The notes under the pieces are model-generated. The model saw only the letters and a program-made list of their open reading frames with translations. It did no database searches and was not told the DNA's origin. The translations under genes and the position numbers were made by a program. DNA of 53,802 bases from a virus (taxonomy: Duplodnaviria > Caudoviricetes), in IMG/VR virus record IMGVR_UViG_3300036985_003294, positions 1 to 53,802 of that record. The stretch is one strand, 5' to 3'. Each line of letters begins with the position of its first letter. Position 1 is the stretch's first letter. Positions 1 to 53,802 of the stretch are shown one piece after another.

Positions 1-217
1 TAGTAATGCGTAATGTGCCTTGAGCTAATATGCTTATGCTTTCAAAATTATGTACTTTACCTGTTAATATAGTCCCTGCAGGTATAAACCCTTTACGAAC
101 ATACACACCTTTGATATGAAAATGCTCAACAGGAAGTGTAATTTGAGGCATAGCTAGTATTTCTTTCTCAATACGCAGTATCTCAGGCATTGTGCCTAGT
201 TCCGCCAAGTTGCTCAT
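1..217 (-). CDS. Partial cupin-like hypothetical protein (runs off window)
   Basis: Read by eye: MSNLAELGTMPEILRIEKEILAMPQITLPVEHFHIKGVYVRKGFIPAGTILTGKVHNFES; GxYxR..IPAG..LTGKxH is cupin-like; AAGGA RBS upstream. Confidence 0.6.
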   Translation of the reverse strand, partial: MSNLAELGTMPEILRIEKEILAMPQITLPVEHFHIKGVYVRKGFIPAGTILTGKVHNFESISILAQGTLRIT

Positions 218-250
218 ATTAATCCTTACGTATTGTTTCTACTGAGTTTA

Positions 251-910
251 TCACGCTGGGAGTGCAGATACAAATGTAACCGTTACAATAACAGCAGGGG
301 CTTGCGGATGTATTGGTGCAACTACCGATTCAGGAATTGTTGATAGAGAAACTGCAGCGTCATCTGCTAACCATATAAGTTCAATATAGTCACCCGGCTG
401 TACAGAAATAAGGTAGTTAATAGCTAAAATAGTTTCAGAATCAACACTACCTCTTTTAACAGGTAGATTTACAGCAGATGATGAGTTAGGGACGTCTACC
501 CCATTTTGTCTTATCCATACTTCTAAGGTATGGATTTGAGCTGCGCTGTTAGAAACTTGAATACTATACTGATAGTTGTATATCCCAGCATTAGTTATAT
601 AAATACGTGAGGTAGGGATGCCAATATACACCTGACTTGAATTAGTATTAACCCCATTTAATAGCACAGTTGTTGATACATTAGGTACAGCCGCAATAGT
701 AGACGTGTCTATAAACGCGCCATAGGGCGCACTAAAAGATGTCATACCTATAACACCCAAGATAGAGCTCATTATGTTATCTATAGTATTAAAATATAGG
801 CGCAAGATATTACTGTACATATCTTCAGCACGTTTATCATAAACCACAGAGGCTATAGGTAGATTAGGAGCCTTAGAAGGTCTTACTAATTTTGAATTTA
901 TATTAGCCAT
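251..910 (-). CDS. Virion/tail-associated protein with beta-sandwich (C1q/BclA-like) C-terminus
   Basis: 219 aa ORF; AGIYNYQYSIQ...GDYIELIW pattern; directly follows the tail nozzle-like gene. Confidence 0.5.
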   Translation of the reverse strand: MANINSKLVRPSKAPNLPIASVVYDKRAEDMYSNILRLYFNTIDNIMSSILGVIGMTSFSAPYGAFIDTSTIAAVPNVSTTVLLNGVNTNSSQVYIGIPTSRIYITNAGIYNYQYSIQVSNSAAQIHTLEVWIRQNGVDVPNSSSAVNLPVKRGSVDSETILAINYLISVQPGDYIELIWLADDAAVSLSTIPESVVAPIHPQAPAVIVTVTFVSALPA

Positions 911-912
911 AC

Positions 913-2829
913 TTACCTTTTGCCATCAGATTTTACATCAATTCTAGGGCGACCAAGTTGCCAAGCTACGCCCAATGCGTCTGAATCAATTCTAAAACTC
1001 ATCTGTCTACCACGTAACCGCGTGTACACCTGCCCTGTAAATGTTTGTACTATATACACACTAGAGTTTGGTGGGTAAGGTAGAGCAAAGTTATCTGCAC
1101 TTGTTACAGTGGGTGCGTCAGCAGTTCCATAAGAAGCACCTGCGTTTTCTCTAGGCACAACTGTCATTGTCACATAAGGATTATTAACAGAAGAACCGTT
1201 AAAGTTTATATCTGGAAGAATACGCCATACAAACCCAAAGTTCTGCCCATCCTCAATATCAAAATCTGAAGACTGTACATACGCAGGGATAGGCACTGGA
1301 AATAACCCTGATACGTCATCAACAGACGCCTCATGGTAGAGCAACCTGCTTTCATAATTAGCAGCTATAGGGTACGCACGTATACCTGAATCTAACCAAG
1401 CTGTACGCCCCATTGTTCCAGAGTACCAAACTTGGTCTAAGTAATTAAAAATTACATATCTGTCAATAACAGAGGTATCTTCAGAACAGTAGAACCACCA
1501 TACTTCATTGTAGCCGTTATTGCCACCAGCGAATACTTGAAATGATTGGTCTAAGTTTAAGTCTTCATATACATATTGCCACAATGTACAAGGCAGGGTA
1601 TGCACAGTCCCATCATAAAAATAAAACTTATCAATACCCATCCAGTACGTCACGTTATTGACCGTAATTGCTGAGTTAGGCGATATCATGGAAGTATTAT
1701 CCATTAATACCTGAAAGTTATACACATAGGGAGGACCTAAATACTGCATTGAGTATAAAGCAGAGTCTGTCCATATTAATGTTTCTTGGCGAGTTACTTG
1801 CGCCGCCATAATATAAGAACCATGAGTTAATCTAAACTCACCAGCTTGGTTTGTAACTGAAGGCACCCATTGGTACTGGTTATTCTGATCTGACCAACGC
1901 ACCAACATAGGATCAAATGTACTTGCAGGGGTTCCCGATACATAAGGGTTTGCACCAAAGGCTATTACAAATCGCTGTATGGATGAGGAGAGAATTTGAT
2001 TAGTGGCTGTAGGGACATACGTACCCGGATATCCATAAAACGTAGATGCAGCTGAAAGAGTCACTGCTCTGATACCTACACCAGCAGCATCTTCCCAGTA
2101 ATAAATCGGTCCACCACGAGGTGCTATAACAAGGTCTTGTCCGTAGTTGTCATTACTCCATAGACGAAGTTGCATACCTAATGTATTTACAACACCCGTA
2201 CCCCAACCACCGCGTCCCCAGCCGCCAGCTCCCCAACCTACACCAGAGCTATAAACATCAAGGCCTGTTGTTATTTGGAACGCAGCTGCTGTACCTGCAC
2301 CACCACCCGCTGCTACTGTTGATGTTGCTGCAGTGGGAGAGGTTATAGAAAATGAGTTTGCGTCAATATAGGTTATCTGATACTCAGCATTTAACGTAGC
2401 GGCTGCTATACCACCTACTGCTACAGCACCTGAGAATGTTACAAAATCGTTTTGTATTGCACCATGCGCAACAATAGTTACTACAACAGTGTATAAAAGA
2501 TCAGTTGTTGCAAAGCAGTTGGTAGTAGCAGGTGCTACATAAATAACTCGAAGCGGGGTGATATCGTAATATACAGAGCCTTTTTCAATGTAGTACTTTA
2601 AGTTAGTACCTACACCTAAATAGTTAGTGCCATCTAAGTCTATCCAATTCCACAGCGATCTAGCTAAACCTAAGTAGGTATCGTTTGATAACCTAATCCA
2701 ACCACCTATCTTTTCAGGATTACCTGAACGAAATCTAACCTTATCTCCGTCATACCAACCGCCTTCATTTGAGTAGTTAGTTCCCTCACGATTAAGGCCG
2801 GGGGCTAGAGCAAGTTTTTTTAACGCCAT
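913..2829 (-). CDS. Tail nozzle / tail tubular protein B-like (packaged DNA stabilization) protein
   Basis: 638 aa; N-terminal GGWYDGDKVRFRSG.PEKIGGW, VRWSDQ and C-terminal RLRGRQ..DGKR motifs typical of podovirus tail proteins. Confidence 0.7.
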   Translation of the reverse strand: MALKKLALAPGLNREGTNYSNEGGWYDGDKVRFRSGNPEKIGGWIRLSNDTYLGLARSLWNWIDLDGTNYLGVGTNLKYYIEKGSVYYDITPLRVIYVAPATTNCFATTDLLYTVVVTIVAHGAIQNDFVTFSGAVAVGGIAAATLNAEYQITYIDANSFSITSPTAATSTVAAGGGAGTAAAFQITTGLDVYSSGVGWGAGGWGRGGWGTGVVNTLGMQLRLWSNDNYGQDLVIAPRGGPIYYWEDAAGVGIRAVTLSAASTFYGYPGTYVPTATNQILSSSIQRFVIAFGANPYVSGTPASTFDPMLVRWSDQNNQYQWVPSVTNQAGEFRLTHGSYIMAAQVTRQETLIWTDSALYSMQYLGPPYVYNFQVLMDNTSMISPNSAITVNNVTYWMGIDKFYFYDGTVHTLPCTLWQYVYEDLNLDQSFQVFAGGNNGYNEVWWFYCSEDTSVIDRYVIFNYLDQVWYSGTMGRTAWLDSGIRAYPIAANYESRLLYHEASVDDVSGLFPVPIPAYVQSSDFDIEDGQNFGFVWRILPDINFNGSSVNNPYVTMTVVPRENAGASYGTADAPTVTSADNFALPYPPNSSVYIVQTFTGQVYTRLRGRQMSFRIDSDALGVAWQLGRPRIDVKSDGKR

Positions 2830-2840
2830 AATTTATACCC

Positions 2841-2972
2841 CTAACCTAAGTCACCAGACAATATAAAAGGTTCAGCATATATTGTTACATTTTGCACAAC
2901 CTCATCTATGGGTGTATCACTAACATCACAAGGTGCTTCAATTACTTCATCGTTTTCAGGGATAGCACTCAT
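2841..2972 (-). CDS. Small acidic hypothetical protein (43 aa)
   Basis: MSAIPENDEVIEAPCDVSD..., ATGA overlap with upstream stop codon. Confidence 0.4.
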   Translation of the reverse strand: MSAIPENDEVIEAPCDVSDTPIDEVVQNVTIYAEPFILSGDLG

Positions 2973-3961
2973 GATTTTTGAATGTAGGCTAATGCAAAGT
3001 AAGGAGGTAAATTAGCTCCAGTTCCTGAAGTTCCAGCAGAGTTAATCACAATACCTGTAGTGACTGAACCTGTGTTAGTTGAAGACAATGTTGTTAACGT
3101 ACTAGTACCACCAGCAGTCATTGCGCTTGTAGCAGATGCTGCATCATAGGTATGTACGTGACCTGCGTCAATAATGCTATGGGTATGAGTTACAACGATT
3201 GCATCTGCTGTACCGCCAAATGCATTGACAGCATAGCTACTACCAGCACCTATAATGAATCTATCTTGTAAGTTTGGTGTGCCGTTAAGACCGTCACATA
3301 AGAACCAACCTGCGGGAATACTTCCTATTGAGCCTGACCACATGACAATGCCGCCAGATGGGAAGAAGGTGCCCACAATAGCTCCGGTAGCTCCATTTAA
3401 AGTAGTAACACCTGTATTAGTAACTGTAACGTCACCAGCTGCAGCTGAAAGGTTTATACCCGTTCCGCCGGCTATCGTCTTAACCCCTGCGTTAGTAACC
3501 GTTGCAACAGTACCAACTGTATTTACAGACATACCTGCACCTGCTGAAACACTTATCTCATTAAGCACAGCATTGAAGTTAACACCATCACAGTAGACAA
3601 TTTGCCTAGTACCAGATGGGATATTTACAGACGTGCCTGATGCTGCTCTAATGTTAATTGCAAAGCCACCAATCGTACTATTTTTTACAATATATACTTT
3701 CTTAACTAGTGGGGCAATAACATCTCTAACTGCGGTATTAGTTCCACCGATAACAAGAACTGACTGCCGTGCTTCATCCGTTACACCATTAAGGTTAGTT
3801 AACGTGTAGTTTGCGTCTATCATTGTTACTGCAACAACGCCTACTATAGATTGCTCAAGTAAGGTTCCAAGATTGGAATTAGTCGTTACGTTCCATGATC
3901 CAATTTTTTCCCCAGCACCTATAAGCTCTAGACGTAAGGAAGGTGAATAAGTACTAGGCAA
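2969..3961 (-). CDS. Tail fibre protein with tail-collar domain (TTG start)
   Basis: PSGGIVMWSG..IPAGWFLCDG.NGTPNLQDRFIIGAG collar motif; NLPPYFALAYIQK C-terminus. Confidence 0.85.
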   Translation of the reverse strand: MPSTYSPSLRLELIGAGEKIGSWNVTTNSNLGTLLEQSIVGVVAVTMIDANYTLTNLNGVTDEARQSVLVIGGTNTAVRDVIAPLVKKVYIVKNSTIGGFAINIRAASGTSVNIPSGTRQIVYCDGVNFNAVLNEISVSAGAGMSVNTVGTVATVTNAGVKTIAGGTGINLSAAAGDVTVTNTGVTTLNGATGAIVGTFFPSGGIVMWSGSIGSIPAGWFLCDGLNGTPNLQDRFIIGAGSSYAVNAFGGTADAIVVTHTHSIIDAGHVHTYDAASATSAMTAGGTSTLTTLSSTNTGSVTTGIVINSAGTSGTGANLPPYFALAYIQKS

Positions 3962-4463
3962 AATAGCCTCCTTTAATACTATTATTTAAAAACTCACCAT
4001 GAATACTTTTTCGTAACTCTCTAACAGCTAATACCGCTGTTTCGAATTGTTTATGATAAGCTGGTGATGCGTATATTTTTTTACCATTTTTAAATGTATA
4101 AGCAACAAATCTTTTACGGCTTCCCACCCAAGTTATCCCTTTCTCCCCCGAACTATTGTTTGATTTTACACCAACATTCCACATGTTTTCTGAATGTGTA
4201 GCCGGACGTAAATTCTCAATTTTATTATTTAACGGATTGCCATCTATATGGTCTATGTATTTTGGTAGCCAACCATTATGAAGTAAAAATATTAACCTGT
4301 GTGTTTTGTAAAGACCACCATACACACATATTTGATGTCTTCCAAAACTATTAACACAACCAGCAGGTGCGTTAATTTTAGCTGATCCTCGAGTAACTTT
4401 ATTGTGAAGTATACCATCTACATAATAAAAAAGTTCTTTAACAAGAGCTTGTTCTAAAGGCAT
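3954..4463 (-). CDS. HNH homing endonuclease
   Basis: THRLIF...IDHIDGNPLNNKIENLR...SEN, followed by NNSSG.KG and an AP2-like C-terminus ending HGEF. Confidence 0.9.
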   Translation of the reverse strand: MPLEQALVKELFYYVDGILHNKVTRGSAKINAPAGCVNSFGRHQICVYGGLYKTHRLIFLLHNGWLPKYIDHIDGNPLNNKIENLRPATHSENMWNVGVKSNNSSGEKGITWVGSRKRFVAYTFKNGKKIYASPAYHKQFETAVLAVRELRKSIHGEFLNNSIKGGYFA

Positions 4464-4480
4464 AAATATCCTTGTTTAGT

Positions 4481-4924
4481 TTATGGGTTCCAATTAGGAA
4501 GTTGTGTTGTATCAACATCAACCCATTGATTAGAAATAGGAGCAACATGTGTTGTTAGAGTAATACTGGAGAAAGGTACACTAGAGAAAGACGCTGCACC
4601 AAACATAGGGCCTTCGTCAACTATGTAGGTTTCGTTATTATTTGTTATTACATCTACCCAAGAATTTACTGTAGTAGCATTACCATTTACAATACCTAGA
4701 TATGCTGTAGCTTGTAGACCAATCGCAGAGAAACTAGCACCCCCGTTGACAGTTTCATCTCCTAGATATACTTGTGCGCCTGTACCTACAACTGGGGCGT
4801 CTGCACCAGCGTCTATAGTTATTAATCCAAGCTCACCTGTTGCATATACACCGCTAACACTGGCAAATGTAACACCTGTAAGTGTAGATAATGGGTATTC
4901 TGAAAAGGGATCAAAACCAAGCAT
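4481..4924 (-). CDS. Putative virion structural protein
   Basis: MLGFDPFSEYPLS N-terminal motif recurs internally (MFGAASFSSVPFSS); G/T/V-rich; tail context. Confidence 0.5.
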   Translation of the reverse strand: MLGFDPFSEYPLSTLTGVTFASVSGVYATGELGLITIDAGADAPVVGTGAQVYLGDETVNGGASFSAIGLQATAYLGIVNGNATTVNSWVDVITNNNETYIVDEGPMFGAASFSSVPFSSITLTTHVAPISNQWVDVDTTQLPNWNP

Positions 4925-4936
4925 ATGTGTAGCCTT

Positions 4937-5383
4937 TTAACTTAGGTATAGTTTTTGTTCGGCTTTGCGCCTACGGGATAATCCAGCAGAGACAATACCC
5001 ATTGCTTTGTTCCATCTTAAGAATTGAGCACTAGTTGTTTCATTGGGCGCCCCGCTATTTATCTCTTTTACTAAGGTAGATGTTGCAAAGTTGCGTTGCC
5101 CTATGTTATAACACAAAGAGACGCAAGCATCAAATTGATTCTGTGTCAAGGGGACAGCTACTGATTTATTTACAGCATCTTCATATTTAGTTAAAGTTTT
5201 AGAAAATAAATTCTCGGCTTCAGCTTTATTAATTTCACGATCTGATAATTTAACTTTTGTACCATCTAAGTATATAGTTGAGCCAAAACCTATAGTAGGC
5301 ACTCCTGCACTGCAAAGATAAGGTTTACCCTCAAAGCTTTCAAACTCTTGTATTAACTTCTTACCGTTATGACTTGTGTTCAT
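4937..5383 (-). CDS. Endolysin, GH24 phage lysozyme
   Basis: FE...PYLCSAGVPTIGFG, LTQNQFDA..S..YNIG, GLSRRR.AE motifs. Confidence 0.95.
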   Translation of the reverse strand: MNTSHNGKKLIQEFESFEGKPYLCSAGVPTIGFGSTIYLDGTKVKLSDREINKAEAENLFSKTLTKYEDAVNKSVAVPLTQNQFDACVSLCYNIGQRNFATSTLVKEINSGAPNETTSAQFLRWNKAMGIVSAGLSRRRKAEQKLYLS

Positions 5384-5859
5384 TTAGCGATTCCGCAGTT
5401 ATTATCTACTACAAACTTCTGGCACAGTGCAGCGTAAGCTGCTATCTGATCTGCTCTATAGGCTTCAGACTTGAGAAAGTTTGTAAGTTCGTCTGAAAGT
5501 TCGTATCTATCTTGATCGGTTCCAGTAGTGGTGCTGGTATTATTACCTTTTGTTGCGGTGCAACTACCACTTTTCCTGCTGTTGTCGTACATGCGCACAG
5601 ACTTAAAAGCGTCACGCTGGCTGTTAATAGCATTGATTGTTGATACATTGGCATCCTCCAATTCTTTATTAAGCTTCAAGGCTTCTGCATGTGCCTTATC
5701 CGCTTCTTCAGTAAGAGTAGCTAGTTGTAATTCTGCTTCTCGGTTCATAGTAGAAATGCTCTCTGACATCTCTCTAATTTCAGCTTGTGATACTTTATAA
5801 GCAAAGCCGTACCCAGAGGCAAAACTTGCAATAATAATCCCAACAAATATATAAGGCAT
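5380..5859 (-). CDS. i-spanin (Rz-like)
   Basis: N-terminal TM segment, coiled coil, within lysis cassette, carries an embedded lipoprotein ORF. Confidence 0.8.
   Translation of the reverse strand: MPYIFVGIIIASFASGYGFAYKVSQAEIREMSESISTMNREAELQLATLTEEADKAHAEALKLNKELEDANVSTINAINSQRDAFKSVRMYDNSRKSGSCTATKGNNTSTTTGTDQDRYELSDELTNFLKSEAYRADQIAAYAALCQKFVVDNNCGIAK
5442..5654 (-). CDS. o-spanin lipoprotein (Rz1-like), embedded in Rz
   Basis: Hydrophobic signal ending in lipobox LCAC; Pro-rich mature part (IIPAPLLEP); alternate frame inside Rz. Confidence 0.75.
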   Translation of the reverse strand: MPMYQQSMLLTASVTLLSLCACTTTAGKVVVAPQQKVIIPAPLLEPIKIDTNFQTNLQTFSSLKPIEQIR

Positions 5860-6020
5860 CAGTCTTTTAATATCACACCAAGTCCACCTGCAACACCACC
5901 AGCAAGTAGTAATAATTGGTCTACAGACTTACCTTGATAGAGTAATACAGCTCCTACTACAGCAGTCACTACCCAGATAAGCCCACGCTTAGTTGAGGCT
6001 TCTTGCCATTGTATTTTCAT
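5859..6020 (-). CDS. Putative holin (53 aa, two TM segments)
   Basis: Read by eye: MKIQWQEASTKRGLIWVVTAVVGAVLLYQGKSVDQLLLLAGGVAGGLGVILKD; first gene of lysis cassette. Confidence 0.65.
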   Translation of the reverse strand: MKIQWQEASTKRGLIWVVTAVVGAVLLYQGKSVDQLLLLAGGVAGGLGVILKD

Positions 6021-6580
6021 AGACCCCTCGCAGGTTTGTAAGCTTTAGCGTTGATCTGTACTTGAAAGCAAGCATTGTTACGTTTATTAACTTCACGCTC
6101 TATTATATGGTACGGTTGCCCTTGAAGCTCTTTTTGTACTTCTGGCATGAGGTCGTACCCAACTTCAGTAACACCTATATCAATACCACACTGCAAACCT
6201 AACGTAGTCTCAGAGCCACCTGTCTCAATCGTATGAAGATTCCTTTCTTGACTAAACATATCCACGCCTACAGGCGTTACTTTCCTGCAGTGCGTAGGAT
6301 CATGGTGGAAGTTCTCGTGTAAATGATGAGGCACTGTGATCTTTATAACACCTTGATCTTTCAATATGCGGTAGAACTCTTGCCAAATCTTTAGGTAAGT
6401 TTTAGTATCTTGTCCCAGATGTTCTAGCACGTGAGTTAGAGTAATTTCATCTACTGAGCTATCCTCAAAAGGCAAAGTCTTCTCTAAATCTGCTACAACA
6501 TCTGGGTTACAACGTGGGTCTTGATCTACATTAATGTAGCCTTCAAGTTGGTTATACCCACATCCAAGATTCAACTTCAT
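6017..6580 (-). CDS. Class I SAM-dependent methyltransferase (Methyltransf_11-like)
   Basis: MKLNLGCG motif I, LPFEDSSVDEI..HVLEH, RILK.QG...I.VP, DPTH; start taken at MKLNLG. Confidence 0.85.
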   Translation of the reverse strand: MKLNLGCGYNQLEGYINVDQDPRCNPDVVADLEKTLPFEDSSVDEITLTHVLEHLGQDTKTYLKIWQEFYRILKDQGVIKITVPHHLHENFHHDPTHCRKVTPVGVDMFSQERNLHTIETGGSETTLGLQCGIDIGVTEVGYDLMPEVQKELQGQPYHIIEREVNKRNNACFQVQINAKAYKPARGL

Positions 6581-6581
6581 A

Positions 6582-7028
6582 TTAGTTAGATGGCGGTACA
6601 AAAGCATTTAGTTCTTGTTGGATCACATCTAGCTGATCTTGTGTAGTTGCTGCAGTGATCTCAACATTAATTCTTTCATACCGTGTTTGAGCATCTGCAA
6701 CTACTTGAGCATCGTAGTGCGTATTAGGGTTGCCATCAGTTTCAGTTTGCGCTTCATAAGCTACAACTTGGTTGAACTGACCTGAGTTCTGACCCTTCAT
6801 ATTAGACTTACGGCTATCAATAGAGATGTTATAAACTGTCCATACGATCTCAACAGGGTCTTTAGTGCAATCATAGACTGGACCATTTAAGCCTTGTTGG
6901 TAAGGTATAGTAGCAGGGATAATCTCAATAGCATACTTCCAACCATCTTGACCTACTGGCACTGGAGGGACAGTATCCCAGCATTGAGCCATTTCGCCAT
7001 TCACTACTTGTACATATAATTGTGTCAT
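6582..7028 (-). CDS. Hypothetical protein, possible tail fibre assembly/chaperone
   Basis: 148 aa acidic ORF after RCC1 gene; C-terminal ITAATTQDQLD resembles fibre-assembly proteins. Confidence 0.4.
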   Translation of the reverse strand: MTQLYVQVVNGEMAQCWDTVPPVPVGQDGWKYAIEIIPATIPYQQGLNGPVYDCTKDPVEIVWTVYNISIDSRKSNMKGQNSGQFNQVVAYEAQTETDGNPNTHYDAQVVADAQTRYERINVEITAATTQDQLDVIQQELNAFVPPSN

Positions 7029-7062
7029 TTGTGTTTCCTTTTGTTTGAAATAAATTGATTAA

Positions 7063-8280
7063 TTAAGAGAGGATTGCTACAACGAATGACTGGTGGGCAG
7101 TTATTTTAAACCAAGTTGTAAGCGCACCTACTTGTTTAGGGCTTGAGTAATTAGTTGTATTGCCTAAACCTAATCTTCCTGACCCGTTATTGCCCCAAGA
7201 CCATAATGTTTTGTTAGTTTTCAAAGCTGTTGAAAACGTGTACCCTGCGGATACACTTAACCAATTAGTTAATGCCCCAACTTGTTTAGGGCTGGAGTAG
7301 TAAGTTATATTACCTAACCCTAATGCCCCACCAGCTCCCCCACCCCAAGACCATAATGTTCCACCTGTTTTAGTTGCTATAACATGGTACCTTCCCCCTG
7401 AGATATTGGACCAAGTTGTAAGTGCACCTACTTGCACAGGGCTTGAGTAGGAGGATGTATTACCTAGACCTAACTGACCTTGGTTATTTTGACCCCAAGA
7501 CCATAAGGTGCCATCTGTTTTTATAGCATAAGAAGTCTGCCCTGCCATGGCTATTTTAGACCAAGTGGTCAACGCCCCTACTTGTTTAGGACTTGAGTAG
7601 TAAGTTAAATTATTTAGACCCAAACTTCCTCCAGCATTATTCCCCCAAGACCAAAGAGTACCATCGGTTTTAGTTGCTAATGAGTGGAATGATGAAGAAG
7701 CTATATTTAACCAAGTTGTTAATGCTCCTACTTGTTTAGGGCTTGAGTAGTTAGTTGTGTTACCTAACCCTAACTGGCCATAATTATTTTTGCCCCAAGA
7801 CCATAAGGTTCCATCTGTTTTAGTTGCCAACTGTGAGGAAGCTGCATAGTTACCAGAAGATATGTTTAACCAATTTGTTAATGTACCAACTTGTTTAGGG
7901 CTGGAGTAGTAAGTTATATTACCTAACCCTAATTGACCCAAGTTATTTTGACCCCAAGACCATAGAGTTCCATCTGTTTTAGTTGCTAATGCTGAATTTG
8001 CTGAGCCCCCTAAAGTTAACCAAGTTGTAAGACCTCCAACTTGTTTTGGGCTTGAATAGTAAGTTGTATTTCCTAGACCTAATTGCCCAAGAACAGCATT
8101 CCCCCAAGAGTACAACCCCCCGTAAGGTGATAAATTCCCAGCAGTGGGCCAGTTGCCTTGTTTTATCCAGTATCCCGCTTGCTCCATTGTCCATACACCT
8201 GAAGCTGAACTGTTTTGATAAGCTCCTGATGGTACTACAGGTGAGGATTTCACAATTCCACCGGGATATTTTGTACTCAT
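7063..8280 (-). CDS. RCC1/BLIP-II-repeat beta-propeller protein (paralog 3)
   Basis: About 7 repeats of TDGTLWSWGxNxxGQLGLGNxTxYSSPKQVG; start taken at MSTKYPGG. Confidence 0.9.
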   Translation of the reverse strand: MSTKYPGGIVKSSPVVPSGAYQNSSASGVWTMEQAGYWIKQGNWPTAGNLSPYGGLYSWGNAVLGQLGLGNTTYYSSPKQVGGLTTWLTLGGSANSALATKTDGTLWSWGQNNLGQLGLGNITYYSSPKQVGTLTNWLNISSGNYAASSQLATKTDGTLWSWGKNNYGQLGLGNTTNYSSPKQVGALTTWLNIASSSFHSLATKTDGTLWSWGNNAGGSLGLNNLTYYSSPKQVGALTTWSKIAMAGQTSYAIKTDGTLWSWGQNNQGQLGLGNTSSYSSPVQVGALTTWSNISGGRYHVIATKTGGTLWSWGGGAGGALGLGNITYYSSPKQVGALTNWLSVSAGYTFSTALKTNKTLWSWGNNGSGRLGLGNTTNYSSPKQVGALTTWFKITAHQSFVVAILS

Positions 8281-10025
8281 AGTCTCTCTAGCCTCCACTG
8301 AATCTTATCAAAAGGCGCTTGCCACTCGCCAAATATTTCTTGTCTTATTAAAGTCATACTGTCGTAGTATGGGGTTGCTTCGCCTTCTAGTGCATATAGG
8401 AAGTAAGGCATAATCGGTGTCACCACCCAAGTGTCAATCCCCATAGCTGCAGCCAAATGGCTTACAGACGTACAACTACTTATAACTAAATCACAACTCG
8501 CTACAGCAGCTCTAGTATCTTCCCAACTATTTAGTGGTACTTGCTTAACCCACATCGGAGTAGCCTCTACACCAGCATCTCTTTGCAGACTTATAAACTC
8601 GTAGTTATCACTCTTAACAGCATCAAACATCAACTGGTAAGGAAACGCTTTGTGGTGCTCATGTTCAAACTGAGTAGAGCCTTGCCATCTTAGACCAATA
8701 CGTTTCTTTCTTCCTTTTATTGTAACAGGTTTAGGTAAATAAGGTGCGCCACTAATATCTTCTAATTCAAAGCCTAACGGTACTATAGCACTCATACCAG
8801 CAACCCAAAAGTCATGATAGATACCAAACACTGCTTCGTGCTGAATAATACTAGATACGCCTTCCACATTAACGAATAAAGACGCTAACTGACCAGAGCA
8901 AGCCACGATGACTTTACAACCCTTCTCAGCAATATACTTAGCGTATCTAACTTGGTGTATTTGATCGCCTAGACCACCTTCAAGATTTAACAGCACAATC
9001 CCTTTAGTCTTGCCATCCCACTGTGGTGTAGGTACATCTGGTTGTTTATTGCCAAAGACTCCAGCAACACGACCTCTATCTAATAACTGATAACCTTTTT
9101 GAATCTGACCTTGTCTTAAGAGATACCAACCACGATTATAAGCAGCTCTATTGTTACTTGGCTCTGTAGCCTCTAACTTCTGCGCTATGCGCCAACCTTC
9201 AGCAAAATCACCTGTAGTAGATGCAGCTAGTTGAAGGTCTAAGTCATGCAAGTCAGGCATAGTTCTAGGAGTCTCTAACCAAAACTCAGGCTGGCAGAAC
9301 GAACCGTAATAAGAACCTAGCACATCTTTTGGGTTTTCGTTATGCTGTCTTTCAAGAACAGGTTTCACATCATGCATACCTTTAGTACCATGCAACTGCT
9401 CATCATCTTCAGCTACAGTAGAACCATCAATAGCATTAAAGTCGTATTCAAAATCAGGTAATTCTAAAAAGTCATGTATCCGTTGTAGTTGCTCTTTAGG
9501 ATTAGAAATTAAGTCATCGTACTCAACAAACAAAAAGTTATCCGGTGCCGCTAAGTAACCGTTCTGTAGCGATATGTACGCAGCCTTTAAGTGATCCATC
9601 AACTGCCCAGACTCCATAAACTCATCTAAATCTTCAGGTTTGGCAATACGTACAAACGATGCCGCACAATCAGGTACAGAACGAACAGTTGCAATAATCT
9701 TTGGTTGATGTCCTAATACTTGAGCCATAGCAGACATAATCTGAGCAATAGGCCAGCCCCGTGATTTGTCAATTATAATAGGTTTATCTACATCTTCATA
9801 AAAGGCATCAATCGCACCACGCATAGTTTGCGCTAACTTTTTACGCTCTGGGTCATTTTCATTTAGTAAACCAGCAGAATGCCACGTGTTCGCCAAGCCA
9901 TCAAGAGCATGAACAAGACCTGATGTAGTAGATACATTAGTCTGTGAATTTTGGTTAAGTATAGCTGCAAGTACCGTAGAACCTGAACGTGGCACACCTG
10001 ATAGGAAATGTAATTGTTTGTTCAT
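8277..10025 (-). CDS. Sulfotransferase - TPR - GT9-like glycosyltransferase fusion
   Basis: SGVPRSGSTVL (5'-PSB), R.VPDCAAS (3'-PB); helical AAYNRGWYLL segment; EGGLGDQI..RY, RIGLRWQG and DT.A....DLVIS..TSV.HLA.A.G of GT9-like GT-B enzymes. Confidence 0.85.
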   Translation of the reverse strand: MNKQLHFLSGVPRSGSTVLAAILNQNSQTNVSTTSGLVHALDGLANTWHSAGLLNENDPERKKLAQTMRGAIDAFYEDVDKPIIIDKSRGWPIAQIMSAMAQVLGHQPKIIATVRSVPDCAASFVRIAKPEDLDEFMESGQLMDHLKAAYISLQNGYLAAPDNFLFVEYDDLISNPKEQLQRIHDFLELPDFEYDFNAIDGSTVAEDDEQLHGTKGMHDVKPVLERQHNENPKDVLGSYYGSFCQPEFWLETPRTMPDLHDLDLQLAASTTGDFAEGWRIAQKLEATEPSNNRAAYNRGWYLLRQGQIQKGYQLLDRGRVAGVFGNKQPDVPTPQWDGKTKGIVLLNLEGGLGDQIHQVRYAKYIAEKGCKVIVACSGQLASLFVNVEGVSSIIQHEAVFGIYHDFWVAGMSAIVPLGFELEDISGAPYLPKPVTIKGRKKRIGLRWQGSTQFEHEHHKAFPYQLMFDAVKSDNYEFISLQRDAGVEATPMWVKQVPLNSWEDTRAAVASCDLVISSCTSVSHLAAAMGIDTWVVTPIMPYFLYALEGEATPYYDSMTLIRQEIFGEWQAPFDKIQWRLERL

Positions 10026-10084
10026 ATACTGATCTCGTTATTGTTATTTTGACAAGGTTGTATAGTATATATTAAATTAATTAA

Positions 10085-11230
10085 TTAGGGAGTGAGGATA
10101 GCTAAGGTGTTAGAGGAACCGCTTGTTATTTTAGACCAAGTGGTTAATATACCGACTTGCTTTGGGCTTGAGTAGTCTATCAAATTACCTAAACCCAATT
10201 GACCGACATTATTTTGACCCCAAGACCAAAGGGTTCCATCTGTTTTAGTTGTCCCAATGTATCTGTACCCACCTGCTATATTAAGCCAAGTTGTTAGTGA
10301 TCCCACTTGTTTTGGGCTTGAGTAGTCAGTTGTATTACCTAGACCTAACTGACCGAAGTTGTTCTGCCCCCAGACCCATAGAGTACCCTCTGTTTTAGTT
10401 GCTATGGTAAAATAACCACCACCTGCAATCTTAGACCAAGTTGTTAATGCACCTACTTGTTTAGGGCTTGAGTAGGTGGTAATATTGCCTAAACCTAGTT
10501 GACCTTGAGCGTTATAACCCCAAGACCAGAGTGTACCATCAGTTTTCGTGGTAATTGTGTGCAGGGCACCTGCGGCTATACTTAACCACGTTGTTAGAAC
10601 CCCAACTTGCTTAGGGCTTGAATATCCAGTTGTGTTGTTTAACCCCAGCTGACCCTCGCTATTTCTACCCCAAGACCAAAGGGTACCGTCAGTTTTAGTG
10701 GCTAAGGTGTGTAAATCCCCACCAGCAATCTTTGACCAAGTAGTAAGAGCACCTACTTGCACAGGGCTTGAACGATCACTTATATCACCTAATCCCAATT
10801 GGCCCACATTGTTCTGCCCCCATGTCCATAGTGTACCATCAGTTTTAGTGGCTATTGTATGATAACCCCCACTTGCTATATTTAACCAAGTGGTAAGTGC
10901 ACCTACTTGCTTAGGACTTGAGTAGTTAGTTATGTTACCTAGACCTAACTGACCCTTATTATTATAGCCCCACGTCCATAGTGTACCATCAGTTTTAATG
11001 GTAATTGTGTGATTGCCTTTCCCTGCACTCTTAGACCAAGTTGTTAGTGCACCTACTTGTACGGGACTTGAACGATTAGTTGTATCACCTAGACCTAACT
11101 GCCCTTCGGAGTTTCTACCCCAACTATAAAGAAAAGGCAGGCCTGTCCAAGTTCCCGCAGCTACGGCTTGCATTTGACTCTGTGGGGTCCACATGCCTGA
11201 ATATTGTACGTATGGATAAATTACTGGCAT
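10085..11230 (-). CDS. RCC1-repeat protein (paralog 2)
   Basis: About 7 RCC1 repeats of ~52 aa. Confidence 0.9.
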   Translation of the reverse strand: MPVIYPYVQYSGMWTPQSQMQAVAAGTWTGLPFLYSWGRNSEGQLGLGDTTNRSSPVQVGALTTWSKSAGKGNHTITIKTDGTLWTWGYNNKGQLGLGNITNYSSPKQVGALTTWLNIASGGYHTIATKTDGTLWTWGQNNVGQLGLGDISDRSSPVQVGALTTWSKIAGGDLHTLATKTDGTLWSWGRNSEGQLGLNNTTGYSSPKQVGVLTTWLSIAAGALHTITTKTDGTLWSWGYNAQGQLGLGNITTYSSPKQVGALTTWSKIAGGGYFTIATKTEGTLWVWGQNNFGQLGLGNTTDYSSPKQVGSLTTWLNIAGGYRYIGTTKTDGTLWSWGQNNVGQLGLGNLIDYSSPKQVGILTTWSKITSGSSNTLAILTP

Positions 11231-11239
11231 TGTATTTTC

Positions 11240-12382
11240 CTAATATTTGAGGGCTATGGTGCAGGAATAACCACTTGATATCCCATACCAAGTTGTTAAT
11301 GCACCTACTTGTACTGGGCTAGAGCGATAAGTCGTGTTTCCTTGACCTAACTGACCGCTACCATTACCTCCCCAAGCCCAAAGGGCACCATCTGTTTTAG
11401 TAGCTAGTGTATGGTAGCGTCCACCTGACACGTTAGACCAAGTTGTAAGCAACCCTACTTGCACAGGACTTGACCTATTAACTATATTACCTAAACCTAA
11501 ATTTCCTTCGCCGTTATACCCCCAAGACCACAATGTTCCGTCAGTCTTAGTGGCTAAAACATAGGATGGTCCGCATGTTACTTTAGACCATGTTGTAAGT
11601 GCACCTACTTGTACTGGAGAAGATGTATCAGTAGCTGGCGATCCTGACGTACCTAGGCCTAACTGCCCCGAATCGTTTCTACCCCAAGACCATAAGGTTC
11701 CATTTGTTTTGGTTGCTACAGTATGATAAAACCCACCCGCTACATTTAACCAAGTTGTAAGTGCACCTACTTGTACAGGACTAGACCTATTAACTGTAGT
11801 TCCTGAGCCCAATTGACCGTAAGTATTCTGACCCCATGACCATAAAGTGCCATCAGTTTTAGTTGCTAGGGTAAAGTATTGACCTGCAGATACATTAAGC
11901 CAGTCCGTTAGTAATCCTACTTGCACTGGGCTTGAACGGGTAGCTACATTACCTAGACCCAATTGCCCAGCCTGATTATATCCCCAAGCCCATAGAGTGC
12001 CATCAGTTTTAGAGGCCAAGGTGTGCTGCGCCCCACCTGCTACGTTAGACCAATTAGTAAGAGTCCCTACTTGCTTAGGGCTTGAGTAGTAAGTTAAATT
12101 ACTCAGCCCTAATTGACCTCTGTTATTACGCCCACAAGCCCAAAGAGTACCGTTGGTTTTAGTACTTATTGTGAAATTTTCACCTGATGTAATGTTTAAC
12201 CAAGTTGTTAATGCACCTACTTGCTTAGGACTTGAGTAACTAGTTGTATTGCCAAGACCTAACTGACCATCAGTGTTTAACCCCCAACTCCACATCTCAT
12301 AGGTATAGGCACTAGGCGTAGGAGCAACCAAAGGGTTAAAGAGCCCTGCTTGTATGAACCCTGCTAAATATCTTTGCGACAT
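11240..12382 (-). CDS. RCC1-repeat protein (paralog 1)
   Basis: About 7 RCC1 repeats of ~52 aa. Confidence 0.9.
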   Translation of the reverse strand: MSQRYLAGFIQAGLFNPLVAPTPSAYTYEMWSWGLNTDGQLGLGNTTSYSSPKQVGALTTWLNITSGENFTISTKTNGTLWACGRNNRGQLGLSNLTYYSSPKQVGTLTNWSNVAGGAQHTLASKTDGTLWAWGYNQAGQLGLGNVATRSSPVQVGLLTDWLNVSAGQYFTLATKTDGTLWSWGQNTYGQLGSGTTVNRSSPVQVGALTTWLNVAGGFYHTVATKTNGTLWSWGRNDSGQLGLGTSGSPATDTSSPVQVGALTTWSKVTCGPSYVLATKTDGTLWSWGYNGEGNLGLGNIVNRSSPVQVGLLTTWSNVSGGRYHTLATKTDGALWAWGGNGSGQLGQGNTTYRSSPVQVGALTTWYGISSGYSCTIALKY

Positions 12383-12392
12383 TGCAGTCTCC

Positions 12393-12764
12393 TTATGTTA
12401 TTTCTTCCCACGAAGCTGTTACCACCAATGCCGTAGCTGTACCTGCAGTAGCACCTATAGACTTATCTTCAAGCAAATAGAACGCTGTGGTTTTGTCTGT
12501 TACGATCAATGAAGCATAAGCTGGCACTGAGATAGTTGAAGCTATTGGAAATGCTGTACCACCTAGAGCCGCTGCGCTATACACGTTAATAGTGATGTTA
12601 GCCGCTGAAGCAGAGGTGTTAGCCACAACAATAGAGTCTATTTTATAGACCTTACCACTTGAGGCTGCATTACTTGCCACAGAAGTTGCAGAGGTTGTAG
12701 TCAGTGAAGTTGTACTGGTGTTACCATTAATTACGGTAACATTAACTATATTTGGGTTTGCCAT
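12393..12764 (-). CDS. Virion structural protein (tail-fibre associated)
   Basis: MANPNIVNV...KIDSIVVAN...SWEEIT; beta-rich; tail cassette context. Confidence 0.55.
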   Translation of the reverse strand: MANPNIVNVTVINGNTSTTSLTTTSATSVASNAASSGKVYKIDSIVVANTSASAANITINVYSAAALGGTAFPIASTISVPAYASLIVTDKTTAFYLLEDKSIGATAGTATALVVTASWEEIT

Positions 12765-12773
12765 CGTTGTTCC

Positions 12774-13328
12774 TTAAAAGCCGAAAATCATAGCCATAGC
12801 AATGGCTTTACCTGTTGTTATACCACTAGCCGCTGGGGCGGTAGACGCCCAAGTCGTGCCGTTACTTGTTAAAACATTACCTGAAGTGCTAGGAGCTACT
12901 GTTAAAGGGGCAGAGGCTCCATTCCCTAAAATAACATTGTTAAGCGGCAGTGTTGCTGCGCCAGTACCACCAGACCCTACAGGCAAAGGTGTAGGTAACA
13001 CTAACGCCCCACTACTATCCAGATTAACAGATTTGCCAGCCGGGTATGTACAGAATACATCTTTAGTACCTGTTGTAAACGTAACAGCTGCACCACCATT
13101 GCTAGATGCTAATACTGTTGTTCTAGTTAATAACCCTGCACTTACTGTTCCTAAGCCAACTTCCCACTCAGCTGTCCCTGTATTTGTAATACCGTAATAC
13201 GTTGTATTGGTATTGCCTATTGCTGTTGAAAAAGCCTGATATCCACTTATAGCGCCTGTAAGTACAAGTGCGCCCGTACCTATTGATGTACTAGCTTCTC
13301 TAACCCTATCTGCTAAAACTAATGCCAT
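12774..13328 (-). CDS. Short tail fibre / adaptor protein
   Basis: MALVLADRV.E, WEVGLGT, KDVFCTYPA, GNVLTSNGTTW, GKAIAMAMIFG motifs. Confidence 0.65.
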   Translation of the reverse strand: MALVLADRVREASTSIGTGALVLTGAISGYQAFSTAIGNTNTTYYGITNTGTAEWEVGLGTVSAGLLTRTTVLASSNGGAAVTFTTGTKDVFCTYPAGKSVNLDSSGALVLPTPLPVGSGGTGAATLPLNNVILGNGASAPLTVAPSTSGNVLTSNGTTWASTAPAASGITTGKAIAMAMIFGF

Positions 13329-13341
13329 GATCTTCTCCCGA

Positions 13342-13791
13342 TTATGCTAAGCGTAATATAGCACTTGTGCTATTGGCTGCAGGGAATATAACTGTGAAGG
13401 TACCTGTTGTAGAGGTCTTATCAGCCCCAAAGTCTAGCACTGCAACAGCTGCATTGCCTTGTGAGCTATTATAAATCAAAGCCCCTCTAGCAGTTATAGT
13501 AGCAGCAGCCCAAGAAGCATTAGCAAACGATAAGAACGCAGTTGTGCCTGTAAACGTAGGTAGAGTAGATACCGTTAATGTAATACCTCCTGCTGTGTAC
13601 CCTACACCTGTAACTTCATCTGAAGTAGTGTATGCTCCAGTGGTTGCATCCAGAGTTGCTGTAGAACTATATAGGGCGATTTTAAATACATCTTGAGCTG
13701 TTGATGCACGTATAACACCTATCCCAAAATTATGTACACCGTCAAATAGACCTACTTTAAATGAAGTCGCTAAACTTTGTGTTATAGCCAT
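13342..13791 (-). CDS. Virion structural protein
   Basis: FKIALY...GYTAGG.TL...ARGALIYN...VLDFGADK conserved structural-protein pattern. Confidence 0.65.
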   Translation of the reverse strand: MAITQSLATSFKVGLFDGVHNFGIGVIRASTAQDVFKIALYSSTATLDATTGAYTTSDEVTGVGYTAGGITLTVSTLPTFTGTTAFLSFANASWAAATITARGALIYNSSQGNAAVAVLDFGADKTSTTGTFTVIFPAANSTSAILRLA

Positions 13792-13820
13792 TATAATACC
13801 TTATGTTAATTATGTTTATA

Positions 13821-14456
13821 TTAGGAAACGGGAAGCCGTATTTGCCCATCACGATATGCTGTTCTTCGTTCTTTACCATCACCCATCAGTTTTAGTAAGC
13901 TCAAAGATTCTTGATATTTTTGCTCATAATTGGCAATAACATCGGGTTCACCTTTTTGGTATACGCCAGCTTCTCGTAAAGACCCATATAGTAATACTGA
14001 CTCAAAGTGATCCCCAACCCAAGTTGTACCTGCTGTCACAATAGACTCAGGGTAATAATACTCATGCAGTTCAACTTGGTATACAGCATCGGGCGTAGGC
14101 CCTAAAATAAATGTCGTATCAGAAAACTGACCGAAGTACTTTGGCATACCTTGACCACTAGGACTTGGATACGCTTCTCTAATAAAGTTAACATCTTTAT
14201 CTATAAGAAAATGCTGGTCCCCTGCACTATCAAATACAGCAAATGAAAACGTAGCTAAATAGTCACTAGGGAGCTGTAAATACTTTAACCCACTCACAGT
14301 ACTACTTAATACGTTTCTACGTATAGCGGGCAACTGAACGCTATTATAAATACGTTCTTCTGCAATATTAACAAAATTAGGTATGTTATCTACAAAGGAT
14401 TGCTCTGTAGTTTCCGCGTAGTTACAAATAGCACTTACGAGCTGGGTATAGTTCAT
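13821..14456 (-). CDS. Head-tail adaptor / tail tubular protein A-like
   Basis: MNY..L..AI..Y, F...AE.RI, G.PKYF, GPTPD..Y.VEL, LLYGSL.EA. Confidence 0.7.
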   Translation of the reverse strand: MNYTQLVSAICNYAETTEQSFVDNIPNFVNIAEERIYNSVQLPAIRRNVLSSTVSGLKYLQLPSDYLATFSFAVFDSAGDQHFLIDKDVNFIREAYPSPSGQGMPKYFGQFSDTTFILGPTPDAVYQVELHEYYYPESIVTAGTTWVGDHFESVLLYGSLREAGVYQKGEPDVIANYEQKYQESLSLLKLMGDGKERRTAYRDGQIRLPVS

Positions 14457-14459
14457 CAG

Positions 14460-14615
14460 TTACGCCATTGGACCACGAGCGATGGTTCCTTTTGTAGCAG
14501 CCCCATTACCACGGGTTTTAACACCTGTAGTTTTAATATCTTTTTGAGGATAGCCTGATGTATTAGCAGCAGGTGCTGGTTTAATTTGTGGGTATTTGTC
14601 AGATAGAATAGTCAT
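14460..14615 (-). CDS. Small basic virion-region protein (51 aa)
   Basis: Read by eye: MTILSDKYPQ...KTTGVKTRGNGAATKGTIARGPMA. Confidence 0.65.
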   Translation of the reverse strand: MTILSDKYPQIKPAPAANTSGYPQKDIKTTGVKTRGNGAATKGTIARGPMA

Positions 14616-14624
14616 AAGTTTCTC

Positions 14625-15014
14625 TTAATTTGTTGTAACTGTTACAGTTCCTACTTGCCCTACAGCAACTAGATCATTCGGTGTTAATGCACTATCAAAT
14701 TGACTAGCCCCACCAACAGGGTTCCATCCCCATTGTATTTGTCTACTACCACCGCTCGGGTTATTATTAATATTCAAACCCGATACTACGTAACTTGTAT
14801 CTCTACGTGGATTACGTAGAGCCTGTGGATCGCTTACAGGATACATTCCTACCTGTAACTGTGGTTGATCTGGCTCCCAACACGTAGGACACACTAAGAT
14901 ATTGGTTATCTTAGTCTTTATAGTAAGTGGGCGCAACGTTTTAAGTAAATACTCCATACCACAACGATCACACTGTGATATTGCAATCTTGCCACGGGCA
15001 TACTTAGAGCTCAT
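14625..15014 (-). CDS. Conserved hypothetical protein with CxxC..CxxC zinc ribbon
   Basis: CDRCG...VCPTCWEPDQPQL...PQALRNPR. Confidence 0.6.
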   Translation of the reverse strand: MSSKYARGKIAISQCDRCGMEYLLKTLRPLTIKTKITNILVCPTCWEPDQPQLQVGMYPVSDPQALRNPRRDTSYVVSGLNINNNPSGGSRQIQWGWNPVGGASQFDSALTPNDLVAVGQVGTVTVTTN

Positions 15015-15727
15015 TAAACAAACGCCACTCTTGGAACCATACGCACAGGTGCCTTTTCTCTATTTTCGTCACTTGCTAATTGGAACTGCTCGTCATATAC
15101 CATCTTTAATGCAGCTGCTCTATTAATATCAACACCCGGAAGCTTCATAGCTAAGTAATATGCCAATCCTGCGATAAGCGCAGGTAAAAACAAATAGGGT
15201 ATATCTTGTGTATTAATAGCATTACCAGCGTCTTGCATTCTTCTTAAACGCCAGTAAATAAAAGTGAACTGATTACCCGGAGATTGTGGTGTAGGCCATA
15301 CATTAATTGTAGGGTAGGCTACGCCTGTAGGAGTTGTTGCTCCTGATTGTCTATTTATCCATACTTGGATAGGTTTACCTAGTGCATTCTTGTTAGGGAT
15401 TGTCGAGTAAGTAGACCCTGAAATTCTTGATATAGTTATATCAGATTGATTTTGACCTGAGCCTGTACGGATAACTTGGTCAAGTAAATCAACGGTATCT
15501 ATAGGCAAGTCATACACCGCTTGCCCTGTAACCATAGGAATTGAGCCTTCTTCTACAGTCCAGAGATTTATACCCCGATTCCCCCACTCTGCAAAAAGAA
15601 GGTTAAGAGATCGTCTGGCTGTTTTAAAGTCATAACCACTACGAAGTTCAGCCCCGCAGCGTTCAAATGCTTCTTCAATAATCTCAGATAAGTCTAGATT
15701 AAATAGCGCGGTTCCAGTAGTGGTCAT
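15014..15727 (-). CDS. Head-tail connector protein
   Basis: EEAFERCG...ARRSLNLLF.EW.NRGINLW, GLAYYLA motifs. Confidence 0.7.
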   Translation of the reverse strand: MTTTGTALFNLDLSEIIEEAFERCGAELRSGYDFKTARRSLNLLFAEWGNRGINLWTVEEGSIPMVTGQAVYDLPIDTVDLLDQVIRTGSGQNQSDITISRISGSTYSTIPNKNALGKPIQVWINRQSGATTPTGVAYPTINVWPTPQSPGNQFTFIYWRLRRMQDAGNAINTQDIPYLFLPALIAGLAYYLAMKLPGVDINRAAALKMVYDEQFQLASDENREKAPVRMVPRVAFV

Positions 15728-15885
15728 TTCTTAGCCCGTTTGTTTTTAGTAAGAGGAGGAAAGCTTTTAGCTACTCCCCCTTTCTTATACATCTCTACAG
15801 CATTGGGATCGTCCTTACGGATAATCTTCTTACCTTTAGGCATCTTCGCAGGGTTAATGTCGCCCATGCCCCGTGAAGCCCTCAT
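15724..15885 (-). CDS. Small basic protein with YKKGG motif (53 aa)
   Basis: Read by eye: MRASRGMGDINPAKMPKGKKIIRKDDPNAVEMYKKGGVAKSFPPLTKNKRAKK. Confidence 0.7.
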   Translation of the reverse strand: MRASRGMGDINPAKMPKGKKIIRKDDPNAVEMYKKGGVAKSFPPLTKNKRAKK

Positions 15886-16538
15886 TAGCAGAGTCTACCT
15901 TTTGTTTTACCGCGTTGAGCAATACCATCACCACGTGATGCTGAAGACTTAACCATACCGCCAGTTTTCATACAAGATGATTTAGATTTAGCTTTAACAG
16001 AACCGCCTTTTTTCATATGTTCATTATCTTTAAAAGCCCCTCTTTTTTCAAAGTACGCTCTATCAGCATTAATACGTTTTTGTCTATCGGCATCTTCAGT
16101 ATTTGGAACTAATGCTTTAGTTATACGGGCACTTTGTTCAGCGTCACTCAAATTAGTGTCATACTTAGGTGTTGCTTTTTTAGCAGGAACTAATGCTTTA
16201 GTTATACGTCTAGCTTGTTCTGCATCACTTAAATTAGTGTCGTACTTAGGTGTTGCTTTTTTAGCAGGAACTAATGCTTTAGTTATACGTCTAGCTTGTT
16301 CTGCATCACTTAAATTAGTGTCGTACTTAGGTGTTGCTTTTTTAGCAGGAACTAATGCTTTAGTTATACGTCTAGCTTGTTCTGCATCACTTAAATTAGT
16401 GTCATACTTAGAAGACTTCTTAGCAGTAGCTGCTAAATCTGCAGGGCTAAATGTATCATTCTCTTCATCAGATACAGTGGGCATATCTTCCCATTTAATC
16501 TTTGGATTACTTGGTTTATTGTAATATTTAGTAGCCAT
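15885..16538 (-). CDS. Basic repeat-containing protein with KGG motifs and GKTKGR C-terminus
   Basis: 217 aa with ~4 x 27-aa repeats; MKKGGSVK and MKTGGMVK motifs. Confidence 0.7.
   Translation of the reverse strand: MATKYYNKPSNPKIKWEDMPTVSDEENDTFSPADLAATAKKSSKYDTNLSDAEQARRITKALVPAKKATPKYDTNLSDAEQARRITKALVPAKKATPKYDTNLSDAEQARRITKALVPAKKATPKYDTNLSDAEQSARITKALVPNTEDADRQKRINADRAYFEKRGAFKDNEHMKKGGSVKAKSKSSCMKTGGMVKSSASRGDGIAQRGKTKGRLC
16105..16409. repeat. 81-bp coding tandem repeat, ~4 copies (KYDTNLSDAEQARRITKALVPAKKATP)
   Basis: Near-identical DNA units visible at 81-bp period. Confidence 0.9.
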
Positions 16539-16804
16539 TATACAAACCTACCTTTTGTTTTACCACGTTGAGCGCAGCCATCGGCTTTAGAAGAAGCTGA
16601 AGATTTAACTGAGCCGCCTGATTTATAATACTTTGAGCCACTAAAGTCTTTACTAGGGGAATCTCCTAAACCGAACTTCTTACTTAACTCAGCATCACGT
16701 TTAGATTCACGTTGATCCTTTGCTAAATCTGCCATTTTACGTTGTTCATTAGCATTTAGTACTTCAGTTTTATTTGCATCAGGTTCTACTTTTTTAGTAG
16801 CCAT
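16538..16804 (-). CDS. Small basic protein (YKSGGSVK; ADG..GKTKGRFV)
   Basis: 88 aa; C-terminal motif shared with neighbours. Confidence 0.7.
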   Translation of the reverse strand: MATKKVEPDANKTEVLNANEQRKMADLAKDQRESKRDAELSKKFGLGDSPSKDFSGSKYYKSGGSVKSSASSKADGCAQRGKTKGRFV

Positions 16805-17193
16805 TATACGAACCTACCTTTAGTCTTACCTTTAGTTGCAACGCCGTCAGCAGCTTTTACAAAACCACCAGCTCTATAACATTTACCACCAGCTTTCATT
16901 TTTTTAGCAGGTTCAGACTTCTCACCTTTAGCGTATTGCATAGGGGTAATCTTACCAGACTTAATAGCTTTCGCTTCTTTAAGCTCTTCGCTTACAGACT
17001 CTTTGCCTTTAAACATGTTCTTTAGATCAACTTTTTTAGCTGCCATTTTACCACCCTCGTTAAATTTCTTACCTTTATCAGCGGCAGCAAAGTCTTTTCC
17101 TACCGATTGCGGAACACCCGCTTTTTTAGCAAACTTAGGACTATGAGCAATCATCTCCATAAAGTTATGTTGTTTAATACTTTTAGAAGGAAT
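16804..17193 (-). CDS. Small basic protein, probable ATT start (MPSKSIKQHNFMEMIAH...)
   Basis: AAGGAG-N7-ATT extends the ORF-track ORF by 11 codons in frame; GG motifs and GKTKGRFV end. Confidence 0.7.
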   Translation of the reverse strand: MPSKSIKQHNFMEMIAHSPKFAKKAGVPQSVGKDFAAADKGKKFNEGGKMAAKKVDLKNMFKGKESVSEELKEAKAIKSGKITPMQYAKGEKSEPAKKMKAGGKCYRAGGFVKAADGVATKGKTKGRFV

Positions 17194-17222
17194 TTGCGTT
17201 CTCCTTAATCTTGGTATATACT
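17194..17222 (+). promoter_or_regulatory. sigma70-like promoter for HNH gene
   Basis: TTGCGT-N17-TATACT. Confidence 0.6.
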
Positions 17223-17254
17223 ATCATTATCAATTTAACTATAGAGAAAAGATA

Positions 17255-17779
17255 ATGCCTAAAAAACTTACTTGTAAATACTGTAACATATGTGGTATCC
17301 CAGTACTAGGAATAAAGAGGAAAGATAGAAACGCCTACCATTACCCACCTAGATGTACAACTTGTTCTCGTAAAGCTTTTGACCCAGAAGTTATTGCTAC
17401 CAAACTTCGAGTTATTTCTGAAATACGAAAACCATCATCCCCTATTGGTGCTACAAGAATACATAAAAGTAAAGAAAACTTAAACTATATAGTAATCAAA
17501 ATAGCAGAACCTAATGTTTGGAAATATGAGCATCGAGTTATAACAAATGCTAAATCCTCTCAACAAGTCCATCATATTAACGGTAATACCTTAGATAATC
17601 GGTTAGAAAATCTTGTTCTACTGTCTCCTAAAGAACACCGCATTGAACATGGCTTACAACAAAAATGGTCTAGAGCCTTTGAATCTTGTGTAGAGTGCAA
17701 ATCTACTTTACGTAAACATTTATCTCTTGGGTTATGTACTGCATGTTATCAAAGACTTAAATACATTCCGACTAAATGA
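17255..17779 (+). CDS. HNH homing endonuclease, antisense to structural operon
   Basis: YEHRVI...VHHINGNTLDNRLENL.L....H; CxxC pairs. Confidence 0.85.
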   Translation: MPKKLTCKYCNICGIPVLGIKRKDRNAYHYPPRCTTCSRKAFDPEVIATKLRVISEIRKPSSPIGATRIHKSKENLNYIVIKIAEPNVWKYEHRVITNAKSSQQVHHINGNTLDNRLENLVLLSPKEHRIEHGLQQKWSRAFESCVECKSTLRKHLSLGLCTACYQRLKYIPTK

Positions 17780-17780
17780 T

Positions 17781-18047
17781 TTACTTGGCACCGCACTTCC
17801 ACCTTTTTAATGATGCGGCCTTACGTGTTGGGTTGCCACTCTCATCCTTCATAGGACCCGGCATACCTGACATTCTAGCACAAAATGATTTCTTTCTTGG
17901 ACCGCCTTCTGGTTGAGGTGCTTTTAAGTTAGAGCCTGTAGCATTGTTATACTTGGATCGGCCTTTGGCAGTCAAACCTGCACCCTTAGACACAGGTAAC
18001 TTCTCACCTCTACCAACTGATAAAACTGGAGCTTTTTTAGTAGCCAT
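17781..18047 (-). CDS. Conserved basic phage protein (NLKAP...RKKSFCARM...LKRWKC)
   Basis: 88 aa; motif typical of aquatic phage structural regions. Confidence 0.65.
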   Translation of the reverse strand: MATKKAPVLSVGRGEKLPVSKGAGLTAKGRSKYNNATGSNLKAPQPEGGPRKKSFCARMSGMPGPMKDESGNPTRKAASLKRWKCGAK

Positions 18048-18340
18048 TAGTGTTTAACCATATCAATAAACCAAGTAATAAGAGTAGCTACAGATGCGCC
18101 TATACCCCCAACCACTAGTAACAACTTCCATCCACCTTTAGCTTCAGAGAGTATTACACCGATATTTTTAAGAGCTTCTTTTATCTCATCAATATCTTTA
18201 ACCATTTTATCCATATCTGCCTGTAAATGCCTTATGTCTGCACTATGGGTAGCAAGCTCTCTTACTGTTTGCATTGCCGGGTCGTCCAATCTTTGATGTT
18301 CCATATTATATAGAGTATCTGAGTTGTGTGGTTGGGTCAA
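18047..18340 (-). CDS. Coiled-coil protein with C-terminal TM segment
   Basis: LSEAKGGWKLLLVVGGIG... hydrophobic tail. Confidence 0.55.
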   Translation of the reverse strand: MTQPHNSDTLYNMEHQRLDDPAMQTVRELATHSADIRHLQADMDKMVKDIDEIKEALKNIGVILSEAKGGWKLLLVVGGIGASVATLITWFIDMVKH

Positions 18341-20919
18341 TCATTGTTTCTGCCCCATACAGTAATGTAAGAACCCGCAAGAAGGCCAAGACCTATAGCG
18401 GCTGGAACAACTGCTGCATTGGTCGCATACGACACCAAACTAATGGCGTTTATTCTGGTTGTCGTGTTAATCCACATACCCGCTGTTTGGAACATGATGG
18501 GTGGTGTTGCCGCTGTAGGGCCTCCCGCATATTGCCCTTCCCCATGCATCCGTTTAAGTGCCAGTGGGGGGTTGTTAATATCCATTGTTCCCCATCTAGC
18601 TACGTTAGTTGGTGTGCCTCCCGCTGTAGGCCAGCCGGGAATACTAGGTGTATTTGTAACAACTCCTGCCACTAGAAGGGCGGTTACAATCTGCTTAGCA
18701 GTCATCAGGATCGCCGTCTCGTTAGGTGTAGTAGTACCCACTACTACCCTTGCAATAGCTGCACCTGCGTACCCTGCGATATAATACTCAACCCTTAATT
18801 GTAGGAATGGGACTGTCCATGAGACCGTAGATGTGCGAATGGCAGTCGCTGTTAGAGGGGTACTGGTACCTAAAAAAACCCAGTTTTTACCCCCTGTTGC
18901 TGCGGTAGAATTTAGCATTGCTCTAGTGACTGTATTAGCCCCCATAGCATTGGCTGTGCCCGCAGTTAAACCTGAAGCAGTGCCTGTACAGTTTGTTAAT
19001 ACACCACTAGAAGGTGTACCTAGTACACCACCATTAACTAATACCGACCCAGCAGTTCCCACCGCTACGCCTAATGCCGTTGTTACATCAGCGCCTGTAA
19101 GAATAGTAGACGGAGCAATACCTGCACCCCCCCCAATAACTAAAGAGTTTGCAGCTAACGCAGCAGAAGTAGCCCACGCTGTACCGCTTGAGAAATAAGG
19201 AATACCACCGGATGTACCTGCTACAGTAAGAGCGGGTGTAGTTGTAGGAGTTGCTACCGAGATTAAACCCCCAGTAAAACCTACAGAAGTTACTGTACCA
19301 CTGCCCCCGCCACCGCCAGCAGGTGTTGCCCATGTACCATCACCACGCCAGAATGTAGTAGCTGATGCTGAAGTACCACTATCAAGCGCACTAACAGCTA
19401 CTGCCAAAGTTCCACCTAATGTTAAAGAACCCGAAGATGTAACCGTACCGCTTAAAGATAATCCTGATACAGTGCCTGTTCCACCAATGCTAGTAACTGT
19501 ACCTTGAGGGTTTGCAGCTGTAGTGAGAGCCGTTATTTGGCCTTGACCATTAGTAGTGATAACTGGAATTAATGTAGAAGAGCCAACAGCAGTAGCGGCG
19601 GAACCAACATTGGTAATAGAAAATTGATTAGTAGCTAGTGTTAGCCCAGTACCTGCAGTGTATGTTTGTGCAGCTGCAAATTCTATAAAAACTAAAGCAG
19701 TTGTACCTATTACTATAGGTAAAGGAGTTTGTTGCACCCAAGATGTGTTAGCATTAGTAGGGCCAGATATAACCAGCAACATGTCGCCTTGATCTACTTC
19801 ATTTGTGCCTGATCCGCTAGTATCATAATCTAAAGCTCTTGTAAGAATATAAGGCAGTAATGTAGTACCTACCCGTGTAACTGTATAAACACCGTTGTTA
19901 GCTTGAGTTGCTTCATTCTTAATTAATACACGTTGTGTGACTAAAGGTGTAGTTCCATCTACAGATACATCGCCATTAGCATTACCTGTAAGAGTAGCCC
20001 CAACTCCTAAAGTTCCGTTATTATAAGTATTAGCCGCTAGAGCTACTGTTGTAGCGTAGTTACAAGCAGCATGAAAATTAACCCCTGCAGCTATACTATC
20101 AGCGTAAGACTTATTAACTATGTCTGTACTAGATGTAGGGGCTGTAGATATCGTACCTGTAGTCAAAGCTACAGAAGGTAGCCATGTTGGGTTTGAATAG
20201 GAGCCATTAGAGTAGAGGCCATTAGTTACAGTAGCCGCATTACCACTAGTGTTTTGATTCCATATAGGTACAGTTCCAGTAAGTCCTGAGTATGGGACAT
20301 TAGTAGCTGTAGCTGCATTACCACTAGTGCTTTGATTCCATGTAGGCACAGTACCTGTTAGGCCTGAGTATGGGACATTAACCGCTGTTGTAGCAGTCGT
20401 AGCTGTTGTAGCGGTAGTTGCTGTTGTAGCTGTTGTAGCTGTTGTAGCTGTTGTAGCTGTTGTAGCTGTGGCTGCATTACCAGTAGTGTCTTGGTTCCAT
20501 GTAGGAATAGTACCAGTAAGGCCAGAATAGGGAGTATTATTAGCAGTATTTGCCGTTGTAGCAGTTAATGCATTACCAGTAGTGCTTTGGTTTAGTATTG
20601 GGAAGTCACCATTAGAGGCTACTGCGAGTGCCCCTGCGCTTCCTTTTAATATCCCAGTAATTGAGGTAGATAGTGTTATTGCAGGTGTCGTTGTAGAAGT
20701 TGCTACTGTACCCGTAAACCCATTTGCACTAACTACAGATGTATCAGTAACGGTACCACTACCTCCGCCCCCACTAGGAATCCAGCCACTAGTAGATAAT
20801 ACATAACCTATTTCAGCTATTAGTGGGGCTGGAGCTTCTCCTTGGATACCGTCAGCAGAGCCAGTTGGGGATGTGAACACCCCAAAATCAACTATCCCTG
20901 AATGAGGGGCAACAGACAT
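18337..20919 (-). CDS. Long tail fibre protein, T/G/S/A-rich
   Basis: GTVTSV repeats, NKSYAD, RVLIKNE....NGVY.V...LTRA.D motif, GNAATAT repeats. Confidence 0.8.
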   Translation of the reverse strand: MSVAPHSGIVDFGVFTSPTGSADGIQGEAPAPLIAEIGYVLSTSGWIPSGGGGSGTVTDTSVVSANGFTGTVATSTTTPAITLSTSITGILKGSAGALAVASNGDFPILNQSTTGNALTATTANTANNTPYSGLTGTIPTWNQDTTGNAATATTATTATTATTATTATTATTATTATTAVNVPYSGLTGTVPTWNQSTSGNAATATNVPYSGLTGTVPIWNQNTSGNAATVTNGLYSNGSYSNPTWLPSVALTTGTISTAPTSSTDIVNKSYADSIAAGVNFHAACNYATTVALAANTYNNGTLGVGATLTGNANGDVSVDGTTPLVTQRVLIKNEATQANNGVYTVTRVGTTLLPYILTRALDYDTSGSGTNEVDQGDMLLVISGPTNANTSWVQQTPLPIVIGTTALVFIEFAAAQTYTAGTGLTLATNQFSITNVGSAATAVGSSTLIPVITTNGQGQITALTTAANPQGTVTSIGGTGTVSGLSLSGTVTSSGSLTLGGTLAVAVSALDSGTSASATTFWRGDGTWATPAGGGGGSGTVTSVGFTGGLISVATPTTTPALTVAGTSGGIPYFSSGTAWATSAALAANSLVIGGGAGIAPSTILTGADVTTALGVAVGTAGSVLVNGGVLGTPSSGVLTNCTGTASGLTAGTANAMGANTVTRAMLNSTAATGGKNWVFLGTSTPLTATAIRTSTVSWTVPFLQLRVEYYIAGYAGAAIARVVVGTTTPNETAILMTAKQIVTALLVAGVVTNTPSIPGWPTAGGTPTNVARWGTMDINNPPLALKRMHGEGQYAGGPTAATPPIMFQTAGMWINTTTRINAISLVSYATNAAVVPAAIGLGLLAGSYITVWGRNND
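20383..20470. repeat. 9-bp coding repeat giving a (TAT)n mucin-like tract
   Basis: (GCTGTTGTA)n on + strand. Confidence 0.85.
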
Positions 20920-20922
20920 ATA

Positions 20923-21477
20923 CTACAAACTCGCAATAAAGTCTTGGTGCTTAGTAATAATGGATGCTTTTAAATCTTCCACCTCTAGTCTAGTTTGCGC
21001 TGCTATACTAATCTCTCTAGTTAGCTCTGCTAATTTAGCTTCACCTGCTAGTTTTAAACTGTCAGCACTAGCCTGAGTAGACTTAGCCGCTTTTAAAACT
21101 TGGTTAGTCTCAGCAGCTTCAGAAACAGCAGTTGCTTTTATTGCTTTAGCTTCACCAATTATATTAGCAGCAGCTTCATTAGCTTCAGATACCACCACTT
21201 CAGCATTATCTGCAGCTGTCTTTTTTATAAGAGCAGCTTGTGATTTAGCATCGCTTAAAGTAACTTTCATCTCTTCTCTATCTAGTAAGAGATTATCACG
21301 CAAAGCTACAACTTGCTGAGCTGGACCAGCTAAAGCTACTAACTGTCCGTTTTCTGCAATGGCTTTTTGTAGTACAGCTAGTTTAGTTTTATAACTATCA
21401 GGGTCTGACAGTAGTGCTAACAAATCAAACATCTGATTTGACCCGCCTGATGACCCATCTATATTAGTTGAAATCAT
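20923..21477 (-). CDS. Ala-rich coiled-coil hypothetical protein
   Basis: 184 aa ORF, stop overlaps start. Confidence 0.5.
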   Translation of the reverse strand: MISTNIDGSSGGSNQMFDLLALLSDPDSYKTKLAVLQKAIAENGQLVALAGPAQQVVALRDNLLLDREEMKVTLSDAKSQAALIKKTAADNAEVVVSEANEAAANIIGEAKAIKATAVSEAAETNQVLKAAKSTQASADSLKLAGEAKLAELTREISIAAQTRLEVEDLKASIITKHQDFIASL

Positions 21478-21803
21478 TAATTACCTGCCTTACCAGCTTG
21501 GATTATTGTTAATTTAGCTGACCCCGGCCCAATAGTAACATTTAAACGCACACCTGTAACAGGATATGCGATGTTAGAATCTTTACTAGTAACTTGCGTA
21601 GTTAAACTAGGGTGCGGTGTCCAGTTACCTGAAGAGGCTACGTAATTAGGTGCAAACACATCATCAAACGTATACTCCACTGTATACGTTACCGTACCAG
21701 TTACAAGAACACTTAGGGCAACATTAAAAGGCGTAACATACTGGTTAAGAGGGCATACATTAGACGCCCCTACCCCCGTTACTTGATATACGACTGCTCT
21801 CAT
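21477..21803 (-). CDS. Virion structural protein
   Basis: YTVEYTFDD...NIAYPVTGVRL...IIQAG. Confidence 0.55.
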   Translation of the reverse strand: MRAVVYQVTGVGASNVCPLNQYVTPFNVALSVLVTGTVTYTVEYTFDDVFAPNYVASSGNWTPHPSLTTQVTSKDSNIAYPVTGVRLNVTIGPGSAKLTIIQAGKAGN

Positions 21804-21816
21804 GACTTACTCCTAA

Positions 21817-22305
21817 TTATTGAGCGTCAAAAGTTGAACGGTCATCAGGTTGTGCATAAATTAAAGTTACAACGACAGAACCAGCAGTAGGTTGACCTAC
21901 AGAAGTAACAGTAGTAACGATAGCAGAGCAAGCTGACTCGCCAGTAATAGCGGCAGATACATCTAATGTAGTAGATTGCATAGCAAGAAGCTGTGCAGCA
22001 GTGAAAGTAGGAGTGATTCTACCAGTAGCAGCTTTAGTATTAACACTAGCCGCGTATTCAGTACCACCAGCAGTTTTACCTACAGATAATGTAGCAGAAG
22101 TAGCTGAGTCAAAAGCAATTAAAACATCAACAACAACATTAAGTAACTGACAACCAGAAGGTAAGTAGTTAGTAACAGTTGAAGTTAAAGTAGTATTGAA
22201 AACAACAGCTTGAATTTGTTTTAAAACAGTAGTACCAGTGTTTTTGTAAGCATTATATTTAATAGTGCCTGATTTGACTGGACCTGAGAATGTAGTACGT
22301 GACAT
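21817..22305 (-). CDS. Capsid decoration/fibre-like structural protein
   Basis: MSRTTFSGPVKSG N-terminus; strongly biased codon use; start after AAGGA RBS. Confidence 0.6.
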   Translation of the reverse strand: MSRTTFSGPVKSGTIKYNAYKNTGTTVLKQIQAVVFNTTLTSTVTNYLPSGCQLLNVVVDVLIAFDSATSATLSVGKTAGGTEYAASVNTKAATGRITPTFTAAQLLAMQSTTLDVSAAITGESACSAIVTTVTSVGQPTAGSVVVTLIYAQPDDRSTFDAQ

Positions 22306-22324
22306 ATTAGTTTCCTTCATAGAA

Positions 22325-22392
22325 AGTATAAGCTCAGTAGTCTTCTATGCGTCTGCCGGGGCAGTCTACTAAGCCGAATGTTCCCGGTATTA
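22325..22392 (-). ncRNA. Structured RNA, probably Mu-gpT-DE-like motif
   Basis: Stem GCUUAGUAG/CUACUGAGC enclosing GACUG-CCCCGG-CAGAC, with alternative CCGGG/CCCGG pairing; downstream of a gpT-like capsid gene. Confidence 0.6.
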
Positions 22393-22397
22393 GGGTA

Positions 22398-22426
22398 CTT
22401 ATACTACGGATTTATTATTCGTGCAA
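22398..22426 (-). promoter_or_regulatory. sigma70-like promoter upstream of the structured RNA
   Basis: TTGCAC-N17-TATAAG on minus strand. Confidence 0.5.
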
Positions 22427-22993
22427 GTTTATTTTATTAGATTTTTTGCTATTTTCTTCACGAGTAATAACTGCTAGGTTCCAAGGCACATGTAGCCCGC
22501 TAACAAGCTCACCACGAAGTGGTACAATATGATCTACAGCATAGGGTACTCCAGTGACTTTACTTACAAGCATGGCGTCTAAATAGAACTGTTTAATCTC
22601 TGTTTTATGTTCTTGCGTAAGCCATTTAGGTGTAGCTTGTTTGTGTTTGGTTCTACGGTGTTTACTGTTAGCTATTACTAGTTCAGGGTTAGCAGCTTTC
22701 CATGTTTTCCTATATTTTATAATGTCTTCAGGGGTTCTGCTTAACGCCCTTAACTTTACAACTTCTTTATTGTTCTCGTAATATTTTTTACCTGCTTTTT
22801 TACTTGCTTCTGATTTTGGCAATAACGCACGTTTAGCATTAGTTTCTTCCCATTCTATTTTTAAGCAATCCATACAAGTGCCTTTAGTTTTACGTAGGGT
22901 TACGTGCCCATGCTTACAGGGTAAGCCTGTAAAGTAATGAGTTGCTTTGGTTTCTTGTGCTTCTTTACGAGTGGTTGGGTATTCACTGTACAT
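22415..22993 (-). CDS. HNH homing endonuclease
   Basis: YFTGLPCKHGH..C..C, ATPKWL, VDHIVPLRG..VSGLHVPWNL......N..KSNK. Confidence 0.9.
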   Translation of the reverse strand: MYSEYPTTRKEAQETKATHYFTGLPCKHGHVTLRKTKGTCMDCLKIEWEETNAKRALLPKSEASKKAGKKYYENNKEVVKLRALSRTPEDIIKYRKTWKAANPELVIANSKHRRTKHKQATPKWLTQEHKTEIKQFYLDAMLVSKVTGVPYAVDHIVPLRGELVSGLHVPWNLAVITREENSKKSNKINLHE

Positions 22994-23057
22994 TATATTC
23001 TCCTGTGGGTTTCGTTACAGGTAATATTATATACTCTTTTTAATAAATAGCAAACAT

Positions 23058-23083
23058 AAAAAAGGCCCACCGAAGTGAGCCTT
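23058..23083 (-). terminator. Intrinsic terminator after major capsid gene
   Basis: AAGGCUCAC-UUCG-GUGGGCCUUUUUU. Confidence 0.85.
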
Positions 23084-23106
23084 AGTTTAGTCAGAGCCCT
23101 CTACTA

Positions 23107-24015
23107 TCAAGCGCCGGTCGATCCGTACATACTAAGGGGGTCACTCCAGCCGAAAGAATATCTTTCGCGACTTCTGTAGCGAACATTTCCGGTGTCGAAA
23201 TCTCCTGACATGTCATTAGTGATAGGAGCACGAACAAAATGCTTCATACCATTAGGTACATCAGTAGTTAAGAACCAAGCATTGCTATCAGTCAAGAAAT
23301 GGTTAATAGCGTAACCTTGTGGGATAGAACCGTTGTTTTTCAATGCGTTTAAGTCATTGTCAGCAGTTCCTACACGTTGCTCAGTTTCCAACAAACGAGT
23401 TGCAACGAATTGCAATGCAGGTGGAACGACCAATTTTTTAGGTTTAGCCGCAATCAACAAGCCACGTTCGTCAGTCCATGCAGCGATTTGGATAACAGCC
23501 GCTTCCAAAGAAGTTTCGTTTAAATCAGCAGGAGTAGAAGGAATGTTGCTGTTAGTAGCGCCATTAACTAAAGGGTGAGCAGATGAGAACAACGCAACGC
23601 CGTCACCACCAACAAAAGCTGCAGAGAAACCGTTGTTTAAAACAGCAGCGCCTTTAACTTGTTTGGTGTAAGACATAGCACGAGCCAAACCTTTAGTATA
23701 ACGAGCAGACAAAGAGTCATACAAGTTATCTTCAATAGCTTCTTCAGTTAAAGAAAAACCTAAAGCAATAGTTTCGTGGTTGTAGCGAGCAGTCCAAGCT
23801 TCTTGAGCATTGTCATAACTAATGGCTGAGCCTTCGTTTTTGACAGGTGCTGCTGAGAAACCAGACAGTTTTGTTTCTTCTTCAAATGAACGTTCTGATG
23901 ATTCAGTTTCATAAATTTCTTTATGTTCTTCACCGTAACGAGCATATTCTAAACCGAAAAGAGCGTTAAGACCCGGAAGCAACTCTTTCAGTAATTGTGC
24001 GCGTGAAATAGCCAT
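23107..24015 (-). CDS. Major capsid protein (Mu gpT-like family)
   Basis: MAISRAQLLKELLPGLNALFG, KLVVPP.L.F.A.RLL, DFDTGN.RY..RERYSFG.SDP; highly biased codons. Confidence 0.9.
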   Translation of the reverse strand: MAISRAQLLKELLPGLNALFGLEYARYGEEHKEIYETESSERSFEEETKLSGFSAAPVKNEGSAISYDNAQEAWTARYNHETIALGFSLTEEAIEDNLYDSLSARYTKGLARAMSYTKQVKGAAVLNNGFSAAFVGGDGVALFSSAHPLVNGATNSNIPSTPADLNETSLEAAVIQIAAWTDERGLLIAAKPKKLVVPPALQFVATRLLETEQRVGTADNDLNALKNNGSIPQGYAINHFLTDSNAWFLTTDVPNGMKHFVRAPITNDMSGDFDTGNVRYRSRERYSFGWSDPLSMYGSTGA

Positions 24016-24026
24016 TATTAAACTCC

Positions 24027-24854
24027 TTAAGCAGCAGCAGCTGTATAGTAACTTGAAATACCAAAGTTAAGTTTTACCAATACTTCAGTGTATTGAGTAA
24101 TAACGATAACAGCGGCAGCAGGGATTGTAACTTGTGATGCTAAGTTTAAGGCGATAGTAGTACCACCAACAGCAACAGCAGTTGTTACAAATGAACCTGT
24201 TTCTACAAGTTGACCATTAGCTGCAATAAATGCAACGTCAGAGCCAGCAAGGATTGCTACAGGACTAGCAGGGATAGTAATGTTAGTAGTAGTAGTTGAA
24301 GTACTAGGAACACTAACTGTTACAGCTGTTTCACGAACTACGTCTAATACACGTAATGGAAGAGCAGCAGTAGTAGCAGGGGCACCAGCAGCAACAACAG
24401 CCAATACAGCATTAGTAGAGTTACCAGCAGCGATGTTACCAGCAGCAGTATCAATCATAGCCATATTCTGACCGATCATAGCTTTGCTAGTAGCGCCAAC
24501 AACAGTAGTACCTGAACAAACAACAGCTTTAAATACAGCATCGGGATCGTCACTAACGATAGCAACAGCATCGCCAGCAAGAGTTCCAGTAGGCCAGTAC
24601 TGTGAAAACAACTTTTGTTTAGTAGTTGGGTTAGTATAAGAACAACCTAAGAATACACCAACAACTGCACCAGTAGTATTAACAACTGCACGTACAGCAG
24701 AACCTCTAGCTAAAGTAACAGCGTCACCGTAGAAGATGTTAGCAGCATATCCGTATTGGATAGGGTATTCACGAGTAGAGCCAGCAAAAACCTGACCTCC
24801 AATCAAACTTACGGGTTTCAAACCGTATGGGGCACTTACAACAGGGTAAGCCAT
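24027..24854 (-). CDS. Capsid decoration/cement-like protein
   Basis: APYGLKPV, IFYGD.V, GVFLGCSYT, V.DDPD.VF; directly upstream of capsid gene. Confidence 0.7.
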   Translation of the reverse strand: MAYPVVSAPYGLKPVSLIGGQVFAGSTREYPIQYGYAANIFYGDAVTLARGSAVRAVVNTTGAVVGVFLGCSYTNPTTKQKLFSQYWPTGTLAGDAVAIVSDDPDAVFKAVVCSGTTVVGATSKAMIGQNMAMIDTAAGNIAAGNSTNAVLAVVAAGAPATTAALPLRVLDVVRETAVTVSVPSTSTTTTNITIPASPVAILAGSDVAFIAANGQLVETGSFVTTAVAVGGTTIALNLASQVTIPAAAVIVITQYTEVLVKLNFGISSYYTAAAA

Positions 24855-24879
24855 ATTAAACCTCCAAAATTAAAATTAA

Positions 24880-25326
24880 CTATTGTCTACCAAAAGATGT
24901 TGTAGATTTTCGCTCATTAAAGAGTGGCATTCTAGGATCACTTTGGCGCATTAAATTATTATCTACCGCTTCTGTTTGAGCCTGAGTTTGTTTATTGAAG
25001 TGGTCATTACGTTGTTCAATAAACTCTGTAGGGGTCTTACATAACAATAAACCACCAATCTCTATGTTGTCTCTAAAACGACTAGTAGGATCAATTAACA
25101 GTTGCATTTGCGGTTGTTCCGACACATTAACAGGCTCCCAGCCTTCTCTCAGTTTTGCTGAAAGGTTACGTGGGTCAGCTGCATTTAATGTTGACGTTCT
25201 AATCCATCTGTACGCATAGCCCGGTTGTTTATCCGGTTCTGGTAGAAGTTCAGCTGGTGCCCACTGCTTAGGACGGGCTGAAGTATCACGCGTTGTTACA
25301 TCTCTTTGTATTCTGTTATCAGCCAT
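24880..25326 (-). CDS. Conserved head-module protein
   Basis: YRWIR...REGWEPV...IGGLLLCK.P pattern. Confidence 0.65.
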   Translation of the reverse strand: MADNRIQRDVTTRDTSARPKQWAPAELLPEPDKQPGYAYRWIRTSTLNAADPRNLSAKLREGWEPVNVSEQPQMQLLIDPTSRFRDNIEIGGLLLCKTPTEFIEQRNDHFNKQTQAQTEAVDNNLMRQSDPRMPLFNERKSTTSFGRQ

Positions 25327-25327
25327 C

Positions 25328-26278
25328 TTAGGCCTCCAATTTGGTTAGTTCACGGGCGTATTGTTCATTAGTTAGTCCAAATTTCTTGGCTAATGCAACT
25401 TGAGTCTTGCTAAGTGACACCTTTTTAGGGGCTGTGCTTCTCTTTGCAGACGCTACTACCGTACTAAGTTTTGATGTACGCTGGGCTTTAGGCTCATCGT
25501 TTTGATCGCCAAATTCTTCTGGGAATCTGCGTTGTACTTCTTGGTCGATACGTTTGTAATATTCATCGCTTCCGATGAACTTGTCCCCATAAGTGTCTAC
25601 AAGGTCTTCGTGTATGCCTACAGCGAATCTACTCATGACTTTCTTAGTTGGGTCAACATACCACGGATTTTCGGCTACCCATTCCGCTGCCTTCGGGTCT
25701 TGCTGTGCAGCACGAGGCTGCTTTTGTAGTAATTGTGCACCTGTATTGGCGTTTTGTGCAGTAGGCCTGAAGTTTTGGGCTTTGTCAAGCTTATTTGTTG
25801 CTTTCATCAGTTCTTCTTGTGCTTCGATGATTGCATCAGTATTTCCGTAGTCATAAGCTTCCTTATAATTACGTTTGGCCTTTTCCACTTCTAACTCAGC
25901 AGAGGATTGATAAGTGCTTATTAACTCTTTTTCTCCTGATTGAAGTAATGATTTAAGATGTTGGTTTTCATCCAGTATCTTTTGAGCTACAGATAGAGCT
26001 TCTTCTTGCTCACGGTAGGCTTCTTCTTTCAACCTACGCTCATCATGCCATGCTTTCTTATACTGTTTAAACTTAGTTTGCACCTTACCAGAATAATCAT
26101 CAGACTCATCAGCAGTTTCTAACTCATCTACTATGTCTTTTGGTAATGGTGGTCTAGCATTTCTATCAGCTAACGGTGTATCATCTTCAATTTCTATTTC
26201 AATGTCATCATTATCTATTTCAACATCCCCACCAGCTTCATCAGGGAACTCATAATCGTCTGCTTCGTACTTAGCCAT
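25328..26278 (-). CDS. Capsid scaffolding protein
   Basis: Acidic N-terminus, coiled coil, W...NPW, C-terminal V.LS..QVALAKKFGLT.EQYA. Confidence 0.75.
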   Translation of the reverse strand: MAKYEADDYEFPDEAGGDVEIDNDDIEIEIEDDTPLADRNARPPLPKDIVDELETADESDDYSGKVQTKFKQYKKAWHDERRLKEEAYREQEEALSVAQKILDENQHLKSLLQSGEKELISTYQSSAELEVEKAKRNYKEAYDYGNTDAIIEAQEELMKATNKLDKAQNFRPTAQNANTGAQLLQKQPRAAQQDPKAAEWVAENPWYVDPTKKVMSRFAVGIHEDLVDTYGDKFIGSDEYYKRIDQEVQRRFPEEFGDQNDEPKAQRTSKLSTVVASAKRSTAPKKVSLSKTQVALAKKFGLTNEQYARELTKLEA

Positions 26279-26289
26279 ATTAATCTCCT

Positions 26290-26706
26290 TTATACTCTCG
26301 TAATGCCTCTTGGATCAAGCACAATGCCTTCAACCGAGTCGTCATTTATCATTCTCATCTCAGTACCATGTATCTTCATACGAGTACCTGCGTTTGGTCT
26401 TACAAGGACAAAATCCCCAACCTTGCACCAAGGGCCAGAAGGAAAACGGTCTTTGTCATTGTAACAATCAGGACCCATAGCCACAACGAACAACACAGTA
26501 GCCAGAAGACCTTCATGCCGTAAAGTCTCATCAGCTTTAAGAATGCCACTTTCATATTCTTTCTCCACTTCAGGTAGTGCGCATAGTATACGATACCCTG
26601 TTGGTGTAGGCAGTTGAGTCGCCTTTTCTTCATTAGTAGCTGAGAAGTCTATAGACCCCACAACTTGAGGGTTGTTTGGGTTAGACCCAATTAAGATTTT
26701 ACTCAT
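26290..26706 (-). CDS. groES: Co-chaperonin GroES-like (Cpn10)
   Basis: PTGYRIL...SGIL...V.AMGP...KVGD.VL...GT......MINDD.V.G. Confidence 0.8.
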   Translation of the reverse strand: MSKILIGSNPNNPQVVGSIDFSATNEEKATQLPTPTGYRILCALPEVEKEYESGILKADETLRHEGLLATVLFVVAMGPDCYNDKDRFPSGPWCKVGDFVLVRPNAGTRMKIHGTEMRMINDDSVEGIVLDPRGITRV

Positions 26707-26894
26707 TCGTCTTCAAACTCCAGTTTCTTAGTTAGTACTTCTATGGCGCTTCGTGCCTGATCTAAGCCTTGAATTTGCCCACATATGTATTTATATGCTG
26801 CGTAATCTTCAGCCCGACCAGATGCTAACGCTTGTGTTAATAACGATATTCTGTCATCAATTTGTTTAAAGAGAATTTCCGCTTCTCTATCCAT
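26703..26894 (-). CDS. Conserved small head-module protein
   Basis: LASG...Y..YKYICGQIQGL. Confidence 0.6.
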   Translation of the reverse strand: MDREAEILFKQIDDRISLLTQALASGRAEDYAAYKYICGQIQGLDQARSAIEVLTKKLEFEDE

Positions 26895-29851
26895 TATTTA
26901 GTTCCTTCAATAAGTTGGCCTGTAGGTAATGCTAAATAAGTTCCTTTCTTTTCCTGATTGACAAAGTACTCACTTAGTTTCTCAGGTGATCTATTTCTTA
27001 AGTTGTGCTCAGATGGATGAAAGTAATATCGACCTTCATCTCCTTCTTGCCATTTACCACCCTGTGCATCAGCATTAGAGTATTTACTTTGTTCTGAAAA
27101 GGTAGGGTGGTTAGGTAGCTTATAAGTATCTGGATAATGATCTTCTTCCCCTACACGAGGTTTTATCTTTCCACTTTTAACAGCTGTCTTATACCCTTCC
27201 ATATCATAATCAGAATGAATTACTCCACCCTCTTTAAAACCTTCAGGCTTTTTTTTACCTACCTCTCCTCCTTTAGTCTGGGCTTGTCTTTGTGCTTGTC
27301 TCTCAGCTTGTTGATCCAGTCGTTGCCTTTCCGCTAAGAACTTAGCATGGTCATGCTGTTGGTTAGTTTGTTGTTTCTGATGTGAACGCTCACCTTCTTT
27401 AAGGGCCACATCTACACCCAACTTTGCAGCCATCTCATCTTGTTTAGCTTTAAGAGATGCTTGAGTATCTTGCATCTTAGATGAAATTTGAGCCCCTGCA
27501 ACTTGTTGTTGTGCACCAATACGCTCACGATCAACTTGTATCTTCATCGCTTCCAACTGAGCATCAGACTGGTCTTTAGCTACTTTACGTTGTAAGTCTT
27601 GAGCTTTAAGTTGTAGCTCTTGTTGTTGCATTTGTATCAGTGGGTCTTGTTGCTTCGCTTGATTAGCTTGAGCTTGAGCTTCTTGTTGATGCTGACCTGT
27701 TAATTGCTGTGAAGCTTGAGCTGCTAGTTTGGAAATTTGCACTTCCATATCTTCAGGAATAGTTACTTGATTATCAGTATCATCTTCACCGTAGCTAGGG
27801 ATATCCATACCCATAGCTTGCTCAATTTGTTTGCGATACTCATACCCTAAATGCTCACTTATATGCGCACCCATAGTTGCTTGCAATGCTGCTAGAGCTT
27901 GTGGGTTTTGACCCATAGCTTGTTGTAGCACTGCTTGAACTTTAGGGTCTTGCATTGCGGACATGTGTACAGCAATATGAGCTTGATGGTCTTGGTACAA
28001 GAACGCTTTAACAGGCTTACCTTTAAGAATGTTCTGATTTTCTGTAACTGGGTCACGAGGTTTCATATCATCTTCCATAGGTACTAGCTTTTGGTAATTA
28101 GGTATACCTAATACTTCCAGCATTTGTCTATGTAAAACAGGTAAGTTATAAAGTTGTGGAGCACCTTGTGCTAGTTGTAAGGCTGCTTGGTACTGCACGA
28201 CCTTTTGTGCCATTGTGGAGGCATTAGGGTCTGATACAGGAAGTACGTATACCAAATCATAGTCAGCTTTCTTAGCGCGTCTGCTACCTTCTGTAGGGTC
28301 ATAATCGTATTCATCAGGGGTATAGTCTCTTATAATGTTACGTAGTAAAATAAACTCTTGCTTCATCGAGTAGTGTATACGCGACTGCACTGCACTCATT
28401 ACTTTAAGCGTTCTCTCGAGTACAGCGAGTGTTGTACCAACAGGACTATTAGAGGACATATCAGAGACAGCAAGATCAGCAGCCCCAGCAAAACGGCGAC
28501 CTTCATCGACTATACTCCCTAGCAAAGTTAATAATGTTTGACTTGGTTCTTTGTACGGCAGTGGCATAAAGTTGTCACGCATTACACCAGATGGCACATC
28601 TACATCACGCCACTCACCCGGAGCAATGGGTGTATCGTCACCCTTTACTCTTAATCCTCTAGTTTTAAAGCCCCCCGGAAGATTACTGAGAGTACCCGCG
28701 TCAACCAGTTGACGAAGGATTGAAGTACTAGACTTGGCGAAAGCACCAATAAGATGAATAAGCCCAAAACAGTAAAAGCCAAAACCTGGCACATAGCCAT
28801 AGTGAACGAAGTGATTACGTTTTTTAGAAGATTCATCGTCAGGGTCCCAATTTCTACGAATTGACAGGATTGTGTTTGTGCCTTTTTCGATAGTAACCAC
28901 GTACGGCAACGCTATATCAGTTTTCTCACCTTCGTGATCTTCGTGCTCAAAACCTTCAAGATTAATCTCAACATGCATTTCTAACAGTTTAAACCGATCA
29001 TCCGTTGATGCTCTGAAACCAAGCTTATCAGCTATCTTCTTCTCAATATCATCCATAGTATTGGAAGGTTCACCCAAATCTACATCTCTATAAAAGCCTT
29101 CATACTGTAGTCTGCGTATTTCATTCTCAGTCTTACGCATTATGTGAGTTACACGTTCTGCACTCTGTAAGTCTGCTGCACCGTACGGTACAACGATGTC
29201 TTCAGCAGGTACATACATAGCAACTTGACGACCTAAGTACGGGTCGTAGTAAACTTTCTTAAAGGCATTACCTGCCAATCCTAGACCCCATAACATGCGC
29301 TCATGCTCTGGTCTGTATTCAGTCATCACATCGGTAAGCTGGTAGTTCATGTCGTCCTGAACACGCTGTGAGGCTTCTTTCTTCTCTTCTGTTTCCTTAC
29401 CTATGATCTGTGTTTTAACTGGGCCAGACGCAGGGAATGTTGCAGTAATAGTTTCTGCTTGGAACTTAATAACAGCCTCAGTTAATAGTGGATGATACAC
29501 ACCACATGCACCTTCCCAAGGTTCTGAGCGATCTTCCATCTTAAGACCCAGCAACTCAAGCCCATCAACATAAGTTTGAACCCAATCTTTTCTTGCGCTT
29601 ACATCAGACTCAAAATCATTAATAAGCTCAGAAGCAAGTGATTGTAGAACCGAGTCATCAATTTCTTCAGCCAAGTTAGCATTGAACTTTTCCTCATCAA
29701 CTTCTTTTTGGATTTTAAGAATTTCTTGTTCGCCTAAGCTAATCGTTACTGACTCAGGGTCTTCAATCTCAATCTCTAACGGCTCTTGATCTTCTTCTAT
29801 AGGTATAGCATCTATGCCCATCGGGGCTGGGTTTACACTTTTGTCTATCAT
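26894..29851 (-). CDS. Portal protein with C-terminal extra domain
   Basis: R.DW...Y..GL.LLG, PW.GA.GV.HP, FKKVYYD, LRQLVDAGTLSNLP.GFK, Q-rich barrel; follows terminase. Confidence 0.9.
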   Translation of the reverse strand: MIDKSVNPAPMGIDAIPIEEDQEPLEIEIEDPESVTISLGEQEILKIQKEVDEEKFNANLAEEIDDSVLQSLASELINDFESDVSARKDWVQTYVDGLELLGLKMEDRSEPWEGACGVYHPLLTEAVIKFQAETITATFPASGPVKTQIIGKETEEKKEASQRVQDDMNYQLTDVMTEYRPEHERMLWGLGLAGNAFKKVYYDPYLGRQVAMYVPAEDIVVPYGAADLQSAERVTHIMRKTENEIRRLQYEGFYRDVDLGEPSNTMDDIEKKIADKLGFRASTDDRFKLLEMHVEINLEGFEHEDHEGEKTDIALPYVVTIEKGTNTILSIRRNWDPDDESSKKRNHFVHYGYVPGFGFYCFGLIHLIGAFAKSSTSILRQLVDAGTLSNLPGGFKTRGLRVKGDDTPIAPGEWRDVDVPSGVMRDNFMPLPYKEPSQTLLTLLGSIVDEGRRFAGAADLAVSDMSSNSPVGTTLAVLERTLKVMSAVQSRIHYSMKQEFILLRNIIRDYTPDEYDYDPTEGSRRAKKADYDLVYVLPVSDPNASTMAQKVVQYQAALQLAQGAPQLYNLPVLHRQMLEVLGIPNYQKLVPMEDDMKPRDPVTENQNILKGKPVKAFLYQDHQAHIAVHMSAMQDPKVQAVLQQAMGQNPQALAALQATMGAHISEHLGYEYRKQIEQAMGMDIPSYGEDDTDNQVTIPEDMEVQISKLAAQASQQLTGQHQQEAQAQANQAKQQDPLIQMQQQELQLKAQDLQRKVAKDQSDAQLEAMKIQVDRERIGAQQQVAGAQISSKMQDTQASLKAKQDEMAAKLGVDVALKEGERSHQKQQTNQQHDHAKFLAERQRLDQQAERQAQRQAQTKGGEVGKKKPEGFKEGGVIHSDYDMEGYKTAVKSGKIKPRVGEEDHYPDTYKLPNHPTFSEQSKYSNADAQGGKWQEGDEGRYYFHPSEHNLRNRSPEKLSEYFVNQEKKGTYLALPTGQLIEGTK

Positions 29852-29976
29852 ATTAGGTCCTTACTTACAATTAAATCTTGGCGAGTGGCAGCTTCAATAT
29901 CAGGAACGTTCATAGCTACAATAGCTGCAAACATAAGTAATAATAAAGCTTTAATTAAATCAGGAGGGTACATCAT
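29848..29976 (-). CDS. Small membrane protein (42 aa)
   Basis: MMYPPDLIKALLLLMFAAIVAMNV...; ATGA overlap with portal start. Confidence 0.4.
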   Translation of the reverse strand: MMYPPDLIKALLLLMFAAIVAMNVPDIEAATRQDLIVSKDLI

Positions 29977-29981
29977 CTTGT

Positions 29982-30080
29982 TTAACAACTTGGAGTAATA
30001 AGGCTAAGAACATATACAGCGGCACCTAGTAGTACAGCACACCCTATAAATTCCATTAAACATTGTCTAAACATATTCAT
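29982..30080 (-). CDS. Small membrane protein (32 aa)
   Basis: MNMFRQCLMEFIGCAVLLGAAVYVLSLITPSC. Confidence 0.35.
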   Translation of the reverse strand: MNMFRQCLMEFIGCAVLLGAAVYVLSLITPSC

Positions 30081-30093
30081 AATTCTAATCTCT

Positions 30094-31626
30094 TTAATAA
30101 TAGGCTGCTTGTCTTGGTATAAATTCTTCATGCATCTCATTAGAGTCTAAACGCAAACTTAAAAAACCACCTTTACGGAATCTTGCCATCCCCATACTCA
30201 CACAGTCAACATAATCATCGTGTTGCCCTGCAGGGAATGATGCTACTTCTTCCATTACTTCATCTGCCCATCGGGTATTAGGGACCCATACTCGGCCTGA
30301 TGCAAATATATCTGCAACAGCGTTTAAGCGTGAAATCTTATCATTACCACGGGTCGGTGTAAAATCTGATACAGGTACGCCCATTGCTCGTAATTCGTAA
30401 ATTAAAGGGGCACCAGAGGCTTTCTTTTCTATAATCAAGGCATCAGGTTCCCAATACTTATATTCCTCTAATACGACTTCCTTGAGCCTAGGAAACTCCA
30501 TACGGTCGCGCTTTGCGTCCAGCATAATAATATTAGCTTGACTAACACCGTTTTCGTCAGGGTGATAGAACACACCCCATGTAATACATGCCGAATAATC
30601 GGCTCTATTATGTTTTTCAAACGCAGTATCCCACGTTTGAAGTACAAAATCGGTAGGAGGCGGGGTTTCTTTTTCCCATCGTTGCCACCATTCCCGTTTT
30701 ACGATAGCCCCTTCTTCAGAAGTTGGATTTTGCTGGTACTGAGCTTGCCATTTAGAGACGTCAATTGCGTTTCTAGTGGACTCTAGCTCCTCAATACTCC
30801 AAAATTCAGGCCATAATGGCTTACCTGACGGTAGAATAGCAGGTAATTCTACAACACGCCACTTATCCCCACCCCCTGCTAACTCCTTTTGTTTAACTTG
30901 TCCAGTTAAATCTCGCTTAGACCAGCGAGTCTGGATGATAATAATTGCCCCACCGGGTTGTAACCGCTGTCTTGGACCTGAGGTGTACCATTCGTACACC
31001 TTATCGTAAATCTCAGGGTTACTTGCTGCTATCGCAGCCTCTTGCTCCGAGTGTGGATCATCAATAATTAGTATATCCGCACCAATACCCGTTACAGCAC
31101 CGCTTACCCCGATCGCAAAGTAGTTACCACCCGCACTGGTGTTCCATCTACCAGCTGCCTTTGAGTCAGCCTGAAGCTCTACACCGGGGAACACTTCTTG
31201 ATACAATGGGTTAGACACTAAGTTTCGAACTTTACGTCCGAAGCCTACAGCAAGTTCGGATGTGTGCGAGCACTGTATGATCTTCTTTTTAGGATACTTG
31301 CCTAAGAACCATGCAGGGAGTAGGTACGACCCAAACTCTGACTTTGTGTGCCTCGGACCAAGGTTAATTATAAGCCGCTTATTCTTGCCGTTAACCACGT
31401 TCTCAAACTCTTGTGCCATTCTGGCGTGATGGCGCCCATAGATAAAATCAGGCCAGACCTTCTGTACAAATGCGAGGAAGTTTTCTTGTGCAAAGTCACG
31501 CTCGTGACGCTTACGCAATTCCTCAATCAAGGCTATAAGCTTTGCTCGTTCACTCGCAGGTGCAGAGTTAAGCGCAGCAGTGAGAAACTTTTCATCTAAA
31601 GAAATGTCACCTAAAGGTCCGCTCAC
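30094..31626 (-). CDS. terL: Terminase large subunit
   Basis: GPRHTKS Walker A, IIDDP Walker B, QTRW, WDTA, IEKKASG, HDDYVD nuclease motifs. Confidence 0.95.
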   Translation of the reverse strand: MSGPLGDISLDEKFLTAALNSAPASERAKLIALIEELRKRHERDFAQENFLAFVQKVWPDFIYGRHHARMAQEFENVVNGKNKRLIINLGPRHTKSEFGSYLLPAWFLGKYPKKKIIQCSHTSELAVGFGRKVRNLVSNPLYQEVFPGVELQADSKAAGRWNTSAGGNYFAIGVSGAVTGIGADILIIDDPHSEQEAAIAASNPEIYDKVYEWYTSGPRQRLQPGGAIIIIQTRWSKRDLTGQVKQKELAGGGDKWRVVELPAILPSGKPLWPEFWSIEELESTRNAIDVSKWQAQYQQNPTSEEGAIVKREWWQRWEKETPPPTDFVLQTWDTAFEKHNRADYSACITWGVFYHPDENGVSQANIIMLDAKRDRMEFPRLKEVVLEEYKYWEPDALIIEKKASGAPLIYELRAMGVPVSDFTPTRGNDKISRLNAVADIFASGRVWVPNTRWADEVMEEVASFPAGQHDDYVDCVSMGMARFRKGGFLSLRLDSNEMHEEFIPRQAAYY

Positions 31627-32093
31627 TCAGAGTCGTCCATCAGATCATCTTCTTCAATCTGATCAAATCCTCGCAGTTCTGCATCTGTGATTTCTTCCAC
31701 GACTTGCTTTTCAACTTTAGCGTAGTTCTTTAATAGGCCCCTGAGTTCAACCTCTAGATCAGATGTTGGTTTATCAGCTATAGCAATTTCTATTTTATTT
31801 GTAAATAGACCTATCTCTGTAACACGGCCTAGTGTCTCTAAGGTTTTGAGTTTAGTCTTTTCGTCTTCGCTTTCTTCTGCCAGTTTAAATAGGTTTGCCA
31901 ATATGAATTGGCGCATCTGATTGGTAGAATTAACTAATTGATAGTCGTAGCGAGCAAGTATGGACTCTAGCGCCACTTTCTCACTTAACATAGGGAGAGC
32001 GCCAGCTTGTGGTTCGCTCGTATATATTATTTTTGATTTATCATTAGAGTCAAAAATAACGTCTATTGGTTCTGAATTTATGTGTCTTGCCAT
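31623..32093 (-). CDS. Putative terminase small subunit
   Basis: Immediately upstream of terL; LKTLETLGRV.EIGLF helical motif. Confidence 0.55.
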   Translation of the reverse strand: MARHINSEPIDVIFDSNDKSKIIYTSEPQAGALPMLSEKVALESILARYDYQLVNSTNQMRQFILANLFKLAEESEDEKTKLKTLETLGRVTEIGLFTNKIEIAIADKPTSDLEVELRGLLKNYAKVEKQVVEEITDAELRGFDQIEEDDLMDDSE

Positions 32094-32255
32094 TCTGTCT
32101 ACAGGTTAGGTTGTAGTTTGTTTACTATTTGTACCATGTGTTTATTTTTTTTGCAAATATTATTTTTGGGCAGGTGTTTTATTTAAAGGGTGGGGGTGCT
32201 GTAGGGGTGTGAGGATTGGGTGTTGACTTTTTGTAAATATTATTTTAGATTTTGT

Positions 32256-32397
32256 AAAATAGAATTTGGATGAGCGGAATATATTATTTTTTAAAAAATG
32301 GAATTTGGCTGAGCGTAATGTATTAAATTTTGAAAAATGGAATTTGGCTGAGCGTAATGTATTAAATTTTGAAAAATGGAATTTGGCTGAGCGTAAT
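32256..32397. repeat. 39-bp tandem repeat, 4 copies (core AAAATGGAATTTGGCTGAGCGTAAT)
   Basis: Copies start at 32256, 32295, 32334, 32373; first copy degenerate. Confidence 0.9.
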
Positions 32398-32514
32398 AGT
32401 ATGTAAAACACCGGGGGTCATTGCTATAAAAACGGGGCTATGGGCTCACTACTTACAGCCTGTAACGTTATAACATCACACTGAAAATCTACGCTGTTAT
32501 AATATAACGTCACA

Positions 32515-32681
32515 TATCAACAGCTTATAGCTATGTTATAACATAACATAGGGTATTTGAGAATGTCCTTATAAATCAATAACTTATATTTGATCGCTAT
32601 TGAACGATAATATAAAAGGCATACAATACCATTCCCTTATACCTTATTGTGCCCTAGTGAGTAGGTTGTAAGCTATTGATT
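32515..32681. promoter_or_regulatory. Three IHF-consensus sites (WATCAANNNNTTR)
   Basis: 32515-32527 TATCAACAGCTTA; 32574-32586 AATCAATAACTTA; 32669-32681 reverse AATCAATAGCTTA. Confidence 0.6.
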
Positions 32682-32910
32682 TATAAGGGTATTATTGAAA
32701 ACCTAACGATCGTTCGGTTTTTGTCTGTGTTGTTGTCAGGCTTAAGCTGTGAGTTAATGAGCATGGGATAAAATCAGATTAACATCTAGTTAATTAATTT
32801 ATAGTTTAATGAAAATAAATGTATACATTATGTAAATTAGTGGTATACTTATTACAAGTTAATTAACTTCTGATTAGCTACTTAAACAACTAATTTACAA
32901 GGTGAATAAA

Positions 32911-33156
32911 ATGAAAAAAGATATTGAATACAATGGTTACAAATCATACAATTTTTGGAATCAATCATTATATATTAACAATGATCAAGACCTTTATGAG
33001 TTAGCAATTATGTGTATAAACAAACACAATAATACTAAGCTTGCCGTGTTAGTCTTTATTGATAATCTAAACTCATGCTATACACCAGATAATGTTTTAT
33101 GGACTAAGTGTGGTATTTATAGTGCTTTATTATCTTTAAAAAAGGATAGTATCTAA
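32911..33156 (+). CDS. Early hypothetical protein
   Basis: YNGYKSYNFWNQSLYINND.DLY motif; first ORF after a TGG-TATACT promoter. Confidence 0.55.
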   Translation: MKKDIEYNGYKSYNFWNQSLYINNDQDLYELAIMCINKHNNTKLAVLVFIDNLNSCYTPDNVLWTKCGIYSALLSLKKDSI

Positions 33157-33292
33157 TGAAAAATAACAAGTTTATATATCTGTTTGTAGTGCATTTATAA
33201 ATTAATCTTCGGTCATGGATGACCATTTTATTTTTAATAGTATTCAATTGAGTGCTATTAAAAATAATTTTAACTATTATCAAGGTGATAAA

Positions 33293-33493
33293 ATGAACGG
33301 TATATATACAATGTATAAAGATCAATATAATAATATTTTCTACTCTTCTACATTAAAAGAACTAAAAGAACAAGTAAAAGGTAAAGTTTCTAAAATGTAC
33401 AGCACCGATAAAGAAAATAACACTTTTCATGTGGGGTATGTAATCGGTGATCATTGGCTATTTGCATTTATACCACTTAGAAAAAAGTGTTAA
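33293..33493 (+). CDS. Early hypothetical protein
   Basis: AGGTG RBS; KVSKMY......HVGYVIG. Confidence 0.55.
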   Translation: MNGIYTMYKDQYNNIFYSSTLKELKEQVKGKVSKMYSTDKENNTFHVGYVIGDHWLFAFIPLRKKC

Positions 33494-33530
33494 CAATAAT
33501 AATTTAACTAATATACGAGGTATATAACTC

Positions 33531-34205
33531 ATGAGTAATTATGCACTAACTAAAGTTTCGAGTAATTCTAAAACCGGAAAAATACCAGTTACAGTGTCAA
33601 ACCGTGGAACCTGCCCGCCATCGTGCCCGCTGCTTAAAAATGGGTGTTATGCAGAAAGCTATTATACCCAGCTACACTGGGATAAAGTTACCAATGCAGA
33701 GCGTGGTACAAACTGGAACGAGTTTATCAACTCTATAAAATCATTACCTAAGCGAGTATTGTGGCGCCATAACGTATCAGGTGACCTTGTAGGCTCAAAC
33801 GATGTTATTGATGCTCCAGCATTGGCGCAACTAGTCCAAGCTAATAAAAACAAAAGTGGTTTTACTTATACTCATTATCCAATGGATAACTCTAACAATA
33901 TACAGGCCGTTAAAATGGCTAATAATGGCGGTTTTACTGTTAATTTATCAGCTAATAACATTGAACAAGCAGACCAATATAAAACTTTAGGTATTGCCCC
34001 CGTTGTTGTTGTTGTTGGCGAAGATTGCGACAAGGTAACCTTTACAGCAAACAATAATAAAATAGTAGTTTGTCCAGCGCAAACAAGCGACAAAGTTACT
34101 TGTTCATCTTGTGGTCTATGTCAAAAAAGTGATAGAGATTATATTATAGGGTTCAGAGTTCACGGCACATATACAAAAAAAGCTAAACTATCATTATCAA
34201 TCTAA
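33531..34205 (+). CDS. Cys-rich phage protein, GP88/radical-SAM-like
   Basis: CPPSCPLLKNGCY (CX3CX6C), RHNVSGD, FTYTH, CPAQ...CSSCGLC..GF..HG. Confidence 0.6.
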   Translation: MSNYALTKVSSNSKTGKIPVTVSNRGTCPPSCPLLKNGCYAESYYTQLHWDKVTNAERGTNWNEFINSIKSLPKRVLWRHNVSGDLVGSNDVIDAPALAQLVQANKNKSGFTYTHYPMDNSNNIQAVKMANNGGFTVNLSANNIEQADQYKTLGIAPVVVVVGEDCDKVTFTANNNKIVVCPAQTSDKVTCSSCGLCQKSDRDYIIGFRVHGTYTKKAKLSLSI

Positions 34206-34224
34206 TAAACAGGATATAAAACAA

Positions 34225-34455
34225 ATGAAAACAATTACAGCAAAAAAGATAATAGGTAACATGTTAGATAATAAAACCGTTAAATTAAGACGTTCCAACA
34301 TTGGCGCTATTAGTGAGAAAACATGGGATAGTATTACAGATATTTTATTTTCATATGGTTATAAATCAATAGCGGCATATCCTATTGATAATGGTTACCT
34401 AGAAATAAAACTAGATGATGATTTCATCTTAAGTAGTAAAATTATACTGTATTAA
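34225..34455 (+). CDS. Hypothetical protein
   Basis: 76 aa ORF with AGGA RBS. Confidence 0.5.
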   Translation: MKTITAKKIIGNMLDNKTVKLRRSNIGAISEKTWDSITDILFSYGYKSIAAYPIDNGYLEIKLDDDFILSSKIILY

Positions 34456-34478
34456 AACAAGTTTACACGTTAAATTTA

Positions 34479-34504
34479 AGGGCTATTTATTAGCCCTTTT
34501 TTTT
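34479..34504 (+). terminator. Intrinsic terminator
   Basis: AGGGCTA-TTTAT-TAGCCCT followed by a T run. Confidence 0.75.
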
Positions 34505-34740
<236 letters not shown>

Positions 34741-34756
34741 ATAATTATAAATATAT

Positions 34757-34815
34757 GTTGACATAGTGTAAACATACAGATTAAAATAGACCATGTTTTG
34801 AGATTGTCTCAAGAC
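34757..34815 (+). promoter_or_regulatory. Promoter with operator and leader hairpin, copy 1
   Basis: TTGACA-N18-TAAAAT; hairpin GTTTTGAGATTGTCTCAAGAC. Confidence 0.65.
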
Positions 34816-34838
34816 GATTAGATCACGAGGTGATAAAA

Positions 34839-35069
34839 ATGATTGATTTAAATAAAACCGATTGTGTTGTGGCTGGTGTTGATATGCAAGTATCTTTTAC
34901 CTATGAAGCACCGAGCGGTATTGATGCTATTTATGGTGAAGTTGGACTATATGAAATTCATAGTGTTGAATTGAATGGTATTGAATTAATTCTAGTCTTG
35001 AATGAAGAAACAATACAAACGATCGAAGACCAACTTGAAGACGGTCGCAATTGTGGTTTTGATTATTAA
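34839..35069 (+). CDS. Hypothetical acidic protein
   Basis: GAGGTG RBS; ORF track. Confidence 0.55.
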   Translation: MIDLNKTDCVVAGVDMQVSFTYEAPSGIDAIYGEVGLYEIHSVELNGIELILVLNEETIQTIEDQLEDGRNCGFDY

Positions 35070-35096
35070 AAACGATTAGAGCAAATTAAAATAATA

Positions 35097-35157
35097 GTTG
35101 ACATGAAGTAAACAAACTATGCTACAATTACACACGGTTTGAGATTGCCTTAAACCG
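35097..35157 (+). promoter_or_regulatory. Promoter with operator and leader hairpin, copy 2
   Basis: TTGACA...TGC-TACAAT; hairpin CGGTTTGAGATTGCCTTAAACCG. Confidence 0.65.
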
Positions 35158-35178
35158 ATTGAATCCCAAGGAGGATTG

Positions 35179-35370
35179 ATGAAAAAACTAATGTACACAA
35201 TCGAAAACAAAATTGATGACGAACGGTTTGACGCATTCGTATGGCAACCATTGTTCAAAACCAGAGAAGACGCACAGATCAACCTCAATCAATGGTTGAG
35301 CGGTATGGCTATGCAAGCTGGCATGGACTGTGATGAACGCAATTACAGAATAATTGAGGTGTTGAAATGA
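35179..35370 (+). CDS. Hypothetical protein
   Basis: AGGAGG RBS. Confidence 0.55.
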   Translation: MKKLMYTIENKIDDERFDAFVWQPLFKTREDAQINLNQWLSGMAMQAGMDCDERNYRIIEVLK

Positions 35371-35591
35371 GTAAACTTAGCTATACAGGCTTCTCACGAG
35401 CCAAATTCGAAGAGATCGTTTTAAGACATTACAGAAATGCATATGTAACAAGACGATTGTACACCGAGTATCAAGACGATAGAGTAAAACCGATTAACTT
35501 GACATTGTATTACAGCAATGTGGACGTTTTAAAACCTGTACATATTGCAACATGGCAAAAAAACAAAGCTTGGATGGAGGGCATAGCATGA
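35367..35591 (+). CDS. Hypothetical protein
   Basis: ATGA coupling. Confidence 0.5.
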   Translation: MSKLSYTGFSRAKFEEIVLRHYRNAYVTRRLYTEYQDDRVKPINLTLYYSNVDVLKPVHIATWQKNKAWMEGIA

Positions 35592-35860
35592 AATATTACA
35601 TAGCAGACATCATAGATGATTATTGTGGTCTTGAGTTCAGCACCTCAGTAATTGTAATGGCAACTGATAAAACGATTGACGAGAAATTAAAATTCTTATG
35701 CTCAACATGGTATAGCGAGGATCACCCTGTTTATGAGGGTGTAGCAGACGATGGGGTTTATGAGCAACCGAACGGCTGTATCACCTATGCAGGTGGCGTT
35801 AAAGAAATAACTGAAGAAACTTTCCATGACCTTTCACCATTTTTAGGATTAGCAAAATGA
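35588..35860 (+). CDS. Hypothetical protein
   Basis: GGAGG RBS before MKYYIAD; ATGA coupling. Confidence 0.5.
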   Translation: MKYYIADIIDDYCGLEFSTSVIVMATDKTIDEKLKFLCSTWYSEDHPVYEGVADDGVYEQPNGCITYAGGVKEITEETFHDLSPFLGLAK

Positions 35861-36108
35861 ACACATCAAACGTATTAGCATGTATCACAATTAGTATTCT
35901 TTTCGGCTTTGGTGTTGGATACGCAACAGGTCAGCAGGATAATGGTAAGGTTTTAATTCACAAGACTAGGAGTGGATCGTTCATCGTAGATGATACCGTA
36001 AACGTTATGGGTAAAGGCAAAGCTGAGGCTAAGATTTATGAAGTTCTTGAACTTCCAACCAACAAAAAATCATTCCAAAATGATAGCAACGAGATTGAAT
36101 TCAAATGA
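35857..36108 (+). CDS. Membrane-anchored hypothetical protein
   Basis: N-terminal TM segment. Confidence 0.5.
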   Translation: MNTSNVLACITISILFGFGVGYATGQQDNGKVLIHKTRSGSFIVDDTVNVMGKGKAEAKIYEVLELPTNKKSFQNDSNEIEFK

Positions 36109-36257
36109 AAAAATACAGAATAACACAGATAGTGGAAGAAACTTATTATATTGAAGCAGAAAATGAAGACGAGGCTATGGCACGAGTTTATTCAGGTGAG
36201 GCTGACCCATGCAACATTGAAGAGATTGGTATTATAATTATTGAGGTGACAGAATGA
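36105..36257 (+). CDS. Small hypothetical protein (50 aa)
   Basis: MKKYRITQIVEETYYIEAENEDEA...; ATGA coupling at both ends. Confidence 0.55.
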   Translation: MKKYRITQIVEETYYIEAENEDEAMARVYSGEADPCNIEEIGIIIIEVTE

Positions 36258-36475
36258 AAAAAGAAATAGATTACCGCTCAATAACGATTGATGAAGCTAT
36301 GGCATGGGTAGATAAGAATTGCTTTCATGAAGACGTACGAAAACGATTGAAGTCACGAGCAGTAGCATGGAGGATCGGCACGCATTTGTTAATAGCGATT
36401 AACTATGTGGCTGACTTAGAAAAACGAATAGCCGAACTTGAAGCTGAACTTGCAAACAAAAGGAAAAAGAAATGA
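36254..36475 (+). CDS. Hypothetical protein
   Basis: ORF track; GAGGTG RBS. Confidence 0.5.
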   Translation: MKKEIDYRSITIDEAMAWVDKNCFHEDVRKRLKSRAVAWRIGTHLLIAINYVADLEKRIAELEAELANKRKKK

Positions 36476-36711
36476 CTGCAACAATAATAAATAACAAAAC
36501 CCATACAAAAGTAAAGTTGCTAGGCGATATTCGTTGGTGTTACCTAGATGAATTCGGTCGTAAGGATCACATTACACTTAAAACTGAATCAAGTAAGTTG
36601 ATCACCAGAACTGCTCAGTATTATCAGATCGTAGCAGGAGAGGTTAAAATCTACATTACTTACAAAGGTGATGGTGTTCTTGTTACAGAGGATTACATAC
36701 TAGACGATTAA
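36472..36711 (+). CDS. Hypothetical protein
   Basis: ORF track. Confidence 0.5.
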   Translation: MTATIINNKTHTKVKLLGDIRWCYLDEFGRKDHITLKTESSKLITRTAQYYQIVAGEVKIYITYKGDGVLVTEDYILDD

Positions 36712-36870
36712 ATTAACTGTACATCTATACACGTATGTGTATAATTAGAACTTGGTGTAGGAACCTTTTAATCAGAAGTTAAACAAAGCTTTTCTTTTAC
36801 TGTCGGTGGCAAACTTTTGAGCCATTCCTACCCGACACAAGAGAGAGGCTTTTTTTATGTGAGTAATATT

Positions 36871-37473
36871 ATGAATGAGTTAATGAATATAAATGTTTTA
36901 ACTATGTCTTCAGATGAAATGGCAAAATTAACTGAAACAAGATCGGACAATGTTAAGAGAACTATTGAAACTTTAGTAGAACGAGGAACGATACAACTCC
37001 CTCAAATTGAGGAAGTTAAAAATCATTTAGGTCAAACTGTAAAACTGTATCAGGTAAGTAAAAGAGATAGTTTTGTTGTAGTTGCCCAACTAAGTCCTGA
37101 ATTTACAGGTAGGGTTGTTGATAGATGGTTGGAGTTGGAGGCAAAGCAAAAACCTTTATCACAATTAGAGATATTAGTACAATCTGCTCAAGCTTTGGTT
37201 GATATTGAAAAACGTACTACCAATATTGAAGAACAAGTTAAACAACTACAATCTAAATCAGAGACATCCCCGATTGATTACTATACTGTCGCTGGGTACG
37301 CTACATTACTTGGAATAAAAGTTGATGTAAGTAGAGCTAAGATGCTTGGACATCAAGCGACTCGACTATCAAAAGAACATGAATACTTTATAGGTAAAGC
37401 ACACAGCTCCGTATTTGGGAGTGTTAACACCTATCATGTTGATATCCTTACAATGATGGATTGGGAGATCTAA
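36871..37473 (+). CDS. Rha-family phage regulatory / antirepressor-like protein
   Basis: LTMSS.E.A.LTE.R.DNVKRTIE, VVAQLSPEFT..VVDRW.ELE; C-terminal TVAGYA...FGSVNTY. Confidence 0.8.
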   Translation: MNELMNINVLTMSSDEMAKLTETRSDNVKRTIETLVERGTIQLPQIEEVKNHLGQTVKLYQVSKRDSFVVVAQLSPEFTGRVVDRWLELEAKQKPLSQLEILVQSAQALVDIEKRTTNIEEQVKQLQSKSETSPIDYYTVAGYATLLGIKVDVSRAKMLGHQATRLSKEHEYFIGKAHSSVFGSVNTYHVDILTMMDWEI

Positions 37474-37510
37474 ACTAACATCCAAAGATGTGCTCATTGG
37501 CTAATGCCGT

Positions 37511-37547
37511 AAGGTTACCTTAAGGAAACTTAGGTAACCTTTTTTTT
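37511..37547 (+). terminator. Intrinsic terminator
   Basis: AAGGTTACCT-TAAG-GAAA-CTTA-GGTAACCTT followed by a T run. Confidence 0.8.
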
Positions 37548-37570
37548 ATCTTAACTACGGGGGATTATTT

Positions 37571-37981
37571 ATGAATCTACCAGTAATCGCTTTATCCGCT
37601 ACACTTATCCTCACTTCTATTCATTCAGCTCACGCTGGTGCTCACTACAACGTTAAAAAAGAAATACAATGCCTGAGTGCCATTATTTACAGTGAGGCTT
37701 CTGGTGAGCCTGAGCTTGGCAAATTGGCAGTAGCTCATGCCTCTATCAATCGAGCTAAACGATCGTCCCGATCTACCTGCAAGATCAAAGGTGTGACTAG
37801 ACGATCACCACCTACAGCACTCCAACCTTATTTCAAAACTCTCGCTGCAAAAGCTTTGTTCTCAAAACATAAAGTGATAGGTCTAGCTGATAGTTGGAAC
37901 ACAGGAAAGACCCCTCACTCACGAGGTAAAAAGATAAAAGTAATAGCTAGACATGTCTTTTATGTAATGGCCTCGCTATGA
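37571..37981 (+). CDS. SleB-like cell wall hydrolase (Hydrolase_2) with signal peptide
   Basis: CL...IYSEASGE...GK.AVA....NR and HVFY C-terminus. Confidence 0.8.
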   Translation: MNLPVIALSATLILTSIHSAHAGAHYNVKKEIQCLSAIIYSEASGEPELGKLAVAHASINRAKRSSRSTCKIKGVTRRSPPTALQPYFKTLAAKALFSKHKVIGLADSWNTGKTPHSRGKKIKVIARHVFYVMASL

Positions 37982-38571
37982 GCCTCTACGAAGCCTAGAT
38001 TAGTTAAATAAACAGTAACCTCATCAATATTCCTAAACGGTTGGAAACCTTTCAACTCAGTAGTGACCTTTTGCTTATAGTTCAACCCAGCTAGCACACG
38101 CAACGCATCTTCATGGTAACGCACGATTAAAAGATTGATCGCACGTTCTTTACGTATAGCAGTAGTCTCACGCCCATGCACAAGTGAATACTTCATCTCC
38201 AATATCTTAGCAAGTCCAACTGAGTTTTTATTACCTCTATATGCTGTACCACCATGGATACGACAGAAGCTGCCGGGTGAGTCCCTCTTGCTCATTCTTT
38301 GACATTGTACTGCTGTCCCCTTACTGGTCGCTTGGCATCTTCTCGCCCAATTACGATCACCGATCTGTTTAAACCTATACAACCCATTTTTAGGGTTTAG
38401 ATTCTTAGCAGGTTCTTTCCCCCACTTAGGTTGTGGTGGTCTATAAACAGCAACAATAACCTCACCGTGATACTTACAAAAACCATTCACACAATCAATA
38501 TTACAAAACCTTTTACAAGGCTCTCCCCATTTGTTAGTCCCCTTACATTTTATCTTCTTTGGTTGACTCAT
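37960..38571 (-). CDS. Zn-finger protein, HGGxSTG-like
   Basis: RC.ATSK.T..QC.........FCRIHGG and CKG..K.GEPC...FCKYHG. Confidence 0.6.
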   Translation of the reverse strand: MSQPKKIKCKGTNKWGEPCKRFCNIDCVNGFCKYHGEVIVAVYRPPQPKWGKEPAKNLNPKNGLYRFKQIGDRNWARRCQATSKGTAVQCQRMSKRDSPGSFCRIHGGTAYRGNKNSVGLAKILEMKYSLVHGRETTAIRKERAINLLIVRYHEDALRVLAGLNYKQKVTTELKGFQPFRNIDEVTVYLTNLGFVEAHSEAIT

Positions 38572-38961
38572 CTTAATCCCACCTTGTACAATTTAAATTA
38601 ACTACTTATAAATCAACATCTTACGAGGGAATCCCACCCTAATAAAATAAAAAAACCCCAATAAAAAAACGCTGCAAGCCACGGCCAGCATGGGCTACAG
38701 AGGAAAACCCACCTTAAAAAATACCACCCCAATATTTTCACACTCTTTTATATGAGTATTCACGTTATTATTTTTTTAACGATAAAGAATATATTTTTTT
38801 TATTTCTAACATTTAACTTTATACTCTTTTATTGAGGTGGTGGGTGGTAAGTAGTAATAAAAAAAGAAAAATCAATAACTTACGACACACCCCAATACCT
38901 TTTTATTGGGGTTTTAATGGGGTGAAACCAGCCCTCATTGGGGTTGTAGAGACTCACCCTG
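38572..38961. other. Candidate replication origin
   Basis: Non-coding, downstream of primase; CCCCAAT/ATTGGGG repeats, AT-rich core, IHF-like sites at 38611 and 38870. Confidence 0.55.
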
Positions 38962-41535
38962 CTAAACTATTCTTAAAGTTACCAGACCTTCTTTAACTTT
39001 TTTGATCGCATAGTTATCACTTTTTCCCTCTTTTACCCAAACGTAATGTTTTCGTTGTGGACTATAAGTATAAAAATATCTTCCTTTTATAGGTCGATAC
39101 CCTTTTTCTAACATCATAGAAGAGAGCGATCTTGTCTTTGGAAGTTCATCACCATTCAAAACACACTGCATATTAAGATATGTTATATCAACAAATTCAT
39201 CATTAATTAGCAAATCCTGATATTTTAATAGTAAATCATCCAACACATCTCTGTGTTCAGACACGGCAAGATCAATCATTTGAGCCTTAGCTTCGGTATA
39301 AGGAGCCCTACCAAAAGGATCAAAAGATGGGCATACCACATAGTCTGTGAAAAACCTTGCTAAAGCATCAGGTCTTGCCCGTGTCTTGTTAAATAATGTG
39401 TCAAAGTAGTCAGAAACACCCTTAACACCACCAAAATGATCATGCAACTGCTCGGATGTTTGCAATCTGGAATAGATCACGCAGTATCTACGATCCTCAC
39501 CATCAATAGGAATCGCATCTTTATGATTAGTTAACAATAAATAGGATGTAAAGTTGGGTAGAGTCATAACATCCCGACCCTTACGCTCACATATAACCTG
39601 ATCATTTGTAATGTAAGGTTTGATCTTATCCATAATCCCCCACCTATTCGTACCGCTAATACGAATCTCTTCTACAATATTTAATATCGCACCTGTCGCC
39701 CATGAGGTAAACCTACCTGAGATAGTACCCGTATCCAAAGATTGCACATTGGAACCCAACAACAAGGTCATCACATTGCCAATATAAGACTTACCTGACC
39801 CCTGCGTACCCTGCAACACCAACGACCAATTAACCCTCCTCCCAGGGTTCTGGTACATAAACGCCATCCAGTTCAAGACAATCGCCCTCTCAACCGCATC
39901 CTCAATCAAATGCTCAAGGTGCGCTAAAAACAACGCGACCAATTCATCCCCATCCTTATCCAACACTTTGCAAGGTTTAACACCCTGCCTACGATACGAG
40001 TTCAACATCCTCTTCCCATTATGTATAATAACATCACCGCCACTAGGCCAATACATAGTATCAACCACTGTCTCCATCTTATACATCACCAAACAAAGCT
40101 GCGATGCTTGCATACCCCCCGAAACACACTCCTCCATGCGATCAAACTTAGCATTGAAAGCCTCACGGGTAATACCATAGTTCCTACGCTTGTGATAAAA
40201 CAAACGCTGTATCTCTATGTAAGTCCAATCCATCGACCATTCAGCGACTTCAACATCACTAACCAACTGACCATTAACAACCCCTGCTGGAGTAATTGCT
40301 TTCTTTATCTCAGCCTTACTCATACCCTTAGCTTTACCAATCGCAGAACATACCTCTGAAGCAATTGATGCTCTAAGGTCACCACCTAGGCGTACAGTAC
40401 TGATACCCAACATCTTATCTTTAAAGATGGCGTAACCTTCCATGTCAGAAACTTCAGAGGCCTCAACCAACAACTGGTCATACTCTTCAGAGTTAGCTGA
40501 GATCACAGCCCCACGGTAAAACCTACCACCATCAACCTTACGTATATCTTCAAGCACAGAGTCATCAAGACCACCCTGCTCGTTCACCATGTGGATTACT
40601 GAAGCAAAAGTACGAGGCTTACTACGACCACCAAAGCCATTGTACTTGCGTAACAAGTCCCCACGATCTTCAAGATCAACCACCGCACCTAAGTTTGACC
40701 ACTCATACCAACAATCAAAGCCTTCAACCGATCCACTATACTGGTGGTGCAACGACATACCAACACCAAGCCAATCATGATAATCAGAGCCTAATGCTGG
40801 GTATGCGTCTAAGTACACGGATACTTCATAATCGCTTATATCCAAAGGCGCGGACGCAACTGCAAGCATCAACCCTTGTATGGCAACGTCATCATCAATG
40901 TCATCAACAAGATCAAAGTCGGCACTAGGTGTACTATGTACACTTCCAGCCTCAACTGCTGTAGCACTAGGTGCTAGGAAAGTATTAACATCAAGCGGTT
41001 CACCATCAACCTTCATCGTCCACGTATTACCTAACTCGCCAAACTTACAGCGAGGCATGTACATAAGTTGGTTAGGTTTAAAGGAACAAGAATCACACTT
41101 AACACCCCAACCTGCTACAAACTTCTCAGCCAATGCTCTATACTCAACAGCAGTAACAGCATGACTCAAAGGTATTACCACACGGATTTTAGGTTTATCT
41201 GCTGTATGTGAGTAAGTAGAGTAAGCAACAAACGCACACCCTATGCCCATAGTTAACTCGTACGACAACTCATTAAGTGTTAAACCAGAATCATCAATGT
41301 CTAATGTCAATAGACATCTATCTATAAGGTTCTCATCTCTACGTGCGCATCGTTTACCATCACCACCCTCTGGTAACCTAAAGGAACCTCCTACAAAATA
41401 TGACCCCGACTTAGATGAAGACTCTTTGTGTTTGGTAAAGTGCGAGCAGAGGACTGACCACCGAACGTCTTTGTTTTCACAATAGCCAAGGTCAGTACCC
41501 TGCGCTATGTGAAATATTTGTTCTTCTAAATTCAT
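38962..41535 (-). CDS. Primase-helicase (primpol N-terminus, PriCT-2, D5/SF3 helicase)
   Basis: LTLDID, YSTYSH...P..RVVIP; DWL.VGMSLH...W.EWS; GTQGSGKS Walker A, EE, TNH..AI....DRRY. Confidence 0.9.
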   Translation of the reverse strand: MNLEEQIFHIAQGTDLGYCENKDVRWSVLCSHFTKHKESSSKSGSYFVGGSFRLPEGGDGKRCARRDENLIDRCLLTLDIDDSGLTLNELSYELTMGIGCAFVAYSTYSHTADKPKIRVVIPLSHAVTAVEYRALAEKFVAGWGVKCDSCSFKPNQLMYMPRCKFGELGNTWTMKVDGEPLDVNTFLAPSATAVEAGSVHSTPSADFDLVDDIDDDVAIQGLMLAVASAPLDISDYEVSVYLDAYPALGSDYHDWLGVGMSLHHQYSGSVEGFDCWYEWSNLGAVVDLEDRGDLLRKYNGFGGRSKPRTFASVIHMVNEQGGLDDSVLEDIRKVDGGRFYRGAVISANSEEYDQLLVEASEVSDMEGYAIFKDKMLGISTVRLGGDLRASIASEVCSAIGKAKGMSKAEIKKAITPAGVVNGQLVSDVEVAEWSMDWTYIEIQRLFYHKRRNYGITREAFNAKFDRMEECVSGGMQASQLCLVMYKMETVVDTMYWPSGGDVIIHNGKRMLNSYRRQGVKPCKVLDKDGDELVALFLAHLEHLIEDAVERAIVLNWMAFMYQNPGRRVNWSLVLQGTQGSGKSYIGNVMTLLLGSNVQSLDTGTISGRFTSWATGAILNIVEEIRISGTNRWGIMDKIKPYITNDQVICERKGRDVMTLPNFTSYLLLTNHKDAIPIDGEDRRYCVIYSRLQTSEQLHDHFGGVKGVSDYFDTLFNKTRARPDALARFFTDYVVCPSFDPFGRAPYTEAKAQMIDLAVSEHRDVLDDLLLKYQDLLINDEFVDITYLNMQCVLNGDELPKTRSLSSMMLEKGYRPIKGRYFYTYSPQRKHYVWVKEGKSDNYAIKKVKEGLVTLRIV

Positions 41536-41560
41536 GGCAACTCCAATATTATAATTTTTA

Positions 41561-41749
41561 TTACTGTATCCATCCAACCATCGTGTCTAAAACTCTAAAC
41601 CTACCACATGAGAGTTGTTCTATCTGTACGGCTCGAATTGAGGGTATAGCGTTCCGCCTTTGCCACTGGGTTACTGCTGAACGATGCACACCTAAAGCTT
41701 CGGCCATTTTACTTTTACTCCCGAAGAAGTTAATTATATCTTGTCTCAT
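41561..41749 (-). CDS. Cro-like HTH repressor
   Basis: FFGSKSKMAEALGVHRSAVTQW...IP..RA.QIE.LS.G. Confidence 0.85.
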   Translation of the reverse strand: MRQDIINFFGSKSKMAEALGVHRSAVTQWQRRNAIPSIRAVQIEQLSCGRFRVLDTMVGWIQ

Positions 41750-41841
41750 TTATTTCACCTTTTTGTTGTATTAATTTTTAAATCAAGTATTATGTAGACC
41801 TCAGCTTAACAAATTAATCAAACCAACACAAGGAAAACAAC

Positions 41842-42264
41842 ATGAGCTTAGAAAATAGCATTAAAGATTTGACAACTGCAATTGAAGAATTAACCCTGAC
41901 TATTGAGAAATCAAATCAAGACACTGGTGTCAAAATGGCTTCCGAGTATATACTCCAAGATGAAGTAGCACCAACTATAAAAGAGAAACCTGTAAAGCAA
42001 AAACCTATTCCAGTATTTATAGATGCTCCAGCACCTACAGCAGATGTACTTATAGAACAACCTGCTGTAACTATGGGTGTACTAGAAATGAGAGATACTA
42101 TTAGAACTATGTGTAGCGAGTTGGTGCAATCAGATAAGAAGAATAAAGTAGGTATTGAAGCAATCTTTAACCTGTACAAAGCTACGCATTTGAAGATGGT
42201 TGATGATGCACATATACCATCTCTCTATGACTCTCTAACTGTCTTTAAAGGTAAACTGAAATGA
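41842..42264 (+). CDS. Hypothetical protein
   Basis: MSLENSI..LT.AI; AAGGA RBS. Confidence 0.55.
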   Translation: MSLENSIKDLTTAIEELTLTIEKSNQDTGVKMASEYILQDEVAPTIKEKPVKQKPIPVFIDAPAPTADVLIEQPAVTMGVLEMRDTIRTMCSELVQSDKKNKVGIEAIFNLYKATHLKMVDDAHIPSLYDSLTVFKGKLK

Positions 42265-42491
42265 TTAATCATGCTGACGTATGCCGTTACTCACCTTTAA
42301 CTATGTCTATACATAAGAAGAGTGATTCACCAGCTACAAGTGATATCGCTATAAGTATAGCTTTTAATGAAACTACAGAGGATCATTACTTTACTGTAAC
42401 TTCTGAAAGCTTCAGTATCAATATTGACATAGAAGAGTTGGCGTTACTTTACCCTGCAGCATTGAATTTATTATCAGGAGTTACAAAATGA
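42261..42491 (+). CDS. Hypothetical protein
   Basis: ORF track; coupled. Confidence 0.45.
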   Translation: MINHADVCRYSPLTMSIHKKSDSPATSDIAISIAFNETTEDHYFTVTSESFSINIDIEELALLYPAALNLLSGVTK

Positions 42492-42754
42492 GCAGACTTA
42501 CAACTTGGCGTAAAGAAATAGCCGAAGAAATGTTAAAAAACGAAGATAAGGATATTGCCAATTATGTGTGCACCTTGAGCGAAGAGGAACTTGATATTAA
42601 ATTTGATGCTTCTTATGGTGGTGAAGAAGGGGAACCCTTTACTCTTTGGACTACTTGGCACGTTTACTTCCCCGTCTGTTATGACGGATCAGAATGGTGC
42701 GGTTCAGTCTACAGAAATCCTACAAATATTCCAACAGAACATCAAGGAGGTTAA
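42488..42754 (+). CDS. Conserved hypothetical protein
   Basis: FD.SYGG.EG.PFT.WT...VYFPVCYDGSEW..SV.RNP. Confidence 0.6.
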   Translation: MSRLTTWRKEIAEEMLKNEDKDIANYVCTLSEEELDIKFDASYGGEEGEPFTLWTTWHVYFPVCYDGSEWCGSVYRNPTNIPTEHQGG

Positions 42755-42756
42755 AG

Positions 42757-43881
42757 ATGGCAGCTCACGCTAAATTAAGTGCATCGGGAGCAGAACGTTG
42801 GCTCACTTGTCCGGGATCAATCCGAGCAGAGGAATCTATACCTGATAAGTCATCAAAGTTTGCAATGGAAGGAACCGCAGCGCACGAGCTTGCAGAACTA
42901 TGTCTTACTAAGAACAGAGCTGCTATCAGTTATCTTAATCAATTACTTCCTGAGTCACAATGGAAAGTAGATGAAGATATGGCAGAACATGTACAAACCT
43001 ATATTGACTATGTGGATCAGTTTGCTGGTCATCGCATGATAGAACAACGAGTTGATTTCTCTAAGTATGTACCTGACGGTTTTGGTACAAGCGATGGGAT
43101 TATTATCGACAATGACACCATGCATATTATCGACCTTAAGTTTGGTAAGGGTATAAGAGTTGATGCTGATAATAACTCACAAGGTAAGTTATACGCCATT
43201 GGTGCACTGTGTGACTACGGTTTTGTATACGATATTGAACATATTGTAATACACATAGTTCAACCAAGATTGGATCATATATCGGTTTGGGAAATATCTG
43301 CTGTAGAACTTCTAGCATGGGCAGAATGGGTAAAGGATAGAGCAAAGCTTTGTTCAGAACCCGATGCGCCTAGAGTGGCCTCGGAGAAAGCATGTCTTTG
43401 GTGTAAAGCCAAGCCAACATGTCCGGAGTTGATGGCTTTAACTGAGTCTGCAACGTTAGCTGACTTTACAGATATAAGTGTAAGCCCTAAATCACCAGAT
43501 AAGTTATCTGTTCGTGACTTACGTTTTGCTTTAGATAACAAGAAGTTAATCATTAGCTGGCTAGATGCTGTAGAGAATCTTGCCTTTGAAAGACTAAGTG
43601 CAGGTGAAGACTTTGCAGGTTATAAATTGGTTCATGGTAGAAGCAGTCGTAGTTGGGTTGATCCACAAGAAGCTGAACAAGTTCTATTTGAAGAGTTAGG
43701 TGAAGCTCTATTCGCACCTAAGAAAATTATTACAGCTCCACAGGCCGAGAAGTTGTTAGGTAAGAAGAAAGTAGGTTTACTTGACGGTCTTGTAAGTAAG
43801 CATGAAGGTAAACCAACTATGGTGAGTGAATCTGATAATCGCCAAGAAATCTCTTCTGGGGACATAAGTGATTTTGATTAA
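42757..43881 (+). CDS. DUF2800-like Cas4/PD-(D/E)XK exonuclease
   Basis: HAKLSAS..RW..CP, EGTAAH, FGTSD, IIDLKFGKG, C.WC.AK..C. Confidence 0.85.
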   Translation: MAAHAKLSASGAERWLTCPGSIRAEESIPDKSSKFAMEGTAAHELAELCLTKNRAAISYLNQLLPESQWKVDEDMAEHVQTYIDYVDQFAGHRMIEQRVDFSKYVPDGFGTSDGIIIDNDTMHIIDLKFGKGIRVDADNNSQGKLYAIGALCDYGFVYDIEHIVIHIVQPRLDHISVWEISAVELLAWAEWVKDRAKLCSEPDAPRVASEKACLWCKAKPTCPELMALTESATLADFTDISVSPKSPDKLSVRDLRFALDNKKLIISWLDAVENLAFERLSAGEDFAGYKLVHGRSSRSWVDPQEAEQVLFEELGEALFAPKKIITAPQAEKLLGKKKVGLLDGLVSKHEGKPTMVSESDNRQEISSGDISDFD

Positions 43882-43981
43882 AATAAATTTGACAAAGGAG
43901 TAACTATTGACATATACTTAACACGCTGTAGAAAAAACCAAAACTTAAATTAAAATCAAAATCAAAATAAAGGAAAATAAA

Positions 43982-44503
43982 ATGTCTAAAATAATTCTCA
44001 AAAATGTTCGTATATCTTTTGCTGACCTTTTCAAAAAAGGTAGTTTCAATGGCGAAGAAACAAAATATGGCGCAACATTTCTTCTAAACAAAGAAGAACA
44101 CGCAGATTCAATCGCTGAGATTAAAGCACAGATTGCTGATCTAGTTAAAACTAACCTTAAAGGTGCAAAAGTACCTGCAGATAAACTTTGCCTACGTGAT
44201 GGCGATGAAGTTGAGTATGACGGTTACGCAGGTTGCTACTCAATCAAATGTTCAACTAAGAAACGCCCTATTGTTATAGATAGAGATCGTTCACCATTGA
44301 CCGAAGATGATGGCAAACCTTACGGTGGTTGTTATGTTAATGCTAGTATTGACCTTTGGGTTCAAAACAATGCATACGGCAAACGTATTAACTCTACTCT
44401 TTTAGCTGTACAATTTGCTAAAGATGGCGAACCATTTGCTGACGGATCAACAGGTGACGTCAACGACTTCGACATGTTGGACGATGATGACATGTTTGCT
44501 TAA
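43982..44503 (+). CDS. ssDNA-binding protein (DUF2815 / T7 gp2.5-like)
   Basis: NVR.SF, LRDGD, YGGCYV, VQF.KDGEPF, acidic tail ending DDDDMFA. Confidence 0.85.
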   Translation: MSKIILKNVRISFADLFKKGSFNGEETKYGATFLLNKEEHADSIAEIKAQIADLVKTNLKGAKVPADKLCLRDGDEVEYDGYAGCYSIKCSTKKRPIVIDRDRSPLTEDDGKPYGGCYVNASIDLWVQNNAYGKRINSTLLAVQFAKDGEPFADGSTGDVNDFDMLDDDDMFA

Positions 44504-44521
44504 GTAACACCGCTTAAAACT

Positions 44522-44547
44522 AAGGCCTCTTAATTGAGGCCTTTTTT
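44522..44547 (+). terminator. Intrinsic terminator
   Basis: AAGGCCTC-TTAATT-GAGGCCTTTTTT. Confidence 0.85.
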
Positions 44548-44571
44548 ATCACTAAAATAAAGGAAATAAAA

Positions 44572-44937
44572 ATGAAAGATAAGACTATGTTATTAACCCG
44601 GGCCGTTAACCTTAATTTCAATGGTATTAGCTCAGACGGACTTAATTGTCCGGTATGTAACGGAGCCTACCTGAAAGCGACAAGGGCCGAGACTTATGAG
44701 ACAGATAGAGGGTATGGTACCAGAAGTAGATTTGAATGTGAGTCTGGCTGTCATACTCAAATGAACTTAACATTGATAATGCAGTTTCACAAAGGTACAA
44801 CGTATTTTATGTGGGGAGATCAAGACGATGTATTCCAGTCAACTATTTACCCCCAAATAGGCCTCGCGAGATCGGTTTGGTCATATGAAGATTATGCTTT
44901 TTCTTACCCCAATAAAAATGGTGCAGAAGTAATATGA
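44572..44937 (+). CDS. Hypothetical protein with Cys motifs
   Basis: CPVC...CESGC...FHKG.T. Confidence 0.55.
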   Translation: MKDKTMLLTRAVNLNFNGISSDGLNCPVCNGAYLKATRAETYETDRGYGTRSRFECESGCHTQMNLTLIMQFHKGTTYFMWGDQDDVFQSTIYPQIGLARSVWSYEDYAFSYPNKNGAEVI

Positions 44938-45014
44938 AGACTTACTATAACGAATTTGATCCAAACGCAGCAGCTGCATCATTTATTAAAGCATTTATAG
45001 CTGTAACACAATAA
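44934..45014 (+). pseudogene. Deletion remnant of a C5-cytosine DNA methyltransferase
   Basis: MKTYYNEFDPNAAA|ASFIKAF resembles the N- and C-termini of phage Dcm-like MTases joined together. Confidence 0.6.
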
Positions 45015-45047
45015 CTTAAAATACGGGCTACCCCCGACAGGACTACC

Positions 45048-46832
45048 ATGAAGAAGAAAATAATAATAGATACTGAAGTGTATCAAGATTACTTCCTACT
45101 CTCTGCAATGACAGTAGATACAGGTAAAGTTATAAACATAGAAATGTACGAAGGACACCCTCTTGATACAGAGCTTGTTGAAAAGCTTATGCACAATCAC
45201 ATAACCATCGGTTTTAATTCAAACAAATTTGATATACCTATTATAGTTGCAGCATTAGCTGGCTATGACAATCAAAAGTTAAAAGGACTTTGCGACACTA
45301 TTATTAATACCAACGCAAGTATGTGGGCTATTTATAAGAGTAGTGGCCTAAACATGCGCAAATGGAATACTATTGATCTTATTGAAGTAGCTCCGGGAAT
45401 GGCCTCACTTAAAATATACGGTGGCAGACTAAAAGCGCCTACTATCCAAGACTTACCTATTGCGCCTGACGCAACAATATCCCCAGAACAAAGACAAGAA
45501 CTTGTCACCTACTGTAAGAACGACTTAGACACAACCTATCTGCTGTACAACTCCCTGCTCCCCCAGATCACCCTGCGTGAAACAATGACAGCGAAGTACG
45601 AGATTGACTTGCGTTCTAAGTCTGATGCTCAGATTGCTGAAGCAGTAATTGCTAGTGAGTTGTACAAGATAACAGGTAAGTACTTGAAAAGACCTGATGT
45701 AAGGTCTGATGAAACTTTCAGATACTTAGACCCTAAGATAATCACTTTTAAAACACCACAACTAAACACTATCTTACAGCAGGTTATTGCTGAAGAATTT
45801 ACTCTAGGTCTTAACGGTGCACTCACTCTACCTAATTGGTTAAAGAAAGAACTTATTGTAATCAATGGGCGTAAGTATCAGATGGGTATAGGTGGACTGC
45901 ACTCATGTGAGAAGAAGCAATACATTGAAGCAAAAGAAGGTTGGTTCTTGCAGGATAGGGATGTTGTATCTTATTACCCTAGTATAATTCTACAGCAACA
46001 AGTGTCACCTAAGAACATGGGGCAACCCTTCTTAACATTATATAAAGGTATTGTTACTGAACGTGTCGCTGCTAAGAAACGAGGCGATGATGTTATCGCT
46101 AACACACTTAAGATTTTTTTGAATGGCTCGTTCGGCAAGCTTGGTTCTAAGTATAGTCTTCTCTATGCACCTGACCTGTTACTACAGACCACCATTACAG
46201 GACAGTTAGCTCTGCTCATGCTCATTGAAAGAATGGAAGATGTAGGTATTCAAATTGTATCTGCTAACACAGATGGTGTTGTTTGTTATGCGCCTAACTC
46301 CTTACTGCAAGAGTGCGACAGAATTGCTTTTGATTGGGAGTTAGATACAACCTATTTATTAGAAGAAACCGAATATTCAAAATTGGCATCAAGAGACGTC
46401 AATAATTACTTGGCTGTAAAGACAGATGGGAAAATAAAAGGGAAAGGTATTTTTACTTCTACAGGTCTAGCTAAGAACCCTAACTGCTCTATTGTCCAAA
46501 CTGCTGTAGCACTTTGTGTAGCCAAAGACATTCCTGTTGAGCAGAGTATTAAGGACTGCAAGGATATCACTCAGTTCGTAACTGTGCGAAGAGTTACAGG
46601 CGGTGCCGTGTGGGAGTCAACTTACTTAGGTAAGGCAGTTAGATTCTATTACTCAACAGAAGTTCCTAAAGATGTATGCATTCATTACGCTAAGAACTCA
46701 AACAGAGTTCCCATGTCGGGAGGTGCGAAACCTTTAATGACTTTACCAGAGTCTTTCCCTTTAGATGTTGATTATGATGTGTACGTACAAATGGCACACG
46801 AGTTGTTATTGGAGATTGGATATGTATGCTGA
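45048..46832 (+). CDS. DNA polymerase, family B
   Basis: DTE, GFN...FD, YC.ND exonuclease motifs; DVVSYYP, K...NGSFGK, NTDG polymerase motifs. Confidence 0.9.
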   Translation: MKKKIIIDTEVYQDYFLLSAMTVDTGKVINIEMYEGHPLDTELVEKLMHNHITIGFNSNKFDIPIIVAALAGYDNQKLKGLCDTIINTNASMWAIYKSSGLNMRKWNTIDLIEVAPGMASLKIYGGRLKAPTIQDLPIAPDATISPEQRQELVTYCKNDLDTTYLLYNSLLPQITLRETMTAKYEIDLRSKSDAQIAEAVIASELYKITGKYLKRPDVRSDETFRYLDPKIITFKTPQLNTILQQVIAEEFTLGLNGALTLPNWLKKELIVINGRKYQMGIGGLHSCEKKQYIEAKEGWFLQDRDVVSYYPSIILQQQVSPKNMGQPFLTLYKGIVTERVAAKKRGDDVIANTLKIFLNGSFGKLGSKYSLLYAPDLLLQTTITGQLALLMLIERMEDVGIQIVSANTDGVVCYAPNSLLQECDRIAFDWELDTTYLLEETEYSKLASRDVNNYLAVKTDGKIKGKGIFTSTGLAKNPNCSIVQTAVALCVAKDIPVEQSIKDCKDITQFVTVRRVTGGAVWESTYLGKAVRFYYSTEVPKDVCIHYAKNSNRVPMSGGAKPLMTLPESFPLDVDYDVYVQMAHELLLEIGYVC

Positions 46833-46966
46833 TGATGAAATAGACGAAGAGTTTTTATATTACTTTTACTTAGAAGGTGTACGAAGTACGGAAGTCTACC
46901 CTGATTACCATTTACCTGACCAGTTAAGTTTACAGCAATTTGGAGATCGTATGAGACAACTTAGAG

Positions 46967-47245
46967 ATGAAAGATATTATGCTTGAAAAGACTATTGAAC
47001 AGGCTCTTGTAAAGCGAGTTAAAGAACTTGGAGGGTTATGTGAGAAATTTGTATCTCCCGGAAGACGTAGTGTCCCTGATCGTATAGTGACACTACCTGC
47101 GAATACAATAATATTTGTAGAGTTAAAAGCACCTAACAAACACCCGACACCTTTACAAGAACTTGATCATGAGCGTAGACGAGCATTAGGTTGTGACGTA
47201 CGAGTAATTAATACATTGGAGGATGCCCGTGCGTTTAAGGACTGA
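46967..47245 (+). CDS. VRR-NUC domain nuclease
   Basis: E..IE...G.CEKFVSPG...VPDR...FVELKAP...LQ. Confidence 0.9.
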   Translation: MKDIMLEKTIEQALVKRVKELGGLCEKFVSPGRRSVPDRIVTLPANTIIFVELKAPNKHPTPLQELDHERRRALGCDVRVINTLEDARAFKD

Positions 47246-48575
47246 TTTACATAACTATCAAGAAAGAGCTATTAAATTTATAAAAAGTACTGAAAGATGT
47301 GCTTTGTTTTTAGATATGGGACTTGGTAAAACAGTATCTACATTAACTGCTATATCTGATCTTCAAGACCAGATGGAGATACACAAGGCTCTAGTTATAG
47401 CTCCGCTCCGTGTAGCTAATTCTGTATGGGATCATGAAGCTAAATTATGGAAGCATCTACGCCATCTCAAAGTTCAAGTGTGTACAGGTACTGAAAGAGA
47501 AAGGCTTACAAATCTGCATCGTGATTCTCATATTTACACAATCAATCGTGAGAATGTGCCTTGGTTAGTTAAGCAGTACGGTAAGAAGTGGCCTTTTGAT
47601 TGCGTAATTATAGATGAATCATCTTCATTTAAAAACCCTACTAGTCAAAGATTTAAAGCTTTAAAGAAGATAATACCTTTTACTAATTACATGGTGTTAT
47701 TAACAGGTACACCTGTACCTAATGGTCTACTTGATATATGGTCACAAATTTACTTACTAGATGGCGGTACGGCACTAGGCCGTACAATGACTGCGTATAA
47801 GCAACGCTTCTTTGAAGCAGACTACATGGGTTATAAGTACACACCTAGAGCTGGTGCAGACGTATTAATACATACCGCTATTGCTAGTAAAGTGTTATCA
47901 ATGAAAGGTGAAGATTATCTAGAGCTACCGGACAGGCTTAATCTTAATGAGTATGTTAATCTACCTCCGGCTATTATGGACACATATAAGGATTTTGAAA
48001 AAGAACTCTTACTTGAATTATCTACAGGAGAAGTTGTAGAAGCTCTTACCGCAGCAGTACTTGCAAATAAGCTATTGCAGTTCTCTTCTGGCGCAGTCTA
48101 TACAGATGAGCATAAGAACTGGAAAGAAGTCCATACAGTCAAATTAGACGCCTTAGCTGACCTAATTGAGCAGAACGAGGGTGAGTGTATTCTTGTGGCT
48201 TACAACTTTAAAACAGACCTTGAAAGGCTACAGCAAAGATTCCCTAAAGCACAAGTATTAGATCAGAACCCTAACACAGTCACTCGTTGGAATAACGGTG
48301 AGATACCTATATTACTTGCTCATCCAGCTTCAGCCGGGCATGGCCTTAACGTGCAGTATGGAGGTAGCCTTATTATATGGTTCTGCTTGAACTGGAGTTT
48401 GGAATACTATCAACAGTTTAATGCGAGGCTATACCGTCAAGGACAGACCAAACCTGTACGCATAGTTCATATTGTGGCAAGAGATACTATTGATGTACGA
48501 ATTGTTTCCGCACTCGCTGCCAAGGATGTAACACAGAGTGACTTACTTAAAGCATTGAAACATAAGGAACTTTAA
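47223..48575 (+). CDS. SNF2-family helicase
   Basis: DMGLGKT, IIDES, LTGTP, HPASAGHGLN, Q...R..RQGQ. Confidence 0.92.
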   Translation: MPVRLRTDLHNYQERAIKFIKSTERCALFLDMGLGKTVSTLTAISDLQDQMEIHKALVIAPLRVANSVWDHEAKLWKHLRHLKVQVCTGTERERLTNLHRDSHIYTINRENVPWLVKQYGKKWPFDCVIIDESSSFKNPTSQRFKALKKIIPFTNYMVLLTGTPVPNGLLDIWSQIYLLDGGTALGRTMTAYKQRFFEADYMGYKYTPRAGADVLIHTAIASKVLSMKGEDYLELPDRLNLNEYVNLPPAIMDTYKDFEKELLLELSTGEVVEALTAAVLANKLLQFSSGAVYTDEHKNWKEVHTVKLDALADLIEQNEGECILVAYNFKTDLERLQQRFPKAQVLDQNPNTVTRWNNGEIPILLAHPASAGHGLNVQYGGSLIIWFCLNWSLEYYQQFNARLYRQGQTKPVRIVHIVARDTIDVRIVSALAAKDVTQSDLLKALKHKEL

Positions 48576-48677
48576 TATTTGTTTACCTGTTGTACACAAT
48601 ATCTGTTGATCTTATGTAAACAGGCTGTATAATTATTTTCCGAGGACAACACTAATATTAACAACTGAGGAATAAAC

Positions 48678-48935
48678 ATGAAAAGATTATTAATACTATT
48701 ACTTATATCAACCTCTGCCAATGCTCTTGAACAAGGTGACTACGGCTATGGGTATACTTATCATGGGTACAATTCATTAGCGCAGCAACAAGAAGCTCAG
48801 CACAATGAGTATTTGATGCAACAAACTAACAGAAATATTGTAGACAATGCGGTTAATCAAAGATTAAACGGTGGACAACCACCTCAGGAGTTTCGTCAGT
48901 TTGATTATTCAAACGGCAGCATTTATTTAGAATAA
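48678..48935 (+). CDS. Exported hypothetical protein
   Basis: Signal peptide MKRLLILLLISTSANA; own promoter and GAGG RBS. Confidence 0.6.
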   Translation: MKRLLILLLISTSANALEQGDYGYGYTYHGYNSLAQQQEAQHNEYLMQQTNRNIVDNAVNQRLNGGQPPQEFRQFDYSNGSIYLE

Positions 48936-48966
48936 AAAAAGGCTGAGTGTTTTAATACTCAGCCCC
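48935..48966. terminator. Hairpin, likely terminator
   Basis: A run then GGCTGAGT-N8-ACTCAGCC. Confidence 0.5.
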
Positions 48967-48996
48967 TAAAACAACCTAACAATAAAGGATGTAACC

Positions 48997-49563
48997 ATGA
49001 AATTACAACTAGATGGTAGCACAGGGGTGCTAAAAGTCAAGACTGATGCACAAATAAATAAAGCAATATCGAATAGAGCATACCGTGAAGAACATAAAGA
49101 TGATTTACGTCTTAAACGTTTAGCTAGGGACGCAGTAAATAAACCTATGATAAAAGAAACAAATAAGAAATGGTACACAAATAATAAAGAGAAAGAATTG
49201 CTGGAACAAGAAGACTCCCCGTTAATTACTTTAAAATCTATTTCTAGATTAGTGGGTGTTAAAGAAGCTGTAATAAAGACTTTAAGAGATAACCCTACTT
49301 ATAATATGCCAAGCCCAAAGATGGCACGTTGTGACGGTACTGACTTGTATTGTCGTGATGAGATCGAAGAGTGGTTACCATTCATGCAGGAGGCAGTGGC
49401 CTTCTTTCCAAATAGAAAGAGATTAATAAAGATAAGTGGCACTGCTCTAGTAAACATAGCTTTTATAAAGAACAACTTGGAAGTTATAAGATATTGCGAT
49501 GAGATAAGACGTAAACAACTATTAGATGGGAGGATAACTAATGGACGTAAAGACTTTGGTTAA
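48997..49563 (+). CDS. Hypothetical protein with AlpA/excisionase-like HTH segment
   Basis: ITLKSISRLVGV......MPSP......LY..DEIEEW. Confidence 0.5.
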   Translation: MKLQLDGSTGVLKVKTDAQINKAISNRAYREEHKDDLRLKRLARDAVNKPMIKETNKKWYTNNKEKELLEQEDSPLITLKSISRLVGVKEAVIKTLRDNPTYNMPSPKMARCDGTDLYCRDEIEEWLPFMQEAVAFFPNRKRLIKISGTALVNIAFIKNNLEVIRYCDEIRRKQLLDGRITNGRKDFG

Positions 49564-49657
49564 GAAATGTATAAACAAATGCTGGTTAGAGAACGGTGTT
49601 TGCCTAGGTTGCAAACGAACAATAGAAGAGATTATAGAGGTAGGTAAAAAGAAATGA
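49541..49657 (+). CDS. DUF1289-like small Cys protein (38 aa)
   Basis: CINKC....VCLGCKRTIEEI; GGAGG RBS. Confidence 0.6.
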   Translation: MDVKTLVKKCINKCWLENGVCLGCKRTIEEIIEVGKKK

Positions 49658-49830
49658 AATTATATGAATTACCAAGAGAGAGTCGATTCACCCTAGTGGA
49701 TGATGATAGCCAAACTGTGTTTACGCTTGAGCGTATAGATGGTATGTACTCTAGGTGTTATTTAGGTGACGCTCTTGTACACATAGGTGCTAATGCTGAT
49801 GTTGAGGAGGTGTGTGATGAAACTAAATGA
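49654..49830 (+). CDS. Hypothetical protein (58 aa)
   Basis: MKLYELPRESRF...IDGMYSRC. Confidence 0.55.
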   Translation: MKLYELPRESRFTLVDDDSQTVFTLERIDGMYSRCYLGDALVHIGANADVEEVCDETK

Positions 49831-50023
49831 ACTGGAAGGCTTGCCTGAACTAGGTAATACAATAGTTATTGATGGTATTGAATATGTTAAGAAGCGTAAG
49901 CATTTAACTGGCATAGAAATATCACAAGGGTTTCAAACTGATGATGATGCCACACACCCATATAGCTATTGGTCAGGTGTTGATTTTGCAGAAAAAGCAC
50001 ACGGCATTGGAGGTGAGGAATGA
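49817..50023 (+). CDS. Hypothetical protein ending AEKAHGIGGEE
   Basis: GGAGG RBS before MKLNEL. Confidence 0.5.
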   Translation: MKLNELEGLPELGNTIVIDGIEYVKKRKHLTGIEISQGFQTDDDATHPYSYWSGVDFAEKAHGIGGEE

Positions 50024-50439
50024 GTGTGCATTTTTCTAGTGATACAGATTTATGGGCAACGCCACAATCGTTTTTTGATGAACTAGATAAAGAATTTAAC
50101 TTTACTTTAGATGTTTGTGCTAATGCAGATAACGCTAAGTGTGCTTCATTTTATTCTAAAGAGGATGACGGACTTTCTCAAGATTGGAAAGGTGTAGTTT
50201 GGATGAATCCTCCTTACGGTAGGGAAATTAGCAAATGGATGGCTAAGGCTAATGAAGCAAATTGTACTGTTGTATGTTTAGTTCCAGCAAGAACTGATAC
50301 ACGATGGTGGCATGACTACTGCATTCAACATGAAATACGATTTATTAAAGGTAGGCTTAAATTTGGTGGGCATAAGAACAGCGCACCTTTTCCAAGCGCA
50401 GTAATAATTATAAAAGCACACGGCATTGGAGGTGAATGA
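50020..50439 (+). CDS. Phage N6-adenine DNA methyltransferase (phage Dam family)
   Basis: WATPQ, FTLDVCA...NAKC, WMNPPYG, LVPARTDT.WW, GRLKF, APFPS. Confidence 0.92.
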   Translation: MSVHFSSDTDLWATPQSFFDELDKEFNFTLDVCANADNAKCASFYSKEDDGLSQDWKGVVWMNPPYGREISKWMAKANEANCTVVCLVPARTDTRWWHDYCIQHEIRFIKGRLKFGGHKNSAPFPSAVIIIKAHGIGGE

Positions 50440-50903
50440 TGAGTAAAGAAAGAGAGTTATTGAATAAAGCAATAGAAATGTCAGATGATGCGTGTAATTG
50501 GAATCTTACAGTAGCAGCTTTAAAAGATTACGATCATGTTTATGTTAATGGTGTGAGGTATGTAGAATATCAACCTGATATCAACACTCAATATTTATTA
50601 GATCAAGTTGCTAGATTAACAGCAGAAAACGCCATGCTAAAAGAAAAATGGTTAGCCCAACCTGAAACTGAGAAAGAGCCTGTGGCTTGGACGAATGATT
50701 CTGGCGGATGTTTTCTATCTGATGGTAACAAGTATAGTGAAAATTGGATATCACTCTACACAGCCCCCCAAAACCGAAAGCCTTTGAGTGAAAAAGAAAT
50801 AAGAGAGGGTAATCAATCAATGCTTAATGCCACTAGGGAGACTTTTATAGCAGGTGTTAGATTTGCTGAGGTAATGCACGGCATAACTGGAGGTGGGGAA
50901 TGA
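50439..50903 (+). CDS. Hypothetical protein (EPVAW.../LYTAP, HGI end)
   Basis: ORF track; shares its N-terminus with the next gene. Confidence 0.55.
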   Translation: MSKERELLNKAIEMSDDACNWNLTVAALKDYDHVYVNGVRYVEYQPDINTQYLLDQVARLTAENAMLKEKWLAQPETEKEPVAWTNDSGGCFLSDGNKYSENWISLYTAPQNRKPLSEKEIREGNQSMLNATRETFIAGVRFAEVMHGITGGGE

Positions 50904-51199
50904 GTAAAGAAAGAGAGTTGTTAAATAAAGCAATAGAAATGATACAAATAGTACCTATGATGGCGAGTATCGGCAATATGCCTCCTGATTTTGGTTCTGA
51001 GTTAATTCTGGAAATACAAGAACTCCTCGCCCAACCTGAGTCTTTACGAGAAGGTTTACGAGAAGGAATATCCCTCCGTGACCACTTTGCGGGTTTGGCT
51101 ATGCAAGTTTTGTTAGTAGATGCAACTAGCATGAATAACGCAGCCAGTAACGCTTATGAGATGGCAGACGCAATGCTGGCAGAGAGGGGTAAAAAGTAA
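50900..51199 (+). CDS. Hypothetical protein (LRDHFAGLAMQ...AY.MADAML)
   Basis: Common phage accessory motif. Confidence 0.6.
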   Translation: MSKERELLNKAIEMIQIVPMMASIGNMPPDFGSELILEIQELLAQPESLREGLREGISLRDHFAGLAMQVLLVDATSMNNAASNAYEMADAMLAERGKK

Positions 51200-51372
51200 T
51201 GAATGAAAATGTTAAAGTTGGAACACTAATTTTAGGCTTTACATTACTAGTTCTTGTAGGTATTGCTCTTACTGTTGGCACTTTGTATAGAGATAAAATA
51301 ACTTCGGAGTGTAAGTTAAAAGCCTTAGATAAAAATTTGCCAGTGGTTGAGATAAAGGAGTTATGCAGATGA
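51199..51372 (+). CDS. Small membrane protein (57 aa)
   Basis: N-terminal TM segment; read by eye. Confidence 0.45.
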   Translation: MNENVKVGTLILGFTLLVLVGIALTVGTLYRDKITSECKLKALDKNLPVVEIKELCR

Positions 51373-51579
51373 TTAATTTTATAGATATTGTGCACTGGGG
51401 ATGTGGTTAATCAAAGGGATTCACTCGAAAGGAGAACCTTTCTCTAGTAAAAATTCTTGGTATCACCATGACGAACTTAAAGTGCACTCCAATATATTTA
51501 TGACTATAGCTATGGCGTCTTGCAATCCGCATAATAATTATGTTAAAGAACTAATGGATAATTTAAATAGGGGTGAGTG

Positions 51580-51837
51580 ATGTTTAACGGAGGAGATGAA
51601 GATCAATCAAAATACTGGGATGATGTTTTTAATGACAATGAGGAGTATATAAAAGAAAACTACAAATTAAAAGACGACCTGGCTACACTTAAGGGTATGG
51701 TAAAAATACTTTCACAAGAAATAGTAACAAAAGATTATTTACTGACTCATGCTGTAGAAAGATTAGAGGTTATTAATTATGAAGATGACCATTTAACAAA
51801 CGATTTAATTCAAACAATTAAAAAGGCATTAACATGA
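51580..51837 (+). CDS. Hypothetical protein
   Basis: ORF track. Confidence 0.45.
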   Translation: MFNGGDEDQSKYWDDVFNDNEEYIKENYKLKDDLATLKGMVKILSQEIVTKDYLLTHAVERLEVINYEDDHLTNDLIQTIKKALT

Positions 51838-52238
51838 TAATTAAAACAACAAAAGAATTAAATAAAGCATATCCATCAGACGCAGCTTTTGATATTGAGG
51901 CTGATAAAGGTACAGTTGTGCGAGCACTCGACAGAGAACTGATAAGCACAGGTTTACGCCTAGCAATACCAGAAGGTTATTGTGGGATCATAAAGTCAAG
52001 AAGTGGTCTGTCTGTAAAGAATGGTATTGAAGTTGGTGCAGGTGTTATTGATGCTAACTACAGAGGTGAGGTTAAGGTGCATCTATTTAACCACACTGAG
52101 GAGAACTTTTATATAAACACTGGTGATCGTATTGCTCAACTTATGATCGTGCCTGTACCGACAGTAGAGTGGGAGTTATCAGATGATTTAGATTATACTG
52201 ACAGGTCTGATAACGGTATTGGTTCAACTGGAGTCTAA
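51834..52238 (+). CDS. dut: dUTPase (trimeric)
   Basis: AAFD, SRSGL, GVIDANYRGE, GDRIAQL, R...GIGSTG motifs. Confidence 0.95.
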   Translation: MIIKTTKELNKAYPSDAAFDIEADKGTVVRALDRELISTGLRLAIPEGYCGIIKSRSGLSVKNGIEVGAGVIDANYRGEVKVHLFNHTEENFYINTGDRIAQLMIVPVPTVEWELSDDLDYTDRSDNGIGSTGV

Positions 52239-52754
52239 TTATGACCATTGAAGAATTAGAAGAGCAAGCTAAAGCTATAAAAGAACAATGTAGTGGGTGG
52301 AGTCATGCGCACGATGGGTCATATGCAGCTTGTTTAACAGCGGTGGGTTATTACAAGATACTTGATGAGATAGGTAAATTAAAAGAGGGACTTAAAAAAG
52401 ATGAGATTCTATAATTGTGATGAAAGTGACCAACGTGCAGATAAGTACCGCACAATTGCTGTAGCACTAACAGCATTGTTAATAATGTCTCTGCTACTAA
52501 ATTTTACTGTTTTGGCGTTGTGCTAACTGGTATACTGTCATGCTGACTGATAAAGAATGTTATGAAATTTGGAGTGCGTATCCAGATATAGTTATGGCTA
52601 TAAAAGAAGGCTATAAATTAGGCTATGTGGATGCGCAAACAGAAAGTTTAGATGACGAGACTGATGATGGCGAACAAGAAAACTAATAAACAAAGAACAA
52701 CATTTGTAATAATTATATCTTTGCGAAATCCATTTCGTGCTTGTGAGAAAAGTT

Positions 52755-52952
52755 ATGGCTGATGATATTGATAAAGCTAACGATCAAGCTCAGTTGATCC
52801 TAGACGTTCAGATAACGTTAGCAAAAGGCGCTAAATTAGATATCTTTCCTAACGAGTCAGGCCAATGCTGGGAATGTGACGCCCCTATATCAGATGGTCG
52901 CAGATGGTGTAGTAAGGAATGTGCTGAGATAGCTGAACACGGGGGTTGGTAA
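52755..52952 (+). CDS. TraR/DksA-like C4 zinc-finger protein
   Basis: MADDIDKA acidic N-terminus; CWEC...RRWCSKEC. Confidence 0.65.
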   Translation: MADDIDKANDQAQLILDVQITLAKGAKLDIFPNESGQCWECDAPISDGRRWCSKECAEIAEHGGW

Positions 52953-53033
52953 TGATTGCATACGTACTTGTTTTCTTTGTAGGCGCAACTGTAGGTGCTC
53001 TAATTGCTACAGGAATTTGGATGCTTAAGATAA

Positions 53034-53378
53034 ATGAAATGGCCTGACTTCCATCTCAATCCAATAAATTTATGGAACTACCCTAAACAATATGAGGACT
53101 ATAAGATGCTTAACGAAGAAACCACAGTAAAACCTATGTGGAAAGTGAAAGAAAGTTCTAAACCTGACCCTATCAATCACCCTGCTCATTACACACATGG
53201 TGGTATAGAGACTTTAGATTATATAGAAGCTAAAGGTTTAGATAAAGATTCCCATTTAGCTAACGTAATTAAATATGTGTCTCGTGCAGGATACAAAATT
53301 AATAAGTTAGAAGACTTAAAGAAAGCTAGATTTTATCTAGATCGTAGAATTAAAAACTTAGAAGCCTCGGAGGAGTAA
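53034..53378 (+). CDS. DUF3310 (SaV-like) protein
   Basis: DPINHPAHY..GGIE..D.I, N.IKY..R...K....EDLKKA..YL; true start may be the internal MLNEE. Confidence 0.85.
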   Translation: MKWPDFHLNPINLWNYPKQYEDYKMLNEETTVKPMWKVKESSKPDPINHPAHYTHGGIETLDYIEAKGLDKDSHLANVIKYVSRAGYKINKLEDLKKARFYLDRRIKNLEASEE

Positions 53379-53596
53379 TGGGAATATTTAAGGGGGACAT
53401 TGAAATATTAAACCATGAAATAGAAATATTAAACCGTGAGATAAAAATATTAGAGGATCAAGTAGAAGAACTAAAACTAGACTCGTATCGGTACAAATTC
53501 GTGCGTTCCACCTGCGCAACTACTGCTGAACAAATTGCAGGTTATGACAAATCAGTTGACGAACATATACGCCGAAGAAATGAAAGCCTTAACTAA
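53378..53596 (+). CDS. Coiled-coil hypothetical protein
   Basis: EILN repeats, D..RY.F.R. Confidence 0.5.
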   Translation: MGIFKGDIEILNHEIEILNREIKILEDQVEELKLDSYRYKFVRSTCATTAEQIAGYDKSVDEHIRRRNESLN

Positions 53597-53635
53597 AAGA
53601 TATTGATACTGCTGTAAATATGGTATGATATATTT

Positions 53636-53684
53636 GTGGTCTAGGGAGTCGAACCCGAACGAGCCTTCAGTAAGCTCTGACCAC
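53636..53684 (+). ncRNA. Three-way-junction leader RNA, C4-like candidate
   Basis: GTGGTC/GACCAC closing stem, GGG/CCC and GAGC/GCTC hairpins. Confidence 0.45.
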
Positions 53685-53718
53685 TAACCTTTCACTGACC
53701 TTAACTGAGGGTATCAAA

Positions 53719-53802
53719 ATGCTTACACAAGAACATTTAAAAGAATTATTACATTACGAGCCCGACACAGGTATATTTACCAATCTTACAAAAAGGGGTA
53801 GC
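53719..53802 (+). CDS. HNH endonuclease N-terminus (partial)
   Basis: MLTQEHLKELLHYEPDTGIF, typical start of HNH-AP2 endonucleases; catalytic motif lies beyond the window. Confidence 0.65.
   Translation, partial: MLTQEHLKELLHYEPDTGIFTNLTKRGS

Follow-up and report, generated by a model that had tools for sequence, protein, structure and literature searches.

The window, i.e., the whole stretch of 53,802 nucleotides analysed here, carries a free-standing HNH endonuclease gene that lies antisense to the structural operon of an uncultured freshwater phage, at the very start of a virion-protein gene. The features of the locus, numbered along the window, are:

17781 to 18047, minus strand: DUF6321-family gene of 88 amino acids, ending ...KRWKCGAK-stop (Pfam PF19846, 82.2 bits; list of open reading frames)
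17777 to 17791, minus strand: displaced start of the virion-protein gene, GTG CCA AGT AAA TCA (21 of 75 related loci use these 15 bases as their live start)
17176 to 17776, no strand assigned: inserted element, standing where the empty allele has an AAG codon (blastn against L003; contigs of runs X4 and X14)
17255 to 17779, plus strand: HNH endonuclease gene, 174 amino acids (Pfam HNH_3; PHROG HNH families)
17725 to 17730, minus strand: left CCAAGA copy, one end of a deletion in L086 (window against L086 sequence)
17209 to 17214, minus strand: right CCAAGA copy, other end of that deletion (L086 reads ...acataacccaag followed directly by attaaggag)
17194 to 17222, plus strand: promoter-like TTGCGT-N17-TATACT for the HNH gene (TTGnnn-N17-TAnAnT shared, with equal offset, by the window, L021, L207 and L208)
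17201 to 17206, minus strand: Shine-Dalgarno (SD) sequence AAGGAG, 7 bases 5' of ATT (the window has 19 AAGGAG sites, of which 7 precede a long ORF by 5–7 bases)
17191 to 17193, minus strand: ATT at the start-codon position of the family, candidate AUU initiation codon (blastn, PHROG alignment, recurrence)
16804 to 17193, minus strand: virion-protein gene, 129 codons from ATT plus stop (phrog_16759; N-termini of two 'virion structural protein' PHROGs)

The HNH protein scores 33.6 bits against Pfam HNH_3 (cut-off 24.8) and matches six PHROG HNH families, its HH..N..N..H stretch is kept in the HNH proteins of L021, L207, L208 and L209, and the gene is present in a single copy in the whole record. 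The virion protein has 7904 homologues at E <= 0.001 (8000 candidates scored) and its N-terminal module resembles phiKZ gp165.1. Residues 1–49 are absent from the protein in L049 and L072, therefore this module is dispensable in some phages. PDB sequence searches with the HNH protein and with the virion protein returned no match at E <= 1.

On the minus strand, GTG at 17791–17789 is followed by CCA AGT AAA TCA down to 17777, and the complement of this TCA is the TGA stop of the HNH gene. Every letter cited in the initial annotation, namely the GTG-PSKS remnant, the HNH stop within its Ser codon and AAGGAG-N7-ATT CCT TCT AAA AGT on the far side, is present. The GTG CCA AGT AA of the remnant doubles as the last four codons and stop of the DUF6321 gene (C-G-A-K-stop); the final 11 bases of that gene are the old start of the next one, the remnant adds ATCA only beyond the stop, and its GTG now opens just a 19-codon dead-end frame. 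The old start is kept only because the DUF6321 gene needs it as its 3' end. The overlap with DUF6321 was a point missing from the initial annotation. P-GSP1 was considered as a relative and set aside; the DUF6321 gene is all that it has in common with the window.

Of the 80 loci fetched, 75 match the virion-protein gene from residue 1. Their start codons are GTG in 51, ATG in 21 and ATT in three, Pro-Ser occupies codons 2–3 in all 75, and in 38 the DUF6321 gene runs into the start of its downstream neighbour. As the GTG start overlaps the last DUF6321 codons in most relatives, there is no spacer for an element to land in. Among the 75 loci are 21 whose homologous gene begins with the 15-mer GTGCCAAGTAAATCA itself; in these GTG CCA AGT AAA TCA runs directly into AAG AAA CAA CAT with no HNH gene between, and this, together with the invariant Pro-Ser, places the repeated P-S-K-S noticed initially beyond chance. 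The GTG-PSKS start is continuous with the gene body in HNH-less relatives, as had been predicted. The element was found in one of the 80 fetched loci, compared with 38 of 75 that have an uninterrupted overlapping start. Blastn against HNH-less L003 breaks at 17782 and 17175, with 96.1% identity along the right flank (17175–16501) and 85.9% along the left (18305–17782), and contigs of X4 and X14 represent the empty allele, joining 17175 to 17777 with CTT between. The element measures 601 bases (17176–17776) and stands in place of AAG after codon 5.

The filled form is present in metagenome contigs of four runs from four studies (X2, X14, X4 and X6), and filled and empty alleles coexist in two lake metagenome runs (X4 and X14). 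Further forms of the locus exist. In L086 the last 19 HNH codons are all that remains of the gene, between the two CCAAGA copies; 516 bases of the insert were lost and SD and ATT were retained. L022 and L041 read GTG CCA AGT AAA AGT/AAT CTT and appear to be hybrid forms that look like loss.

The element comprises the antisense HNH gene, a divergent control region of 61 bases, and AAGGAG-N7-ATT CCT TCT AAA AGT ATT; after ATT the frame reads CCT TCT AAA AGT ATT AAA CAA CAT AAC TTT ATG GAG ATG. That it brings a replacement SD, start and first codons to its target gene, as initially annotated, is read directly in the sequence. The substitute and native 15 bases are identical at 7 of 15 positions and P-S-K-S is encoded by both. 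The ATT is aligned with the family start codon, has an SD at working distance and is not preceded in frame by a canonical start: the blastn match to phiKZ gene 165.1 starts exactly at ATT 17193, PHROG profiles of the protein align from position 1–2, and an in-frame TAG lies at 17223–17221, with no ATG, GTG or TTG from there to ATG 17160. The major head protein gene is among the seven long ORFs with AAGGAG 5–7 bases upstream.

The ATT also holds up as a genuine letter of the sequence. It occupies the start position in L018, L021, L037 and L086 as well, making five sequences, of which the window, L021 and L086 share one recent element; in one of the four other contigs a deletion has left 19 codons of the HNH gene, another carries an unrelated HNH, and a third lacks HNH altogether. 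An in-frame ATG lies 8 codons upstream in L018, therefore ATT is not necessarily the start there. Contigs covering HNH and ATT come from X2 (17146–17806, 3 differences) and X14 (17178–17806, 2 differences), the identity of 17191–17193 in the spanning contigs being taken from these totals of 2–3; across the four runs the spanning contigs show 2–9 differences in all, and among the differences listed none falls at ATT. Based on these comparisons we infer that the target gene is translated from AUU at 17193 behind a strong AAGGAG. A short upstream frame from ATG 17227 to TAA 17183 was considered as a coupling device and rejected, L021 having ATA there. An IMG/VR pattern search without the SD gave 14 stretches, i.e., three known contigs and 11 unrelated ones, and no further ATT allele; the metagenome pattern GGAG-N6-9-ATTCCNWSNAAR-N6-AARCA was too loose, yielding 119 stretches, and the loci fetched from these lacked the target gene by tblastn.

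The new ribosome-binding site lies within the spacer of the presumed HNH promoter, as had been pointed out: on the plus strand TTGCGT (17194–17199), 17 bases and TATACT (17217–17222) flank the complement of AAGGAG, and TTGCGT directly adjoins the complement of ATT. As a promoter the motif fares less evenly, since its geometry recurs in diverged relatives and yet the consensus scan left TTGCGT/TATACT below threshold and unreported, finding 3 promoter-like sites compared with 5.5 in shuffles. The -35-like hexamer matches the consensus at 3/6 positions only, and we retain TTGCGT-N17-TATACT solely as a conserved, promoter-like motif.

We propose that a free-standing HNH homing element probably sits in the first codons of the virion-protein gene, having imported an AUU-initiated substitute start and cutting the empty allele. 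The cut by the putative nuclease would fall close to the start codon of the empty allele. The element has taken the place of one codon (AAG) after codon 5 and brings SD, start codon and first six codons with it. The substitute start may have come from a sister lineage with its own SD, of which L054 (GTG) and L037 (ATT) are candidates, and would have been carried along as co-converted flank when the nuclease moved. L054 has TAAGGAG-N7-GTG CCT TCT AAA AGT ATT right after a holin-like gene, with neither HNH nor DUF6321; L037 has an ATT start with its own AAGGAG and no HNH; CCT/CCC TCT AAA AGT/AAT also occurs in L051 and L074. As starts of this type are native in L054 and L037, import from a sister lineage is the simpler origin, and the substitute start was most likely imported rather than recoded in place. 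A genome with an antisense HNH gene in the proposed donor arrangement, i.e., the own-SD lineage, was looked for and not found. A contig of X4 joins 18047 to 17204. Divergence of the new start, with its 7/15 shared bases, may help immunity and hinder deletion between the two copies.

Between the window and the L021 copy the HNH dN/dS is 0.15, and dS is 0.47 for HNH compared with 0.89 and 0.76 for the flanks (one pair, few sites); the intergenic region of 62 bases has 2 differences. Purifying selection acts on the HNH gene, and its flanks are older than the gene itself. In a tree of residues 13 to the end the ATT alleles fall in three places and the window groups with L003, at 97% identity. The lower dS and the grouping of the gene body with an HNH-less relative suggest that the element spreads across diverged backgrounds.

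Insertions at this point are also found in diverged relatives. All five HNH relatives in IMG/VR lie head-to-head with a homologue of the target gene, 38–61 bases away. In L207 (HNH 58% identical in amino acids) GTG CCT AGT is left as the remnant and the new start reads GGAG-N7-GTG GTA TCT GTA TCC; in L209 (46%) the corresponding stretches are ATG CCT AGC and AGGAGG-N8-ATG CCG AGC. A third diverged relative (45%) likewise faces such a gene head-to-head, but no remnant is present there. HNH-linked starts deviate, with ATT in the window, MVSVS in L207 and MPIKS in L208. It is conceivable, as a tentative extension, that an HNH lineage reaching down to 45% identity is specialised on this gene start and travels as a three-part cassette made up of the nuclease, a compact divergent promoter with its -35 abutting the target start, and the substitute SD, start and first codons. 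On this view the unusual starts (AUU; Val for Pro2; Ile for Ser3) would confer immunity as mutations within the site that the nuclease recognises, and they would be tolerated since the strong SD makes up for them; if this is true, AUU initiation is a by-product of the self-protection of a selfish gene.

The initial annotation spoke of recoded codons and a cleavage-resistant 5' end; spelled out, selection would have altered the duplicated first codons in place after the insertion, so that they escape the element's own nuclease, the ATT being part of the escape. It is reasonable to consider this, as the two Ser codons exchanged codon boxes (AGT became TCT, TCA became AGT) and a different start codon appeared while P-S-K-S was kept, and as HNH-linked starts deviate at otherwise invariant positions (Pro-Ser in 75/75 loci, ATG or GTG in 72). 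We nevertheless regard it as unlikely: the supposedly recoded codons are the native start of L054, which lacks HNH, and have similar counterparts in L051 and L074, and the HNH-less L037 combines ATT and its own SD with divergence in step with the gene body. In addition, the insertion itself parts the halves of the presumed old site by 600 bases and already splits it. The claim of cleavage resistance is unsupported as written; the new 5' end may be resistant.

Translation from AUU in the imported start would be beside the point if the ATT stretch were an untranslated relic and the protein started at Met12 (MEMIAH) or Met50, without the conserved first residues. Many database homologues are called from MEMIAH or MRAIAH, L049 and L072 exist with residues 50–129 only and an SD formed by the NEGGK codons, and AUU is generally known as a weak initiator (PMC5499595). 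This explanation is quite improbable as well, for ATG 17160 and 17154 have no SD whereas AAGGAG-N7 precedes ATT, and the frame and P-S-K-S-x-K-Q-H-x-F are kept across ATT alleles despite near-saturated synonymous change (window and L037: pS 0.64 and pN 0.26 at codons 2–11, 0.75 and 0.19 at codons 12–45). L037 has Phe where Met12 stands, its first in-frame ATG coming only at codon 14. Truncated calls also hit GTG alleles (MRAIAH types), so short calls show a habit of gene callers and not biology; for the same reason counting ATT alleles through database proteins that start MEMIAH was abandoned.

Splicing of the insert as an intron, joining GTG CCA AGT AAA TCA to ATT AAA CAA, would give MPSKS-IKQHNF, and the joint of 17777 to 17178 is indeed in frame with a family-like N-terminus. 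We consider it very improbable. No group I or II family appeared among the 4227 Rfam families searched (cmscan, 16500–18400, E <= 10; only a chance CRISPR-DR4, E 4.3), the nuclease gene is antisense to its host gene, L086 keeps SD and ATT despite a 516-base loss from the insert, no upstream exon precedes the ATT start of L037, and exon 1 would end in A, whereas exon 1 of a group I intron ends in U. An assembly or sequencing error for ATG, for which nothing but the rarity of ATT starts speaks, is hardly credible given ATT in four other IMG/VR contigs with differing surroundings and spanning contigs from four runs and four studies whose listed differences lie elsewhere.

Homing endonuclease genes are thought to persist only in harmless places, i.e., introns, inteins and intergenic gaps. 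The window points to a fourth option in phages, in which a selfish gene may invade an overlapping coding start and bring a spare start for the gene it broke, entering without destroying it. It also offers a natural candidate AUU start, comparatively supported, in a phage structural gene; standard gene callers miss this ATT, and their version of the gene lacks 11 codons. The locus, known in filled, empty, decayed and hybrid alleles, is a ready system for studying HNH target recognition and self-immunity.

AUU is a weak initiator codon, and infC is the textbook bacterial gene initiated from it, where AUU serves autoregulation by IF3. The window resembles infC in having AUU at the start position behind a good SD; unlike infC it gives no sign of an autoregulatory loop, and its codon either moves with a mobile element or is older than one. 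The mobE insertion of Aeromonas phage Aeh1 (Friedrich et al. 2007, 'genes in pieces'; cited in PMC8351571) reportedly splits nrdA, both pieces being translated and reassembling as protein. There too a free-standing HNH gene lies within a phage coding sequence whose function is kept, whereas in the window the upstream piece amounts to 5 codons and is replaced, not reused.

As described in the review PMC2988022, free-standing homing genes of T4 are mostly intergenic, co-oriented, promoter-less cassettes. The window shares with the seg/mob type ('intronless homing') of that description an HNH gene outside introns, present or absent at one site, that moves with flanking DNA, and embedded expression signals for the neighbouring host gene that favour retention. 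It differs from these in that the HNH gene is antisense, lies inside the coding start of two overlapping genes, and gives its target an SD, a start codon and first codons. Among open-access papers and preprints we found no case of a phage homing element replacing the 5' end of a gene. The closest parallel lies in mobile endonuclease ORFs (mORFs) of fungal mitochondria, which, as described in PMC3630166, carry a foreign gene end in Allomyces macrogynus atp6 and in Glomus atp6, atp9, cox2 and nad3. There, as here, an endonuclease ORF sits in a gene, a foreign, diverged end is in frame with the body, the displaced native end is still nearly identical to that of relatives, and synonymous differences leave the protein sequence as it was. 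The mitochondrial ORFs described there replace the 3' (C-terminal) end, often as an in-frame fusion, and encode LAGLIDADG or GIY-YIG enzymes; the window, in contrast, has a phage HNH gene and a substitute 5' end with SD and start, and its displaced end is kept for the upstream gene. Since it is the 5' end that is replaced, the element has to bring along a ribosome-binding site and a start codon. The element of the window works like the mORF family and lies outside the described class; it is a new variant of free-standing homing elements, the 5' mirror image of the mitochondrial 3'-end ORFs.

The window is one virus record, 53,802 bases long (completeness 88%, G+C 39.9%), and the examined stretch is present in lake metagenome runs, from both water and sediment. 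The interrupted gene lies in its minus-strand phage structural module, as defined by PHROG matches. The site is just downstream of the tail fibre gene, amid small genes mostly joined via overlapping TAATG.

Features of the structural module and of the interrupted start
30094-31626, minus strand: terminase (PHROG match)
26894-29851, minus strand: portal (PHROG match)
23107-24015, minus strand: major head protein (PHROG match)
18337-20919, minus strand: tail fibre (PHROG match)
17781-18047, minus strand: DUF6321 gene (Pfam, 82.2 bits), ending ...AAG TGC GGT GCC AAG TAA
17791-17777, minus strand: old start GTG CCA AGT AAA TCA, one base out of the DUF6321 frame
17255-17779, plus strand: HNH gene, 174 aa (Pfam HNH_3, 33.6 bits versus a cut-off of 24.8)
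61 bases past the HNH start, minus strand: substitute start AAGGAG-N7-ATT CCT TCT AAA AGT ATT

The TCA of the old start is the complement of the TGA stop of the HNH ORF. The substitute frame continues AAA CAA CAT AAC TTT ATG GAG ATG into the target gene and is closed upstream by TAG at 17223-17221; from this stop down to the ATG at 17160 it holds no ATG, GTG or TTG. Every part of the sequence described in the initial annotation (displaced remnant, antisense HNH gene, AAGGAG-N7-ATT) is found in the window. As 11 of the 15 remnant bases are the end of the DUF6321 gene, preservation of the remnant needs no special explanation. The displaced GTG is still preceded by SD-like AAAGGTGG within DUF6321 and opens a 19-codon frame (MPSKSFSRNVFKSLITCST, then a stop; 17732-17791, minus strand), antisense to the HNH 3' end, that may be translated as a by-product.

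In the 860-aa tail fibre protein, Thr-Ala-Thr is repeated eight times in a row and VPYSGLTGT[IV]P[TI]WNQ recurs several times as near-repeats. The tail region includes three RCC1-like genes (7063-8298, 10085-11230 and 11240-12382, minus strand), assigned by match to PHROGs named 'regulator of chromosome condensation'. The target gene is one of three consecutive genes (15885-17193, minus strand; 217, 88 and 129 aa), joined via overlapping TAATG, that have a common C-terminal motif, GG-x-[VC]-K ... DG-x-A-x-[KR]-GKTKGR-[FL]-[VC], and look like a small virion protein family with a common C-terminal signal. Two of them begin with MATK, as does the DUF6321 gene, and the 217-aa protein (15885-16538) contains four tandem copies, near-identical at the DNA level, of a 33-residue unit (KYDTNLSDAEQARRITKALVPAKKATP...).

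The target gene has 366 relatives in IMG/VR; 80 of these were fetched, and 75 of them match from residue 1. The start codon is GTG in 51 of the 75, ATG in 21 and ATT in 3, Pro-Ser comes directly after it in 75/75, and in 38 the start is overlapped by the DUF6321 gene. Twenty-one of the 75 begin with precisely the 15 bases GTGCCAAGTAAATCA and continue AAG AAA CAA CAT AAC TTC ATG GAG ATG; these are the HNH-less relatives, with GTG-PSKS continuous into the gene body, that had been proposed as a test. L003, the HNH-less relative closest to the window, shares 96.1% identity with it downstream of the site (from 17175) and 85.9% upstream (from 17782), and therefore 601 bases (17176-17776) occupy the place of the single codon AAG of the empty allele. 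Profiles in PHROG align to the N-terminal module from their first positions, and a blastn match to Pseudomonas phage phiKZ gene 165.1 (58 aa, N-terminus MPSKSKKQHNFM) starts precisely at the ATT. This match (17066-17193 versus phiKZ 171677-171804; 75% nucleotide identity over 128 bases) links this freshwater phage to 47 Pseudomonas jumbo-phage records and is confined to the module; for phages otherwise unrelated, conservation of this kind at the DNA level is unusual.

Logan contigs from four metagenome runs of four studies were compared over 16700-18100. In each of the four runs, contigs extend across both the HNH gene and the ATT position, the ATT itself being deduced from the small number of differences in all.

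Contigs carrying the filled allele
Run X14: 17178-17806, 2 differences
Run X2: 17146-17806, 3 differences
Run X4: 17146-17907, 9 differences
Run X6: 17033-17942, 41 differences

The empty allele occurs in X4 and X14, where other contigs join 17175 to 17777 via CTT (complement of AAG); a further X14 contig is a second empty variant. In one X4 contig of low depth 17204 follows directly on 18047, and the sequence passes from the holin-like gene stop straight into GGAG... without DUF6321 or HNH. Depths are contig-wide figures with no bearing on allele frequencies.

AAGGAG-N7-ATT recurs in four further IMG/VR contigs. L021 has the antisense HNH gene as in the window (86% aa identity), whereas in L086 the gene is reduced to its last 19 codons, flanked by two copies of CCAAGA (in the window at 17725-17730 and 17209-17214). 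In L018 an unrelated sense-strand NUMOD4+HNH_3 gene (2346-3011) fills the same junction, its end (...NKENANSF, stop) overlapping AAGGAG and the ATT, so that this one gene boundary is used by two different homing genes. L037, which resembles the empty site of the L018 gene, has no HNH: the DUF6321 stop TAA TAA and eight bases precede AAGGAG AAGGCGT ATT, followed by CCA TCA AAA TCA GCC AAA CAA CAT CGC TTT TTC GAG ATG.

Seven of the 19 AAGGAG sites in the window sit 5-7 bases upstream of an ORF start (63-380 aa, including the major head protein gene). Codons 2-11 of the window, set against those of L037, give pS 0.64 and pN 0.26, as compared with 0.75 and 0.19 for the undoubtedly coding codons 12-45, and Met12 of the window is Phe in L037. 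Taken together, these observations speak for translation of the eleven codons ahead of the first ATG, for which initiation at ATT would be required. On the other side, the sample comprises five sequences; in L018 an in-frame ATG stands eight codons upstream of the ATT; and the N-terminal module can be dispensed with, as L049 and L072 lack residues 1-49 and start at an internal Met. In these two loci (1940-1980 and 2985-3025, respectively) NEGGK codons form the SD of the restart, and the loss also eliminates the presumed nuclease site. On balance the ATT is real and probably the start of the target gene, largely as initially annotated.

The claim that the start was rebuilt with recoded codons fared less well. 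L054, without DUF6321 or HNH, carries TAAGGAG-N7-GTG CCT TCT AAA AGT ATT AAA CAA directly after a holin-like gene, L051 and L074 have ATG CCT/CCC TCT AAA AAT/AGT, and L037 has an SD-ATT of its own. In a tree of residues 13 to the end (50 rows: 48 of the 75 loci, the window and L207; the 27 left out are mostly near-duplicate contigs) the ATT alleles are scattered over three positions, with the window amid GTG alleles (97% identity to L003), L018 and L021 alongside L022, L041 and L054, and L037 with L051 in a clade of support 98/96. We propose that the SD-start-PSKS(I/L) block would originally belong to a sister lineage, where the gene and its neighbour do not overlap, and would have entered the overlap lineage as a flank of the HNH gene. 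Such import is the simplest reading, and in-place recoding is unneeded. L022 (GTG CCA AGT AAA AGT CTT) and L041 (...AAA AAT CTT) are hybrids, old on the left and new on the right, as would result from loss of the element by deletion or crossover between the two short PSKS copies. Gain, decay and loss are the stages of the homing cycle, and with these hybrids and the decayed L086 all are represented.

Relatives of the HNH protein occur at five IMG/VR loci, and in all five a target-gene homologue starts head-to-head, 38-61 bases off. L207 (58% aa identity) has a DUF6321 end ...GGT GCC TAG, containing GTG CCT AGT, and a new start GGAG-N7-GTG GTA TCT GTA TCC (MVSVS), its nearest HNH-less gene body, L034, beginning MPSRS. 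In L209 (46%) ATG CCT AGC overlaps the stop of another upstream gene and the new start is AGGAGG-N8-ATG CCG AGC GAA AGT; L208 (45%), which lacks a remnant, has ATG CCT ATT AAG AGT. Comparison of the window HNH gene with that of L021 gives dN/dS 0.15 and dS 0.47, the latter below that of target codons 1-50 (0.76) and DUF6321 (0.89), which fits movement of the element between diverged phages; the intergenic 62 bases differ at 2 positions. By these comparisons the element is, as judged from sequence, site-specific and alive. As to the promoter annotated for the HNH gene, its -35 matches at 3/6 positions and it is absent from consensus-scan sites. TTGnnn-N17-TAnAnT is nevertheless kept at identical offset in the window, L021, L207 and L208, with the TTG immediately next to the complement of the target start codon, and the candidate promoter therefore has comparative support.

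Since insertion alone splits the halves of the old site, immunity need not stem from the new codons. HNH-linked starts depart at otherwise invariant positions (ATT; Val2; Ile3) in four lineages, which is suggestive of putative immunity changes. No intron signal was found at the locus, and L086 and L037 indicate that the ATT form would work without an intact insert.

The structural interpretation first given, an HNH insertion into an empty allele with a substitute start, thus largely stands, and the locus is a good experimental system. The insertion of mobE in Aeh1, cited in PMC8351571, reportedly divided nrdA into two parts that both function. According to PMC2988022, the seg and mob genes of T4 are free-standing genes in intergenic positions, mostly co-oriented and in many cases promoter-less, some embedding host promoters, which favours their retention. 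Among open-access papers and preprints we found no phage case of an element replacing a gene 5' end. Fungal mitochondrial endonuclease ORFs, as described in PMC3630166, which cites the Allomyces atp6 case, bring a diverged C-terminal gene end of foreign origin, and the native end is displaced. The window element would work alike, yet at the 5' end, so that it must bring translation signals, and it falls outside the described mitochondrial class, in which the C-terminal end is replaced.
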